A DNA stretch of 64,000 nt from Macrostomum lignano (GCA_002269645.1 NIVC01003244.1:62001-126000), one strand, 5' to 3'; positions 1 through 64,000 are shown, counted from the stretch's first letter. The notes: generated from the sequence alone by a model not told the origin. Numbers and translations: made by a program.

Positions 1-332
1 TAATAAATGCCTGATGTTTACAAAAATTAAAGAAACAATAAAATTGGATGTCATATCAAAAGACGAGCATTTGATTCTGCTTTTAAAAGCAATCCAAATT
101 TTGTACCGAGAAATTTCGGTATTGTATTTTTCGTACAGTGCTAGCCCTCAAGTATTTTTCCAGGAATTTAAGTTTTATTTACGTTCTTAATTACTTGAAA
201 CCTACGTTCATGCCCAAGCCTCGTGACGTTGTTCTAAGCTTAGAACTTGGTGACCACACATTTTTAAAATTAGTTTTGAAAGTTGCAAACTTGTAAAATA
301 CTTAATAAGTAGCCGAAAAAACCTTCTAACAG

Positions 333-1629
333 ATATTATCGCTGGGTCTGTGTCGCGAAGACACCGATCAACTGCACCACGAGGCATGGATTGGCCTAGT
401 CTATCCCAAAGAATCCGATTGGTTTGCGCCAAGCACCTGCAATCGACTGGCTGAGCAGACTCGGAGGGCGGCTAAACGAGGCGCCGTTGGATTAGTGTTC
501 GACGTGCGCAACGCTCACGGACACCTGCGAGAACAGGTAGACTATATTTAGAATTCTGGTATGATGATATGCTACTTGAATTAGGATATCAGCATTAAAC
601 AAGGTCTTCTGAATTATTTATTCCACAGCTAATGGAAGCTGGCAAAGACCAAGAAGGCTTCAACATCACGGTGGCAATAGTTGACTCAAGAGATGCAACA
701 AATTTAGACCTGTTGGAGTCGCTGGATTTAGCAAAATACCACGCCAAGGTTGACATTCGACCAGCTTCAAGCGTCAAAAGTCGGTACAGTGGTCGCACTG
801 GGAACCGAGGTCCCGAAACCACTCGGGTGACATTCTACGCGGAGATTGCGGCCTTCCTACTGTTCTTTCTGGCCTTCTGCATCATCGGAATCGGGCTGCT
901 AGTTAAGGTAGGAGAAGCTTTATAATAATATTTGGCTCTAGTTGAATAAAACTTCAACCAGACAGACGACAATTACAAAACACAATAGCACTAGTAAACA
1001 CTCGTCTACACTTCAAACTTTGTCTTAATGCAGTAGACGTTGTTGACGACTGAACTTTAATAGCACGACTATTTTTGCCACGTATGTGGCTCATGATTGT
1101 TTTAGCCAAAAAGTTATGTCCACTGTATATTGCCGGTAGCCATTTCTTTCTTCAGTTCTACTCCTATCGGGAAACCAACAACACAGCTGGGACGCTGTTA
1201 CTAAGGAACCCCAAGCTGGCAGGATCAGCAGCGGACCAGCATCTGACCCAGCATCTTCGCCGAGAATGTTGCTCAACCTGCTTGGAGCCGTTTCAAAACA
1301 CCAACGAGCCACACCGTACGCTGCCCTGCGGACACGGATTTCATTTGCAATGCCTCAACAATTGGCTAGCTGCCAATCAGACCTGTCCAATATGCAACCA
1401 CAATATTCTGGGCGAACCGCCACTTGAAGAAGACAATACAATGGAAACCATGACAACCACGGCTACGGCAACCACTGCGGTTGCGATAGAAACGGCTGTA
1501 TCCGACGAAGTCTATTCGTCTAACTATAGCGTACTATGCGACGACGGGCCAACAAACATTTCTAGCAGCAAATTTCTGTCAAACATAACAACAGGAAAAA
1601 CGAATCCGTCACGAGAGACAACGCTTTGA
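333..1629 (+). CDS. ZNRF3: ZNRF3/RNF43-like PA-TM-RING-H2 E3 ubiquitin ligase, 3' part (exons 333-536, 629-907, 1156-1629; 5' exon(s) not identified)
   Basis: GT-AG exons join in phase 0. The translation ILSLGLC..HEAWIGLV..RRAAKRGAVGLVFDV resembles the ZNRF3 PA domain (HPLGLC..YGWVGVV..KRAVQRGATAVIFDV). A TM helix ends in LLVK, followed by RING-H2 CSTC..CGHGFHLQC..W..TCPICNHNI. Symbol assigned from recalled similarity, not from a search. Confidence 0.75.
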
Positions 1630-4600
1630 TCATTGAGCAAGTTTTCTAGCATACTAACCTTGTATGCTCCAGTTTTTTCAAGACTTCATCGAATCAAAAC
1701 TCAACCGTGATCGGTTCAATAGAACCATATGTTCAACATTGTAAATATTGGCGTCAACTAATATTATTGTCATAAGATTTATTGATTAGTTATTTGCACG
1801 AACTATAACGGGTGGCCCAAGCACAGGGTTACACTTTAACTACCACTACCAATACCTGAAAGATATTTTACCTTAGCGCAGGGACGAAGTCCTCCCAACC
1901 ACAACAATTTTTGTTTTCTATAAAGTAGACTTAAGAAATTGTGGGGCGGTTGATAGAGTTTTGGCCATAGACAGCTGGTTGCATCAACTACTTTGGTGCT
2001 TTCCCTGCCGCTCAATTAGCAGGTGTTAATGCGTCAGTGGCTATTATTTAACGGGAACGGGACAAGCAGGCTAATGTACAATTCAAGCCAGTGCGAAACC
2101 AGAGTTATACAAGTTTATCAATTCAAACATACTAAAGAAATCAATGGAATGTTATAATCTGGCTTTGAGTGTTTTTTCATTTTAATTATATAAGCACATC
2201 ATTACAAACGCGATATTCTATTAAAATCGATCTATTTAAATTGTCCTATCACCTTCGTTCTTAATGCTGATAACTACGGCAAATTGTAAATATGACTCTC
2301 CCATAGTTGAAATCATCTATTCTATAATTTTGTTCTACAACATGCTTATTCCAGGACGTGTATTGAAGAATAAATTAATGCATGCCTATACTACTTAAAC
2401 ATTAAGGGCTCTATCGATTCAAGATTTACCTTAATTTCTAAGCACACTTAGCTCAACTTTTAAGAAAAACAATGAAAAATGAAGTAGTCAAGAATAGCGA
2501 CAAGTGAAAAAGATGTCATCAAAAAATGAAATAATCTTTGCTCGCATTTCAAACAGCTGAGATCTTTTTTTATACAATTTCCATTTTTTAATAAAAATTC
2601 AACAAAGTCAAACAATCAGCATGCAAAGGGTGACAGTTATACTTGGTATACTGGAGATGGCCCTTAAAACCGAATAAAAACCAAACCAAACCCGCAAACA
2701 CAGAACACAAAAGACAACAAATTTATTGAGTAAAAAGGCCAACACAAAATACGATTGGTGTCTGGAAAGTCCGCACACCTCTCGTAAAATTCTAAGAAAC
2801 ACATATATTAATCTAAGCCAAACACGTGAAAACGCGCCGTACTGATCAACAATAAACAACAAAATTGTTTATTACAAGAAAGTGAGAGCTTCAACCATAT
2901 TAAAACAAAGTTCAACGAATGAAATGTAACGAATACGCAATATACAATAAATAGATAGAATGTTTCGGTTTTACAAGCCAATAATGTTGAATAAATACAC
3001 ACGAATAGAACACAGAAATGCTTAGTAAAAGAAATACATTTTATTTGTGCTGGTAGCGCTCCACCCAAATCTGTCAGCTCCAGACGGATCTAAAAATGAC
3101 AAAGTAATAAAAGAAAAAAAGAAAAAGAAAAAAAGCACTTTCAGCCTACTGTCAGTAAAACAAAGAATTGTTCCGTTTAACTGTTTTTAAAAAGCTGCTA
3201 ATGAAATAGCTTTAGATAAGGTTTTTTAACTGAAAACTAAAGGATTTGAAGGATTCTGAATTAAAGTAAAGACAAAAGGGCAAGGAATTGCGAAAGAATT
3301 AGTAGTCACACTATAATTCTATAATTTTGAACGAAATTAAAAAAGAGGGGTTTAGAGAAATGAGAACGAGGAAGAGAGGTGTCCTTGACAGCGCGACCGG
3401 CGATTAAATGGAGCAAACAAAAAGCCAATGAATGAGGAAAAGAAGCACAGCAATGCAGCTGAGGTGCCGAAAGGACACATAAGATACAGTGAGACACACA
3501 TGAGATACAGGTGACACACACGAGATACAGGTGACACACACAGGAGATACAGGTGACACACACGAGATACAGGTGACACACACACAGGAGATACAGGTGA
3601 TACACACACAGGAGATACAGGTGACACACACGAGATACAGGTGACACACACACAGGAGATACAGGTGATACACACACAGGAGATACAGATGACACACACA
3701 CAGGAGATACAGGTGACACACACACAGGAGATACAGGTGATACACACACAGGAGATACAGGTGACACACACAGGAGATACAGGTGACACACACACAGGAG
3801 ATACAGGTGATACACACGAGATACAGGTGACACACACACAGGAGATACAGGTGATACACACACAGGAGATACAGGTGACACACACACAGGAGATACAGGT
3901 GACACACACACAGGAGATACAGGTGACACACACACAGGAGATACAGGTGACACACACACAGGAGATACAGGTGATACACACACAGGAGATACAGGTGACA
4001 CACACAGGAGATACAGGTGACACACACACAGGAGATACAGGTGATACACACACAGGAGATACAGGTGACACACACAGGAGATACAGGTGACACACACACA
4101 GGAGATACAGGTGATACACACACAGGAGATACAGGTGACACACACACAGGAGATACAGGTGACACACACACAGGAGATACAGGTGATACACACACAGGAG
4201 ATACAGGTGACACACACACAGGAGATACAGGTGACACACACACAGGAGATACAGGTGACACACACACAGGAGATACAGGTGATACACACACAGGAGATAC
4301 AGGTGACACACACAGGAGATACAGGTGACACACACACAGGAGATACAGGTGATACACACACAGGAGATATAATGACACACACAGGACACACACAGACACA
4401 CACAGGAGATATAATGACACACACAGGAGATACAGGTGACACACACACAGGAGATACAGGTGACACACACACAGGAGATACAGGTGATACACACACAGGA
4501 GATATAATGACACACACAGGACACACACAGACACACACAGGAGATATAATGACACACACAGGAGATACAGGTGACACACACACAGGAGATACACAGGAGA

Positions 4601-4747
4601 TACAGGTGACACACACACAGGAGATACAGGTGACACACACAAGAGATACAGCTGTGACACAGGTGACACACAGGACAGGAGGGACTTTTTGTATTTAACA
4701 AAATCTATAACAAAAATTGACAAACTGATCAGAAAAAGATACGAAGG
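1517..4747. repeat. First copy of a ~3.23-kb near-identical duplication
   Basis: Matches 5158-8393 apart from a few single-base indels in homopolymers; ends at the N gap. Confidence 0.9.
3490..4675. repeat. Minisatellite, ~22-24 bp unit (ACACACACAGGAGATACAGGTG)
   Basis: Direct reading of tandem units. Confidence 0.95.
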
Positions 4748-5157
4748 NNNNNNNNNNNNNNNNNNNNNNNNNNNNNNNNNNNNNNNNNNNNNNNNNNNNN
4801 NNNNNNNNNNNNNNNNNNNNNNNNNNNNNNNNNNNNNNNNNNNNNNNNNNNNNNNNNNNNNNNNNNNNNNNNNNNNNNNNNNNNNNNNNNNNNNNNNNNN
4901 NNNNNNNNNNNNNNNNNNNNNNNNNNNNNNNNNNNNNNNNNNNNNNNNNNNNNNNNNNNNNNNNNNNNNNNNNNNNNNNNNNNNNNNNNNNNNNNNNNNN
5001 NNNNNNNNNNNNNNNNNNNNNNNNNNNNNNNNNNNNNNNNNNNNNNNNNNNNNNNNNNNNNNNNNNNNNNNNNNNNNNNNNNNNNNNNNNNNNNNNNNNN
5101 NNNNNNNNNNNNNNNNNNNNNNNNNNNNNNNNNNNNNNNNNNNNNNNNNNNNNNNNN
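4748..5157. other. Assembly gap (410 N)
   Basis: Run of N. Confidence 1.
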
Positions 5158-8100
5158 CGTCTAACTATAGCGTACTATGCGACGACGGGCCAACAAACAT
5201 TTCTAGCAGCAAATTTCTGTCAAACATAACAACAGGAAAAACGAATCCGTCACGAGAGACAACGCTTTGATCATTGAGCAAGTTTTCTAGCATACTAACC
5301 TTGTATGCTCCAGTTTTTTCAAGACTTCATCGAATCAAAACTCAACCGTGATCGGTTCAATAGAACCATATGTTCAACATTGTAAATATTGCGTCAACTA
5401 ATATTATTGTCATAAGATTTATTGATTAGTTATTTGCACGAACTATAACGGGTGGCCCAAGCACAGGGTTACACTTTAACTACCACTACCAATACCTGAA
5501 AGATATTTTACCTTAGCGCAGGGACGAAGTCCTCCCAACCACAACAATTTTTGTTTTCTATAAAGTAGACTTAAGAAATTGTGGGGGCGGTTGATAGAGT
5601 TTTGGCCATAGACAGCTGGTTGCATCAACTACTTTGGTGCTTTCCCTGCCGCTCAATTAGCAGGTGTTAATGCGTCAGTGGCTATTATTTAACGGGAACG
5701 GGACAAGCAGGCTAATGTACAATTCAAGCCAGTGCGAAACCAGAGTTATACAAGTTTATCAATTCAAACATACTAAAGAAATCAATGGAATGTTATAATC
5801 TGGCTTTGAGTGTTTTTTCATTTTAATTATATAAGCACATCATTACAAACGCGATATTCTATTAAAATCGATCTATTTAAATTGTCCTATCACCTTCGTT
5901 CTTAATGCTGATAACTACGGCAAATTGTAAATATGACTCTCCCATAGTTGAAATCATCTATTCTATAATTTTGTTCTACAACATGCTTATTCCAGGACGT
6001 GTATTGAAGAATAAATTAATGCATGCCTATACTACTTAAACATTAAGGGCTCTATCGATTCAAGATTTACCTTAATTTCTAAGCACACTTAGCTCAACTT
6101 TTAAGAAAAACAATGAAAAATGAAGTAGTCAAGAATAGCGACAAGTGAAAAAGATGTCATCAAAAAATGAAATAATCTTTGCTCGCATTTCAAACAGCTG
6201 AGATCTTTTTTTATACAATTTCCATTTTTTAATAAAAATTCAACAAAGTCAAACAATCAGCATGCAAAGGGTGACAGTTATACTTGGTATACTGGAGATG
6301 GCCCTTAAAACCGAATAAAAACCAAACCAAACCCGCAAACACAGAACACAAAAGACAACAAATTTATTGAGTAAAAAGGCCAACACAAAATACGATTGGT
6401 GTCTGGAAAGTCCGCACACCTCTCGTAAAATTCTAAGAAACACATATATTAATCTAAGCCAAACACGTGAAAACGCGCCGTACTGATCAACAATAAACAA
6501 CAAAATTGTTTATTACAAGAAAGTGAGAGCTTCAACCATATTAAAACAAAGTTCAACGAATGAAATGTAACGAATACGCAATATACAATAAATAGATAGA
6601 ATGTTTCGGTTTTACAAGCCAATAATGTTGAATAAATACACACGAATAGAACACAGAAATGCTTAGTAAAAGAAATACATTTTATTTGTGCTGGTAGCGC
6701 TCCACCCAAATCTGTCAGCTCCAGACGGATCTAAAAATGACAAAGTAATAAAAGAAAAAAAGAAAAAGAAAAAAAGCACTTTCAGCCTACTGTCAGTAAA
6801 ACAAAGAATTGTTCCGTTTAACTGTTTTTAAAAAGCTGCTAATGAAATAGCTTTAGATAAGGTTTTTTAACTGAAAACTAAAGGATTTGAAGGATTCTGA
6901 ATTAAAGTAAAGACAAAAGGGCAAGGAATTGCGAAAGAATTAGTAGTCACACTATAATTCTATAATTTTGAACGAAATTAAAAAAGAGGGGTTTAGAGAA
7001 ATGAGAACGAGGAAGAGAGGTGTCCTTGACAGCGCGACCGGCGATTAAATGGAGCAAACAAAAAAGCCAATGAATGAGGAAAAGAAGCACAGCAATGCAG
7101 CTGAGGTGCCGAAAGGACACATAAGATACAGTGAGACACACATGAGATACAGGTGACACACACGAGATACAGGTGACACACACAGGAGATACAGGTGACA
7201 CACACGAGATACAGGTGACACACACACAGGAGATACAGGTGATACACACACAGGAGATACAGGTGACACACACGAGATACAGGTGACACACACACAGGAG
7301 ATACAGGTGATACACACACAGGAGATACAGATGACACACACACAGGAGATACAGGTGACACACACACAGGAGATACAGGTGATACACACACAGGAGATAC
7401 AGGTGACACACACAGGAGATACAGGTGACACACACACAGGAGATACAGGTGATACACACGAGATACAGGTGACACACACACAGGAGATACAGGTGATACA
7501 CACACAGGAGATACAGGTGACACACACACAGGAGATACAGGTGACACACACACAGGAGATACAGGTGACACACACACAGGAGATACAGGTGACACACACA
7601 CAGGAGATACAGGTGATACACACACAGGAGATACAGGTGACACACACAGGAGATACAGGTGACACACACACAGGAGATACAGGTGATACACACACAGGAG
7701 ATACAGGTGACACACACAGGAGATACAGGTGACACACACACAGGAGATACAGGTGATACACACACAGGAGATACAGGTGACACACACACAGGAGATACAG
7801 GTGACACACACACAGGAGATACAGGTGATACACACACAGGAGATACAGGTGACACACACACAGGAGATACAGGTGACACACACACAGGAGATACAGGTGA
7901 CACACACACAGGAGATACAGGTGATACACACACAGGAGATACAGGTGACACACACAGGAGATACAGGTGACACACACACAGGAGATACAGGTGATACACA
8001 CACAGGAGATATAATGACACACACAGGACACACACAGACACACACAGGAGATATAATGACACACACAGGAGATACAGGTGACACACACACAGGAGATACA

Positions 8101-8393
8101 GGTGACACACACACAGGAGATACAGGTGATACACACACAGGAGATATAATGACACACACAGGACACACACAGACACACACAGGAGATATAATGACACACA
8201 CAGGAGATACAGGTGACACACACACAGGAGATACACACAGGAGATACAGGTGACACACACACAGGAGATACAGGTGACACACACAAGAGATACAGCTGTG
8301 ACACAGGTGACACACAGGACAGGAGGGACTTTTTGTATTTTAACAAAATCTATAACAAAAATTGACAAAACTGATCAGAAAAAGATACGAAGG
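5158..8393. repeat. Second copy of the duplication (probable contig-overlap artefact), including a second copy of the minisatellite at ~7132-8320
   Basis: Offset ~3641 from the first copy; starts immediately after the gap. Confidence 0.9.
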
Positions 8394-8947
8394 GAACGGG
8401 AACTCAGTTATCGCGACCTGAGCAATGAAATGCTAAATCTGTAGTCAGAAAATACTGGTACTAACCCAAAGGGAGCAGTGTGTTTTTTCAATTCTAGAAT
8501 TGATTTCAACCAAAAATAACACGCATTTGAGCCTAGATTTTGGATAGAACTATCCATTTAGTAGCTTAACTATGAAATACTAGATAAATATTATTATTTA
8601 TAGAATATAGGCAGAAACGAGTGCCAGGAAACGACTAGATCAGCAGTTTCGCTATAAGGAGACAGTCATTGCCGCACATGCATGGAAGGATTCGTGGCTC
8701 TACTTATAAGATATCTCTGCGCTCTGTGCTTGGGAGATCCGCTTTGAAGTTATTACTTCCATTGCCTGCATCTAACTGCACAAGCCTGCATGTATATACG
8801 AAAATACAAAGGCATAGTTATATTTTTCTGCTAGGGAGGGGGTACATAGCAATGTGAAGCTTTGATTGCAATGCAGGGTTGCTATATAGCAATGCGTAAC
8901 AAATTAGGGATAAACAAGCTCTTGAGAAAATACTGAGGCAGATAAGC

Positions 8948-9125
8948 AGGACAGACAGACAAACAGCAGACAGACAGGAAGGCAGGCAGACAGACAGACA
9001 GACAGACAGAGACAGACACTAAGACAGACAGACAGACAGACAGGAAGACAGACAGACAGACAGACAGACAGGAAGGCAGGCAGACAGACAGACAGACAGA
9101 CAGACAGAAAGACAGACAGGAAGGC

Positions 9126-9170
<45 letters not shown>

Positions 9171-9244
9171 CAGACAGACACACAGACAGACAGACAGACA
9201 GACAGACACAGACAGACACACAGACAGACAGGAAGGCAGACAGA
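8948..9244. repeat. (CAGA)n microsatellite
   Basis: Direct reading. Confidence 0.95.
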
Positions 9245-9278
9245 CTATAACACAGAACAAGCCAGTGAGCAAGCCTAC

Positions 9279-12200
9279 CTAGGTGTACCTGACCGCATTT
9301 CCACTGGAGAGCCTGCTGCCAATAACCAAGTCATTGCCGGCATCGAAGTCAACGCTCCAGCACTCTCCATTAGTTATGGCGGTAGCAGCGTCGGAGCCTG
9401 TGGCCGAGATAGCTACAGTGGCGGCGGCAGGGCCAGCAGTAGAGACGACGGACAGCTGAGTTTGTCGCCAAGCACCGGTAAGAGTCAAGGTCTGGTGGGA
9501 CAGCGGCACAATGGGCCTCGGGGGCGGCCTAGCGGCCAATTGCCGGTCACTGTTGCATTGGACACCGCTAGCGGCATTGCCAACAGCGGCCTCGCTAACT
9601 ACCCCGTTTAACTCTGTGTCCAAATATTCCAAGCACTCTAATCTAGTATCGTCTATTCGCCTGATATTGTTGAGGCGATTAGTTGCCATGGCAACCATAG
9701 CTTCGGCGGCCTCGGCTTCGGCTCGGCGACGCTTATCAACGCATGAAGGCAAACTTTGAGAAGCTTCAATGTCGGAATGACTACGTTTTCTGCTGCTACT
9801 AGAAGCAACGGTGCTAGACTGTTGCTGCGATTCCTGATGACACTGGAAATCCACAGCGCTGTTATAAGCTGCCTGCAAAGCTCTAGCCAGCTGTTGATAG
9901 GCATTAGCCAACGGCTCCGGGACAGTGAATTTCCTATCCGACATTGTCGTGTCAAAGACATCGAAATTGTCAATAACTGGACTTGCGGAGCAATCGCAGG
10001 AATTCAAATAACTTTCAGCTATCACTGGCGGATCTAAAGTCCTTGTTTCTTGATCGGAGGAGTCTTTGTTAAGATCGTCAATAGTTAACACGTCAACAAC
10101 TTCGAGACAGTCAAAGTCTAGACTATCTGCATCGCTATTATTGTCGTCAGAATGCTTGTCTGACTGTTCAGCAATCTGTTGAAGCTGCTGATGCTGTTGC
10201 TGATGCGGATGCAGCTCAGACAATGATGAGGTCGCAGGAGTAGCCGGTCCAAAATGCTGACTACTAATAGTAGGATTAGACATCGGATTATCCGAGCTAG
10301 ACAATAAACTTAATGGAGCTTCGCCCAGGTCGTCGCCATTCGGCAGGTCGGCCGCACCGCTGGAAAAGTCCGAGCCCTGATCGAATTTAAACAGCGAATC
10401 AGCCGCAGCGGCAGCCGCCTCGGTGCCAACCTCCGAGCTGGCATCCGCCGTTAACAGATAATCTTCTATCGACAATTCTTCCCTAACACCGCCATCGCCT
10501 TCGTCTTCGCTAATAGGCTCAAATACCGGAGTCTGCAATGCGGAGCTTCTTTCCTCATCAATTTTATTGACCTCCCTCTCTACCCTAGCTTCTTGCCGAT
10601 GGTGATTGTTAACCGTGGACGCCTGCTGCGAATGACTGGCATGACAGAAGCCGTAGAACAGGCTTGGGTACAGGCTGTCATAATGAGTTACAGCATCAGC
10701 ATCCGCCTGACCTGGCGATGACAACAGCTGGCCCAGATCCACACTGAGCGCATCGCCAAGAAGGTCTGGTGAGTATAAAGTTGGCGGCTGTGACAGTAAC
10801 TGTTGCTGCTGCTGTTGTTGTGTCTGCTGCTGATGCTCCTGAGATGAAAATTCCATACCGTCAAAGTAGCGAGCCAACGCTAATCTAACGTAATCGCGCA
10901 TTACGCCTACCCGATGCGGGGAGCTGCGCACCGGACAGCTGCGGGCCCAGCGGCGACTGCGGCGCCAAAGAGCTCCAACTGCTTCTGTGGGATAAGGGGA
11001 AGGGGATGGGTTATGGGGTCAGATAGGGGGTCAGATGGAGTCATATAAGAGGGGGTCAGATAAGGGTCAGATGGAGTCATATAAGAGGGGGTCAGATATA
11101 ACAGGGGGTCAGATAGGGGGTTAGATGGAGTCATATAAGAGGGGGTCAGATAGGGGTCATGTAGGGGGTCAGATAGGGGTCATGTAGGGGGGGGGTCAGA
11201 TAGGGGTCATGTAGGGGGGTCAGATAGGGTCATGTAGGGGGTCATGTAGGGGGATCAGATAGGGTCATGTAGGGGGGTCAGATAGGGGGTCATGTAGGGG
11301 GTCAGATAGGGGTCATGTAGGGGGGTCAGATAGGGGTCATGTAGGGGGGTCAGATAGGGTCATGTAGGGGGGTCAGATAGGGGGTCATGTAGGGGGTCAG
11401 ATAGGGGTCATGTATTAGGGTGAGGTGGATTAATGTGAGATGGATTAGGGGGGAGAGATTAGAGCATGGATGGATTAGGGTGGGGTGGATCAAGGTGGGA
11501 TGGATTAGGGTAAAGAGGATTCGAATAAGGTTGTGAATGTATATTTCTAATTTGCAGCCGCAACAATAAAATAGCTAAAAAATGACTTGAAATTCTTAGT
11601 TTGGCTAAAACCCACAATACCTACTAATCTATATCTAGTTGCTTTATTTCAAATCTATTTTAGAGCTTAAGTATTATTTAAATTAAAACAAAAACAACAC
11701 GCTACGACACGACACGTATACCTGGTTTCTAGGGCACAGGGGAACAGTAACCTAAATACGAGTACAACAGATAAAGAGACACGCAAGACAGAAAAATATA
11801 AAGAATGAATAAAGCAATTAAAGTATATAGACAAAAATAAGCTAGAGTGAGTCACTGGCCTACACACTGGACAGGAGTGACACACAGGGTGAAGCACTGG
11901 ACAGGAGTGACACACAGGGTGAAGCACTGGACAGGAGTGACACACAGGGTAAAAGCACTGGACAGGAGTGACACACAGGGTGAAGCACTGGACAGGAGTG
12001 ACACACAGGGTGAAGCACTGGACAGGAGTGACACACAGGGTGAAGCACTGGACAGGAGTGACACACAGGGTGAAGCACTGGACAGGAGTGACACACAGGG
12101 TGAAGCACTGGACAGGAGTGACACACAGGGTGAAGCACTGGACAGGAGTGACACACAGGGTGAAAGCACTGGACAGGAGTGACACACAGGGTAAAATCAC

Positions 12201-15200
12201 TGATCAGGAGTGACCCACAGGGTAAAATCACTAGACAGGAGTGACACACAGGGTGAAAGCACTGGACAGGAGTGACACACAGGGTAAAAGCACTGGACAG
12301 GAGTGACACACAATGTGAAAGCACTGGACAGGAGTGACACACAGGGTGAAAGCACTGGACAGGAGTGACCCACAGGGTGAAAGCACTGGACAGGAGTGAC
12401 ACACAGGGTAAAAGCACTGGACAGGAGTGACACACAGTGTGAAAGCACTGGACAGGAGTGACACACAGGGTGAAAGCACTGGACAGGAGTGACCCACAGG
12501 GTGAAAGCACTGGACAGGAGTGACACACAGGGTAAAATCACTGATCAGGAGTGACCCACAGGGTAAAATCACTGATCAGGAGTGACCCACAGGGTGAAAG
12601 CACTGGACAGGAGTGACCCACAGGGTGAAATCACTGATCAGGAGTGACCCACAGGGTAAAATCACTGATCAGGAGTGACCCACAGGGTGAAAGCACTGGA
12701 CAGGAGTGACCCACAGGGTAAAATCACTGATCAGGAGTGACCCACAGGGTAAAATCACTAGACAGGAGTGACTCACAGTGTAAAAATACTGAATAGGAGT
12801 GACGAGTGACTCACAGGGGAAAACCACTGCTCAGGAGTGACCCACAGGGTAAGAGCACAGGATACCTTTCATAACCTCTGTATGTTTATTCAGAAAAAAA
12901 CCGACCAAAGGATAAAACTAAAAGTGCGGTGCTCTTAATAAAATACTTGCACATGTAGAATACAGATTGCAAGGTGCAAAGCTTTGCTAACTACTTGTGC
13001 ACATAATAACGTTATGTAATACATCTGCATGCTAGTATGCTGTCATATCATTGCAAAAAATGTTCTGCAATAAATTACAACACTTATCATGTAGGTACAA
13101 CGTAATAATATAATAATAATAACTGCTTACTGCCAAAGGTTTAGAATCCAAATATGAGTCTGCAGTGCTGGAATATAATATTCAACTTATATTACATTAC
13201 TTTTAATATATGGAGAATATTTATAGGTACACACATAGGTACACACAGGGGTAACAAGTGTACTAGTAATTAAACAATGCATTTTATCATACACTTTTTT
13301 GTGTGTTTATCCAGATCCGCCATCTACTTTCTCCGGTTCTATGATGCCTACCTAATTATTTCTTGCTAGCTATTCAGCTAGCTAACAGGCGCGCGTGTAA
13401 CTAAGCCAAATAGTGCAATATCAAGGTAAATAGACGATACCTACTGACTGAATGGCATTAGTTAAGGGGCAGGGGCGTGATACAGACCTGACTGACTGGA
13501 GATTATACTCAGCTAAGAGACTAGATTTTAAACAGCTATGAGACTAAACTATTGTTAGCTATGAGACTAGATAATCAGCGATGAGACTAGATTATAATCA
13601 ACTATGATACTAGACTATAATCAGCTATGAGACTAGATTATAATCAGCTATGAGACTAGATTATAATCAGCTATGAGACTAGATTATAATCAGCTATGAG
13701 ACTAGATTATAAACAGCTATGAGACTAGATTATAATCAGCTATGAGACTAGATTATAATCAGCTATGAGACTAGATTATAAACAGCTATGAGACTAGATT
13801 ATAATCAGCTATGAGACTAGATTTTAAACAGCTATGAGACTAGATTATAATCAGCTGAGACTAGATTATAAACAGCTATGAGGCTAGATTATAATCAACT
13901 ATGAGACTAGATTATAAACAGCTATGAGACTAGATTATAATCAGCTATGAGACTAGATTATAAACAGCTATGAGACTAGATTACAATCAGCTATGAGGCT
14001 AGATTATAATCAACTATGAGACTAGATTACAATCAGCTATGAGGCTAGATTATAATCAACTATGAGACTAGATCACCGTCTTTTATTACGGTTAGGACAG
14101 CAAAACAGTTTTAGTAATACTACTGAAATTACTGTAAAATCTTACTCACCTTTACACCTAGCCTCGGCGTTCCAATATCCCAACACCAGATCCGTCAGGC
14201 TCTCCAAATAGCTGAATGTTTTGTGATCAAACGTAGCAATGGTCACTTTATTACCGTTAAGGCCGGAGAATATTTGCTGCTTAGCCATTGGATACCGCAA
14301 CCGGCTGAGACTGCCAACGCGATACACACCAGAGCTGGGAGAGGCTGTGGATTGGGTTTTTGGGGAGAGGAGGATAAAGGATCAATGTTCATTACAATGT
14401 TTATACGAAATTCAAGGTGACGGGAAGTACAATATATGAAAGCTGGTTATAAAACGGCGAATGAGTAGTTTTAATAAATACAAATAGATGATGAACAGGT
14501 GTGGGACTAAATATAGCAGGGATTAGACTAGATTAGGCAAGTATGAGCCTAGGTTACAACGGATACAAGACTGGATAATAAAGGATGTCACTTGAATATT
14601 AGGGGTATGAGACTAGATTATAATGGATAATACTAGATTACAATAGATATAAGACTAACTAGATTACAATGGATATTGTAATAGATTATACTGATTATAA
14701 TAGGTTATACTAGATTACAAGGGATATGAGACAAGATTATAATAGGTACGAGACTAGATTATAATAAATTTGAGACTAGATTATAATAGATGAGACTAGA
14801 TTACAATGGATATGAGAATAGATTATAATGGATATGAGACGAGATTACGATGGATATGACACTAGATTACAACGAATATGAGAATAGATGATAAGAAAAT
14901 CAAAGCTCACGCTTAAATTTCGTCAGACACAGTCTCCATTCTCTAGTCAAATTTGTTCTCAATTCAAGCGCCACAGAGCACAGGTCTTTCACTTGACAGC
15001 CGCGCAGGGTCCTGTTGTTAATGGCGACGGCAGTGGACTCGGACACGAGGCGATGAAAATAACGCGCCTTCTTGGAGATACGAGGCGACTGCCGGCAAGG
15101 CTGGTCGATCAGCTGATCTGGAGATGTTCATGATTTTGAAGGATAGATTAATAATCTCAAATCAAATTATTGCAATACATTGTCGCCCTTGGGATTCAGG

Positions 15201-18200
15201 CGCCAAATCTCCCACTTCTGAGAGCCAGGTATACAGTACGAAATTCCTCTTTTGGGAACTTTGGCATCAAAGATTTTGGCATAAAAATCTCACTTATTTA
15301 ATAATCAGGCATAAAAATCTAACCACTTACAGAATCTAACCATTTGATGATTGCGGCATGAAAATCTCAAATCTGTGAGTTTCAGGTATCAAAATATCAC
15401 CACTGCGAGATTCAGGTATCATAGTCTCACCTCTGCGAGATTCAGGTATCAAAGTCTCACCTCTTCGAGATTCAGGTATCAAAGTCTCACCTCTGCGAGA
15501 CTCAGGTATCAAAGTCTCACCTCTGCGAGATTCAGGTATCAAAGTCTCACCTCTGCGAGACTCAGGTATCATAGTCTCACCTCTGCGAGATTCAGGTATC
15601 AAAATCTCACTTCTGCGAGACTCATGTATCAAAGTCTCACCTCTGCGAGACTCAGGTATCATAGTCTCACCTCTGCGAGATTCAGGTATCAAAGTCTCAC
15701 CTCTGCCAGACTCAGGTATCATAGTCTCACCTCTGCGAGATTCAGGTATCAAAATCTCACTTCTGCGAGATTCAGGTATCGAAATCTCACCACTGCGAGA
15801 CTCAGGTATCAAAGTCTCACCTCTGCGAGATTCAGGTATCGAAATCTCACCACTGCGAGACTCAGGTATCAAAGTCTCACCTCTGCGAGATTCAGGTATC
15901 AAAATCTCACCTCTTCGAGATTCAGGTATCAAAGTCTCACTTCTGTGAGACTCAGGTAACAAAGTCTCACTTCTGCGAGATTCAGGTATCAAAGTCTCAC
16001 CTCTGCGAGATTCAGGTATCAAAGTCTCACCTCTGCGAGATTCAGGTATCGAAATCTCAGCACTGCGAGATTCAGGTATCGAAATCTCACTTCTGCGACA
16101 TTTAGACATCAAAATCTTACCCTTCAAAGATTTGGGGATCAAAATCTCACCCCTTAGAGATTTGGGTAGTAAATTCTTACCCCTTATATATTCTGGTATC
16201 AAAATCTTAACCCATTATTGAGACTCAGTGTTTAAAATTTTACCAATTTGAAATTCCATCATTAAAATATTCACCCCGTTCACACTAATCATCAAAATCT
16301 CCCACCACCCATTTTAAGAATCGATTTTCAAAATCTCATTTTTCGAGATTTAAGCACATTTTGAGATATAATCATGGATCGAATGGCTTTAAATGAAGGG
16401 TGTGGCAGTTCTATCACAGTACCCCATAAAGGGGGAAGCCAAAGTAAGTCAAGAGATTTATCCTCTACTCCTTTGGCATCAACATAGATGATGAAGCATA
16501 ACCATGATTCAGTGTCTTTATAATCGGGTCAATCTGTCTGAAACTTGAGGTATTCTTGCACCGTAAAAGTGCACACAGAAAAACGCCATAAATTTGCTTC
16601 GCAACTGTAAAATTTATTTACAGTTGCTATTTATGATAAGGCTTGACCATACGGTTTCACACACACACTGACCAGAAAAAATAAAACAACCAACGATTCA
16701 GCCACCTTTAATGACAGTGAATATCCTGACAGTGAATATCTCAAGTGAATATACTAACAGTGAATTAGCCTGACAGTGAGTATCCTGACAGTGAATTAGC
16801 CTGAGAGTGAATATCCTGACAGTGAATATCCTGACAGTGAATTAGCCTGAGTGAATATCCTGATTGAATATCCTGACAGTGAATATCTTGAGTGAATATC
16901 CTGACAGTGAATATCCTGACAGTGAATATCTTGAGTGAATATCCTGACAGTGAATATCCTGACAGTGAATATCCTGAGTGAATATCCTGATTGAATATCC
17001 TGACAGTGAATATCCTGACAGTGAATATCTTGAGTGAATATCCTGACAGTGAATATCTTGAGTGAATATCCTGACAGTGAATATCCTGACAGTGAATATC
17101 CTGACAGTGAATATCTTGAGTGAATATCCTGACAGTTAATAGCTTGACGGTGAATAGCCTGACAGTGAATATCCTGACAGCCAAGACACCGTCAACAAGC
17201 CAATTTATTTTATATCTGCAATACAGACTCACAAAGGAAAGGTATAAAGGTCTTACAAGAGGACATAGGCCAATCAGTGAGTCGATATTTCTGGAGACCA
17301 TCCTCCTTTGCTAGTTCAAGGCTTACAACCAGTTTTTGTTCTTCCTGCTTATCTGAAAAATTAACAATAAAAATGATCAAACAATGCTACTCTTTCGAAC
17401 AGGTAATAGTAGTATTGTGCGAATATATGATTTGCAATTTTTGAAATGCAATTTTTACTTACATATTTTCTCAAAATCATTGCCATTTTCAGTAGTACTA
17501 CCAGAGTTGGGCAATTCGGTTTTATTGTCCATTATATATAATTTACCAACTCTGAAAAAAAGCAGAAAAGTTGAGAGATAACATTTTACATTTTACAAAA
17601 ATGTTATTTTTGTGACATAGCTTTGCATTGCAATAGATTTTTCTTTAGTTTCAATTAATAAATGGCCTCTTATGCAAGTTTTTACTCTTTTTCTTCCCTT
17701 ATTTTTTACATTTTTTGTGTTTTTTTAATACTTTTTCTAATGTACCTTCCTTATGATTTTTGGTATTTGGTTAATTAGTTTGCAACATACTACATACCTA
17801 CTTTTCTTTCACATTTGTTTTAATGAAACAAAAATTCATAGCAATACCATGTGCCTGCTTGCAAAAAGTGAAGCATTTTTAAATACCCAAGAAATTTCTA
17901 ACACTGTTTATAGAGTTTGCATAGGGGTCTATGGTTTTTGTCTATGGCCAAAATATTCTATATTCATATCACATTATAATGCATATAGAATGCATAGAAT
18001 ATAATAGGTATCTCTTTGCCTTAACCTTAAACTGTAAAAGATAAAGGTGTCTAAAGCAACCTTGGTAATAGTAGAATATTTCAAAAAATATGTACAACAT
18101 AAGAATTGAGTTATAATATTTTTCTACTTTTCAATTCTTAACTAAAGATCTTTTAGAATTTTTTAAGGTATATATAAAGTGTTTTTATTGATTAGATTAC

Positions 18201-21200
18201 AAAATTACAACTAATCTAAAACAAATTTGGTTAAACAAAGATCTAATATCTTAAATGATCTAAAACAAGTTTTTATCTAATGCCAAATCAAATGCCTAAT
18301 TGGAACAAATCTAGAAAATATACCAATGGTATGTCAAATATGCAAAGGCATAGCCAAATTTCAATCCTAGATATAAGTTACACAAGGTCAAAACAAAAGT
18401 GAAAATGTTAACCAAATATTATTTTGTTTTTTGTTATTCTTTGAGCAATAGAAGCAGTTTTTGCAATATAGTTTTAATGGTTTCTTTAATTCAAGATTTT
18501 ATATTAAGTATCAATTAATGTTTTTTATATAATGCCATCTATACAGACATATATTTGCTCCAATTTGTAAGTCACAAAACAAAGTCACTTTCAATCAAAA
18601 CTAAGTTATATAGCAAGTATATTTTAGAAGTTTTATATATAATAGGTGGCAGCTAAAGCTTATCTCAATCATTTTCATTGGCTTCTATAAATCAATCTGT
18701 CTATCAAGCAGCCAATGACTGCTTGATAGACAGTCATGGATATAATAACAATTCTATGGCCTTTATCAAAATATCCAATAGATACATTGCAAAGTTTTCA
18801 ACTAGCTCTGGTATGTTACAAGGTGACACCTTTCTCTTTGCTATTTGTCTTACTGATGGACTATGCTCTATACGACTCTGTAATAAAAGGATAGATTTTT
18901 AGTCACTTAGTGCCACAGATTGCAAAATCTTGAGGTCTAACTCCCTTGCTTGCCCTATGTTGACAACATTTTGTCTACTATAGCCTGAAAGTTGGCACAG
19001 AAAAAAACAAAACCTACTCTTCAAGGAAGGTGCTTGCATAGGTCTGCAGATTAGTACTAAGAAGACTAAGGTGCTTCATGTAGGCATTGAGACTCTACTA
19101 ATGCTGCCCAAAGGGGAAATCAGCTGATAATCAGCTGGATGTAACGCATAAAATGTGCAGAATCCACCAAATAACCCACCTAATGCTTGGCTATTTACTG
19201 GGTGGATTTTGTTTCAGAAACTGCCAAAGAACCTGCCAGCCATTGTGCAGTTTCCTGGGTGGTTTTTTCAGTTGGAAACTCTTCTCTTGGTGGTTTTTTT
19301 GGTGGTTTCTTCTTAGCGGTTTCCTGAAAGAGAGTAAATGGTGGATTCTGCAGGAATCATCCAAAGCTTTGTGAGAACCAGCCAAAGTTTCTGGTGGGTT
19401 CCTTTGTCAATTCCAATTTTCAACATGGCTGGAATCTCTGAAAGAAACTGATAAGTGTTTGGTGGTTTTTTCAGTTGGAATCTTTTATCTAGGTGGTTTT
19501 TTGGGTGGTTTCTTGTAGTAATATTTTGTAGACTAGTCTCTGAATATGGACAATATATGCAAAAAAATTTGCTTTGCATACTGCAAACAGTATATTTAAG
19601 ATCTAATCTACCAAGTATGCACCAATAGACTAGGGGGTATTGCAACAATAAAGGACCTGTTTTAGCACTCTACATTACTCTAGCAATGATAACAAGTCAA
19701 CAAAACAATATTGCTAAACCCTAGGCCTATAACAGGCTATAAGGAGCATATTAAACAACTTGGCCAACTCTTTGATGTACACTATGGACATGGTACTAAA
19801 CTGCCTATAACCTTGTTTCATGTGAGAATTTTCCCTACAAATTTCTAAGAGTTAGGGCCTTAGGTGCATAGCTAAGATTCATATCAAATGAGGGGACAAA
19901 GACATAAAAAGAAACATAAATCTATCTCCGATAAAAGCAAAATATAAAGGCAAAAAAATTTCCCCATAAGTAGACTATTGGCCTACTGGAAGCATAGAGG
20001 GCATAAATTATAACTAGGCCCAGACTTTCAAATCTATTACATGGTACACTAGAAAATATGACTCTCTATACTATAAATTTAAATTTATGGCAAAAAAACA
20101 AATTTAAATAGGGCCTACTTGCCATATTGCGGAAGGTTTTGTGTACGCCGGACACATTTTTATTGAATTTTCAATTGTACGCCAACAGATTTTAAATGTA
20201 CGCCAACTTAAAAAACGGTAAAAAAATCAGCGAATATTTAAATTTAAACTACAAAAATTTGATAACAACATGACGATTGTCGTGACAATTCCGGTAATTA
20301 AAATGATTGGTAGATGAGAAAATAGTAGCAGAAAAAAATAGTTTTTGAAATAACTTAACACAGAAAAAGCATGAAAAAAATTATTATATTAATTTCTACG
20401 CCAGTCACATACACCACACTGTACGCCACACTGTACACAGCCAAGAAATGTACGCTGGTGTATGCCACGGAAATCAAGTATATGCCGGAATTTTCCGGCG
20501 TACACCCCACCATCCGCAAAATGGCCTACTTGTGATCTATATACCAGACATTATCAAAAAGTGTAACAACAAAAAAAGACTTTATTGCATTGCAACAATT
20601 AAGGACCTTTTTGAGTTGTGACAATATAAGACCCTTTCATGCATTAGGCCCCTATGTCATTTGGTATTTTGTATACTAATAGCTATGCAATATGTTGGCT
20701 CTGTGACACAATTTTCTAGTAGATTCTTCTCTATACTAGATATTTACTAACCATTTTTAGGTCTGTTGTAGCCTATACTAGAACCTTTTTATATTTATAT
20801 AGGCCTATGATTTAGGAATAGAGGACTAGGCCTATTTTAGGATAGGCCTATCTAAAGTAGATTTTGAGTCTAAGTTTTAAGGAATTAGACATTGCCATAT
20901 TAGGGCAGATTTTGAGTCTGAGTAACTGAGTTTTGGTATAGACTATAGGCCTATTGAGGTAGAAAGTTTTTTGGTCTTAAATATATTCCTAGGCAATTGA
21001 TATAGGCCTATTTAGCAACATTTAAAGTTGCCACTTTATACTTGTATGCCAATGAGTAATTTTTGGGACTTCTTTAAGTTTATGTTGATAAAATAGTTGC
21101 AATTTTGATAAGATCATAATTTTGTTTCTATAAGGGTTTTTGATGGTGCTGATTTCAAATTTGAGCTCCATTTTTTGGTAGCTTTAACCCAATTATATGT

Positions 21201-23627
21201 AGCTTAAAACCAACCACCGGGGCATAGGGAATAGGGGGTTTTAGGGTGGGGAGATTCTTCATGGGGATTGATTTTATCAACATAAACTTGAATAGAGGCA
21301 TGGAGACCTATTCAAGATTGTGTTGATAAATTCCAATCCTAATAGGGGGGAGGAGAGGGGGTTGTAGCTTAAAACCAATGACTCAGGGGGCATGGGGTCG
21401 GGGATTGGGGAAGGGGGGTTTAGGGTAGGGAGATTCTTCATGGGGATTGATTTTATCAACATAAACTTAAATAGAGGCATGGAGACCTATTCAAAATTGT
21501 GTTGATAAATTCTAATCCTAATAGGGGGGGGGTTGTAGCTTAAAACCAATGACTGGGGCATGGGGAATGGGGGGAGGGTTTAGGGTGGGGAGATTTTTCA
21601 TGGGGATTGATTTTATCAACATAAACTTGAATAGAGGCATGGAGACCTATTCAAGATTCTGTTGATAAATTCCAATCCTAATAGGGGGGGGGGGTTGTCT
21701 GAATCAGACGACACAAGAAAAGAGTCAACATATTTCAGATTCAGAAGTTGGTTAAATTCTATAACTTTATCTATATGAATTTGCTTACAAAAATCAGGTG
21801 CTGTTATTGCCATAATACAATATAATTAGTAGTATAGCCTTGTACAGTAATTGGTTGAGAGGTGCGAAGTGCTTTGAAGTTGCAAACGTTGCTTTGGCTG
21901 GGTGCAGTGAAAGTGCAAGCGCCAAGTGCATAGATCAAGCGGGTCGTGACGTGGCAATTTAAAAAAAAGCAAACAGTGTCTATGCATTATAACTAAATTG
22001 AAAAACTATTATCCTCAAACGTAAAAGACAATTGCATATTAATTTTTAGATATTAATATTTATCTTTAATTGGCCTAATGAAGTTCTAGCACATGTGCTA
22101 TTATATTAAAAGTCTAGTGGATACACTTTCAAAAATGTATTTGGAGAAACTTTTGCTACCAAACCTCATTAAGAGAATAGGGAAACGAGTAAATCGTGAT
22201 TGCATCAACCGTACAGGTAACTTTCTACAGTTTTTTTGCATTTTTGAAATTTTTGGTGCGCCATAAGTGTCCACTGCAAGTTTCAGAAAAATCGGAAAAT
22301 CAGAAGTATTTTATCAACATAAACTTGAAGAAGTCCAATTTTTGGACTATTCTGAACAAAGGTAAAAAACTAATTGGGGTAGGCCCAATGGCCTAACTTT
22401 GCCTTTTAATATGTCCAACCTTTGTACACTAGGCCTACTACCCCTATTTTATTCTTTAACTTGAATCTGCAGTGGCATAGCTAAATTGTGACACTTGCAA
22501 AGATTGAGAGACTTTAGGCCTATCTGCACTCTCAAAAGCTAAGGGCCTATGTTATGTCACAATCCTGACCTGACTATGGACCTAGCCTAGTCTAGGACTC
22601 TAGGTCCTTGAAAATTTAAAATAAAGATAGGCAGCAAGGAACTTGGAAGGCACAATTAATTTACACAGTAACATTCAAAGTAGACCTATGCCTAATATAA
22701 TATGATGTATGCCCTCTAGTCTAGGCTAGCTAGACTACACAGTTACACAGTTGTACTTGTAGGCCTAAAAAATGGGCCTAGCCTGCAGCTGCAGCTACAC
22801 GTTACACTTACACGTACACAGTCATAAACCTAATTAAAATGTGAACCACTATAGCAAAATGGCACTACAACAAAATAGGCCAATAAATACGATAAAAAGA
22901 ATACAATTGTATATAATACTGTTGTATACAATACAGACACAATTATCTATCTAATACATTACCGACACAGACTTCATTAAAAAAACGATTTTTCGCTCGA
23001 AAAACTAACTAGCTAACTATAATTCTAAGAATCAACTTCGATATAAGGAAGCGATACGCTTCAATAAGCCGCGTAGATAGTCCAACGAAAGCACAACTGG
23101 GTGAATTCATTTTATTTCAAGCTTATCTGTGAATATTGATCAAAGTCAGGAAACCTTTCTCTAAACTTGAACAAGCATGATAAGTTGTTGATTCTTTTTT
23201 ACTTTTACTCGTCCTACCATCTAACCGAAGCTGCCTTGAGTAGCTAAGTGTTCTGGTCTAAGCTTGGCTATCGGCCCTTTTTATATCATCATTCATCAGC
23301 ATTGATGTATGTCTTTTGTCTGTAGGTGTCGGATTCTTTTCAATATTCAATATTCAGCATGTGTAAACTCTGAATCATAATTATGATTCACTACTGTCAT
23401 TATACTACATGTAGCTGACGTAACCCGAGCTGCATGAGAATACCTGCAAATCCCTGGGCTTTGGCACTGAAAAGTACAGCCACCAGGCCTCGTCCCCTAG
23501 ACTTTGTCCATGTCTGGATGGTGCGGTAGCTGACGACGTTGCGCGGGCCAACAAGATACCTAATTTGGACAGCGGGCCCCATAGTTTTTTGAAGGTACAC
23601 GTCAGAAGCCTGGCCGCCACCAGTCAC
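9279..23627 (-). CDS. Uncharacterised multi-exon protein (exons 23627-23444, 17352-17233, 15117-14911, 14344-14150, 10984-9279; 5' end unresolved, probably near 23700-23910)
   Basis: Five GT-AG exons join in one open frame with matching phases (exon lengths 184, 120, 207, 195 nt, all phase-1 junctions). The N-terminal part looks globular; the C-terminal ~550 aa is Q/S/D-rich low complexity. No family recognised. Confidence 0.65.
11013..11412. repeat. G-rich minisatellite (GGGGTCAGATAGGGGTCATGTAG-like)
   Basis: Direct reading; many G4-G6 runs. Confidence 0.9.
11862..12850. repeat. Minisatellite, 30-31 bp (CACTGGACAGGAGTGACACACAGGGTGAAG)
   Basis: Direct reading. Confidence 0.95.
13495..14071. 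repeat. Minisatellite, ~22 bp (CAGCTATGAGACTAGATTATAA[T]); a degenerate continuation lies at ~14520-14890
   Basis: Direct reading. Confidence 0.9.
15365..16200. repeat. Minisatellite, 30 bp (GCGAGATTCAGGTATCAAAGTCTCACCTCT)
   Basis: Direct reading; explains the IPESRRGETL-repeat ORF. Confidence 0.95.
16712..17179. repeat. Minisatellite, 13/15 bp (GACAGTGAATATCCT)
   Basis: Direct reading. Confidence 0.95.
20122..20524. mobile_element. Non-autonomous DNA transposon (MITE), hAT-like 8-bp TSD
   Basis: Imperfect ~30-bp TIRs (CCATATTGCGGAAGG..GTGTACGCCGGA / TCCGGCGTACAC..CCATCCGCAAAATGG); perfect TSD CCTACTTG at 20114-20121 and 20525-20532. Confidence 0.8.
21199..21697. repeat. Three tandem ~165-171 bp units, each containing a ~75-nt inverted repeat
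   Basis: Units start with GTAGCTTAAAACCAA at 21199, 21364 and 21535; hairpins at 21265-21339, 21444-21518 and 21604-21678. Confidence 0.9.
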
Positions 23628-24189
23628 CTGTGCAGGAGTACATATACACCCGCGCCGTAAAAACTAACGATGAGACGTACGGGACTCCCGGTCAAGCAGA
23701 CTGTGAGGAATATTAGAAAATGGTGAGCAATGGGGGGGGGTGGAGACGACCTGGCTAAGGATACTGAAAGACAGCGCAAGGAAGGGAGGAAAATAACTTA
23801 ACAGACACGGCTGACGGGCAGGGCTGCTTGGGCGCAGTAGTCGTCATAGATGGTCACGGTGGCCGCTGGATGATTCAGGAAGTCTCGGAATGGGGTGGGC
23901 GTCAGCCAGATCTGGTGGGCAACAGATAGGGAAGAGGAAGAAGGACAGTTAGCGAATGTCTATTGGGGAGCTCCTGAGGATCTAGGAGCAATAATGAAAG
24001 TATTCGGAGGAAATTAAATTAGTCTTAGGGGTGATCGCCGCGGTTCGGGTACGGAGTCCGGTCTCGCGGGAAAACAAACTAACAGCACAATTGGGGCGGA
24101 AACAGTAAAACGAGTACAGGTCCCGATTGAAGGAAAGTGAAGAAAGAACGGTTTGATGCTCAGGACTCAAAACGGGCTCCTACCTCTGT

Positions 24190-24300
24190 TACTAAAAAAC
24201 CCAGATGACGTCTCGCTGTGATTGGATGAGAAATTGGGGTGGGGCACAGCGGCGAACATAGGGGGTCAGAGTTGCGCATTGGATTTGATGATACGTGAGA
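24190..24300. promoter_or_regulatory. Candidate bidirectional promoter core
   Basis: CRE-like TGACGTC at 24206-24212 and two CCAAT boxes (ATTGG at 24221 and 24278), lying between the divergent 5' ends of the minus-strand gene and the WSC gene. Confidence 0.35.
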
Positions 24301-25010
24301 ATTAAGCTAAGCAAGCTAGGCGTGCATATTATTGCGGCGGGCTATCGAGAAAACGTTGTTAAATGTATTGAATATATTTCTTCGAGTAAAAAGATATTAG
24401 CATTACGAGTATTAGGATGCATAACACATGTAACAGAAGCAAAAGGGTGCAGCAAAGAGATGAGACAGTACAGCGAGGGGAGAGACAGATGCAATAAATA
24501 GGGAGGATAAAGGGATTTACATGGCAGATGAAGGGGAGTGATAGAATAATAGTGATAGTGGACAGTGCTAGCAGGCAGGAGAAGCCGCACTCGACCCAAG
24601 GGTCACAAGTCACATATCTTGTTTACTAGAGAGAACAATTAAGAGCCAAAAGGGGAAAGGCAGCCGTCTAATTTATGAGGCACTCAGACGCCAAGGCCGT
24701 GGTTACAGCACTTACTTTATAAATCATATTTCCTAGATACGAATGAAAAACCCTTTTCACCATAGCCGTCTAAATCAACTTAGTGAGGTTTGCGAAAATT
24801 GAAAAATGCTTTTTACGTTTTTGCAAAATCGACAGCCTTGAGTCAAAAAAGGCTTCTCGATTGATAATGGATTTTAATCAGTATTCACCCAGCCGTGTGG
24901 ACCCAAACGACAGGCGAAAAGACAATTTCAATTTGAAATGCAATATAAAAGATCCATTAAGAATCGAACGGGCTCTGCAAATTTCTCGAATTCTGATTCA
25001 AGCTTTGGCC

Positions 25011-28000
25011 ATGATGTCGCTCCATAGAATTTTCCCGATCCTGAGCAGCCTGATCTGCGTCACTCTTTGTCAGCAGTTTCAGACCACGGATCTCGGCTGC
25101 TTTGTTGACTACACGAATGGTGTGAGAGATATATGCAAACTGAAAAACCTGGGCCTGACACGGGTTGGCCGTTACACCATACGGCCTGACGCTACTGATG
25201 TAAGTTACGTTTTCGTGTCGAGTTGGCAAATGACTCACGAGCTGTGCGGCACCATCTGCTCACTTGGCGGCTTCAAGTTTCTGACGCTTCAAGGCGAAAA
25301 CTGGTGCAGCTGCGGCAACTCCTACGGCTCGCAGGGCGCGGCTCCTGACTGGGAATGCTGGGACACCTGCATCGGTAACAGGGCTCAGAACTGTGGTGGT
25401 CCTTACCGAAACCGAGTCTTAAAATTGACATATGCTAGCAGTAAGTTTACAGGAACTTATTTCTGGGTAGCTACCGAACATAATCCTAACAGTAGGATTA
25501 GTAGTTTCTTATAAATAAGCATGTCGTATACTCTCCAGAAATCGGATTTTTCTCTTGACCAATTTTGTCTATGGTGAAAGCTCATTCAGCGCTCCTAGAT
25601 TCTATACGCTCACAGATTCTATTTACCCGAATAGATGGGCCACTCCGCCGCAAGCGCGAAAACCCCAGGGGTTAAGACCATAGACTATAGCTTTTACTGC
25701 CCTCAAGCATTGGCATAGCGATCGATGCTTGAGTGATACATCTGGGTGATTTACACTCAGCAACATTTAAAAGTGCCCACCCTTGCGCCAAGGGTCCATG
25801 GGCAGTACGATCGATGTTTTCGCCAATTGGTTTTGGGCCATAGACAAATGAGCAAAAAGGGCAGTAAAGTGTAAAGACTGATATCTGGTGTCACAGGAAA
25901 AGCGTTACAGTAACGAGTGTACAGGGGTTTGCTGGAGGCATCTGGACGCAGAGTGACAACGATAGCCCGCTAAATGACTGATTGGCGCACTCTGCGTTGG
26001 CCGTCCAGATCACCGGATATGAACTCGATTGAGTACGTGTGGGCTTTCCTGAAGCGCACGATTCGGTGCAACAATCTCTATCCCCCTAAAACATAGTCCA
26101 GCTGCGCAATGCACTTTCAGTCGCGTGGCAACAGCTTCCACAAGACTTTCTGCGGCGCCTTGTTCGGGAATGCCTCGACAAGTGAGCGGTCTGTTGGACG
26201 CTCGTGGTTGCTATCTATACCTGTTACTGACTGTGCTTTAGACACGTACACATCGTGGAAATGGGCATGGACTTGTTTCGGTGTTCATTCTTTGTTGTCT
26301 TATTTTGATTGTCTATGGCCCAAACATAGTTTAAAAACCTTTCAATCCCTAATAGTTCAGCTAGTGTAGCCTTTTGTCCAGTACGTGGACACTTTTCAAT
26401 GTTGCTGAGTGATTAAGAAAATGTGCTTTTTTGTTGTTTTCCATGAACTATTTTTGCTCCTTTCTTATTGGGCGCCCCGAAGGTTTATTAAGATAAAGAT
26501 AGCAATAACCAAGGATTATTGCTCTTAATAAGCCAAGGATTATCGTTTTTAATAAGCCAAGGATTATCGCAATTGGCAAACCAAGGATTACTGCACTTGA
26601 TAAACCAAGGATTACTGCACTTGATAAACCAGGGATTATTGCTCTTAATAAACCAAGGATTACTGCGCTTGATAAGCCAAGGATTACTGCACTTGATAAA
26701 CCAAGGATTAATGTACTTGATAAACCAAGAATTATCGCTCTAAATAAGCTAAGGATAATTGCTCTCAATAAACCAAGGATTACTGCGCTTGATAAACCAA
26801 GGATTATTGCTCTTAATAAGCTAAGGATTATTGCACTTGGCAAACCAAGGATTACTGCTCTTAATAAGCCAAGAATTATTGCTCTTAATAAGCTAAGGAT
26901 TATTGCGCTTGATAAGCCAAGGAATACTGCACTTGATTAACCAAGGATTACTGCACTTGATAAACCAAGAATTATCGCTCTAATAAGCCAAGGATTATTG
27001 CACTTGGCAAACCAAGGATTACTGCACTTGATAAACCAAGGATTACTGTACTTGATAAACCAAGAATTATCGCTCTAAATAAGCTAAGGATAATTGCTCT
27101 CAATAAACCAAGGATTACTGCGCTTGATAAACCAAGGATTATTGCACTTGATAAACCAAGGATTATTGCTCATAATAAGGTAAGGATTATTGCACTTGGC
27201 AAACCAAGGATTACTGCTCTTAATAAGCCAAGGATTATTGCTCTTAATAAGCTAAGGATTATTGCGCTTGATAAACCAAGGATTACTGCACTTGATAAAC
27301 CAAGGACTACTGCACTTGATAAGCTTGGCTACTTGTATGGGATTCTTTCTGTCCAGGGATGCTTGCTGTTCAGGGATTTTTGCAATCTGCAGGATGCTTG
27401 CTATCTGGGTGGATGCTTCTACAGTATCTAGGGATGCTTGCTATGTGCAGGTTGCTTGCTATCTGGGGTGAAGCTTGCTACGTGTATTAAGGGATGCTTG
27501 CTATCTGCTGTTGCTTACTTTTGGAGGGGGGTGCTTGCTATCTGGAGGGATACTTGCTGTCTTGGAAATATTTTCTATTTAGGTGGAATGTCTGTTATCT
27601 TTTTGAAAGCTATATTTTGTTGTCAGTTTGTTAATTTTAGATAAAAAGGGATTCATAGCAAATATCATTGTCCGTGACAATTTTACATGAATAAGGTGAT
27701 TTTTAAAAGTGAAGAAGGAATTGTTGTTTAACGCCAGTGATGCCTCTGCATGATAGGCAACTGTGTTGCCTTTGGGTAACAATATTTTTTGCTGTAGCTG
27801 CTTTTCCAGCCATTGCCGAGCGTACTGCTTGAACCGCTACAGAAGTAGTACGCTATTGCTTTGAAAGAATGCAAGTATGGTTGAATTGTCAGTTTTAGAA
27901 TTCTACACAAGCATGTTTTATTAGCACATAAGCCCCAGAATTAAAATGAGAATTCGATTCCTAGCCCCCCTCCCTAAGAATTCTTTTCATTTTAAAGGAT

Positions 28001-29260
28001 TCGTCCCTTGCTTATTGGCCACCCCGAAGGGGGGCGCTAGATTGCTAGTAAATGCACTATAGATACAAAAATACGCTCGTACCGTCTTCTACACCTTTTT
28101 GCGTTCTATTTCGACAAACTGCATTCAATTTCGGCAACTCGAGTTTCTATTTAGACAAACTGATATTCAAATTCGGCAAACTGCATTCAATTTCGGCATC
28201 GTATATTCAATTTCGGCAGCCAGAGCCTCGTGCCACAGACTGTCTATGGAAATAAGCGCATCTAAACCCAAAACTGATTTTCAATTTCGGCAAAATGCAC
28301 TTAATTTCTACAGCGCCAATCTAAAAGGGGAATAAATACAAAAAGAGGACTTAAGACTGCACAAGTACTGCATTTGGAGTACAGTTAAGGTGTAGTTGAA
28401 TGTGTATCACTTGTGCACGAATACTATGTACATTACTGTGCAATTGTTTCTGGCTATGCACTTTGTTCCTTCGCGCGCTATTGCTTGCTGATGAGTGCAC
28501 GGGTTTTTGCGCGTTCAATTACACCTTAACTGTACTCCAAAATGCAGTACTTGTTCAGAATCTAAGAAATCCCTGTCTTCTGTCTTTATTCCCTTCTTAG
28601 ATTGGCGCTGTCGAAATTGAATATACGATGCCGAAATTGAATGCAGTTTTATCGAAATAGAAACCAAGTGCAGCTGCTTCAGTTGCTCATGATGATTACA
28701 GTAGGCTAGTTAAGGCTAAGAGATTGAGATTTAGTGTACAGACAGAGCTTCAATGATTTGATGAGTTTGAAATCAGACTTGCAACTATTTTTCAATTATT
28801 TTCAAGCACTTTCAAGTAGGTAGAGGTTGTAGGCTAGTGGTTCGAGCGTCGGACTCACGACTGAAAGGTCGGAGGTTCGATTCCCGATCCACTCGGAACA
28901 ATTTGGTTTTGGTTTTGGATTCAACCTCTTTTGCAAGCTGAGGGCTTGAGTCTGTGGCCCATGGTTAGAAACGCACAGAAGTCGTTCAACACAATGCCCC
29001 CCTTCCGTATTGCAGATGAGAACTTGTTTGTCCTTGGAAACCGAACCTTGGTCAGCATCGACAAACCAAATACGCCAGAATTCTCCACCTTCAGCGCCCC
29101 TAATCGAAGCGAGTGCGTGTTCATGTGCGTCCTCCAAGGCGCCGCCTGTCAGGCGCTGATCTTCAGCCAGCAGCAGGGCCAGTGCCACCTGCTGGAGTAT
29201 GCCGTAGTCCCGCTCGCTCTCAGCAGTGCCAGCAGCGGCGATTTCTTTGTCCGTGGCTGA
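25011..29260 (+). CDS. Secreted WSC-domain plus PAN/apple-like protein, ~250 aa (exons 25011-25440, 28938-29260)
   Basis: Signal-like MMSLHRIFPILSSLICVTLC; WSC motif LGCFVD..MTHELCGTIC..LQGENWCSCGN..CWDTCIGNRAQNCGG. Phase-1 GTAAGT donor at 25441 and acceptor at 28937. Exon 2 has ECVFMC..CQALIF..CHL (PAN-like). Confidence 0.8.
25832..26324 (+). mobile_element. Degenerate Tc1/mariner transposase remnant between 16-bp inverted repeats
   Basis: WPSRSPDMNSIEYVWAFLKR at 25998 and MPRQVSGLLDARG downstream, with frameshifts and stops. Inverted repeats TTTGGGCCATAGACAA (25832-25847) and TTGTCTATGGCCCAAA (26309-26324); no TSD found. Confidence 0.75.
26505..27320. repeat. Minisatellite, 24 bp (TAAACCAAGGATTACTGCACTTGA)
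   Basis: Direct reading. Confidence 0.95.
28090..28666. mobile_element. Foldback / long inverted-repeat element
   Basis: 28182-28215 is the exact reverse complement of 28612-28645; 28311-28400 pairs imperfectly with 28514-28610; internal TTCAATTTCGGCA subrepeats. Confidence 0.7.
28824..28890 (+). other. tRNA-like fragment (SINE head or tRNA-Val(CAC) pseudogene)
   Basis: A-box-like TAGGCTAGTGG, CTCACGA loop and a perfect B-box GGTTCGATTCC; acceptor and anticodon stems incomplete. Confidence 0.5.
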
Positions 29261-29321
29261 TCGAGACAAACATATCTGAAATTTAGAAAAACAGTGTGAA
29301 TGTGCTTGTATCCGTCTATCT

Positions 29322-29993
29322 CAGGGGTCGGCAAACCTTTTTTATCTCGTGGGCCAAAATAGGGAATCTAATGCAGCATGACTGCGGGTCAGAAGAGGGA
29401 AGAGAGGAAAGGTTCAGGGGGAAGAGGAGAGGAGACGAGAGGAGAGGAGAGGAGAGCAGAGAGGAGAGAAGAGCAGAGAATAGGAAAGGAGAGGAGAGGA
29501 GAGGAGAGGAGAGCAGAGCAAAGGAGAGGAGAGGAGAGCAGAGCAGAGCAGAGGAGAGCAGAGCAGAGCAGAGTAGAGGAGAGGAGAGGAGAGGAGAGGA
29601 GAGGAGAGCAGAGGAGAGGAGAGCAGAGGAGAGGAGAGGAGAGGAGAGGAGAGGAGAGGAGAGCAGATGAGAGGAGAGGAGAGGAGAGGAGAGGAGAGGA
29701 GAGGAGAGCAGAGCAGAGCAGAGGAAGAGGAGAGGAGAGGAGAGCAGAGCAGAGGAGAGCAGAGGAGAGGAGAGGAGAGCAGAGCAGAGCAGAGGAAGAG
29801 GAGAAGAGAGCAGAGGAGAGGAGAGCAGAGGAGAGGAGAGCAGAGGAGAGGAGAGGAGAGGAGAAGAGATTTAAGAGAAGATAGGAGATTAGAGAGAAGA
29901 GCGCTGAGAAGAGACACAAACCTTGAGCAAACCGGTTTGCAACTCGCACTTTGAAATTTTAAATTTTAGCGGGCTGGAGTTTGCCGACCCCTG
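29322..29993. mobile_element. hAT/Charlie-type MITE filled with (GAGAG/GAGCA)n simple repeat
   Basis: Perfect 15-bp TIRs CAGGGGTCGGCAAAC / GTTTGCCGACCCCTG; only a 5-bp flanking duplication (TATCT) is visible. Confidence 0.8.
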
Positions 29994-30319
29994 TATCTGC
30001 CTACCTTTACTTACGACGTATTGAGATTACTTTAATCGGACAAATTAAATATACGCTAGCAAAGAAAGAGCAGTACTGTGACATCGCCCTTGACGATGTC
30101 TGCACTCGGCTGTCTTCCTCGTGCATGTAATTGTTCTTTAAAATGAAAATATAACAAACTACTAAAAATCATACACGCTTTGTGAAATGTTATAATTCAA
30201 GCTACATGTAGAAGCGGTTCAGTTTATTTTACTGATTAACCTTCAGCACTGCATAAATTAACAATTGAGACTAATTCTTATATTATTTTGACACTCCTGA
30301 TGGGGTAAAACTCCACTTG

Positions 30320-31430
30320 CCACTCCTCCCGATAGGTTTATCGCTCCTCCCGATGGGTTATCGCTCCTCCCGATGGGTTATCGCTCCTCCCGATGGGTTA
30401 TCGCTCCTCCCGATGGGTTATCGCTCCTCCCGATGGGTTATCGCTCCTCCCGATGGGTTATCGCTCCTCCTGATAGCTACGAGCTTAGGTTATCGTTCCT
30501 CCCGATGGGTTATCTCTCCTCCCGATAGCTAGGTTATCGCTCCTCCAGATGGGTTATCGTTCCTCCCGATAGCTAGGTTATCGCTCCTCCAGATGGGTTA
30601 TCGTTCCTCCCGATGGGTTATCGCTCCTCCCGATAGGTTATCGCTCCTCCCGATGGGTTATCGCTCCTCCCGATGGGTTATCGCTCCTCCTGATAGCTAC
30701 GAGCTTAGGTTATCGTTCCTCCCGATGGGTTATCTCTCCTCCCGATAGCTAGGTTATCGCTCCTCCAGATGGGTTATCGTTCCTCCCGATAGCTAGGTTA
30801 TCGCTCCTCCAGATGGGTTATCGTTCCTTCCGATGGGTTATCGCTCCTCCCGATAGGTTATCGCTCCTCCCGATAGGTTATCGCTCCTCCCGATGGGTTA
30901 TCGCTCCTCCCGATAGGTTATCGCTCCTCCCAATGGGTTATCGCTCCTCCCGATAGGTTATCGCTCCTCCCGATAGGTTATCGCTCCTCCAGATAGGTTA
31001 TCGCTCCTCCCGATGGGTTATCGCTCCTCCCGATGGGTTATCGTTCCTCCCGATGGGTTATCGTTCCTCCCGATAGCTAGGTTATCGCTCCTCCAGATGG
31101 GTTATCGTTCCTCCCGATGGGTTATCGTTCCTCCCGATGGGTTATCGTTCCTCCCGATAGCTAGGTTATCGCTCCTCCAGATGGGTTATCGTTCCTCCCG
31201 ATGGGTTATCGTTCCTCCCGATGGGTTATCGTTCCTCCAGATAGGTTATCGCTCCTCCCGATGGGTTATCGCTCCTCCCGATAGGTTATCGCTCCTCCCG
31301 ATGGGTTATCGCTCCTCCCGATAGGTTATCGCTCCTCCCCATGGGTTATCGTTTCTCTCGATGGGTTGACTCCTCCCGATGGGTTATCGCTCTTTTCGAT
31401 GGGTTTTACTCCTCCTGATGGGTTGCCACT
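30320..31430. repeat. Minisatellite, 20 bp (GATGGGTTATCGCTCCTCCC)
   Basis: Direct reading. Confidence 0.95.
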
Positions 31431-31835
31431 TCTCAAATCGGGTAGTTGCAATTTTTGTCATATGGAAAATCCTTAAGATTAAGCAATACGGCTAATAATG
31501 CTATCAAACTTCATCGTTCGTACAGAAAAAATGGACCAATCCATTGAGTTGGCGCGTGTGTATTTTGCTTCCTGCTGCTGTTATGAACAGGAAAAATGAC
31601 ATTCTGCAGTGAATTGCAGTTGAGCAAAATAGAAAAATGAAAAAAACACATCAACTTCATTTCGAAAATTTTTACAAGCGAGAAAAAATCGGATTGAAAA
31701 AATGTCTCGACACTTCGGGTTTCTGACAGTTGAATGAGCGTCGTCTGTGTGTGTTTTACATCGCCAACAAATTGCGCTGCGGCTGTACAGTTTGGTGAAA
31801 AATGTGTACATGGTAGATGGCAGCGTCAGTCATCA

Positions 31836-32267
31836 TCAGCAGTAGTCGCCGCAGCGGCTGTAGCCGCAGCTGTACCTGTCGTGGCATAGTTGCGCAATCT
31901 GTTGATCGTCTCGCTGATCCATCAGCTCGCAGCAGCGTCGTTTCCATTCGCGCGCCTGCTCCCGCCATCTGATGGCTTCCGCTTTCCACTGGCGCACCAG
32001 TTCGCGCGTTCTCAGCGCCTCTGTGCGCCAGCCGATTAGGGCGCCTCTCGCTTTTGCTAATTCGGCCTGCACTATGCCGGTCTGTTGGCGCCAATGGTTG
32101 GCGCTGCGAGTCATGTCGCAGAGCTGCTTCTGCAGGCGCAGGGCCTCGGAGCGCCACTTTTCGCGGCTTCGCTTCCAACGGTGGATGCAGTCTTTCCAGT
32201 TCACGCTGACCAGATCCTGTTGCTGCTGCTGCTGTTGCCAGTCAGCGCTGCAAGCGTTATTGAACAT
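31836..32267 (-). CDS. Intronless 143-aa coiled-coil protein with Trp in strict heptad register
   Basis: ATG-initiated, GC-rich ORF in AT-rich flanks; non-repetitive DNA; nine Trp all at positions 3 mod 7; poly-Q N-terminus and Cys/Tyr-rich C-terminus. Confidence 0.7.
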   Translation of the reverse strand: MFNNACSADWQQQQQQQDLVSVNWKDCIHRWKRSREKWRSEALRLQKQLCDMTRSANHWRQQTGIVQAELAKARGALIGWRTEALRTRELVRQWKAEAIRWREQAREWKRRCCELMDQRDDQQIAQLCHDRYSCGYSRCGDYC

Positions 32268-32782
32268 TTCCGGCGAAGGCTTAAGGCGGGCTGCTCCTTG
32301 TGCAAAAAAAACTGAGTCAAATTGCCGAATTCACTTCTAGATGGCTGCTTTCTCTTTTAGTGGCTACACAGACTCAAGCAGCCGTAACTATAGGCCTATA
32401 TTTGTGCGCCTACTTTTGACCATAGACAAAATAAACAGTGAGGCTCGGTAGACCATAAAACATTATATAGTATTTTTGTTGAGTACTTTTTTTGAAAAGT
32501 TCAAGTTCAAACCATAGACAATGAATGCAATAAAGATATATTTATGCATCTATCCACTACTACACAATATGAAAATTTGCGACAGCAGTTTTGCCGAAAT
32601 TACACTATACAGCTGTTAGTAGCTTTAAACCGGGGGAAATATCAGAGTTAGAGGTTAGGTAGAGACTTTGTGGATTTGTATAAAAGTAGAAAGCAGGAAA
32701 AGTTACGTACATTGAGCTATGTACATTCATCTCGTGCTCATCAAATATGACTTGCAAATTTTTATCATGTGCGTACGCGTTT

Positions 32783-33140
32783 TTTTTTAGAGGCAGGAGG
32801 GTTGTGTGCACCCTGGCGCACTTTAAGCGACATAGGCACACAACCGGCGAGAGGCATTACTGCCCATTCCGCCGACTCCCCTGAGCAGGCATACAAGCGC
32901 GCGGATACGTACGCAGGCACACACTCACGCAAGAGTGTACAGCGGCCCTAACTTTATATTATCGTTAGGCATGTACACTTCAATGCGCCTTGGGGGGTTG
33001 GCTCTCAAGGCCGTTAATTGCACGAGCAGAGCCAAACCGAGATTCCAATTCAGCCCCAAATTAATGTGACTGCACTTGGAATCGAGCCTGGGTCGCTGGC
33101 ACACCAGAGCAGCTGCGCTACCGCTGGGCTACGGCCCCCC
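32783..33140 (-). mobile_element. Full-length tRNA-derived SINE
   Basis: A box TAGCCCAGCGG (33131-33121), B-box-like GGCTCGATTCC (33088-33078), A-tail, and a 13-bp TSD TGCGTACGCGTTT at 32770-32782 and 33141-33153. Confidence 0.85.
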
Positions 33141-33706
33141 TGCGTACGCGTTTATTTTAGTGTACATCTCACAGCCAAACCGCCCGTTTTATTGTCATAT
33201 GCTCATAATTCAATCATTAATAATTAATTACAACCATTAATTAACCATAATCATTAATCAAGTTTTAATTTTTTTCAGCACAAAAATTGTTATTGCTTTT
33301 GATAGGAGACAGATCCAGTGTTCATCTTTTGATATGTTGTGCCTTTCTTATTGCTCTATCGATATTCATAAAGCTTTGTGTTCAGAAATAGTTTTAAAGG
33401 CAGGTTTCACCGGAAAAATACACTACGGAGATAGGAATTTCACGATTTTCAACACTAAAACAGTGATAGGGTCTCTTAACAGTGTCAGAGAAAGTCCTAA
33501 TCACACTATTTTGTGCCTCACATGCTGCTCTAACGACGCATTAATCGCGATTTTTCATGGTAAAATGAAAGGTTTGTGCTTTGATTCATGCAATTAATAA
33601 GTTAAAGATTAGGTATGCGATTTTGGGCACGACAAATCCTCAGCGTCGATTCTCAGATCCACACAGCCCAGATAATATTTATTTCGGGCAAGGAGTGGTG
33701 ACTCTT

Positions 33707-34040
33707 TCGATGGGTTGGGCTGCCACTCTTCTGGATGGGTTGCCACTCTTCTGGATTGGCTGCCACTCTTCTGGATGTGTTGCCACTCTTCTGGATGGGT
33801 TGCCACTCTTCTGGGTGGGTTGTCACTCTTCTGGATGGGTTGCCACTCTTCTGGATGGGTTGCCACTCCTTCCGATGGGTTTCCACTCCTTCCGATGGGT
33901 TTCCACTCCTTCCGATGGGTTTCCACTCCTTCCGATGGGTTTCCACTCCTTCCGATGGGTTTCCACTCCTTCCGATGGGTTTCCACTCCTTCCGATGGGT
34001 TTCCACTCCTTCCGATGGGTTTCCACTCCTTCCGATGGGC
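33707..34040. repeat. 20-bp minisatellite (GATGGGTTGCCACTCTTCTG then GATGGGTTTCCACTCCTTCC)
   Basis: Direct reading. Confidence 0.95.
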
Positions 34041-34089
34041 TGCCAATCCTAAGCTTTCTCCATCAATCGTTCTTAACCATGATTAACAG

Positions 34090-36498
34090 ACTTGGTCGCA
34101 TTGCTCCTACTGGTTTTCATGACAACGACATGCTGCGAAGCCAGCTTAGTGTCGCTGACACCGCAACAAAAGCAAGCCATTGTGGACGCTCACAATAAGC
34201 TGAGATCGCAAACAGCTAAAGGACAGACCGCTGGTCAGCCGCCTGCGGCAGACATGGCGGAGCTGGTAATTGTTGCTACAGCAAAATGCATTTGCAAAAT
34301 TAGTTCTTTCAGCACAAAATCATATTAACAATACTGCATTTTCTGAACTTCTTTATATTGCAAATGAAGCAAGCCAGAAAAGAATAGTGGCAACCCTTCC
34401 TATGGGCTGCTTCTTCTAGATGGGTTGTCTCTCATTAAGATGGATTGCCACTCCTCTAGATTGGTTTTGACCTCTTTCAATGGGTTGCCACTGTTATAGA
34501 TGGGTTGCCACTCTTCTAAATGGGCTGCCACTCTTCAAGATGGGTTGTTACTCTTTTAGATGGGTTGTCACTCTTCTAGATGGGTTGTCACTCTTCTTGA
34601 TGGGTTTCACGATCCTAGATGGGTTGTCACTCTTCTAGATGGATTGTCACGATCCTAGATGGGTTGTCACTCTTCTAGATGGGTTGTCACTCTTCCAGAT
34701 TGGTTGTCACTCTTCTAGATGGGTTATCACTCTTCTAGATGGGTTGTCACTTTTCTAGATGGTTTGTCACTTTTCTAAATGGGTTTTCACTCTTTTAAAT
34801 GCGTTGTCACTCTTCAAGATGGGTTGTAACTCTTCTAGATGGGTAGTCACTCTTCTAGATGGGTTGTCACTCTTCTAGATGGGTTGTCACTCTTCCAGAT
34901 TGGTTGTCACTCTTCTAGATGGGTTGTCACTCTTCTAGATGGGTTGTCACTTTTCTAGATGGGTTGTCACTTTTCTAAATGGGTTTTCACTCTTTTAAAT
35001 GAGTTGTCACTCTTCTAAATGGGTTACCACTCTTCTAAATGGGCTGCCACTCTTCAAGATGGGTTGTTACTCTTTTAGATGGGTTGTCACTCTTCTAGAT
35101 GGGTTGTCACTCTTCTAGATGGGTTGTCACTCTTCTAGATGGGTTGTCACTTTTCTTGATGGGTTTCACGATCCTAGATGGGTTGTCACTCTTCTAGATG
35201 GATTATCACGATCCTAGATGGGTTGTCACTCTTCTAGATGGGTTGTCACGATCCTAGATGGGTTGCCACTCCTCTAGATGGGTTGCCACTCCTACCGATG
35301 CACACAAATGCCACTTCTCTAAATATGGTTCGCCAACCCCCAAGTCTATTAAACTGTTGCTGTTTTCATTTCCAATTAATCGAAAATGGTCTGGGACGAC
35401 AGGCTCATGGCCAGCGCCAACAAATGGGTGCAGAAGTGCCGGGCTGGTCTCGAGTCAGCGGCGGACAGAAAGTTGCCCCCATTCGGCTGGGTCGGACAGA
35501 ACTGGGCTGGCGGAAGAAGTGACGACTTTACAAGGTAAATATGTTGTCGCATTGCGCTAAACCCTAATCCCTAAACCCTATCATACATATAAAGCCACGG
35601 GCCAAGCATCAAAGGGAGAGTTAGGGTTATGCTATGGCTTAAAGGGATTTGGTATCAAAGTTAACATCGGCTGAATATCTTATAACTTAGATAGGCTATA
35701 GGTTTAGTAGCAGGGGCGTCGCCACCGGGGGGGACAGGATCCCCCCAGAAACGTTATGGGTGGGGGACATATTCTAAGGCTTTGTCCCCTACCCCACTTT
35801 TGTTGACCTGGAAATCAATAATTTTGCTTCAGGGCGACAAAACAGCGCCTGCGGCGCTAAAATGATCGCTGACAATACCGATTCTGAAAATAATGTACAT
35901 GTAGAATTTTAATAATGTACATGCACATGTAGAATTTTAGCTTTGTCCCCTTCAACATTAAATCCATAGCGACGCTCCTGGTTAGTAGGTTATAGGTTAT
36001 AGGTTAGATAATATAGGTTGGATTGCTGGCCTTCAGGGCTTTGCTTTGTAGTGTTAAAAAATTCCCTCGTAGCTTCTCTGTAACGTCAACAACGATTATA
36101 GTTATATAAAAAATAAGCATTCAATTCGATTTCAGCAACGTGCAGTTGTGGTTTGACGAGTACAAAGACTACAACTACAATAGTAAGAGCTGTAGAAAAG
36201 TGTGCGGTCATTACACTCAGATGGTATGGGACAAGACCACCTTAATTGGTTGCGGGGTGGCCAGGTGCGGCAAGTACCCCACCACATGGTGTGCAACTAT
36301 GCCACAGGCGGCAACTTCAACAACCTGCAGCTCCCCTACTTGCAAGGTGCCGCCGGCAGCAAATGCAAAAGCGGCAGCAGGAGCGGTCTGTGCTTAGAAA
36401 CATCCGTGAACAAAGATTATCTTGTTAAAACAAATAAATTCGCTTGCTGGGTGAACTATAATAAAGATTTATGTCTGAAATATTTTCTATTACTGTAA
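34090..36498 (+). CDS. CAP/SCP (venom allergen-like/CRISP) secreted protein (exons 34090-34265, 35389-35534, 36136-36498; start exon unresolved)
   Basis: [19 protein letters not shown]|[30 protein letters not shown]. One missing C in the homopolymer at ~36276-36280 shifts the frame, and the expected exon-2 acceptor reads TG instead of AG: either assembly errors or a pseudogene. Confidence 0.8.
34400..35300. repeat. 20-bp minisatellite (GATGGGTTGTCACTCTTCTA) in the CAP gene intron
   Basis: Direct reading. Confidence 0.95.
35711..35980. mobile_element. hAT-type MITE
   Basis: TIRs CAGGGGCGTCGC / GCGACGCTCCTG (11/12); 8-bp TSD TTTAGTAG / GTTAGTAG (7/8). Confidence 0.75.
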
Positions 36499-37149
36499 TT
36501 TAAAGTCACAATTATAAATCGTTAGAAGGGTTTGCACAAGAATACACAAGGCCAATAAGATTTAAAATAGGCTAAATTGAAAACCTTTTTACGAGCTCGT
36601 CAATGTGTATATTTTTTAATCAGTAAATTTTGTTAATGTAACAAACCGCATTTAAAAAATTCGGTTAAAAATCGTGAGTAGTTATAAACTTTTGTTATAA
36701 ACAGGGATAAATTTTAGCGTCGCTCTTGAACATCAGACTAAGGTCGGAATATCTACAAAAGCAGATACAAAATATGGCAATAGTCAAAATTTGAATTTGA
36801 ATTTGAATGCTGAATAAATATTTTAAGCAACTTCTGACGCGTAACAATAGCTAAGCTATAGAAACCAAAAATAAAACGAAAATTAACGGAGTGAGCTAAA
36901 ATTTGAACTAAGCATCGATTGAACTATTCAATAAACTTAACTCTGATACAAATATACAAAGACTTATATAGTGAAAAAAACATGCTCGTAGTTAAAGCTA
37001 GCTGTTGCAGCTATGAACAAAAATTAAAAAAATATAGATTAACAAATTCGGGAGTAAAGTTTCGAGTAAGTAGATATGAATATAAAAAATTGTCAATAAA
37101 AATCCTTTGGCAGAGTAATTTTGAAATGTTTTGTTAATATATAGCAATC

Positions 37150-40100
37150 TTAATAAATCGGAGTTATTTTGCAACTTGTGGCTACGAAGAATAGCGCTAC
37201 AATCAAAGCCGCTAATGATGTAATGATGGCCCCGGCGCCGTCCGTAGGATTATTTCCACCAGTTTCGCCAGTCTGGACTGTAAGTTCGCGGCAGTCATCT
37301 CCTGAATAACCTCCGGTACACTGGCAAGCTCCAGAGAGGCAGATTCCATTGCCCGAGCAGCCATTGGGACAGATCTCAGCCTCCAGGTCTTGGATGATGC
37401 TGCTGGCTTTGCTGTTTAGCACAATCGACACGTTGTAGCTGAGACTCCTGACGCATTCGCCAGCGAAAGAGTTGAACAGAGACTCGGTCAAGTTGAATGA
37501 ATTTAGCTGGATAGCGTATTGACTGCAAACAGTCTTGAATTTAGATATAAAATCCATAGATCCAATGATGCCGGTTGCCTTTGAACACTCGGTGACGATC
37601 TTGCCTCTTTTGTCTAATACGGATTGGACGTAGTCGTTGCAGTGCTGCGTCGCTTTCTCCGCTGTAACTGTATCGGTACTGCTGCTCTGAGCTGACTGTC
37701 TGGCTGCTCCTGCGATTATTTGCGACAGGATGGGACCAAGAGGAGGAACTGACCGCTTTTTTCTTGAGTAGCGTATCAACGTTTTATTTTGTTTGATAAC
37801 ACACCTACCAGCCAGGTCTAACGGTTTGTATTCGTCACTGTCGTAGCAGGAGCAAAAATTTAGCGTCTGAACTGGCTTCAAAAGACTCTCTGGAACTGAA
37901 TCTGGTACAAAGTTGTTTGAGAACATATCTCTAGTGCTTTCCAAGGCAATGGTGTCAGATACTGTCCACGATGCTGCATTAGGTTTGTACATGAGACCCT
38001 CCACTCTGCTAGGAGTATCGTAGAACCCAGGGATTACCATGGTATCCAGTGCATCGAACCCAGCCGTTGTAGCACGTGAAGAAGAGCACCGCGTAGCATC
38101 AAATTCAAGCATTGATTTTCGACTCTGAATAAAGGTGTGTGCGCAGCCTCGAGATCCGGTGCGAAAGCCCCAGGTGTAAATTATTGTGCCATACAGGTCA
38201 AGCTTCAGCCGCACTCCAGTTTTGGCTTTTTCAATCGTTACTCCCCAGGGAACATCGTCATCAGTCAGCGGCAGTACACTAGTTGCTGCTGCTTTCCTTG
38301 TTGTATAAGCAAATGTACCACCTACGCTGTACGTTTGAATTACGTAATTCTCGTATCTTAAAGCCAACTGAGTGACAAACGACGCGAATGAATTTCTCGA
38401 ATTCTGGACGCACTCCTTCGCTTGTACTTCGTATGGCAGAGTACTGTGTCGCAGCAAAGACAGTACTCTGCATTGGTCGCCGGAAATGAAAGATCCATAT
38501 GCTGAATCTAAGTTCGCCGGCTTGATATAGGGGTCATAATAAACGTGCAAATAGTCCTTGCGTTCGACCCGTATAGCGGACTCAGATCAATGGTTAGCTT
38601 GCGCGACTGAATTTTCACCCATCGATTTCCAGTGTAAACTCCTTTTAATGCCATTGAAGAGTAACTGACATTCACTTCGATCTGAGAAGTCCACTGGGAT
38701 TCGGTGAGACCGGCAACAATCAAGCCATCGTCGTCCTCGTTCATCAGTGTCAGCGTTGTGCAAGCTCTTGTTGCACCGATAAACATGGGAGGAAACTCTA
38801 CCGAACAAGGAGTTGCTGTCTCGTTTCCTATCGACGAGTTGACCTTAATAGTGATTTTGTCCTTCAAAATTAGAGCTTTTCGGCGCGTTGTAATTCGAAA
38901 CTTAATGCCGCCCTCGTTTCCTACATTGGCTGTCGGCACTTTCGAAACATTAATGCATATTTGAATAGGCTTGGAAGGCGTTATCACGGACGTGGTTGCA
39001 TTGGTGTCGGGATCAACCAGGTTGTATAGGAACTCAAATCTGTGCGGTACGGAGCTAAGCTCTTGGGAAATGTAATTCGAGGTTGCCGAGTTGCACTTCG
39101 CTTGCAGCACGCATTCCAGCGTTCCACCGTAGATGTTAGAATGCGGTCTAAGAAATTTGTCGTGCCTGCAGGACACTGTGGTTGTTTCATTTGAATTCGA
39201 TGCAATGTTCAAATCGGCAGCCGTGCAGTCTGGGATATCGATTTTTGTACCATTGTGAAATGTCAGCCGGTAAGTTACTCTGTATCGAAGTCCCAGCGTG
39301 AAGTTGCTCGGAGCTTGAAATACGTTTTGAAACGAGCAGTTGAAGTAACTGTGGTAATTGTATTGGTTTAAATTGATTCTGACTTGTCGTAGAATCGGAG
39401 ACGTAGCAGCTTTAGGTTTCAACGTCGGCAAGCAGGAAGTGGCATCGTGACACGGCTCGTAGCCGCTGCCATCTGCTGAAACGAACCCAGTTGCGCACAC
39501 TTTCCTGTCTCCAATGCAGTAGTGATGCTCAGCGTAGCTTGTCGGTCTTAGGTAGTAAATTTTGTACGATCCACATTCCAGGATTTTCACCGGATAGTTG
39601 TCGCCACTGGAATCGTAACAGTTGGGCCCGGACCTAACTATCTTAGATAGTTTAGCAGAATAAAGTTGCCTGTTGGCGTTCTGTTCTTGGACAATGTTTG
39701 TGACGATGAATGGCGCGGAGCTTCCACAGGTGCTTGTTGTGTCAGGACACCTGCTTGTCAGTGCATTCCCGACCGGAGAGTTAATCCTATACCATCCGGT
39801 TGAAATTTTGGAGAAGTCAAAGCAAGTATCCGTTTCTGTGCAGGACTGAGTTCTCGCTGGTCCATGAGAGCCCGTTGAATCGGCTATCTCCGGGATGCTG
39901 GGATCCGAGCACGGATCGTTGTCAATGTAGGATGACTCACAACTCTCTCCATAGAACTCAGTGGTGCAGAAGCATCTGAAAGTGCTATAATCGAATGTAC
40001 CTCCATTTTGGCAACTGTTAACGGCAAGATTTCCAGATGTTTGGATTAGAACCAACAGGAACCTGTAAGAAAGTTTGATCCCGATGCGCCATATTCAGCT

Positions 40101-40695
40101 CACAAATCAAAAATTACATGTAGGAACTGTTCTCCCTGGAAAACTGCATGTACTCAATGGGGAACTGTCCACAATGGGGCCTGTACTCAATGAGGAACTG
40201 TACTCAATGGGGAACTGTACCCAATGGGGAACTGTACTCAATGGGGAACTGTACTCAATGGGGAACTGTACCCAATGGGGAACTGTACTCAATGGGGAAC
40301 TGTACTCAATGGGGAACTGTACTCAATGGGGAACTGTACTCAATGGGGAACTGTACTCAATGGGGAACTGTACTCAACGGGGAACTGTGCTCAATGGGGA
40401 ACTGTACTCAACGGGGAACTGTGCTCAATGGGGAACTGTACTCAATGGGAAACTGTACTCAATGGGGAACTGTACTCAACGGGGAACTGTACTCAATGCG
40501 GAACTGTACTCAATGGGAAACTGTACTCAATGGGAAACTGTACTCAATGGGGAACTGTACTCAACGGGGAACTGTACTTAATGGGGAACTGTACTCAATG
40601 GGAAACTGTACTCAATGGGGAACTGTTCTCAATGGAGAACTGTACTGCCTGTAGGCTCAAAGAATGTAATAATATGCTTACCAAACCAGCACCAT
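37150..40695 (-). CDS. VWDE-like cell-surface protein: signal peptide, EGF, UMOD/GP2/OIT3-type D8C, VWD-like region, furin-like site, EGF, C-terminal hydrophobic/GPI anchor (~990 aa; exons 40695-40682 and 40062-37150)
   Basis: Phase-2 splice gives MVLVW|FLLVLIQTSG. Motifs: CQNGG..CFC..YGESCE; GWYRI..RCP..CGSSAP..YYLRP..YC; RTICT-YYDPYI; RKKR; CPNGCSGNGICLSGACQCTGGYSGDDC. The two long ORFs are joined by restoring one T in the TTT run at ~38543. Confidence 0.75.
40145..40645. repeat. 17-bp minisatellite (AATGGGGAACTGTACTC) in the VWDE-like intron
   Basis: Direct reading. Confidence 0.95.
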
Positions 40696-40969
40696 CTTTG
40701 CTCTTCTTATTCTTCTTTAACCTGATATTGAGAAGGCGTGATTTTGGGATTATTATCAGTAGATAAACGAGAAAATTACATTTTTCTATATAAAAGTCAA
40801 GTGTGTTGGACTTCAGTGGATTTTTATATTTTTTGTCTGCTTCTAAAAGACGCTCTAAAAGGAAGCTGGCCATCCGAGCAAGATGGCTTGGCTCGTGTAC
40901 GAGTAAAGCGCCAATTTCGCGATGCAATCTCCGAGGTGTAATTAGGCAGCACTATTCTGAGGCACCGTC

Positions 40970-41360
40970 ATCGGGGGCGCTGTCCTCAAGGGCGGTGTCC
41001 TCGGGGGGGGGGCACTGTCCTGGGCGGTACTATCCTGGAGCCACAGTTCCTGGGGGGAGCCACTGTCTTTAGAAATACTACAGTATTTTGGGGGGGGGAA
41101 CTATTCTGAGGGCACTGTCTTCGGGGGGCCACTGTCCTCGGGGGGCACTGTCTTCGGGGGGCACTGTCTTTGGAGACACTATCCTGGGGGGCACTATTCT
41201 GGGGACTACTGTCCTCTGGGGGGGCACTGTCCTCGGGGGCACTGTCCTCGGGGTGTCCTTGGGGGCACTGTCCTCAAGTGGGGCACTGTTTCTGGAGACA
41301 CTAAAGAGGGCAATGTCCTCGTGTTCACGAGTGGGGCACACTATACTGGGGGAGGGCACT
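40970..41360. repeat. Degenerate GGGGGGCACTGTCCTC repeat
   Basis: Direct reading. Confidence 0.8.
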
Positions 41361-42068
41361 ATCAATGGATAGGGGGATTGTTACACTTAGGCCCTATAAT
41401 GATGAATAATATGCTTGATCCCTGTAATTGCTCATCTGAACAGAAATAAAACTCACGAAGTCCGATGTCTCAAAGGTAAAAGCGCAGCTTCTTTCTCAGC
41501 AGTTTTACACACATTTTTCTGCCGCCTCGTCTTGCATTTATACCCATTCTGCATGCGGATGCTACGGAATCGAAAAAATGACGAAGTTCTAAGAATAGAT
41601 TTTTTTATTCATATTTAAAGGACGAAGATAGTTTTTTTGGTTATAATAGAGTAGCATCACAGATAAGAAATAAATAAAACTCAAGAGGACAGACATCCTT
41701 CAGCCTCTGCTCTATGCTCTGTCTGCAGTCTCTGTCTGCTTCTTAAAATTGTTCTCTTAGATCCGTGTTTCCATAGCCTGGTCGTAGTACGCTATTATTA
41801 GAGAATAAGAAAAGAGAGTTGAGACTGAGACAAGTCTCGATTGTAGCGGGCCACTGCGACGTGTTTAAAGTTCGTCTCGCCGGTGCTACAATTGCGAGGG
41901 CCGGCTCCAAAAAGTAATTATACTCATGAAGACTGAGAACTCTGTCAATACGAACTTAGCTTTCGGGTTATAGTAGAATGTTACTGTTCAAGAATAATGT
42001 AGTGATCCGCTAGTTTGGTGTTAGGCGCCCCCCTTTGTCAGCAGTTTCCCTCGCCCTCGCCCTCGCTC

Positions 42069-42303
42069 GCACGGGCATATTAAGCATGCCAGTGAAGTAT
42101 GAGACAGACCAGGCCTATGGGCTAAGGTCTGCGATGCTCCACGCCTGCCCCTATCTTCAGCAGGTAAAGGCTGGAGGGAGGTCTGCACCCTCTATTTGCC
42201 GCTGGCAGCCGCAGACCCCCCCCACGCTGTCTCGCAAGCCGACCCAGGGTACTCGTCCCCGCGTGTGTTCAAGGCAGACCCTAGGGCTGCCGGACAGACT
42301 GGG
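42069..42303 (+). ncRNA. HDV-like self-cleaving ribozyme fold at the 5' end of LINE copy A (partly degenerate)
   Basis: P1 GCACGGG / CGCGTGT (one mismatch); L3 TACTCGT at 42250-42256; P4 GGCAG/CTGCC; J4/2 CAGA with catalytic-position C42295; P2' CTGGG. One G is missing at the P2/P3 junction relative to copy B. Confidence 0.65.
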
Positions 42304-42552
42304 CTCCGGCGCTGGGGACCCATCCAGTGGCTTTGCCGAACTTGTGTATGCGGGTCTGGCTCGCCAGTCCGCAGGCCGTGGTACTGCTCAACGCACCCTC
42401 TAATACCTAAGGTGTTCGACCGTGCCGATGGCCGGGGAGTAGTCCGGTCGCAAGCGGTCCCTCTCCTGGTGTCGGGCCGGCCTACTGCCCGGTCAGGTGG
42501 AGCGGCCGGGTGGGTACCGCGCCCCTTCGAGGGTAGCCCACCAATCTTTATC

Positions 42553-44056
42553 ATGGCCTTCAAGCCGACTATGGATAATCAAGCTAATTCTAGGGACGGG
42601 GACCCTTCTAAACCCCAACCTCAGTCCGAAGGACCGGCCGGCCCTGCTGGCAGATCCCAACCGACTGATTCAACTGTGGCAAAGGAAGGACCGGCTGGCC
42701 TTCCAACCAGATCCAACCAGAGCTACCAAAACCAAAACACCCAAAGACCTGCCAGCTCTGCTGGTAGATCAAAGGGAACCGCGGGCTCTGAGCCTAAAGG
42801 ACCGGCCAAATCTGGCAGATCCGACGAAGCTCAGCGGGCTCGGCTCGAGCGCAAACGCGCTAAGCGACGCGCCAAAAGGCAGGCCAAGAAGGGAGCTGCG
42901 GGGACCAAAGCGGCGGCGTCCACCACGGACGCTGAAGCGACTGGCGTCCCAAGGCAACTAGACGGGCCGGCCGGTGGAAGCTCCGGTAGTTCGGCGGCGG
43001 CGCTCCCTGGAGATGCTGCTGCGGCTGCTGAGGCCGAAACCACGGCGCAACAAATGGCCACTGCCAACAAGGAGGTTTCTTCGGGAACTACCTTTGCGGC
43101 GAAGGCCAAGGCCAAAATCCCGGGAGTGATCATTCAAGGTCGCGACCAGGACTAGACCACTGATCAGCTTCAAAAAGTGTGTGGTGCTATTGACTCCTAT
43201 CTGATTGAGCTGACTGTCGAGGAGGGAATCTCCATCGGCATTGAGCGGATGGTGCTGCGAAGCACATTCGTTCTTACCGCTCCTAGCAGTGATGAGGACG
43301 CTCAGCAGCTGCTCCAGCGGCTGCCAACGGTCTCCTTGGATGTTGACCACGGCGGAGCCCTTTTTCTTCGCAAAGGCCAGCGTCCAAAGACAATACCCTA
43401 TGTGGTTTTTGTCCCTGCAAAAAGCACCGCAGCTGGACCAGACGTTTTTCGCCGGGTCCTACTGCGCCTGAATCCCGACCTCTCTGCTAGTGGACTGGTG
43501 TATCATCGTAATGTCCGCAGGGGGGAAACGGGCAAATTAATCGTCCTCGGCCTTTCCAACGCTTGGGCGAGTCGGTACCCTAACGGATCCTCTTTCCAGC
43601 TGGGTGCCCTCAAGCTCAAGATGCGCCGAGGAAAGTCTGCCAAAGGGAAAGCTTCTGCCAACCCCGGCATCTCCGGCAAGAGCGGGGTGCAGTCTAAGGC
43701 CCAAGGAAAGGCGCAAGCCGATCCCAAAGCCGGAGCTGCGTCTCGCCCCTCTGCTAGCAGCAGTTCGACGACCGCGGTGACGGCTCCGGCCAAGCCCCGG
43801 GAACCGAACCTGCCAGCCGGAGAAGGAGTTGAGGACGAGGCCGGGTCTTCGGAATCCGAGCTCTCCTCAGCCACCCTGGTGGGGTCTGAAGGCAAAGATG
43901 AGATGAGGAAGCTTCCTCCATCCTGTCATCGGAGCCCGAGGACTCTGCTGGGGGGCTGGTGGGGGTCAGGATGCCATGGACATCGACCAACTCCCATCTC
44001 CCAGTCAAGCCCCAACGGCCTGGGACGAGGACGATTTGCTGTCCAAGTCTCCTTGA
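42553..44056 (+). pseudogene. LINE A ORF1 (probable DUF4780-type), disrupted
   Basis: ATG at 42553, in-frame TAG at 43153-43155, frameshifts near 43900-43970. The core NPDLSASGLVYH..LIVLGL aligns with copy B HPDLDASGLVYH..VILGL. DUF4780 assignment is from recall of LOA ORF1s. Confidence 0.75.
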
Positions 44057-47000
44057 TGGCCTGGGGTTCTAGCCAGCTGACTAAGCTCCACGCTGCCAAA
44101 GGAGCGACACTCTGTCTGCAAATAAATTTAAAGCATTGCGTCAGTCATTCTGATGAAGATTTCTGAGGTGTAAAGGCCAGGCCTCATTCTGATCCAGGAG
44201 CCCTGGATGCGCAACGGTAAGTTGCCCAACATTCCTTCTGGCTACTCTGATTTTTATGTGTGTGGCCCGGGGAACAGCCGCCCTAGAGCGGCTATCCTCG
44301 CTGCCAGCCATCTCCAGGCTTGGCTGAGAACTGATCTCTCAGATGAAGACCTCTGCGTCATCCAATCTAATCATCTCTCTCCGCGGACGTGTCTCGTTGC
44401 TTCGATTATTTCAGGCGACAGAGACCCTGCACCTGAAAGTCTACTGCGCCTTGCGCAGTACTGCGAGTCCCAGAACGCTGAGCTGTGCTTAGGGGGGCGA
44501 CCTCAACGCGCACCACAAGCACTGGGGCAGCAAAGACACCAATACTAGAGGGGAGGAGCTTCTGGCCCTTATCTCTAACACAAACCTCATGCTCTGCAAC
44601 CGCGGTAGCACTCCTACCTTTAACAATGGCAGATGGACTGAGGTCCTCGATGCCACACTCGCTACCCCAAGACGCTTTGACAGAGTTGAGAAGTGAAGTC
44701 TGGTCTAAGGAGCCCTCCCTCCTCCCTGTCTGACTACTACTTTATCGCCTTTAAAATCGTGGACACTAAACTCCAGTCCTCGATCACTTGGATGCGTAAC
44801 ATCCGCAACACTGATTGGGCAGCCTATAAGGCTACCCTTGATCTGCACCTGCAGGAACTCACGGACTTACGTCCGATTGAGACCTGCGAGGATGTGGACT
44901 ATGTGGCTGAGACGCTGACAGGTTGCATTATTGCAGCCTATGAAGCGGCCTGCCCTGTCCGTGCCTACAAAGCCCTCTCCGTGCCTCGGCGCCGTGGTGG
45001 AACCCGGAGCTGGGGAAACTCAGACGGAAGGCCAAAAGCCTTCACCGGCGTACCATGAAGACCGGAAACCAGGAGGACATGGAACTTTTCCGACAAGCCT
45101 CCCACAACTTCAAATCTAAGTGCGCAAGGCCAAGGAATGTAAATGGCGCCAATTCTGCAATGAGTTGGATTAAGACAGACCTACTTCTAGGCTTGTCAAG
45201 GCCCTTACAATGGACAAAATATCCAAATTAGCCATGATCGGAAGAGAAGACCCTGAAGAAGTGATTCAGCATATGCTCAGCACATTCTTCCCGAGGGTAC
45301 CCACTGCTAGATCGGAACCCAACCATTCGATGGATGGAGCCACCCTAGCGGCGGGCATTATCTCTGAAGACTTAATCGCTCGTGCGGTCAGAACCTTCAA
45401 GCCCTTCAAATCTCCTGGACCTGATGGTATCTACCCTGTTCTTCTTCGTGAAGCAGCCAAGATACCCTCGTTCTTGAGACTTACCCGCAATCTCACGTGG
45501 GCCTCTATCCAGATGGGATACGTTCCCAAGTGCTGGACCGAAGCTCGGGTAGTCTTCATTCCCAAACCTGGGAAGGTGACTACCAGAGCGTCAAGGCCTT
45601 TAGGCCAATTAGCTTAACGTCAGCAATACTTAAGCTCACTGAGAGGCTTATTCTCTGGCGGCTGCTTTCATGCGAGCTGACAGCAATGCACCTCAGCAAT
45701 CACCAGCACGCCTTCCGTACCGGGAGGTCGACTGACAGCGCCCTGCATGCGATAGTCGAGAACATTGAACGGGCGGTAATGGATGACGGTTACGCCCTGG
45801 CTCTTTTTTTCGAAATTTTTGGCGCCTTCGACAACGTTATCTTTGAAGGGTTTCAAGGGCCCTTAAAAACCGCAAAGCTCACGCTACCCCCATACGGTGG
45901 ATCATGTACATGATCTCTAACCTTACGGTCACTGCCCAACTTCTTTGGCAAACTGCCTCCGCCAGAGTTTGTAAGGGCGGACCCCAAGGTGAAGTCCTCA
46001 CCCCGACGCTCTGGAACCTGGTCATGGACGCTCTTCTGGGCGACTCCCGACCTGATCCCGTCTTCAAAGTCGGGTATGCTGACGACGTCACTGCCATTGT
46101 GGCAGAGCCGTCCCCAGCACGCTCAGGGATCTGATGCAGAGCTTTATCCGCAAAGCAGAATCCTGGGCCAATGACAACGGTCTGGAACTCTCTGAGCCCA
46201 AAACTGTTGCCATTATGTTCACCAGCAGAATACGCTGGAACATACGACCTCTGCAGTTATACGGCAGAGATATTGCCTTCGCGCACCAGACCAGATGTCT
46301 CGGGGTCATACTTGACCACCGGCTCAACTGGTCCTTCCACGTGAAAGCAAAAGCCAAGCATGCCTCAGTCATCCTGGCCCAGCTCCGACGAGCACTTGGC
46401 ACTTCTTGGGGTCTTTCTCCAAAGCGGCTTTGGTGGATCTACACTTCCGACCTGCCATTACGTACCTGCCTCGGTTGTCTGGGTTGCGCTACCCAGGTCA
46501 AAAGCCATGCAGATTTGCTCAACACGATCCAGGACAGAGCGTGTAGGCTTATCTGCAACGCCACCAGGTCCACGCCCTTTGCCGGCATGGGGGCCTTCCT
46601 TAATCTACCGCCTCTTGACCTCTTCTCAGGGGTGAGGCGGCTAGAACGACGCGGCGTCTTAATTGATGCCGGTCAAATTCCTTTACATGAGAGCACCTGC
46701 TAAGCGGAACCTTGTCCCGCATAGCGATCTGTGCCTCAACTTCTCAACGAGTGTCAGGCCAATCGCGTCTTCACCGATGCATTGCCTCAACAACGCTCAA
46801 CCTGAGACAACGCTACTCCGTAGCTTTCGACTCGCGCGATACCATCAATGACCACTGGAACCATGGGGAGCTTCACTGCTACACCGATGGTTCTAAGAAG
46901 TCAGCCAAAACCGGTTTTGGTGTTGGAATCTTCCTGAACGGGAGGGTCATCGCAACCCACGCTCAGTACACTGGGGTCAACTCCAGTGTCTTCCAAAGTG

Positions 47001-47714
47001 AAGTTCTCGCCATCAGCTCCTGCATTTCAGAGCTTCTCACCACTGGCGTATCCGGTAAGAACATCATTTTCCATTCGGACAGCCAAGCTGCCTTGCACGC
47101 CATCAGTGGCTGTAGTCCCAGTTCTGCTACAGTGCTCGTATCCAACTCCTCAACATGTTGAGCTCCACCAACAAAATCACCCTTAAGTGGGTTCCGCGCA
47201 TGTGGGGATCCGAGGGAATGAGTTGGCTGACGCCTTAGCAAAAGTTGGCGCTCCGGCTCCTCTCTCGGTCCGAACCCCTTGTCCCGATTCCTGGCTGTGT
47301 CATCGACTCGCGCATCAACGCGTGGATCAGGACCCAGCACCGCTCGGCTTGGGCGAACTGCACTACCTGCAGGCAATCCAGAGGCGCTGTCCCTCAGCCC
47401 TCTCACCAGCCCGGAAGCTCCTCTTGCGCCTGTCGCGCAGAGACATCCGGGCTGCCACCATGACCCTCTCAAGTCACGGCTGCTTCTCTAGGCACAAGTA
47501 CCTGCAGGGCAACGCCACCAACGCCATCTATAGTTTCTGTAACTCAGGTGACGAAACCGCTGAGCATTTCGTCAGCATCTGTCCCGCCTTTACGCGAGCC
47601 AGACTCACTTACCTCGGGCCACACACAGGGCTGAACTCTTTTTTCTGCAGAGAGTACATAGCTGCTGGCGACACTGGGGGACCTCCTTGGGCGGCGCCAA
47701 CCCTTCGTCCATAG
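44056..47714 (+). pseudogene. LINE A ORF2 (APE-RT-RNase H-CCHC), multiply frameshifted
   Basis: Fragments CLQINLKH, SPGPDGIYP, VFIPKPGK, FRPISLTS, QHAFRTGRST, VGYADD, WVP(H)VGIRGNELAD and HFVSICPAF lie in different frames. Confidence 0.9.
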
Positions 47715-47827
47715 CGACGCGTCGGCCGTTCAGGGATTAGCGGAATGGGCGCTCGCGGGTTCCCTCTGTGTCCCCCCGGGACAGCCCTGCAGCTAAGTCA
47801 AGTAAGTCAAGCCCTCGCCCTCGCCCT

Positions 47828-48438
47828 GGGTCGCTGTCTGCCGCTGATCAGCTTCCCGCCTTCCCTTTGTCTGCCTGTATGCGGTCCCCCCTTTCCCGTT
47901 TTCTGCCCGTTTTCTGCGCTCTCGTTTGCAGCCACAAGATTCTCTGCTGTGGTCTGGGCCCTTGTTTCGTTCCAGTCTTGAGGTCAGGCTGTTGGCCTGT
48001 TTCCCCTGTCATGTGAGCAAGTCACATGACAGATCTTGTTTTCTTGGAGTCCTAAAGTGCAGTAAAAATGTTTGTGTTTACGGGAGAATCACGTGCCTAA
48101 GGCCCTTCCCTTCTCTAAGGAGAGGAGTGACTCATGTTTCTAAAAATAGACACTGAGTCACAGCCTTGTGCACTCTGCCCGGAGACCCCAGTGACGTCAG
48201 TTCTAAAAATAGAACAAAGTCACGAGGTCTTGTGTGTTGGGGCAGGGGTGAATCCCACTATAAATGCAGACCCCTCACCCTTGGTTCAGTCAAGGAGGTT
48301 CTTCAACCGCCAGTTCAATCTTGTGTTCCCTAAGAATCTCGTCTGAGTCTGTGTCTCAGTGTACATGTACGTTTAACTCTGTTATTGGTCTGTCTGGGAC
48401 CCATCTAAAACCAACTCCTAGCCTACGAGAGGCTAACA
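47828..48438 (+). promoter_or_regulatory. LTR-like promoter segment (possibly starting at TGTTAG 42019 and split by LINE A)
   Basis: TATAAA at 48259; AP-1 at 48128 and 48154; CRE at 48192; MEF2 CTAAAAATAG at 48140 and 48203; CACGTG at 48090. Inverted termini TGTTAG (42019) / CTAACA (48438). No TSD or clear PBS/PPT. Confidence 0.45.
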
Positions 48439-49154
48439 CAGCTTTTCCATCCACCCACCAAGCCCGGTAGGATCTGCTGACGAGACTCCTTGTCCGTTGA
48501 GCTGCAAATCTGCAGACGGTGCTGAGTTCGTTGAATTGTTTCTTTCTTTCCGACGAGAAGCTCACCTCACCGAAGGCCGAGACCTGAAGGAACTGGTGGC
48601 AGTACTACCTACTCTACTAAGAGCTAAGAAGGCTTCCGACAGAAGAGGCTCGAGACTTAAGGTAAAGCTTAAGTGATAAAAATCGGGAAGCAAACAGCAA
48701 CTATCTCACTAACTTAAATTCATTAGTTCGATATTGAAATAGGCAATTAGCCAACCGGACCGAAAGGAACGAGGAAAAAACGCAGGGGGTGGCGGCGAAA
48801 AGGCGGGCGAAACGAGCCCAGCGAGAGCGAGTGTATTTGACGCGAATTGAAGTATTTACAAGCAATGGGATAAAAGCAGAGGGATAAAATCAGAAGGGAA
48901 ATGCAGAGGGTAAAGGCAAGCACACACGAAAAAAAAATTTGCCAAGCATGCCAACGCTGAGGGGCAGAGCACGCGAATAAAAGGGCCAGCGCGACCCCAA
49001 CCCCCACCACCCCACACCACGCACACCGCACCCACACCCCCACCCAGCGGACAGAGGCACCGGCCCCGGTCAGCTAAAACCGATTACAGAGCCAGTAAAA
49101 CCGGCCCTGAAATCGCAACATTTTGGTAAGTTTAAAACGAGTGCGAAATTATGT

Positions 49155-49320
49155 TTGTCAGAGTGCCAAAGCGGTTGTCAGAGAGCCAAAGTGAGTGTTA
49201 GAGTGCCAAATTGGTTGTCAGAGTGCCAAACTGAGTGTTAGAGTGCCAAATTGGTTGTCAGAGGGCCAAAGTGAGTGTTTGAGTGCCATATTGGGTATCC
49301 GAGTTGCCAAATTGGGCGTC
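49155..49320. repeat. 20-bp tandem repeat with 40-bp higher-order alternation (AGAGTGCCAAATTGGTTGTC / AGAGTGCCAAAGTGAGTGTT)
   Basis: Direct reading. Confidence 0.85.
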
Positions 49321-49924
49321 TTTGCTTTTCTTCTTAAAATTATTCTTTTTAAGAATAATAGTTCGCTTAGTAATGAATCCGTGTTTCTCTAGCATTACTG
49401 CAAGCTTATTAAAGAAGAAAAAAGAAAGAGAGTTGAGACTGAGGCAAGTCTCCATTGTAGTAGCAGTAGGCCACTGGGTGTTTAAAGTTCGTCGCGCAAT
49501 TGGTATACGAGTTATTGGTATACTTCTCCAGTACTATACCAGTACTATTGGTATACTAGTACGCTAGTACAAGCGAGGGGTGTCCAAAAATTAATTATAC
49601 TCATGACAAAACGAAAAAGCTGTAGTGCAACATGAGTGTGTGCTCTGTTTTATACTGACAGTATCTACTTTCTACAATCAAAAATCGTTTGAAAAAAATT
49701 ATGGTTCTATTTTGGGTTGCCGTTGAAAAGAATTACGCTGAAACAAATACTTCTGTGGGATAATACGCTATTCCGATTTCACTTACTCTAGCGAGTGCTG
49801 ACTGCCGATGTTCAGTCAAGTGCACTCTCAGATGCCATGTTTTTGATGGCACGTTCAATCAGTAGAAAAAATGAGGATCACTTCCGACCCAACTGAGAAT
49901 GATTACGAATGAGAATGAAAGAGA

Positions 49925-50185
49925 CTGCGGGGCTGCGTGCACCCTGGCAACACTTAAAGCGACATTGTCACACAATCGGCGAGAGACATTGTTACTGCCC
50001 ATTCCGCCGACTCCCCTGAGGCACACAGGCGCGCGGATACGTACATGTACGCCCCTCAAGCTAATTGGCATTAATTGCGAAAGCAGAGCCAAGCCGAGAT
50101 CCCAATTTAGCCCCCAAAAATACTGTGACTGCACTTGGAATCGAGCCTGGGCCGCTGCCGGCTGGTACATGAGAGCGCCGCGCTA
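49925..50185 (-). mobile_element. Second, diverged copy of the tRNA-derived SINE
   Basis: Colinear with 32800-33120, including GGAATCGAGCC (50137-50147) and GCCCATTCCGCCGACTCCCCTGA (49997-50019); A box and TSD not recognisable. Confidence 0.8.
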
Positions 50186-53100
50186 GTATACTGATTATTT
50201 GACTGTTAATTTATTAATAAATTGTCCTGTTTGAACACCTACTGACCGCGGTAGTTGTTTTCTATTGCGTACCTTCTCAATGGCTATCGATTGAAGCATA
50301 AATTTTCTAACTAATGAGGTTCTGTTATTGCTAATGTGGCTAATCTTTTTTTGTTGTTGAAGTACTTTGTTAATATGAACTTAGCTCTCGAGTTACTAGA
50401 ATCTATGTTACTGTTCTAATCCACAACGCAAGCAATTATCACATCTATAAAGCGTGTGCCAAGTACATGTATTGAATAAGTGCCAAATATATGTCTAGAG
50501 TGGCAAAAGACAAGTGTGGAGCTTGGGTGTCGAGTGCTATTTTTTCTAATTTCTAATTAGTTTTAAATTTAAAGTACCAGCAGAATATGCTAATTGATTA
50601 AATTTGATGGTCTGATATGACATATTTAGGAATGTTCGATACCTTATGATTTGTACATATGCAGCTAAACATATAGAAACTGTGGACTGAGTGGTCGTGA
50701 TCACACAGCAAGATGGCTGGAAGTGCTTGTACAGATAATGTAACAAATAAAAACGCAGATTTCTTGGGTAAATTGTAGAGAGTACGAGCGTACATCAAAC
50801 TGATTAAAGCGAGCGGAATAACGTAGGAATTTATTTTTTCTGTAACACATTAACACAAATATAGCAATGATTTTTGACAAATTTTAATTCTTAGACAATA
50901 CAAAAAATGTATAGGGAAAATTTTAATATTACTGTAATAGTAATAGTTTTAATAGTACTTTTAATATTAGTACTCGTATTTCTCCGATGCTTTGCAATTA
51001 TATACCATCCCCATGCAGGGCCAAATTCAACCAAAAAAATTAAATGCGCATGCTAAGTACAGGCACAAACACGAAAGAGTTTAGCTATAACAAAATTATG
51101 ACCCATCAAAATTTGATCGTTTATCTGAATTGCATATAATTCATTGACAACATTGCTATAGCTATATATACTGTATATGTATTTGGCAACAAAAATATAC
51201 TATAGTACTTTCTTTATATTAACGTGTGCACAAAGTTTTCAGCTATTAGCTATAAAATGTTAGCGAAAAGTGAACAGAAAATAAAACTGACAAAGGAAAG
51301 TATATTTATTCAGTCGTAATACGCTCGTATATGCCAAGCACGCGATAATAAAAATAAAAATGTATGTTTTAAATAATTAGAGTAACAGTAACTGGTTAAA
51401 AAACCAAAGCTACTATCTATATTGGTAAGTAATCAAATTCTTTTTTCTTTTACGTTTTATTCGGATAGCTATAATCTTTACAAAATTTCCGGAACAAAAA
51501 AGTGACAATCTTTTAACGAATATGTATTTTAAACCAGTGCAACAGCAATTAAAGATACTATTATTACATGTATTTAAAATTAAGGACAAATACTTTGGTC
51601 CAAATATGCTTGAACAATGCAATAAGAAATGTTTCGAAAGAAGGTATAACATTATCAGAATTCAGAATTGCAAAAATACTATAACTTTAAAATCTGTAGG
51701 TCTAAATGATAAAAACTAATAAGTGCTGAAATGAGTTAAGAATTTAATTGATGTTTTAAACTAAACCACATACATGTACCATGGCATAATAACATTTTGC
51801 AGTACATATCGAATAAATTATTAATTAGCATAGTCAATTATATCGTTTGTGCGGTTTGCACACAGGCTCTAAATCTGCGTTCGCGGAGACCAACAACAAA
51901 CAGAACAATTATAATATAGACAGAAGATTAAATTTAATATGGTTAGACTTAACAAAATAAGCTAAAAGTTAAAGAAATTAATAATCTGTTTCTGGTGTCA
52001 ATAATAATTATAGAACAATTCAATTCAAGAATTAGATTAAAACAACAAAAATAATCAACGCATGTATCACACTACTACAAGTAGGAGGAGTGTGTCATTT
52101 TAATGAGAAAGCGGACTATTTCGAATTAAAAATAGCTTTTAAATATTAAGACAAACTAGTAACATGAGACTAAGAAAAAATAACCCCAAAAAACAAGAAA
52201 CGTTATAGAGAAGAAGCAAAGAGAGACTGAAGGATCAACAGCAGAGGAAGCTGACTATTGCTGTTCTCTGCACAGCTGCTGACACGTTGGATTGCATTTA
52301 ATATTCCGAAGGGCACAGTGGCCCAGTGGCATTTTGGTTGAGCTTTCGGCGCGCCTGCCTTCGCTATCTAATTTCCCATAGCTAGCTAAGCCAAGAGCCG
52401 GGCGCAATTCCCTGGGGCAATTGCTATAAGCCACTACCCTACATGTACATGTATAAGCCTTCGATGCTTGTACCGATGGATTATTCATGAGTAGCCGAAG
52501 CCCGTCCGCGGTCTCTTGCAAGCTCTATTTGCCCATCGTTCATTATAATCCCCTTGCTGAGCTGTGCGGCTATGCTGTGTAGCCAATCGCTAATCCTAAA
52601 GATTATAAATGTCTTCAACTAAATGTATCTTTATGTTTGACAAGATGACAACTGTCGGGTGTTTATATGTCAACCGAGTATAAATTTAAACAATTTCATG
52701 TTTTCGATTAGACATAAGAATGCTGTTAGGAGCAGTAGAGTGCAGACACAGGCTGGATCAGTACAGTACAGACTTGATCAGTACATTACAGACTGGATCA
52801 GTACATTACAGACTTGATCAGTACATTACAGACTGGAACAGTACGAGCGTACATTACAGACTGGAGCACAACAAAAATACAAAATCAGTACAATGAAAAC
52901 AGAAAAGTCTATAAAAGATCAGAACAGAACCTTACAGATCCAAACAGTATATAAACATGAATCATAAATATCAGGTCATAACAACACACGCGAGCAGCAT
53001 ATTAACAGACCAGAACAGAAACATTCGTGTAAGAAAAGACAAGAGACGAGCTTTGTCAGCACAGGCAAAACTCATGTTTAATCGAATTCACTATCTGCTT

Positions 53101-53189
53101 TTTTCTGCTCGTGCTCACGCATACTCAGATCGATAAGATGGGGGTAATCCAGCCATCCTCACTCAGCCTAAATAGTTGTTTCTTAGAAT

Positions 53190-56100
53190 TCATTTCTTCC
53201 GCAAATGATGCCACATGGCAACGGGTTTGCGCAGCGAGGTGACCATCTGCTGCCAGTGCGTCAGCTCGGCTCCGCCAGCCTGCGAGCCGATTATCACGTG
53301 ACCGATGCTGCTGAGCCGGCCGTCACTGCGCAATTCGGCCACGGTTAGGCGGAGCTGGACGGACTGGAGATGAAAGAGAGAGTAGAAGGTACTGTCTCCC
53401 TCTGTCTCTCCCCCCGTCTCTTCCTCCGTCTCTCCCTCCGTCTCTCCCTCCATCTCTCCCTCTGTCTCTCCCCCCGTCTCTCCCTCCGTCTCTCCCTCCG
53501 TCTCTCCCTCTGTCTCTCCCCCGTCTCTCCCTCCGTCTCTCCCTCCGTCTCTCCCTCTGTCTCTCCCTCTGTCTCTCCCTATGTCTCTCCTTCTGTCTCT
53601 CCCCCCGTCTCTCCCTCCGTCTCTCCCTCCGTCTCTCCCTCCGTCCCTCCCTCCGTCTCTCCCTCTGTCTCTTCATGTATCTCATTGTCTCTCCCTCTGT
53701 CTCTCCATGTCTCTCATTGTCTCTCCCTCTGTCTCTCCCTCTGCCTTTCCCTCTGTACGCTCATATTCTTCTCGGTATCTCCCCCTGTCTCTCCATGTCT
53801 CTCTATGTCTCCCCCTCTGTTTGTCCCTCTGTCTCTCCCTCTGTCTCTCCATGTCTCTCCCTCTGTCTCCCTATAAAATTATTTCAGCATAATAACCCAT
53901 AAATCAATTGTGCCGTGCGCTGTCTCAAGTCTGGTCCAATTTGCAGACACTTTATATTTTATAAACTCTAAAGCCGCTTAGCTAGTGTAATAGAGCTGAT
54001 TATGGTATATAATTTGGCTATTTAAATGGTAATTTTAAGGCCAACTGGAACAAATAAACATGTAATTGTAAAACAGTTCTCACCGACAGAGAGGCCTGTG
54101 ACACACTAAATATCATCGCCTCGTTGTAGGTGGGCTGGCTTTCGCTGCGCTTTACCGATGTCTTCTTTTTGGTTACTCGCTTGCCGCCCTGCAGAAGATG
54201 CACTTTTACCAGCACGTCTGCAATGGGTATTGAGTGCCAAATGCTTGTCCGCCTGACGAGGTTAAGGGCGGCAAATCAAAGGGATTCGAAGGGAATCTCG
54301 TGAGGGCGGCGGAACATCAAAGAGATTGGAGGGGAATCTCTTGAGGGGGGGGGCGGCACATCAGAGAGATTGGAGGGGAATCTCGTGAGGGCGGCGGCAC
54401 ATCAAAGGGATTGGGGGTTGAGAATCTCTGGAGGTCGGTGGCATATCGAAGGGATTAAAGAGGAATCTCTGGAGGGCGGCGGTACATCAAAGGAATTGGA
54501 GGGGAATCCCCGGAGGGCGGTGGTACATTAAAGGGATTGGAGGGGAATATCTGGAGGGCGGCGGTACATCAAAGGGATTCGAGGGGAATCTCTGGAGGGC
54601 GGCGGTACATCAAAGGGATTGGAGGGGAATCTCTGGAGGGCGGCGGTACATCAAAGGGATTCGAGGGGAATCTCTGGAGGGCGGCGGTACATCAAAGGGA
54701 TTGGAGGGGAATCACTGCAGGGCGTGGCACATCAAAGGGATTGCGATCTTTGGAAATAAATTTTATCGAGTTAATCTGCCTCCCTCCACTTGTAATATTT
54801 TATTCCTTGCCTTAGATGCAGTCTGAACTGTTAGCAATCGTGACAAATAATTAGCTGAATCATCGTATTGATTTAATGTACGTTCGCTCTCTATGTACAT
54901 CGCAGGCTTAACTTCAACTTGCATAAATAAAGCGATCACTGCCTCACGGGGCCTTCGTGTTTGTGGTGCTGCCAAATACCGCGTGTTACACACTCACCGC
55001 CAACCGACTGATCTTGGCGAGGCCACTTCAAGTTCTTTGCCTTCACAATGACCACGGTGAGTCGTTCGGCAGTTGGCAGGTAGCTGAGAGAGAACATCAG
55101 CTCGCCAAAGTCTGACGGTTTCTGCAATGTTGAGATCGAAAGCACGCGGCTGTTTTGATATTTTTATTGGGTCATTGGGGTTGGGGGGGGGGGGTAGCAG
55201 TTAAAGAAACAGCTGCTCACCTGGTCGAGTTCGCGCAGGTTGAGCCATAGACGAAGCGGTCGCTGCAGATCCACGTCAGCGAGCCTGATTTCAGTCTCGC
55301 CGATGTGCTTCTGCCTGGCGTACTTGTCAACGCTGAACATCTGCAGCTGCAGCGACTTCTGGGCCAGCTGGTGCGGCTCCAGGCTGTACAGGAACCGCTC
55401 TTTGAATACGGGATTGGGGTTCCGCTTGACAACCTGCGATGTTGAGGATATGTTGACACATTGGTTATAACCTGTCCCATACAACATTATACCTGTCCTA
55501 TGCAGATTGTAGCACCATCAATCCTCATGCGTTTTCGTAGAACTGGATTTTAACAATCCGTCTAGTCTAGTTTTCTATGGATCAAGGTCCCAAAGATCGA
55601 TCGCCTGAAGATAGTCTAGTTTATAGATCTAAACTCTAATATCGATGATCTAGTTCATAGATCTAGACTCTAATATCGATGATCTAGTTCATAGATCTAG
55701 ACTCTAATTATCTATCTGGTATATAGATCTAGACACTGATGATCTATTTAGTATATAGATCTAAACTAATGATTTATATAGTTTATAGATCTAGACTCTA
55801 ATGATCTAATGATCTATCTGATTTATAGATCTAGATTCTAATGATCTATTTAGTTTTCGTCAAGAGCCGCTCACCTTAGTCTGGGACTTCATGTTGGCCA
55901 CGTCGGGCACTACGGCCAGGCAGGCGAAGAAGTCCATGTCGCAGACTCCGGTGGCGTCGCTGGAGGCCAGATCCCGACCCTGGATGAGCGACACCACCAG
56001 CTCGGAGACGTCCCTGTCGTACTCAAGCCCCATCTCCACCTGACCGATTGGCGACACGTCCGGCTGCATGTCCATCACGGATGTGTCCGAGGCCAGCGAC

Positions 56101-56190
56101 TCGGCCGAGCCAACGCGGGGAAGGTTGTGTCCGGGCTCGTACTCGGAGCCTGCGGGCGCATGAACGGAGGGCGAACGAATCTTATTATTG
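53190..56190 (-). CDS. SYT12: Synaptotagmin-12-like protein, C2A and C2B exons (56190-55875, 55433-55221, 55121-54998, 54217-54084, 53363-53190); a probable upstream exon ends at 63880
   Basis: Phase-consistent GT-AG exons. GQVEMGLEYD, SLSYLPTAERLTVVIVKAKNL, NEAMIFSV, LTVAE..DGR..GHVIIG and THWQQM..LRKPVAMWH match recalled SYT12 motifs. Confidence 0.88.
53395..53870. repeat. 12-bp CT-rich minisatellite (CTCCCTCCGTCT) in a SYT12 intron
   Basis: Direct reading. Confidence 0.9.
54290..54740. repeat. 41-bp minisatellite (GAGGGCGGCGGTACATCAAAGGGATTGGAGGGGAATCTCTG)
   Basis: Direct reading. Confidence 0.9.
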
Positions 56191-56210
56191 CTGTTTAATA
56201 AGTTGATCAC

Positions 56211-56955
56211 AGTCGTCTTTTGGCGCGACTCTGACAGTCGTCTTTTGACGCCACTCTGACAGTCGTCTTTTGTCCCACTCTGACAGTCGTCTTTTGGCGC
56301 CACTCTGACAGTCATCTTTTGTCCCACTCTGACAGTCGTCTTTTGTCCCACTCTGACTGTCGTCTTTTGTCCCACTCTGACAGTCGTCTTTTGGCGCCAC
56401 TCTGACTGTCGTCTTTTGTCCCACTCTGACAGTCGTCTTTTGGCGCCACTCTGACTGTCGTCTTTTGTCCCACTCTGACAGTCGTCTTTTGACGCCACTC
56501 TGACAGTCGTCTTTTGTCCCACTCTGACAGTCGTCTTTTGGCGCCACTCTGACTGTCGTCTTTTGTCCCACTCTGACAGTCGTCTTTTGGCGCCACTCTG
56601 ACTGTCATCTTTTGTCCCACTCTGACAGTCGTCTTTTGGCGCCACTCTGACAGTCATCTTTTGTCCCACTCTGACTGTCGTCTTTTGTCCCACTCTGACA
56701 GTCATCTTTTGTCCCACTCTGACAGTCGTCTTTTGGCGCCACTCTGACTGTCGTCTTTTGGCGCCACTCTGACTGTCATCTTTTGTCCCACTCTGACAGT
56801 CGTCTTTTGGCGCCACTCTGACAGTCGTCTTTTGGCGCCACTCTGACAGTCATCTTTTGTCCCACTCTGACAGTCGTCTTTTGGCACCACTCTGACAGTT
56901 GTCTTTTGTCCCACTCTGACTGTCGTCTTTTGGCGCCACTCTGACAGTCGTCTTT
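56211..56955. repeat. 24/25-bp minisatellite (TCTGACAGTCGTCTTTTGTCCCAC / ..GGCGCCAC), left part
   Basis: Direct reading; resumes at 63056. Confidence 0.95.
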
Positions 56956-57194
56956 GCACGCGAAGGCGTATTCAGCATGCCAGTGAAGTATGAGACAGAC
57001 TAGGCCTACGAGCTAAGGTCTGCGATGCTTCACGCCTGCCCCTATCTTCAGCAGGTCAAGGCTGGTGGGAGGTCTGCACCCTCTATTTGCCTCTAGCAGC
57101 CGCAGACTCGCCCACGCTGTCTCGCAAGTCGACCCAGGGGTACCCGTCCCCGCGTGTGTTCAAGGCAGACCCTAGGGCTGCTGGACAGACTGGG
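56956..57194 (+). ncRNA. HDV-like (CPEB3-type) self-cleaving ribozyme at the 5' end of LINE copy B
   Basis: P1 GCACGCG 56956-62 / CGCGTGT 57151-57 with G1-U wobble; P2 CCCAG 57133-37 / CTGGG 57190-94; P3 GGG/CCC; L3 TACCCGT; P1.1 C-G57158; P4 TTC-AA-GGCAG / CTGCT-GGA; J4/2 CAGA with C57186. Confidence 0.8.
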
Positions 57195-57444
57195 CTCCGG
57201 CGCTGGGGACCCATCCAGTGGCTTCGGCCGAATTTGGGTATGCGGGTCTGGCCCGCCAGCCTGCAGGCCGTGGTGCTGCTTAACGTACCCTCTAATGCCT
57301 AAGGTGTTTGACCGTGCCGATGGGCTGGAAGGCCGGGGAGTAGTCCGGTCGCTAGCGGTCCTTTTTTCAAACCGGCTGGCTTGAGGTGTCGGCCAGTCGG
57401 GTACTCAACTCGCGTAACGAGGAGCCCTCCCCCGCTTTTCAGCT

Positions 57445-59278
57445 ATGGCCACTAACGCCAATTTTATCAATGAAACTGACCCGGTCGCCACTGGCCCACC
57501 GGGATCAGCCGCTCCGGTAGCTACCACTGGTAGCAACAACGCCCAACCTGGTCCAACCGGGCCAGCTGACGCTGCCGCCGAGTACCCTGGCCGCCAGTCT
57601 AGCCGACCGCGCACGGCCGAGTCCCGACGGTAGCGAAATATCCGCCGTAATCGTAAGCGGCAGGAGAAGCGGGCTGCTGTTGCGTCCGCGGAGAGCGGGC
57701 AAGCCGCGGTGAGGCTTTCGGGAGCCACCGCAGCGGGGAGGCCCTCTGGGGAGCCCAGTGGCGCGGCTGGGCCGTCAGAAACCGCCGTGTCCTCGGACTC
57801 TCAGGGGGGCAACCCTGCCGGCCTACCGCCTTCCAAGGACAAAGCGGCCCCGCTCAAGACCTCCGAGTCCTACGCCTCCAAGGTCAAGCAGCCGCTGCAA
57901 CCCGCCGTGATGATCCTCGGCGGGGATTTTGACCTGACGCCCGAGCAGCTCGACGTCGCGTGGCGCACCATCGACGAGGGCTTGCTCAACCTAACCCTGG
58001 AGGGCGTCTTCGTGGACATCGTCAAGTCCACCAAGGCGAACGGGTGCATCCTACTGTGGTGCAAATCCGAGGAGAGCACCCAGCTCCTGCGGGATCAGCT
58101 GCCCAAGTTCGACTGGCACAGCGACCTGGGCCAGCTGACCTTCGCCCTGGTGAGCGAGCGGCCGAAGACCATCCGCCATCGGATTTGGGTCCCGGCCGAC
58201 AGTGCGATCAAGTCCGGGGAGCAGCTGCGGCAGCTCCTGCTCAAGCGGCACCCGGATCTCGACGCCAGTGGTCTTGTGTACCACAGCACGGTCCGCAAGG
58301 GCACGACCGGGGCCACCGTCATCCTCGGCCTGACGGAGGGATGGGCCAAGCGGCTACCGCACGGCACAAACCTCCACCTTGGTCTCCATCAACTGACCAT
58401 CCTCCGCTGTGAGGAGGGAAAGGTGGAGACTAAGAACGACGGGAAGCGCGCCTCTCCCGGAGCTGGGGCTCAGGCTCCGCCGGCCAAGCGGCAGCAGCAA
58501 CCCGATCCCAAGCCTAACAAGGCTATTCGCGCTGCTGAGTCCGCCTCGCGCGGACGTAGACCCGCCCGCAGTAACCGGCGGTCCGGGCTAATCCAGCGCG
58601 CACTTGACGAAGCTCAGTCTCTGAGACTTCACCTCGAGCAGACTCGTGCTGCTCGCAAAAACACCGAAAGCCAGCCGAGGGAACTGGACGACGGCATGGC
58701 TCAGCTTTCCAACTGGTGGGATTACCACCAGGAGGACGCTGCCGGCCGAGCTCAGACTCCCGACGGCGGGGCGCAAGGCGAAGGCAGCAGCCGTACCCCA
58801 GTCGCTGGGGGGGGGGCGGCATACATGCGCAACAGTCGGCCGAGTCGGCCGATCCGGCCGACCGATTTGGTGGCCAACCAAGGAAGTCGCAAAAATGCCA
58901 ACCCGAAAAAACACCGAGTAGTAGTACTAAGTAGCTGACGAGGCATTTTGGCTTTATAAGACAGTCATAGTTACTCCTGCCGTTTACCCAAAGTTGCATT
59001 AATTTTGCTTTCGGGTTTTTTTACATGTAAGTCGCATTTTTGGCCAAAAACTACGTCGCATTTTTGTTAAAACTAAGTCGCATGGCCGACCGAAATTTGG
59101 AGGTTGCGCATGTATGGGGGGCGGTGTAGCGCGGCTAGGTGACTCACCTGCCGTGGGCGCCGTGTCCGCCTCCGCGGCGGCTGGTGAGGCGGCTGGGCCT
59201 GAGCCAATGGAAACTGGCGACTCAACTCTCACCGATGAGGCTGAGAATGAGTTGCTTTTCTCCTCCCCTGGACAGTAG
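57445..59278 (+). pseudogene. LINE B ORF1 (probable DUF4780-type), disrupted
   Basis: ATG at 57445, in-frame TAG at 57631-57633, frame continues through ORF 57709-58938. The C-terminus is interrupted by a MITE; the natural end ..ENELLFSSPGQ* is at 59278. Confidence 0.8.
58820..59116. mobile_element. 297-bp MITE nested in LINE B ORF1
   Basis: Perfect 14-bp TIRs CATACATGCGCAAC / GTTGCGCATGTATG; 8-bp TSD GGGGGCGG at 58812-58819 and 59117-59124. Confidence 0.92.
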
Positions 59279-59280
59279 AC

Positions 59281-62200
59281 ATGACCGTCTCCCAGGGCAT
59301 CCACTGCTTGCAGGTCAACCTGCAGCACAGCATTGCAGCACACTGACCAATACGCGCCAGGGATTATCCTTATCCAGGAACCTTGGACGCTAAGGGGCAG
59401 GCCCCAACATGTCCCCACCGGCTACCAGTGTTTAACCGCTGGCACCCGGGAGGGTACCTGACACCAAGATCCTGCATCATGGTGTCCAGTTCTATTAACG
59501 CATGGCTCAGATCGGACCTGTCCACCAGGGACATCTGCGTCATCCAATTTGAAGACATACTCCCTGGGAGGACTACCCTCATCGCCTCGGTTTACCTACC
59601 GGGCGACGGCGAGATGATCCCAGGGGAGCTTGTCACATTGGTCGAGCTCTGCTCCACCAGAAATTATGAGCTGCTTGTGGCAGGCGATATCAACGCCCAC
59701 CATACCCACTGGGGCAGTTCTGATATTAACCAGAGAGGTGAAGACTTCCTGGTTTATATTGCTACTACAACCCTTGAGTTCTGTAACTCGGGTAGTACCC
59801 CTACCTTCAATAACGGACGCCGATCGGAGGTGCTGGATGCCACCCTCGCCACGCCCAGGCTCTTCCTGAGCACTAGGGAGTGGCGGGTGCTTCCTGAGGC
59901 GTCCCTCTCCGATCACAAGTTCATCTCTTTCACGCTGGCCAGCGCTCGAAACGCAGGCCAGCTTTACTGGAAACGGAATGCTAGGAATACTGACTGGACC
60001 GCCTTCAGGCTTGCCCTGGAGGAGACCTATCGTTGCACTAGCGCTCCAGTCTCCATCAACACCTGCGAGGAAGCAGATGATTTTGCGGCCGCACTTACGG
60101 ACTCGCTCACTGCTGCCTTCGAAGCCTCATGCCCACTAAAGGCATATAAAGGCAAACAGTCGGCCCCATGGTGGAACCCGCAGCTTGGCGACCTCCGTCG
60201 CAGAGCCAAAAGGCTTCACCGCAGGGCCCAAAAAACTAAAAACCCGGCCGACCAAACCGCCTACCTGAACTCTATCCACGAGTTCAAGAGGCAGGTTAGG
60301 AACGCCAAAACCAACAAGTGGCGCGAATACTGTGAGGAACTTGAGGGCTCCCGCCCCACCTCCAGAATTGTTAAAGCCCTCACCCTGGACAAAATGTCCA
60401 AACTCTCCTCAGTCAAGAGAGCCGACGGCTCGCTCACTGAGAACCCAGGAGAAACACTGGAAGCGATGCTAACAGCGTTTTTGCCGAACGAGCCAGCCAG
60501 GCCCGACCCCCCTGACCACTCAGTGGGCGGTCACGTACTGACTGACTCAATCATCACGGAGGACCGCGTTACTAAAGCAGTCTCCTCCTTCAAACCCTTC
60601 AAATCCCCAGGACCGGACGGCGTTGTGCCAGCCTTCCTGCGGTAGGCGGTGAAATGCACCGGTTTCCTGCGGAACCTTTGCCGGCTTCTGAAAGCTTGCA
60701 TTGCTCTCGGCTTTGTTCCGAAACCCTGGACCGAGGCCAAGGTGGTTTTTATCCCCAAGCCCGGCCGACCGGACTACCGGCCCATTAAATCCTTCAGACC
60801 AATTAGCCTCACCTCCTCACTGGTGAAGCTGTTAGAGAGACTGGTGCTCTGGCGCCTCCTCTCTGTGGAACTGAAGAACAAGCCGCTCAATGAGAACCAG
60901 CACGCCTTTCGGGCAGGCAGGTCCACGGAGAGCGCGCTTCATGTCTTGGTCGACGTGCTGGAGAAAGCCGTTCTTGGCAATGGCTACGCTCTCGCTGTCT
61001 TCATCGACATTGTTGGAGCCTTCGATAGTGTCCTCTTTGAGGCTTTCGACAGAGCTCTACGTGCTAGAGGAACCCACTCGCACCTCACCCGGTGGATCAT
61101 GTATATGATCAGCCACAGTACTGCCACCGCACACCTGCTGGGCCACCAACGGACGGTAACCGTCTGCAAAGGCAACCCCCAGGGCGGTGTCCTCTTTCCA
61201 GTCCTCTGGAACATGGTCATCGATGAGCTCCTCCAGGACAGCCATCTTGACCCCATTCTTAAGGTCGGTTACGCCGATGATGTCACAGCCGTGGCATCCG
61301 GTCCGTCACCTGAAACCCTTAGGGACCTTCTGCAAAACTTTATTCGCTCTGCTGAACAATGGGCGGACAGGTGCGGCCTCAGGCTCTCTGAGACCAAAAC
61401 TGTCGCGATCATATTCACCAGCAGGGTTAACTGGCGTATTCGCCCACTAAAGCTTTACGGGGTGGAAATCCCATCCTGCAAGCAAGCCAAGTGTCTCGGC
61501 GTTACGCTGGACCACCGGCTGAGCTGGTCCACCCACGTCCAGGCCAAAACCAAAAAAGCCCTCGCGATTCTTGCGCAGCTGCGCAGAGCCGTCGGCACCA
61601 CCTGGGGCCTCACCCCAAAACGGCTCTGGTGGATCTATACCGCAATGGTCCGACCGGCCGTCACTTACGCCGGCCTGGTCTGGACCAGCGCCTTGCAGAT
61701 TAAAACCTTCCACGAAGCCCTCAAAAAGGTGCAGGGACGCGCGTGCCGCATGATCGTGAATGCCCCGCTCTCTGCTCCCTTTGACGGCCTCAACGCCTTT
61801 CTTTGCCTCCCGCCTCTGGACATTTTTGTCCGTCGCGAGGCTGCTAAAACCACCCGCCGGCTCATCGAGGCTGGCGTTAGCTTCAAGCCACAAAGAGCGA
61901 TGGCGAAGCGCAAGCTCCTGCCGCACTCTGACCTGAGCCTTAAAGTTCTGGAGGAGAGTGGGAATGCGGCTGTCCTTTCGGACGCTGAGTCGCGCTCCCT
62001 CAATCTCTACCAACGCTTCAAGGTCACTATCCCCTCTAGGGAGAACGCCAACGACAGCTGGGCCCCTCTGGAGGTTCACTGCTTTACTGACGGATCCTCC
62101 AAAGACGATCTATCCGGCTTTGGAGTCTGTATCCTTATCAATGGCCGCGTGATCGCTACTCACGCCCAACACACTGGCAGACTCTCCAGCGTCTTCCAAA

Positions 62201-62943
62201 ACGAAGTCTTTGCCATCAGCTCCTGTGCAGCTGAGCTCCACTGCAGGGAGTTCAAGGACAGAAGAATCTTCTTCCACTCTGACAGCCAGGCCGATTTGCA
62301 GGCCCTGTGTCACACCACTACGAACTCCCGAACAGTCCGCGACTGTATCGGGCAGCTCAACAAGCTGGCTCGGAGGAACACCGTCCGGCTTACGTGGATC
62401 CCAGGACACGCCGGCTTCAAAGGTAACGAGCTCGCCGACTCCCTCGCTAAGGCAGGCTGTTCCGGCTCGCCCCTTGGCCCCGTGCCCCTGGCCCCCATCC
62501 CCGCCACTGTCATTAATCGTCAGATTAACGACTGGGCGGACATCCTGCACTTGCGCAGATGGGATGGTATCTCCAACTGCCGCCAATCCCGTGCGGCAGT
62601 GCCCAATCCGTCCCTCAAGCTGCGGAGAATCCTTTTGAACCAAAATCGAAAAGATATCCGCGCTCTCACTATGACCTTCACAGGTCACGGTTGCTTTGCC
62701 AGGCACTGTTTCCTCCGAAGTGCCCGCCGGAGCGAACTCTGCCCTTTCTGCAACCTCGAGAACGAAGACGCCAAGCACTTCGTCTGCTACTGCCCGGCCT
62801 TCAACCGAGACCGGCTCAAACACCTCGGGCCCAACCCGTCCCTGAACATCCCACAGCTCATCCGGTTCCTCCAGGCCACCAAGCGAGCCTCCGTCTTCCC
62901 CACCGAAGACAACGCTGCAGACAGGACTGGCAGACCTCCCTGA
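59281..62943 (+). pseudogene. LINE B ORF2 (APE-RT-RNase H-CCHC), nearly intact
   Basis: QVNLQH and IQEPW lie in a compensating frameshift pair (~59345-59460); GDINAHH, SDHK; one in-frame TAG at 60643-60645; PQGGVL, YADD, FTDGS, WIPGHAGFKGNELAD, CPFC..HFVCYC. Confidence 0.92.
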
Positions 62944-63055
62944 CCGGCCCCGCGCCCTAGCCTATGCGGGTCTTTCAGGGATTAGCGGAATGGGCGACGC
63001 TCGCCTCCCCGCTGCGTCTTCGGACCGCCCTGCAGCTAAGTCAAGTAAGTCAAAA

Positions 63056-63595
63056 GACAGTCGTCTTTTGTCCCACTCTGACAGTCGTCTTTTGTCCCAC
63101 TCTGACAGTCATCTTTTGTCCCACTCTGACTGTCGTCTTTTGTCCCACTCTGACAGTCATCTTTTGTCCCACTCTGACTGTCGTCTTTTGTCCCACTCTG
63201 ACAGTCATCTTTTGTCCCACTCTGACAGTCATCTTTTGACGCCACTCTGACAGTCGTCTTTTGGCGCCACTCTGACAGTCATCTTTTGTCCCACTCTGAC
63301 AGTCGTATTTTGGCGCCACTCTGACAGTCGTCTTTTGACGCCACTCTGACAGTCGTCTTTTGTCCCACTCTGACAGTCGTATTTTGACGCCACTCTGACA
63401 GTCATCTTTTGACGCCACTCTGACAGTCGTCTTTTGTCCCACTCTGACAGTCGTCTTTTGACGCCACTTTGACAGTCGTCATTTGGCGCCACTCTCACAC
63501 ACGTCTTTTGGCGCCACTCTGACACATGTCTTTTGGCGCCACTCTGACACACGTCTTTTGGCGCCACTCTGACACACGTCTTTTGGCGCCACTCG
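63056..63595. repeat. 24/25-bp minisatellite, right part (split by LINE B)
   Basis: Same units as 56211-56955. Confidence 0.95.
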
Positions 63596-64000
63596 ATTTT
63601 TGGCGCCTCCCTCATTATCTCTCTACTGCGTCTCTGCCTCCCTTGGCGCTTTAACCCTTACTGACACTAACAAAAGAAAACGGTTCGGATAGTACGGCGC
63701 TTTTATTGACATTCAATTTGGCGCCATTTTTGGCATTTAATTCGGCGCCATTGTTGACATTTAATGTAACGCCATAGCTGACATCTAGTTTGGCGCTATT
63801 TTTGAAATTCTATTTGGCGTCATTGCTGACACTAATTTCTGCCGTATGTGACCCTTATCCCAGGTCCCGAATGACTTACCGGTGGTGTCTCCGGGGCTGT
63901 GACGCCCTGGCCCGGTGTCGCTGTCCTCAACGGCATCGTCTCGGAATTCGCGCCGCGAGAAGCTGCCACCGGCAGAGGCGCCCTGGCGCCCGATTGGCGC

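What the first reader, a model, noticed from the sequence alone, without database searches (positions are those of the whole stretch)
56943..57194. HDV-like self-cleaving ribozyme defines the exact 5' end of a LOA-like LINE
Seen: all HDV-family elements in the correct order and spacing. P1 is 7 bp with a G1-U wobble; P2 5 bp; P3 3 bp; 7-nt L3 U-A-C-C-C-G-U (CPEB3 has UUCACGU); G for a single-pair P1.1; P4; J4/2 C-A-G-A. G1 (56956) is the first base after the 13-bp TSD, as expected if the template RNA was generated by self-scission. Known: HDV-like ribozymes process R2, R4, R6, SART, Baggins and RTE 5' ends (Ruminski et al. 2011; arthropods, nematodes, chordates). Inference: a new family in another lineage, with an atypical L3 second base (A) and a very long J1/2 that strict descriptors would likely miss.
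Basis: partly seen in the sequence, partly recalled or inferred. Interest (0 to 1): 0.88.

Follow-up and report, generated by a model that had tools for sequence, protein, structure and literature searches.

The report
HDV-like ribozyme heading a flatworm LINE
The first 239 bases of a dead jumping gene (a LINE retrotransposon, probably from a Macrostomum flatworm) fold into the hepatitis-delta-type self-cutting RNA shape, which would trim the element's RNA to its exact first base. This trick is already known in other LINEs, so it is a new example, not a new principle.

Summary
At 56956-57194 (+) every part of an HDV-like double pseudoknot is present in the right order. G56956 is the first base after a 13-bp target-site duplication, inside a 24/25-bp satellite.

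The motif alone is not rare. My descriptor hits about once per 34 kb of unrelated DNA and three more times in this window. Two other lines of evidence carry the case:

- **5' ends.** P1 starts at the first base of the element in E1. In a 59%-identical (ORF2 protein) relative, the Logan contig L001 begins at the homologous G.
- **Covariation.** Between E1 and L001, 12 of 34 paired bases differ, yet 16 of 17 pairs hold. Five pairs changed on both sides: two in P1, two in the P1.1 pseudoknot, one in P2. Randomisation gives P about 1e-4.

The 170-nt J1/2 is a structured domain with covariation of its own.

Limits: only two independent lineages could be compared. Rfam finds nothing. L001's J4/2 is atypical. 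Cleavage is untested, and E1 is a dead copy.

HDV-like ribozymes at LINE 5' ends and very long J1/2 loops are already published (R2, R4, Dong, Baggins, RTE, L1Tc). This is therefore a new member of a known kind. Confidence 0.75; interest 0.45.

The parts
56943..56955 (+). 5' copy of the 13-bp target-site duplication GACAGTCGTCTTT, the last bases of the satellite before the element
   Evidence: Identical to 63056-63068; joining the flanks restores a perfect 24-bp satellite unit
56956..56962 (+). P1 5' strand GCACGCG. Predicted cleavage is 5' of G56956, the first base of element E1
   Evidence: Pairs 7/7 with 57151-57157. This is the only complementary site, in two overlapping registers, within 750 nt. 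L001 pairs GCCUGC with GCAGGC, with two pairs changed on both sides
56963..57132 (+). J1/2: a 170-nt structured peripheral domain. It holds five hairpins, including the highly conserved hairpin A at 56983-57033, and a weaker closing helix 56975-56980 / 57124-57129
   Evidence: RNAalifold consensus of 45 pairs; 94.8% of cells paired; 7 pairs changed on both sides against 0-2 in slid registers
57133..57137 (+). P2 5' strand CCCAG
   Evidence: Pairs with 57190-57194. L001 has CUCAG(A)/(U)CUGAG, with one C-G to U-A double change
57138..57150 (+). P3 (GGG/CCC) enclosing the 7-nt L3 UACCCGU. L3 positions 2 and 3 (A57142, C57143) form P1.1
   Evidence: P3 is invariant in E1, E2 and L001. L3 keeps U1, C5, G6 and U7 in all three; E2 differs only at the unpaired position 4
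57151..57157 (+). P1 3' strand CGCGUGU, directly after P3
57158..57159 (+). J1/4 bases G and U that form P1.1 with L3 C57143 and A57142
   Evidence: L001 has A195 and G196 pairing with L3 U181 and C180, so both pairs changed on both sides
57160..57185 (+). P4 hairpin (GCAG-A-CC / GG-CUGC plus outer pairs)
   Evidence: Forms in the minimum-free-energy fold. L001 has a different 10-bp P4 in the same place. The E2 change U57182 to C turns a G.U pair into G-C
57186..57189 (+). J4/2 CAGA; C57186 is the candidate catalytic cytosine
   Evidence: Read from the sequence. L001 has CUGC, with a C at the same offset of 4 nt before the P2 3' strand
57190..57194 (+). P2 3' strand CUGGG; end of the ribozyme
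56956..63055 (+). Element E1: a 6.1-kb non-LTR retrotransposon. The 5'UTR runs to 57444. ORF1 is 57445-58938 with an in-frame stop. ORF2 (APE-RT-RNase H) is about 59305-62943 with a frameshift and a stop. The tail reads ...CTGCAGCTAAGTCAAGTAAGTCAAAA
63056..63068 (+). 3' copy of the target-site duplication
42069..42305 (+). Homologous ribozyme region of the second, more decayed element E2 (42069-47811). P1 is damaged by a 4-nt deletion, P2 is cut to 4 bp, and L3 reads UACUCGU. Five extra bases (42064-42068) lie between the 16-bp TSD and G1

Best explanation
The first 239 nt of this LINE family encode an HDV-like self-cleaving ribozyme. It is a nested double pseudoknot (P1, P1.1, P2, P3, P4) carrying a 170-nt structured insertion in J1/2.

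When the element is transcribed as part of a longer RNA, or from its own 5' region, the fold forms. C57186 in J4/2, together with Mg2+ held by L3, would catalyse scission 5' of G56956. The element RNA then begins exactly at G1 with a 5'-OH. That RNA is the template for target-primed reverse transcription, so full-length insertions start at G1.

Shown here:
- the anatomy of the fold;
- the 5' ends at G1;
- compensatory evolution of P1, P1.1 and P2.

Inferred:
- cleavage itself;
- the catalytic role of C57186;
- any role of the J1/2 domain in bringing P1 and P2 together.

The E1 copy is coding-dead, but its ribozyme core is intact. The E2 ribozyme is probably impaired.
For: 1. All helices and loops are present in canonical order at the stated coordinates.
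2. P1 begins at the first base after the TSD in E1. In L001, whose ORF2 protein is 59% identical, the contig begins at the homologous G, and my descriptor independently places P1 at its position 1. None of 3000 shuffles put P1 at position 1.
3. Between E1 and L001, 12 of 34 paired nucleotides differ, yet 16 of 17 pairs are kept. Five pairs changed on both sides: two in P1, two in P1.1, one in P2. Randomisation gives P about 1e-4, and slid registers give only 3-10 of 17 pairs.
4. The P1.1 covariation is specific to the HDV double pseudoknot.
5. L3 keeps U1, C5, G6 and U7, and P3 is an invariant GGG/CCC. E2 differs in L3 only at the unpaired position 4.
6. J1/2 is a structured domain with covariation of its own. 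This fits published peripheral J1/2 domains (PMC4908430) and P1 strands up to more than 700 nt apart in R2 (PMC3774820).
7. The five extra bases at E2's 5' junction fit the variable junctions reported when cleavage is at the element's own 5' end (PMC3774820).
Against: - No experimental cleavage data exist.
- Only two independent lineages could be compared (E1/E2 against L001), and I built the structural alignment by hand.
- Rfam gives no hit, even at E<=10 on the 86-nt core.
- The descriptor matches background DNA about once per 34 kb.
- L001's J4/2 reads CUGC, lacks the usual adenines, and could be absorbed into an extended P4.
- The whole 400-nt 5'UTR is conserved between E1 and E2, not just the ribozyme. 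Conservation alone therefore does not single out the ribozyme.
- A more distant family (L125) keeps both P1 strands as a simple internal hairpin, with L3 shortened and no P4, J4/2 or P2 3' strand. The helix can evidently persist without a catalytic core.
- More distant relatives show no HDV-like motif at all.
Confidence: 0.75

Rival explanations
1. The region is a structured 5'UTR without catalysis. The 5' end at G1 is the start site of an internal promoter. The G1-G7 / 57151-57157 helix merely closes a large RNA domain that serves translation, RNP assembly or promoter function.
For: - The whole 5'UTR (element positions 10-406) is 90% identical between E1 and E2, not just the ribozyme.
- J1/2 has its own conserved hairpins.
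- L125 retains the P1 helix as a plain hairpin without a catalytic core.
- A downstream block (57298-57324) is conserved even in families with about 36% ORF2 identity.
- Rfam finds nothing.
Against: - It does not predict the two pseudoknots. P2 pairs across P3, P1' and P4, and P1.1 pairs L3 with the two bases after P1'. Both covary between E1 and L001.
- It does not explain the retained U..CG signature in a 7-nt L3 on a 3-bp GC P3, or a C four bases before the P2 3' strand in both lineages.
- Promoter and ribozyme can coexist, as in L1Tc Pr77/L1TcRz (PMC3383444), so this rival is not exclusive.
Confidence: 0.15
2. The match is a chance fit to a permissive motif. The reader found a complement to the element's first 7 bases somewhere in the 5'UTR and built an HDV drawing around it.
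For: - A long-J1/2 descriptor hits 27 cores in 0.91 Mb of control DNA and three other places in this window.
- About 4% of shuffled 5'UTRs match somewhere.
- The E1 fold is no more stable than its shuffles, z = 0.04.
Against: - None of 3000 shuffles have P1 at position 1.
- The same architecture recurs at position 1 of L001, which is 62% identical in this region, with 5 double compensatory changes and 16 of 17 pairs kept; P about 1e-4.
- The complement of the first 7 bases lies exactly against the P3 hairpin in both lineages.
Confidence: 0.05
3. The ribozyme is ancestral but now extinct. The family once used an HDV-like ribozyme, but the copies seen here are relics that no longer cleave, and other features now define the 5' end.
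For: - E1 and E2 are coding-dead.
- E2's P1 has a G-G mismatch after a 4-nt deletion, and its P2 is shorter.
- L125 looks like a decayed remnant lying behind tandem repeats of about 125 nt.
- L001's J4/2 is atypical.
Against: - The E1 core has no visible lesion: 17 of 17 pairs, and L3 and C57186 are intact.
- L001 has intact ORF1 and ORF2 and keeps the fold through compensatory change. That implies selection on the structure until recently.
Confidence: 0.05

Closest known systems
HDV-like ribozymes at the 5' ends of non-LTR retrotransposons that cleave at the element's own first base (R4, Dong, Baggins, L1Tc; Ruminski et al. 2011 from my own knowledge; Eickbush et al. 2013, PMC3774820; Weinberg et al. 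2019, PMC6765202)
   Same: A double-pseudoknot fold whose P1 starts at the element's first nucleotide. It releases the element RNA from a longer transcript. 5' junctions are variable (E2's five extra bases). The L3 core is close to CPEB3-type UUCACGU.
   Different: The host is a flatworm (probably Macrostomum) and the element is an APE-RT-RNase H LINE of unresolved clade. It matches no Rfam model. J1/2 is 170 nt and strongly structured. P1.1 uses A-U/C-G in this window and C-G/U-A in the relative, instead of two C-G pairs.
R2 ribozymes with long J1/2 loops (honeybee over 700 nt; planarian Schmidtea R2 included in the survey), PMC3774820
   Same: The two P1 strands are separated by hundreds of nucleotides. 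P1 is 6-7 bp with mismatches tolerated at the top, P4 is variable, and J1/4 is 0-2 nt.
   Different: Most R2 ribozymes take their P1 5' strand from 28S rRNA upstream of the element. Here P1 lies wholly inside the element, and the insertion site is not specific: a satellite for E1 and a CCCTCG repeat for E2.
drz-Agam-2-1 and other large HDV-like ribozymes with a P1.2 peripheral domain in J1/2 (Webb et al. 2016, PMC4908430)
   Same: A stable structure inside J1/2 can hold the distal ends of P1 and P2 together. Here a multi-hairpin domain has a closing helix at 56975-56980 / 57124-57129.
   Different: The domain here is larger, with five hairpins. It contains a roughly 50-nt hairpin that is more conserved than the catalytic helices, which hints at a function of its own. 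Its closing helix is only weakly supported in L001.
L1Tc Pr77 / L1TcRz dual system of Trypanosoma cruzi (PMC3383444, PMC3185411)
   Same: The same 5'-terminal segment could serve as an internal promoter at the DNA level and as an HDV-like ribozyme at the RNA level. That would explain conservation of the whole 5' module.
   Different: L1TcRz is compact at 77 nt. No promoter activity has been tested here.

Membership tests
HDV-like self-cleaving ribozymes | Nested double-pseudoknot order: P1 - J1/2 - P2 - P3 - L3 - P3' - P1' - P1.1 - P4 - J4/2 - P2' | tested here: met
   All segments are found in this order in E1 (56956-57194) and in L001 (1-237) by an explicit descriptor. Pairs are listed.
HDV-like self-cleaving ribozymes | Cleavage site at the first nucleotide of P1 (G1, usually G.U or G-C); P1 of 6-7 bp directly 3' of P3 | tested here: met
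   E1 has G1.U with 7 bp. L001 has G1-C with 6 bp. P1' abuts P3' in both. The cleavage itself was not tested.
HDV-like self-cleaving ribozymes | P1.1 mini-helix between L3 positions 2-3 and the 1-2 bases following P1' | tested here: met
   E1 has C57143-G57158 and A57142-U57159. L001 has U181-A195 and C180-G196. Both pairs changed on both sides.
HDV-like self-cleaving ribozymes | Short GC-rich P3 (3 bp) capped by a 7-8 nt L3 with a conserved U...C-G. The G forms a reverse wobble with the U (PMC3774820) | tested here: met
   P3 is GGG/CCC. L3 is UACCCGU in E1, UACUCGU in E2 and UCUCCGU in L001, so U1, C5 and G6 are invariant.
HDV-like self-cleaving ribozymes | Catalytic cytosine at the start of J4/2, a few nucleotides before the P2 3' strand | tested here: inconclusive
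   E1 and E2 have CAGA (C57186), which is canonical-looking. L001 has CUGC with a C at the same -4 offset. However, it lacks the usual adenines, and these bases could instead extend P4.
HDV-like self-cleaving ribozymes | Base pairs supported by covariation among relatives | tested here: met
   16 of 17 pairs kept with 12 of 34 bases changed, and 5 double changes; P about 1e-4. The comparison rests on only two independent lineages and a hand-made structural alignment.
HDV-like self-cleaving ribozymes | Mg2+-dependent self-scission giving a 2',3'-cyclic phosphate and a 5'-OH | not testable with these tools
   Needs in vitro transcription and cleavage assays.
HDV-like self-cleaving ribozymes | Match to a curated covariance model (Rfam HDV-like, CPEB3 and drz families) | tested here: not met
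   There were 0 hits at gathering score in the window and in 11 related loci. There were 0 HDV-family hits at E<=10 on the 1-kb region and on the 86-nt core. This is not a defining feature. These models carry little shared sequence, cannot model pseudoknots, and do not allow a 170-nt J1/2.
Ribozyme-terminated non-LTR retrotransposons | Full-length copies begin at the predicted cleavage site | tested here: met
   E1: G1 follows the TSD. L001: the contig begins at G1. E2: G1 is preceded by 5 non-templated bases after a 16-bp TSD. That is only three 5' ends.
   Pfam finds Exo_endo_phos_2, RVT_1 and RNase_H in ORF2. Relatives' ORF1 carries DUF4780. This architecture is shared by the I, LOA, Tad, Ingi and related clades (my own knowledge). 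No reference set was available for a tree.

The most novel reading that the evidence does not exclude
The 170-nt J1/2 insert may be more than a passive spacer. It would be a separate functional RNA or DNA module nested inside the ribozyme, for example a binding site for the element's proteins, an internal promoter as in L1Tc Pr77, or a regulator of cleavage. Its roughly 50-nt hairpin (56983-57033) is more conserved than the catalytic helices. The whole ribozyme-bearing 5'UTR would then move as a cassette between LINE families. E1 and E2 share 90% of the 5'UTR but only about 50% of ORF2 protein and 37% of ORF1 protein.
Probability: 0.25. Interest if true: 0.65.

Novelty: new member of a known kind. 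Interest (0 to 1): 0.45.

Why it matters
If it cleaves, the finding would:

- add a free-living flatworm and an APE-RT-RNase H LINE family to the elements that set their RNA 5' end with an HDV-type ribozyme;
- supply a natural example of P1.1 built from A-U and C-G pairs in interchangeable positions;
- offer a large, conserved J1/2 domain for studying how peripheral structure controls this ribozyme.

It also shows that curated covariance models miss such ribozymes, so their frequency in LINEs is probably underestimated. It does not change the known principle.

Tried and rejected
1. **Rfam.** I searched the whole window, the 1-kb region, the 86-nt core and 11 related loci. There was no HDV-family hit, only a meaningless 5.7-bit IRES match.
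2. **Metagenome scan.** I used the 17-mer GCTAAGGTCTNCGATGC from the conserved J1/2 hairpin. It returned 120 stretches, all chance matches by BLAST. A 41-nt pattern found nothing in genome contigs or viral contigs.
3. **Protein searches for more copies.** These used an ORF1 profile and an APE-domain profile and gave almost nothing useful. In the ORF1 search my E-value cut-off was too strict.
4. **More distant relatives** (L002, L003, L004, L125-L133; 27-46% ORF2 identity). No convincing HDV-like motif lies at their 5' regions. L125 has only a decayed remnant.
5. **Covariance model of the core.** I abandoned it because MAFFT misaligned P3/L3/P4 and alignments cannot be edited. Pair counts were done by script instead.
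6. **Satellite origin of G56956.** I considered that it might belong to the satellite and rejected this: 49 of 50 units have TTTTG.
7. **Other self-cleaving classes** (hammerhead, twister). No Rfam hit.

Full report
**What is in the window.** Positions 56956-63055 (+) hold a 6.1-kb non-LTR retrotransposon, E1.

- The 5'UTR is 489 nt.
- ORF1 (57445-58938) has one in-frame stop.
- ORF2 carries APE, RT and RNase H domains (Pfam Exo_endo_phos_2, RVT_1, RNase_H). It has a frameshift near 59315-59440 and a stop at 60646-60648. E1 is therefore a dead copy.
- It sits in a 24/25-bp satellite (56209-56955 and 63056-63594).
- The 13-mer GACAGTCGTCTTT flanks it on both sides, and joining the flanks restores one perfect satellite unit.
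- In a periodic array, a 13-bp duplication and an 11/12-bp deletion look the same. Either way the satellite ends at T56955. 49 of 50 units read TTTTG, so G56956 belongs to the element.
- The closest named proteins are from Macrostomum lignano (73% identity over two thirds of the query). The window is probably from a macrostomid flatworm.

- P1: 56956-56962 with 57151-57157 (7 bp, G1.U).
- J1/2: 170 nt.
- P2: 57133-57137 with 57190-57194.
- P3: GGG/CCC around the 7-nt L3 UACCCGU (57141-57147).
- P4: a hairpin within 57160-57185.
- J4/2: CAGA, with C57186.

**Is the motif more than chance?** On its own, no.

- A descriptor allowing J1/2 up to 400 nt matches about 4% of dinucleotide shuffles of the 5' region.
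- A fuller version adds P1.1, a C in J4/2 and a foldable P4. It still hits 27 cores in 0.91 Mb of unrelated control DNA and three places on the window's minus strand.
- The E1 fold is no more stable than its shuffles (z = 0.04).
- Rfam finds nothing, even at E<=10 on the 86-nt core.

The position is what is improbable. P1 starts at the exact first base of the element, which happened in 0 of 3000 shuffles. The only complement of the first 7 bases within 750 nt lies directly against the P3 hairpin.

**Relatives.** Three are informative.

- **E2 (42069-47811), in the same window.** Its 5'UTR is 90% identical to E1 over element positions 10-406. Its ORF2 is only about 50% identical in protein and its ORF1 37%. 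E2's L3 differs only at the unpaired position 4. A U-to-C change in P4 turns a G.U pair into G-C. A 4-nt deletion creates a mismatch in P1, and P2 loses one pair. After a 16-bp TSD, E2 has five extra bases before G1. This fits the variable junctions reported for elements whose ribozyme cleaves at their own 5' end (PMC3774820).
- **L001, a Logan contig from sample ERR14788467.** It has intact ORF1 and ORF2, and its ORF2 protein is 59% identical to E1. The contig begins at the base homologous to G56956, and its 5'UTR aligns with E1 at about 62% identity. The descriptor independently places an HDV-like fold with P1 at its position 1.
- **L125, a more distant family (about 36% ORF2 identity).** It keeps both P1 strands (GCACGCG and CGCGUGU) as a simple internal hairpin. 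L3 is cut to 5 nt, and P4, J4/2 and the P2 3' strand are missing. The hairpin lies behind three tandem repeats of about 125 nt. I read this as a decayed remnant. Other distant relatives show nothing.

**Covariation.** I anchored the comparison on the invariant P3 hairpin and on nucleotide 1, then compared the 17 core pairs of E1 with L001.

- 12 of the 34 paired bases differ, yet 16 of 17 pairs remain standard.
- Five pairs changed on both sides:
  - P1 position 3: A-U to C-G.
  - P1 position 4: C-G to U-A.
  - P2 position 2: C-G to U-A.
  - Both P1.1 pairs: C57143-G57158 becomes U-A, and A57142-U57159 becomes C-G.
- The only loss is the top pair of P1, a position where mismatches are common in R2 ribozymes (PMC3774820).
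- Random substitution of 12 of the 34 bases reaches this result with P about 1e-4. Slid registers give 3-10 of 17 pairs.
- The P1.1 result matters most, because that two-base pseudoknot is specific to the HDV fold. It also explains the 'atypical' A in L3, which pairs with the U that follows G57158.
- Limits: there are only two independent lineages, and the alignment is hand-made.

**The weak point.** L001's J4/2 is CUGC. It has a C at the same offset as C57186 (4 nt before the P2 3' strand), but it lacks the usual adenines. These bases could instead extend P4.

**The long J1/2.** It is not a loose spacer. RNAalifold on E1, E2 and L001 gives five hairpins plus a closing helix, 45 pairs in all. 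94.8% of cells are paired, and 7 pairs changed on both sides against 0-2 in slid registers. Hairpin A (56983-57033) is nearly invariant and more conserved than the catalytic helices.

Published work already covers such cases. The two P1 strands lie 23 to over 700 nt apart in R2 ribozymes (PMC3774820). Structured J1/2 domains speed cleavage by holding P1 and P2 together (PMC4908430).

**Mechanism.** The most likely reading (0.75) is a self-cleaving HDV-like ribozyme that cuts 5' of G56956 in a longer transcript. [quoted passage not shown] Anatomy, 5' ends and compensatory evolution are shown here; catalysis is inferred.

The main rival (0.15) is a non-catalytic structured 5'UTR whose 5' end is a transcription start. 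It fits the conservation of the whole UTR and the L125 hairpin, but it does not predict the covarying P1.1 and P2 pseudoknots. The two are not exclusive, as the L1Tc Pr77/L1TcRz dual system shows (PMC3383444). Chance, and an extinct ribozyme, get 0.05 each.

**Comparison with what is known.** HDV-like ribozymes at LINE 5' ends are established for R2, R4, Dong, Baggins, RTE and L1Tc. A planarian R2 is included in the published survey (PMC3774820, PMC6765202, PMC3185411).

I found no paper on ribozymes in Macrostomum, nor on this element family. In Schistosoma, LINE-associated ribozymes are twister variants (PMC8501958).

The finding is therefore a new member of a known kind. The label 'LOA-like' is unverified; only the domain architecture is shown.

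**Verdict.** Novelty is modest, and interest is 0.45. The points worth following up are the conserved J1/2 module and the apparent exchange of the whole 5'UTR between LINE families.

Noticed in passing
window 42064-47811 (+), compared with 56956-63055: A second, more decayed LINE (E2) shares 90% nucleotide identity with E1 over the 5'UTR (element positions 10-406) and 83% over the last 80 nt. Its ORF2 is only about 50% identical in protein and its ORF1 37%. This suggests that UTR modules, including the ribozyme, are exchanged between LINE families, for example by template switching.
   Followed up: partly
window 62968-63055; 47725-47811; L001 5885-5965: The 3'UTR is conserved in E1, E2 and L001: CAGGGRTTAGCGGAATGGGCG ... 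CCCTGCAGCTAAGTCAA, followed by a short (TAAGTCAAG)-type tail in place of poly(A). It is probably the 3' recognition element for the reverse transcriptase.
   Followed up: no
window 57298-57324; L125 about 640-670; L133 about 1670-1700: The block CCTAAGGTGTTTGACCGTGCCGATGGG, downstream of the ribozyme in the 5'UTR, is conserved in a LINE family with only about 36% ORF2 identity (L125) and more loosely in L133. It may be another functional 5'UTR element. Its function is unknown.
   Followed up: partly
L125 581-624 and 233-520: A distant relative keeps both P1 strands identical to E1 (GCACGCG and CGCGTGT) as a short internal hairpin. L3 is deleted to 5 nt and there is no P4, J4/2 or P2 3' strand. 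Three tandem GC-rich repeats of about 125 nt lie upstream. This may be a ribozyme made redundant by a repeat-type promoter.
   Followed up: partly
window 56983-57033: A roughly 50-nt hairpin inside J1/2 (GTGAAGTATGAGA..GAC.AGGCC...GCTAAGGTCT.CGATGC..CAC) is nearly invariant between E1, E2 and L001. It is more conserved than the catalytic helices, and its two variable pairs changed on both sides.
   Followed up: partly
window 52748-56955 and 63056-63838: The region around E1 is a patchwork of tandem repeats: a 20-mer at 52748-52844, a 12-mer (TCTCCCTCTGTC) at 53395-53869, a 41-mer at 54267-54743, a 34/62-mer at 55615-55856, the 24/25-mer satellite that hosts E1, and a related 24-mer at 63706-63838.
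   Followed up: no
window, within 4001-8000: A run of 410 N, which is an assembly gap.
   Followed up: no
L127 about 125-140; L130 about 183-200: More distant LINE relatives share the short motif CCCAGGGGGAAGG near their 5' regions. It resembles E1's GACCCAGGGG (the P2/P3 5' strands). No HDV-like fold could be built around it.
   Followed up: partly
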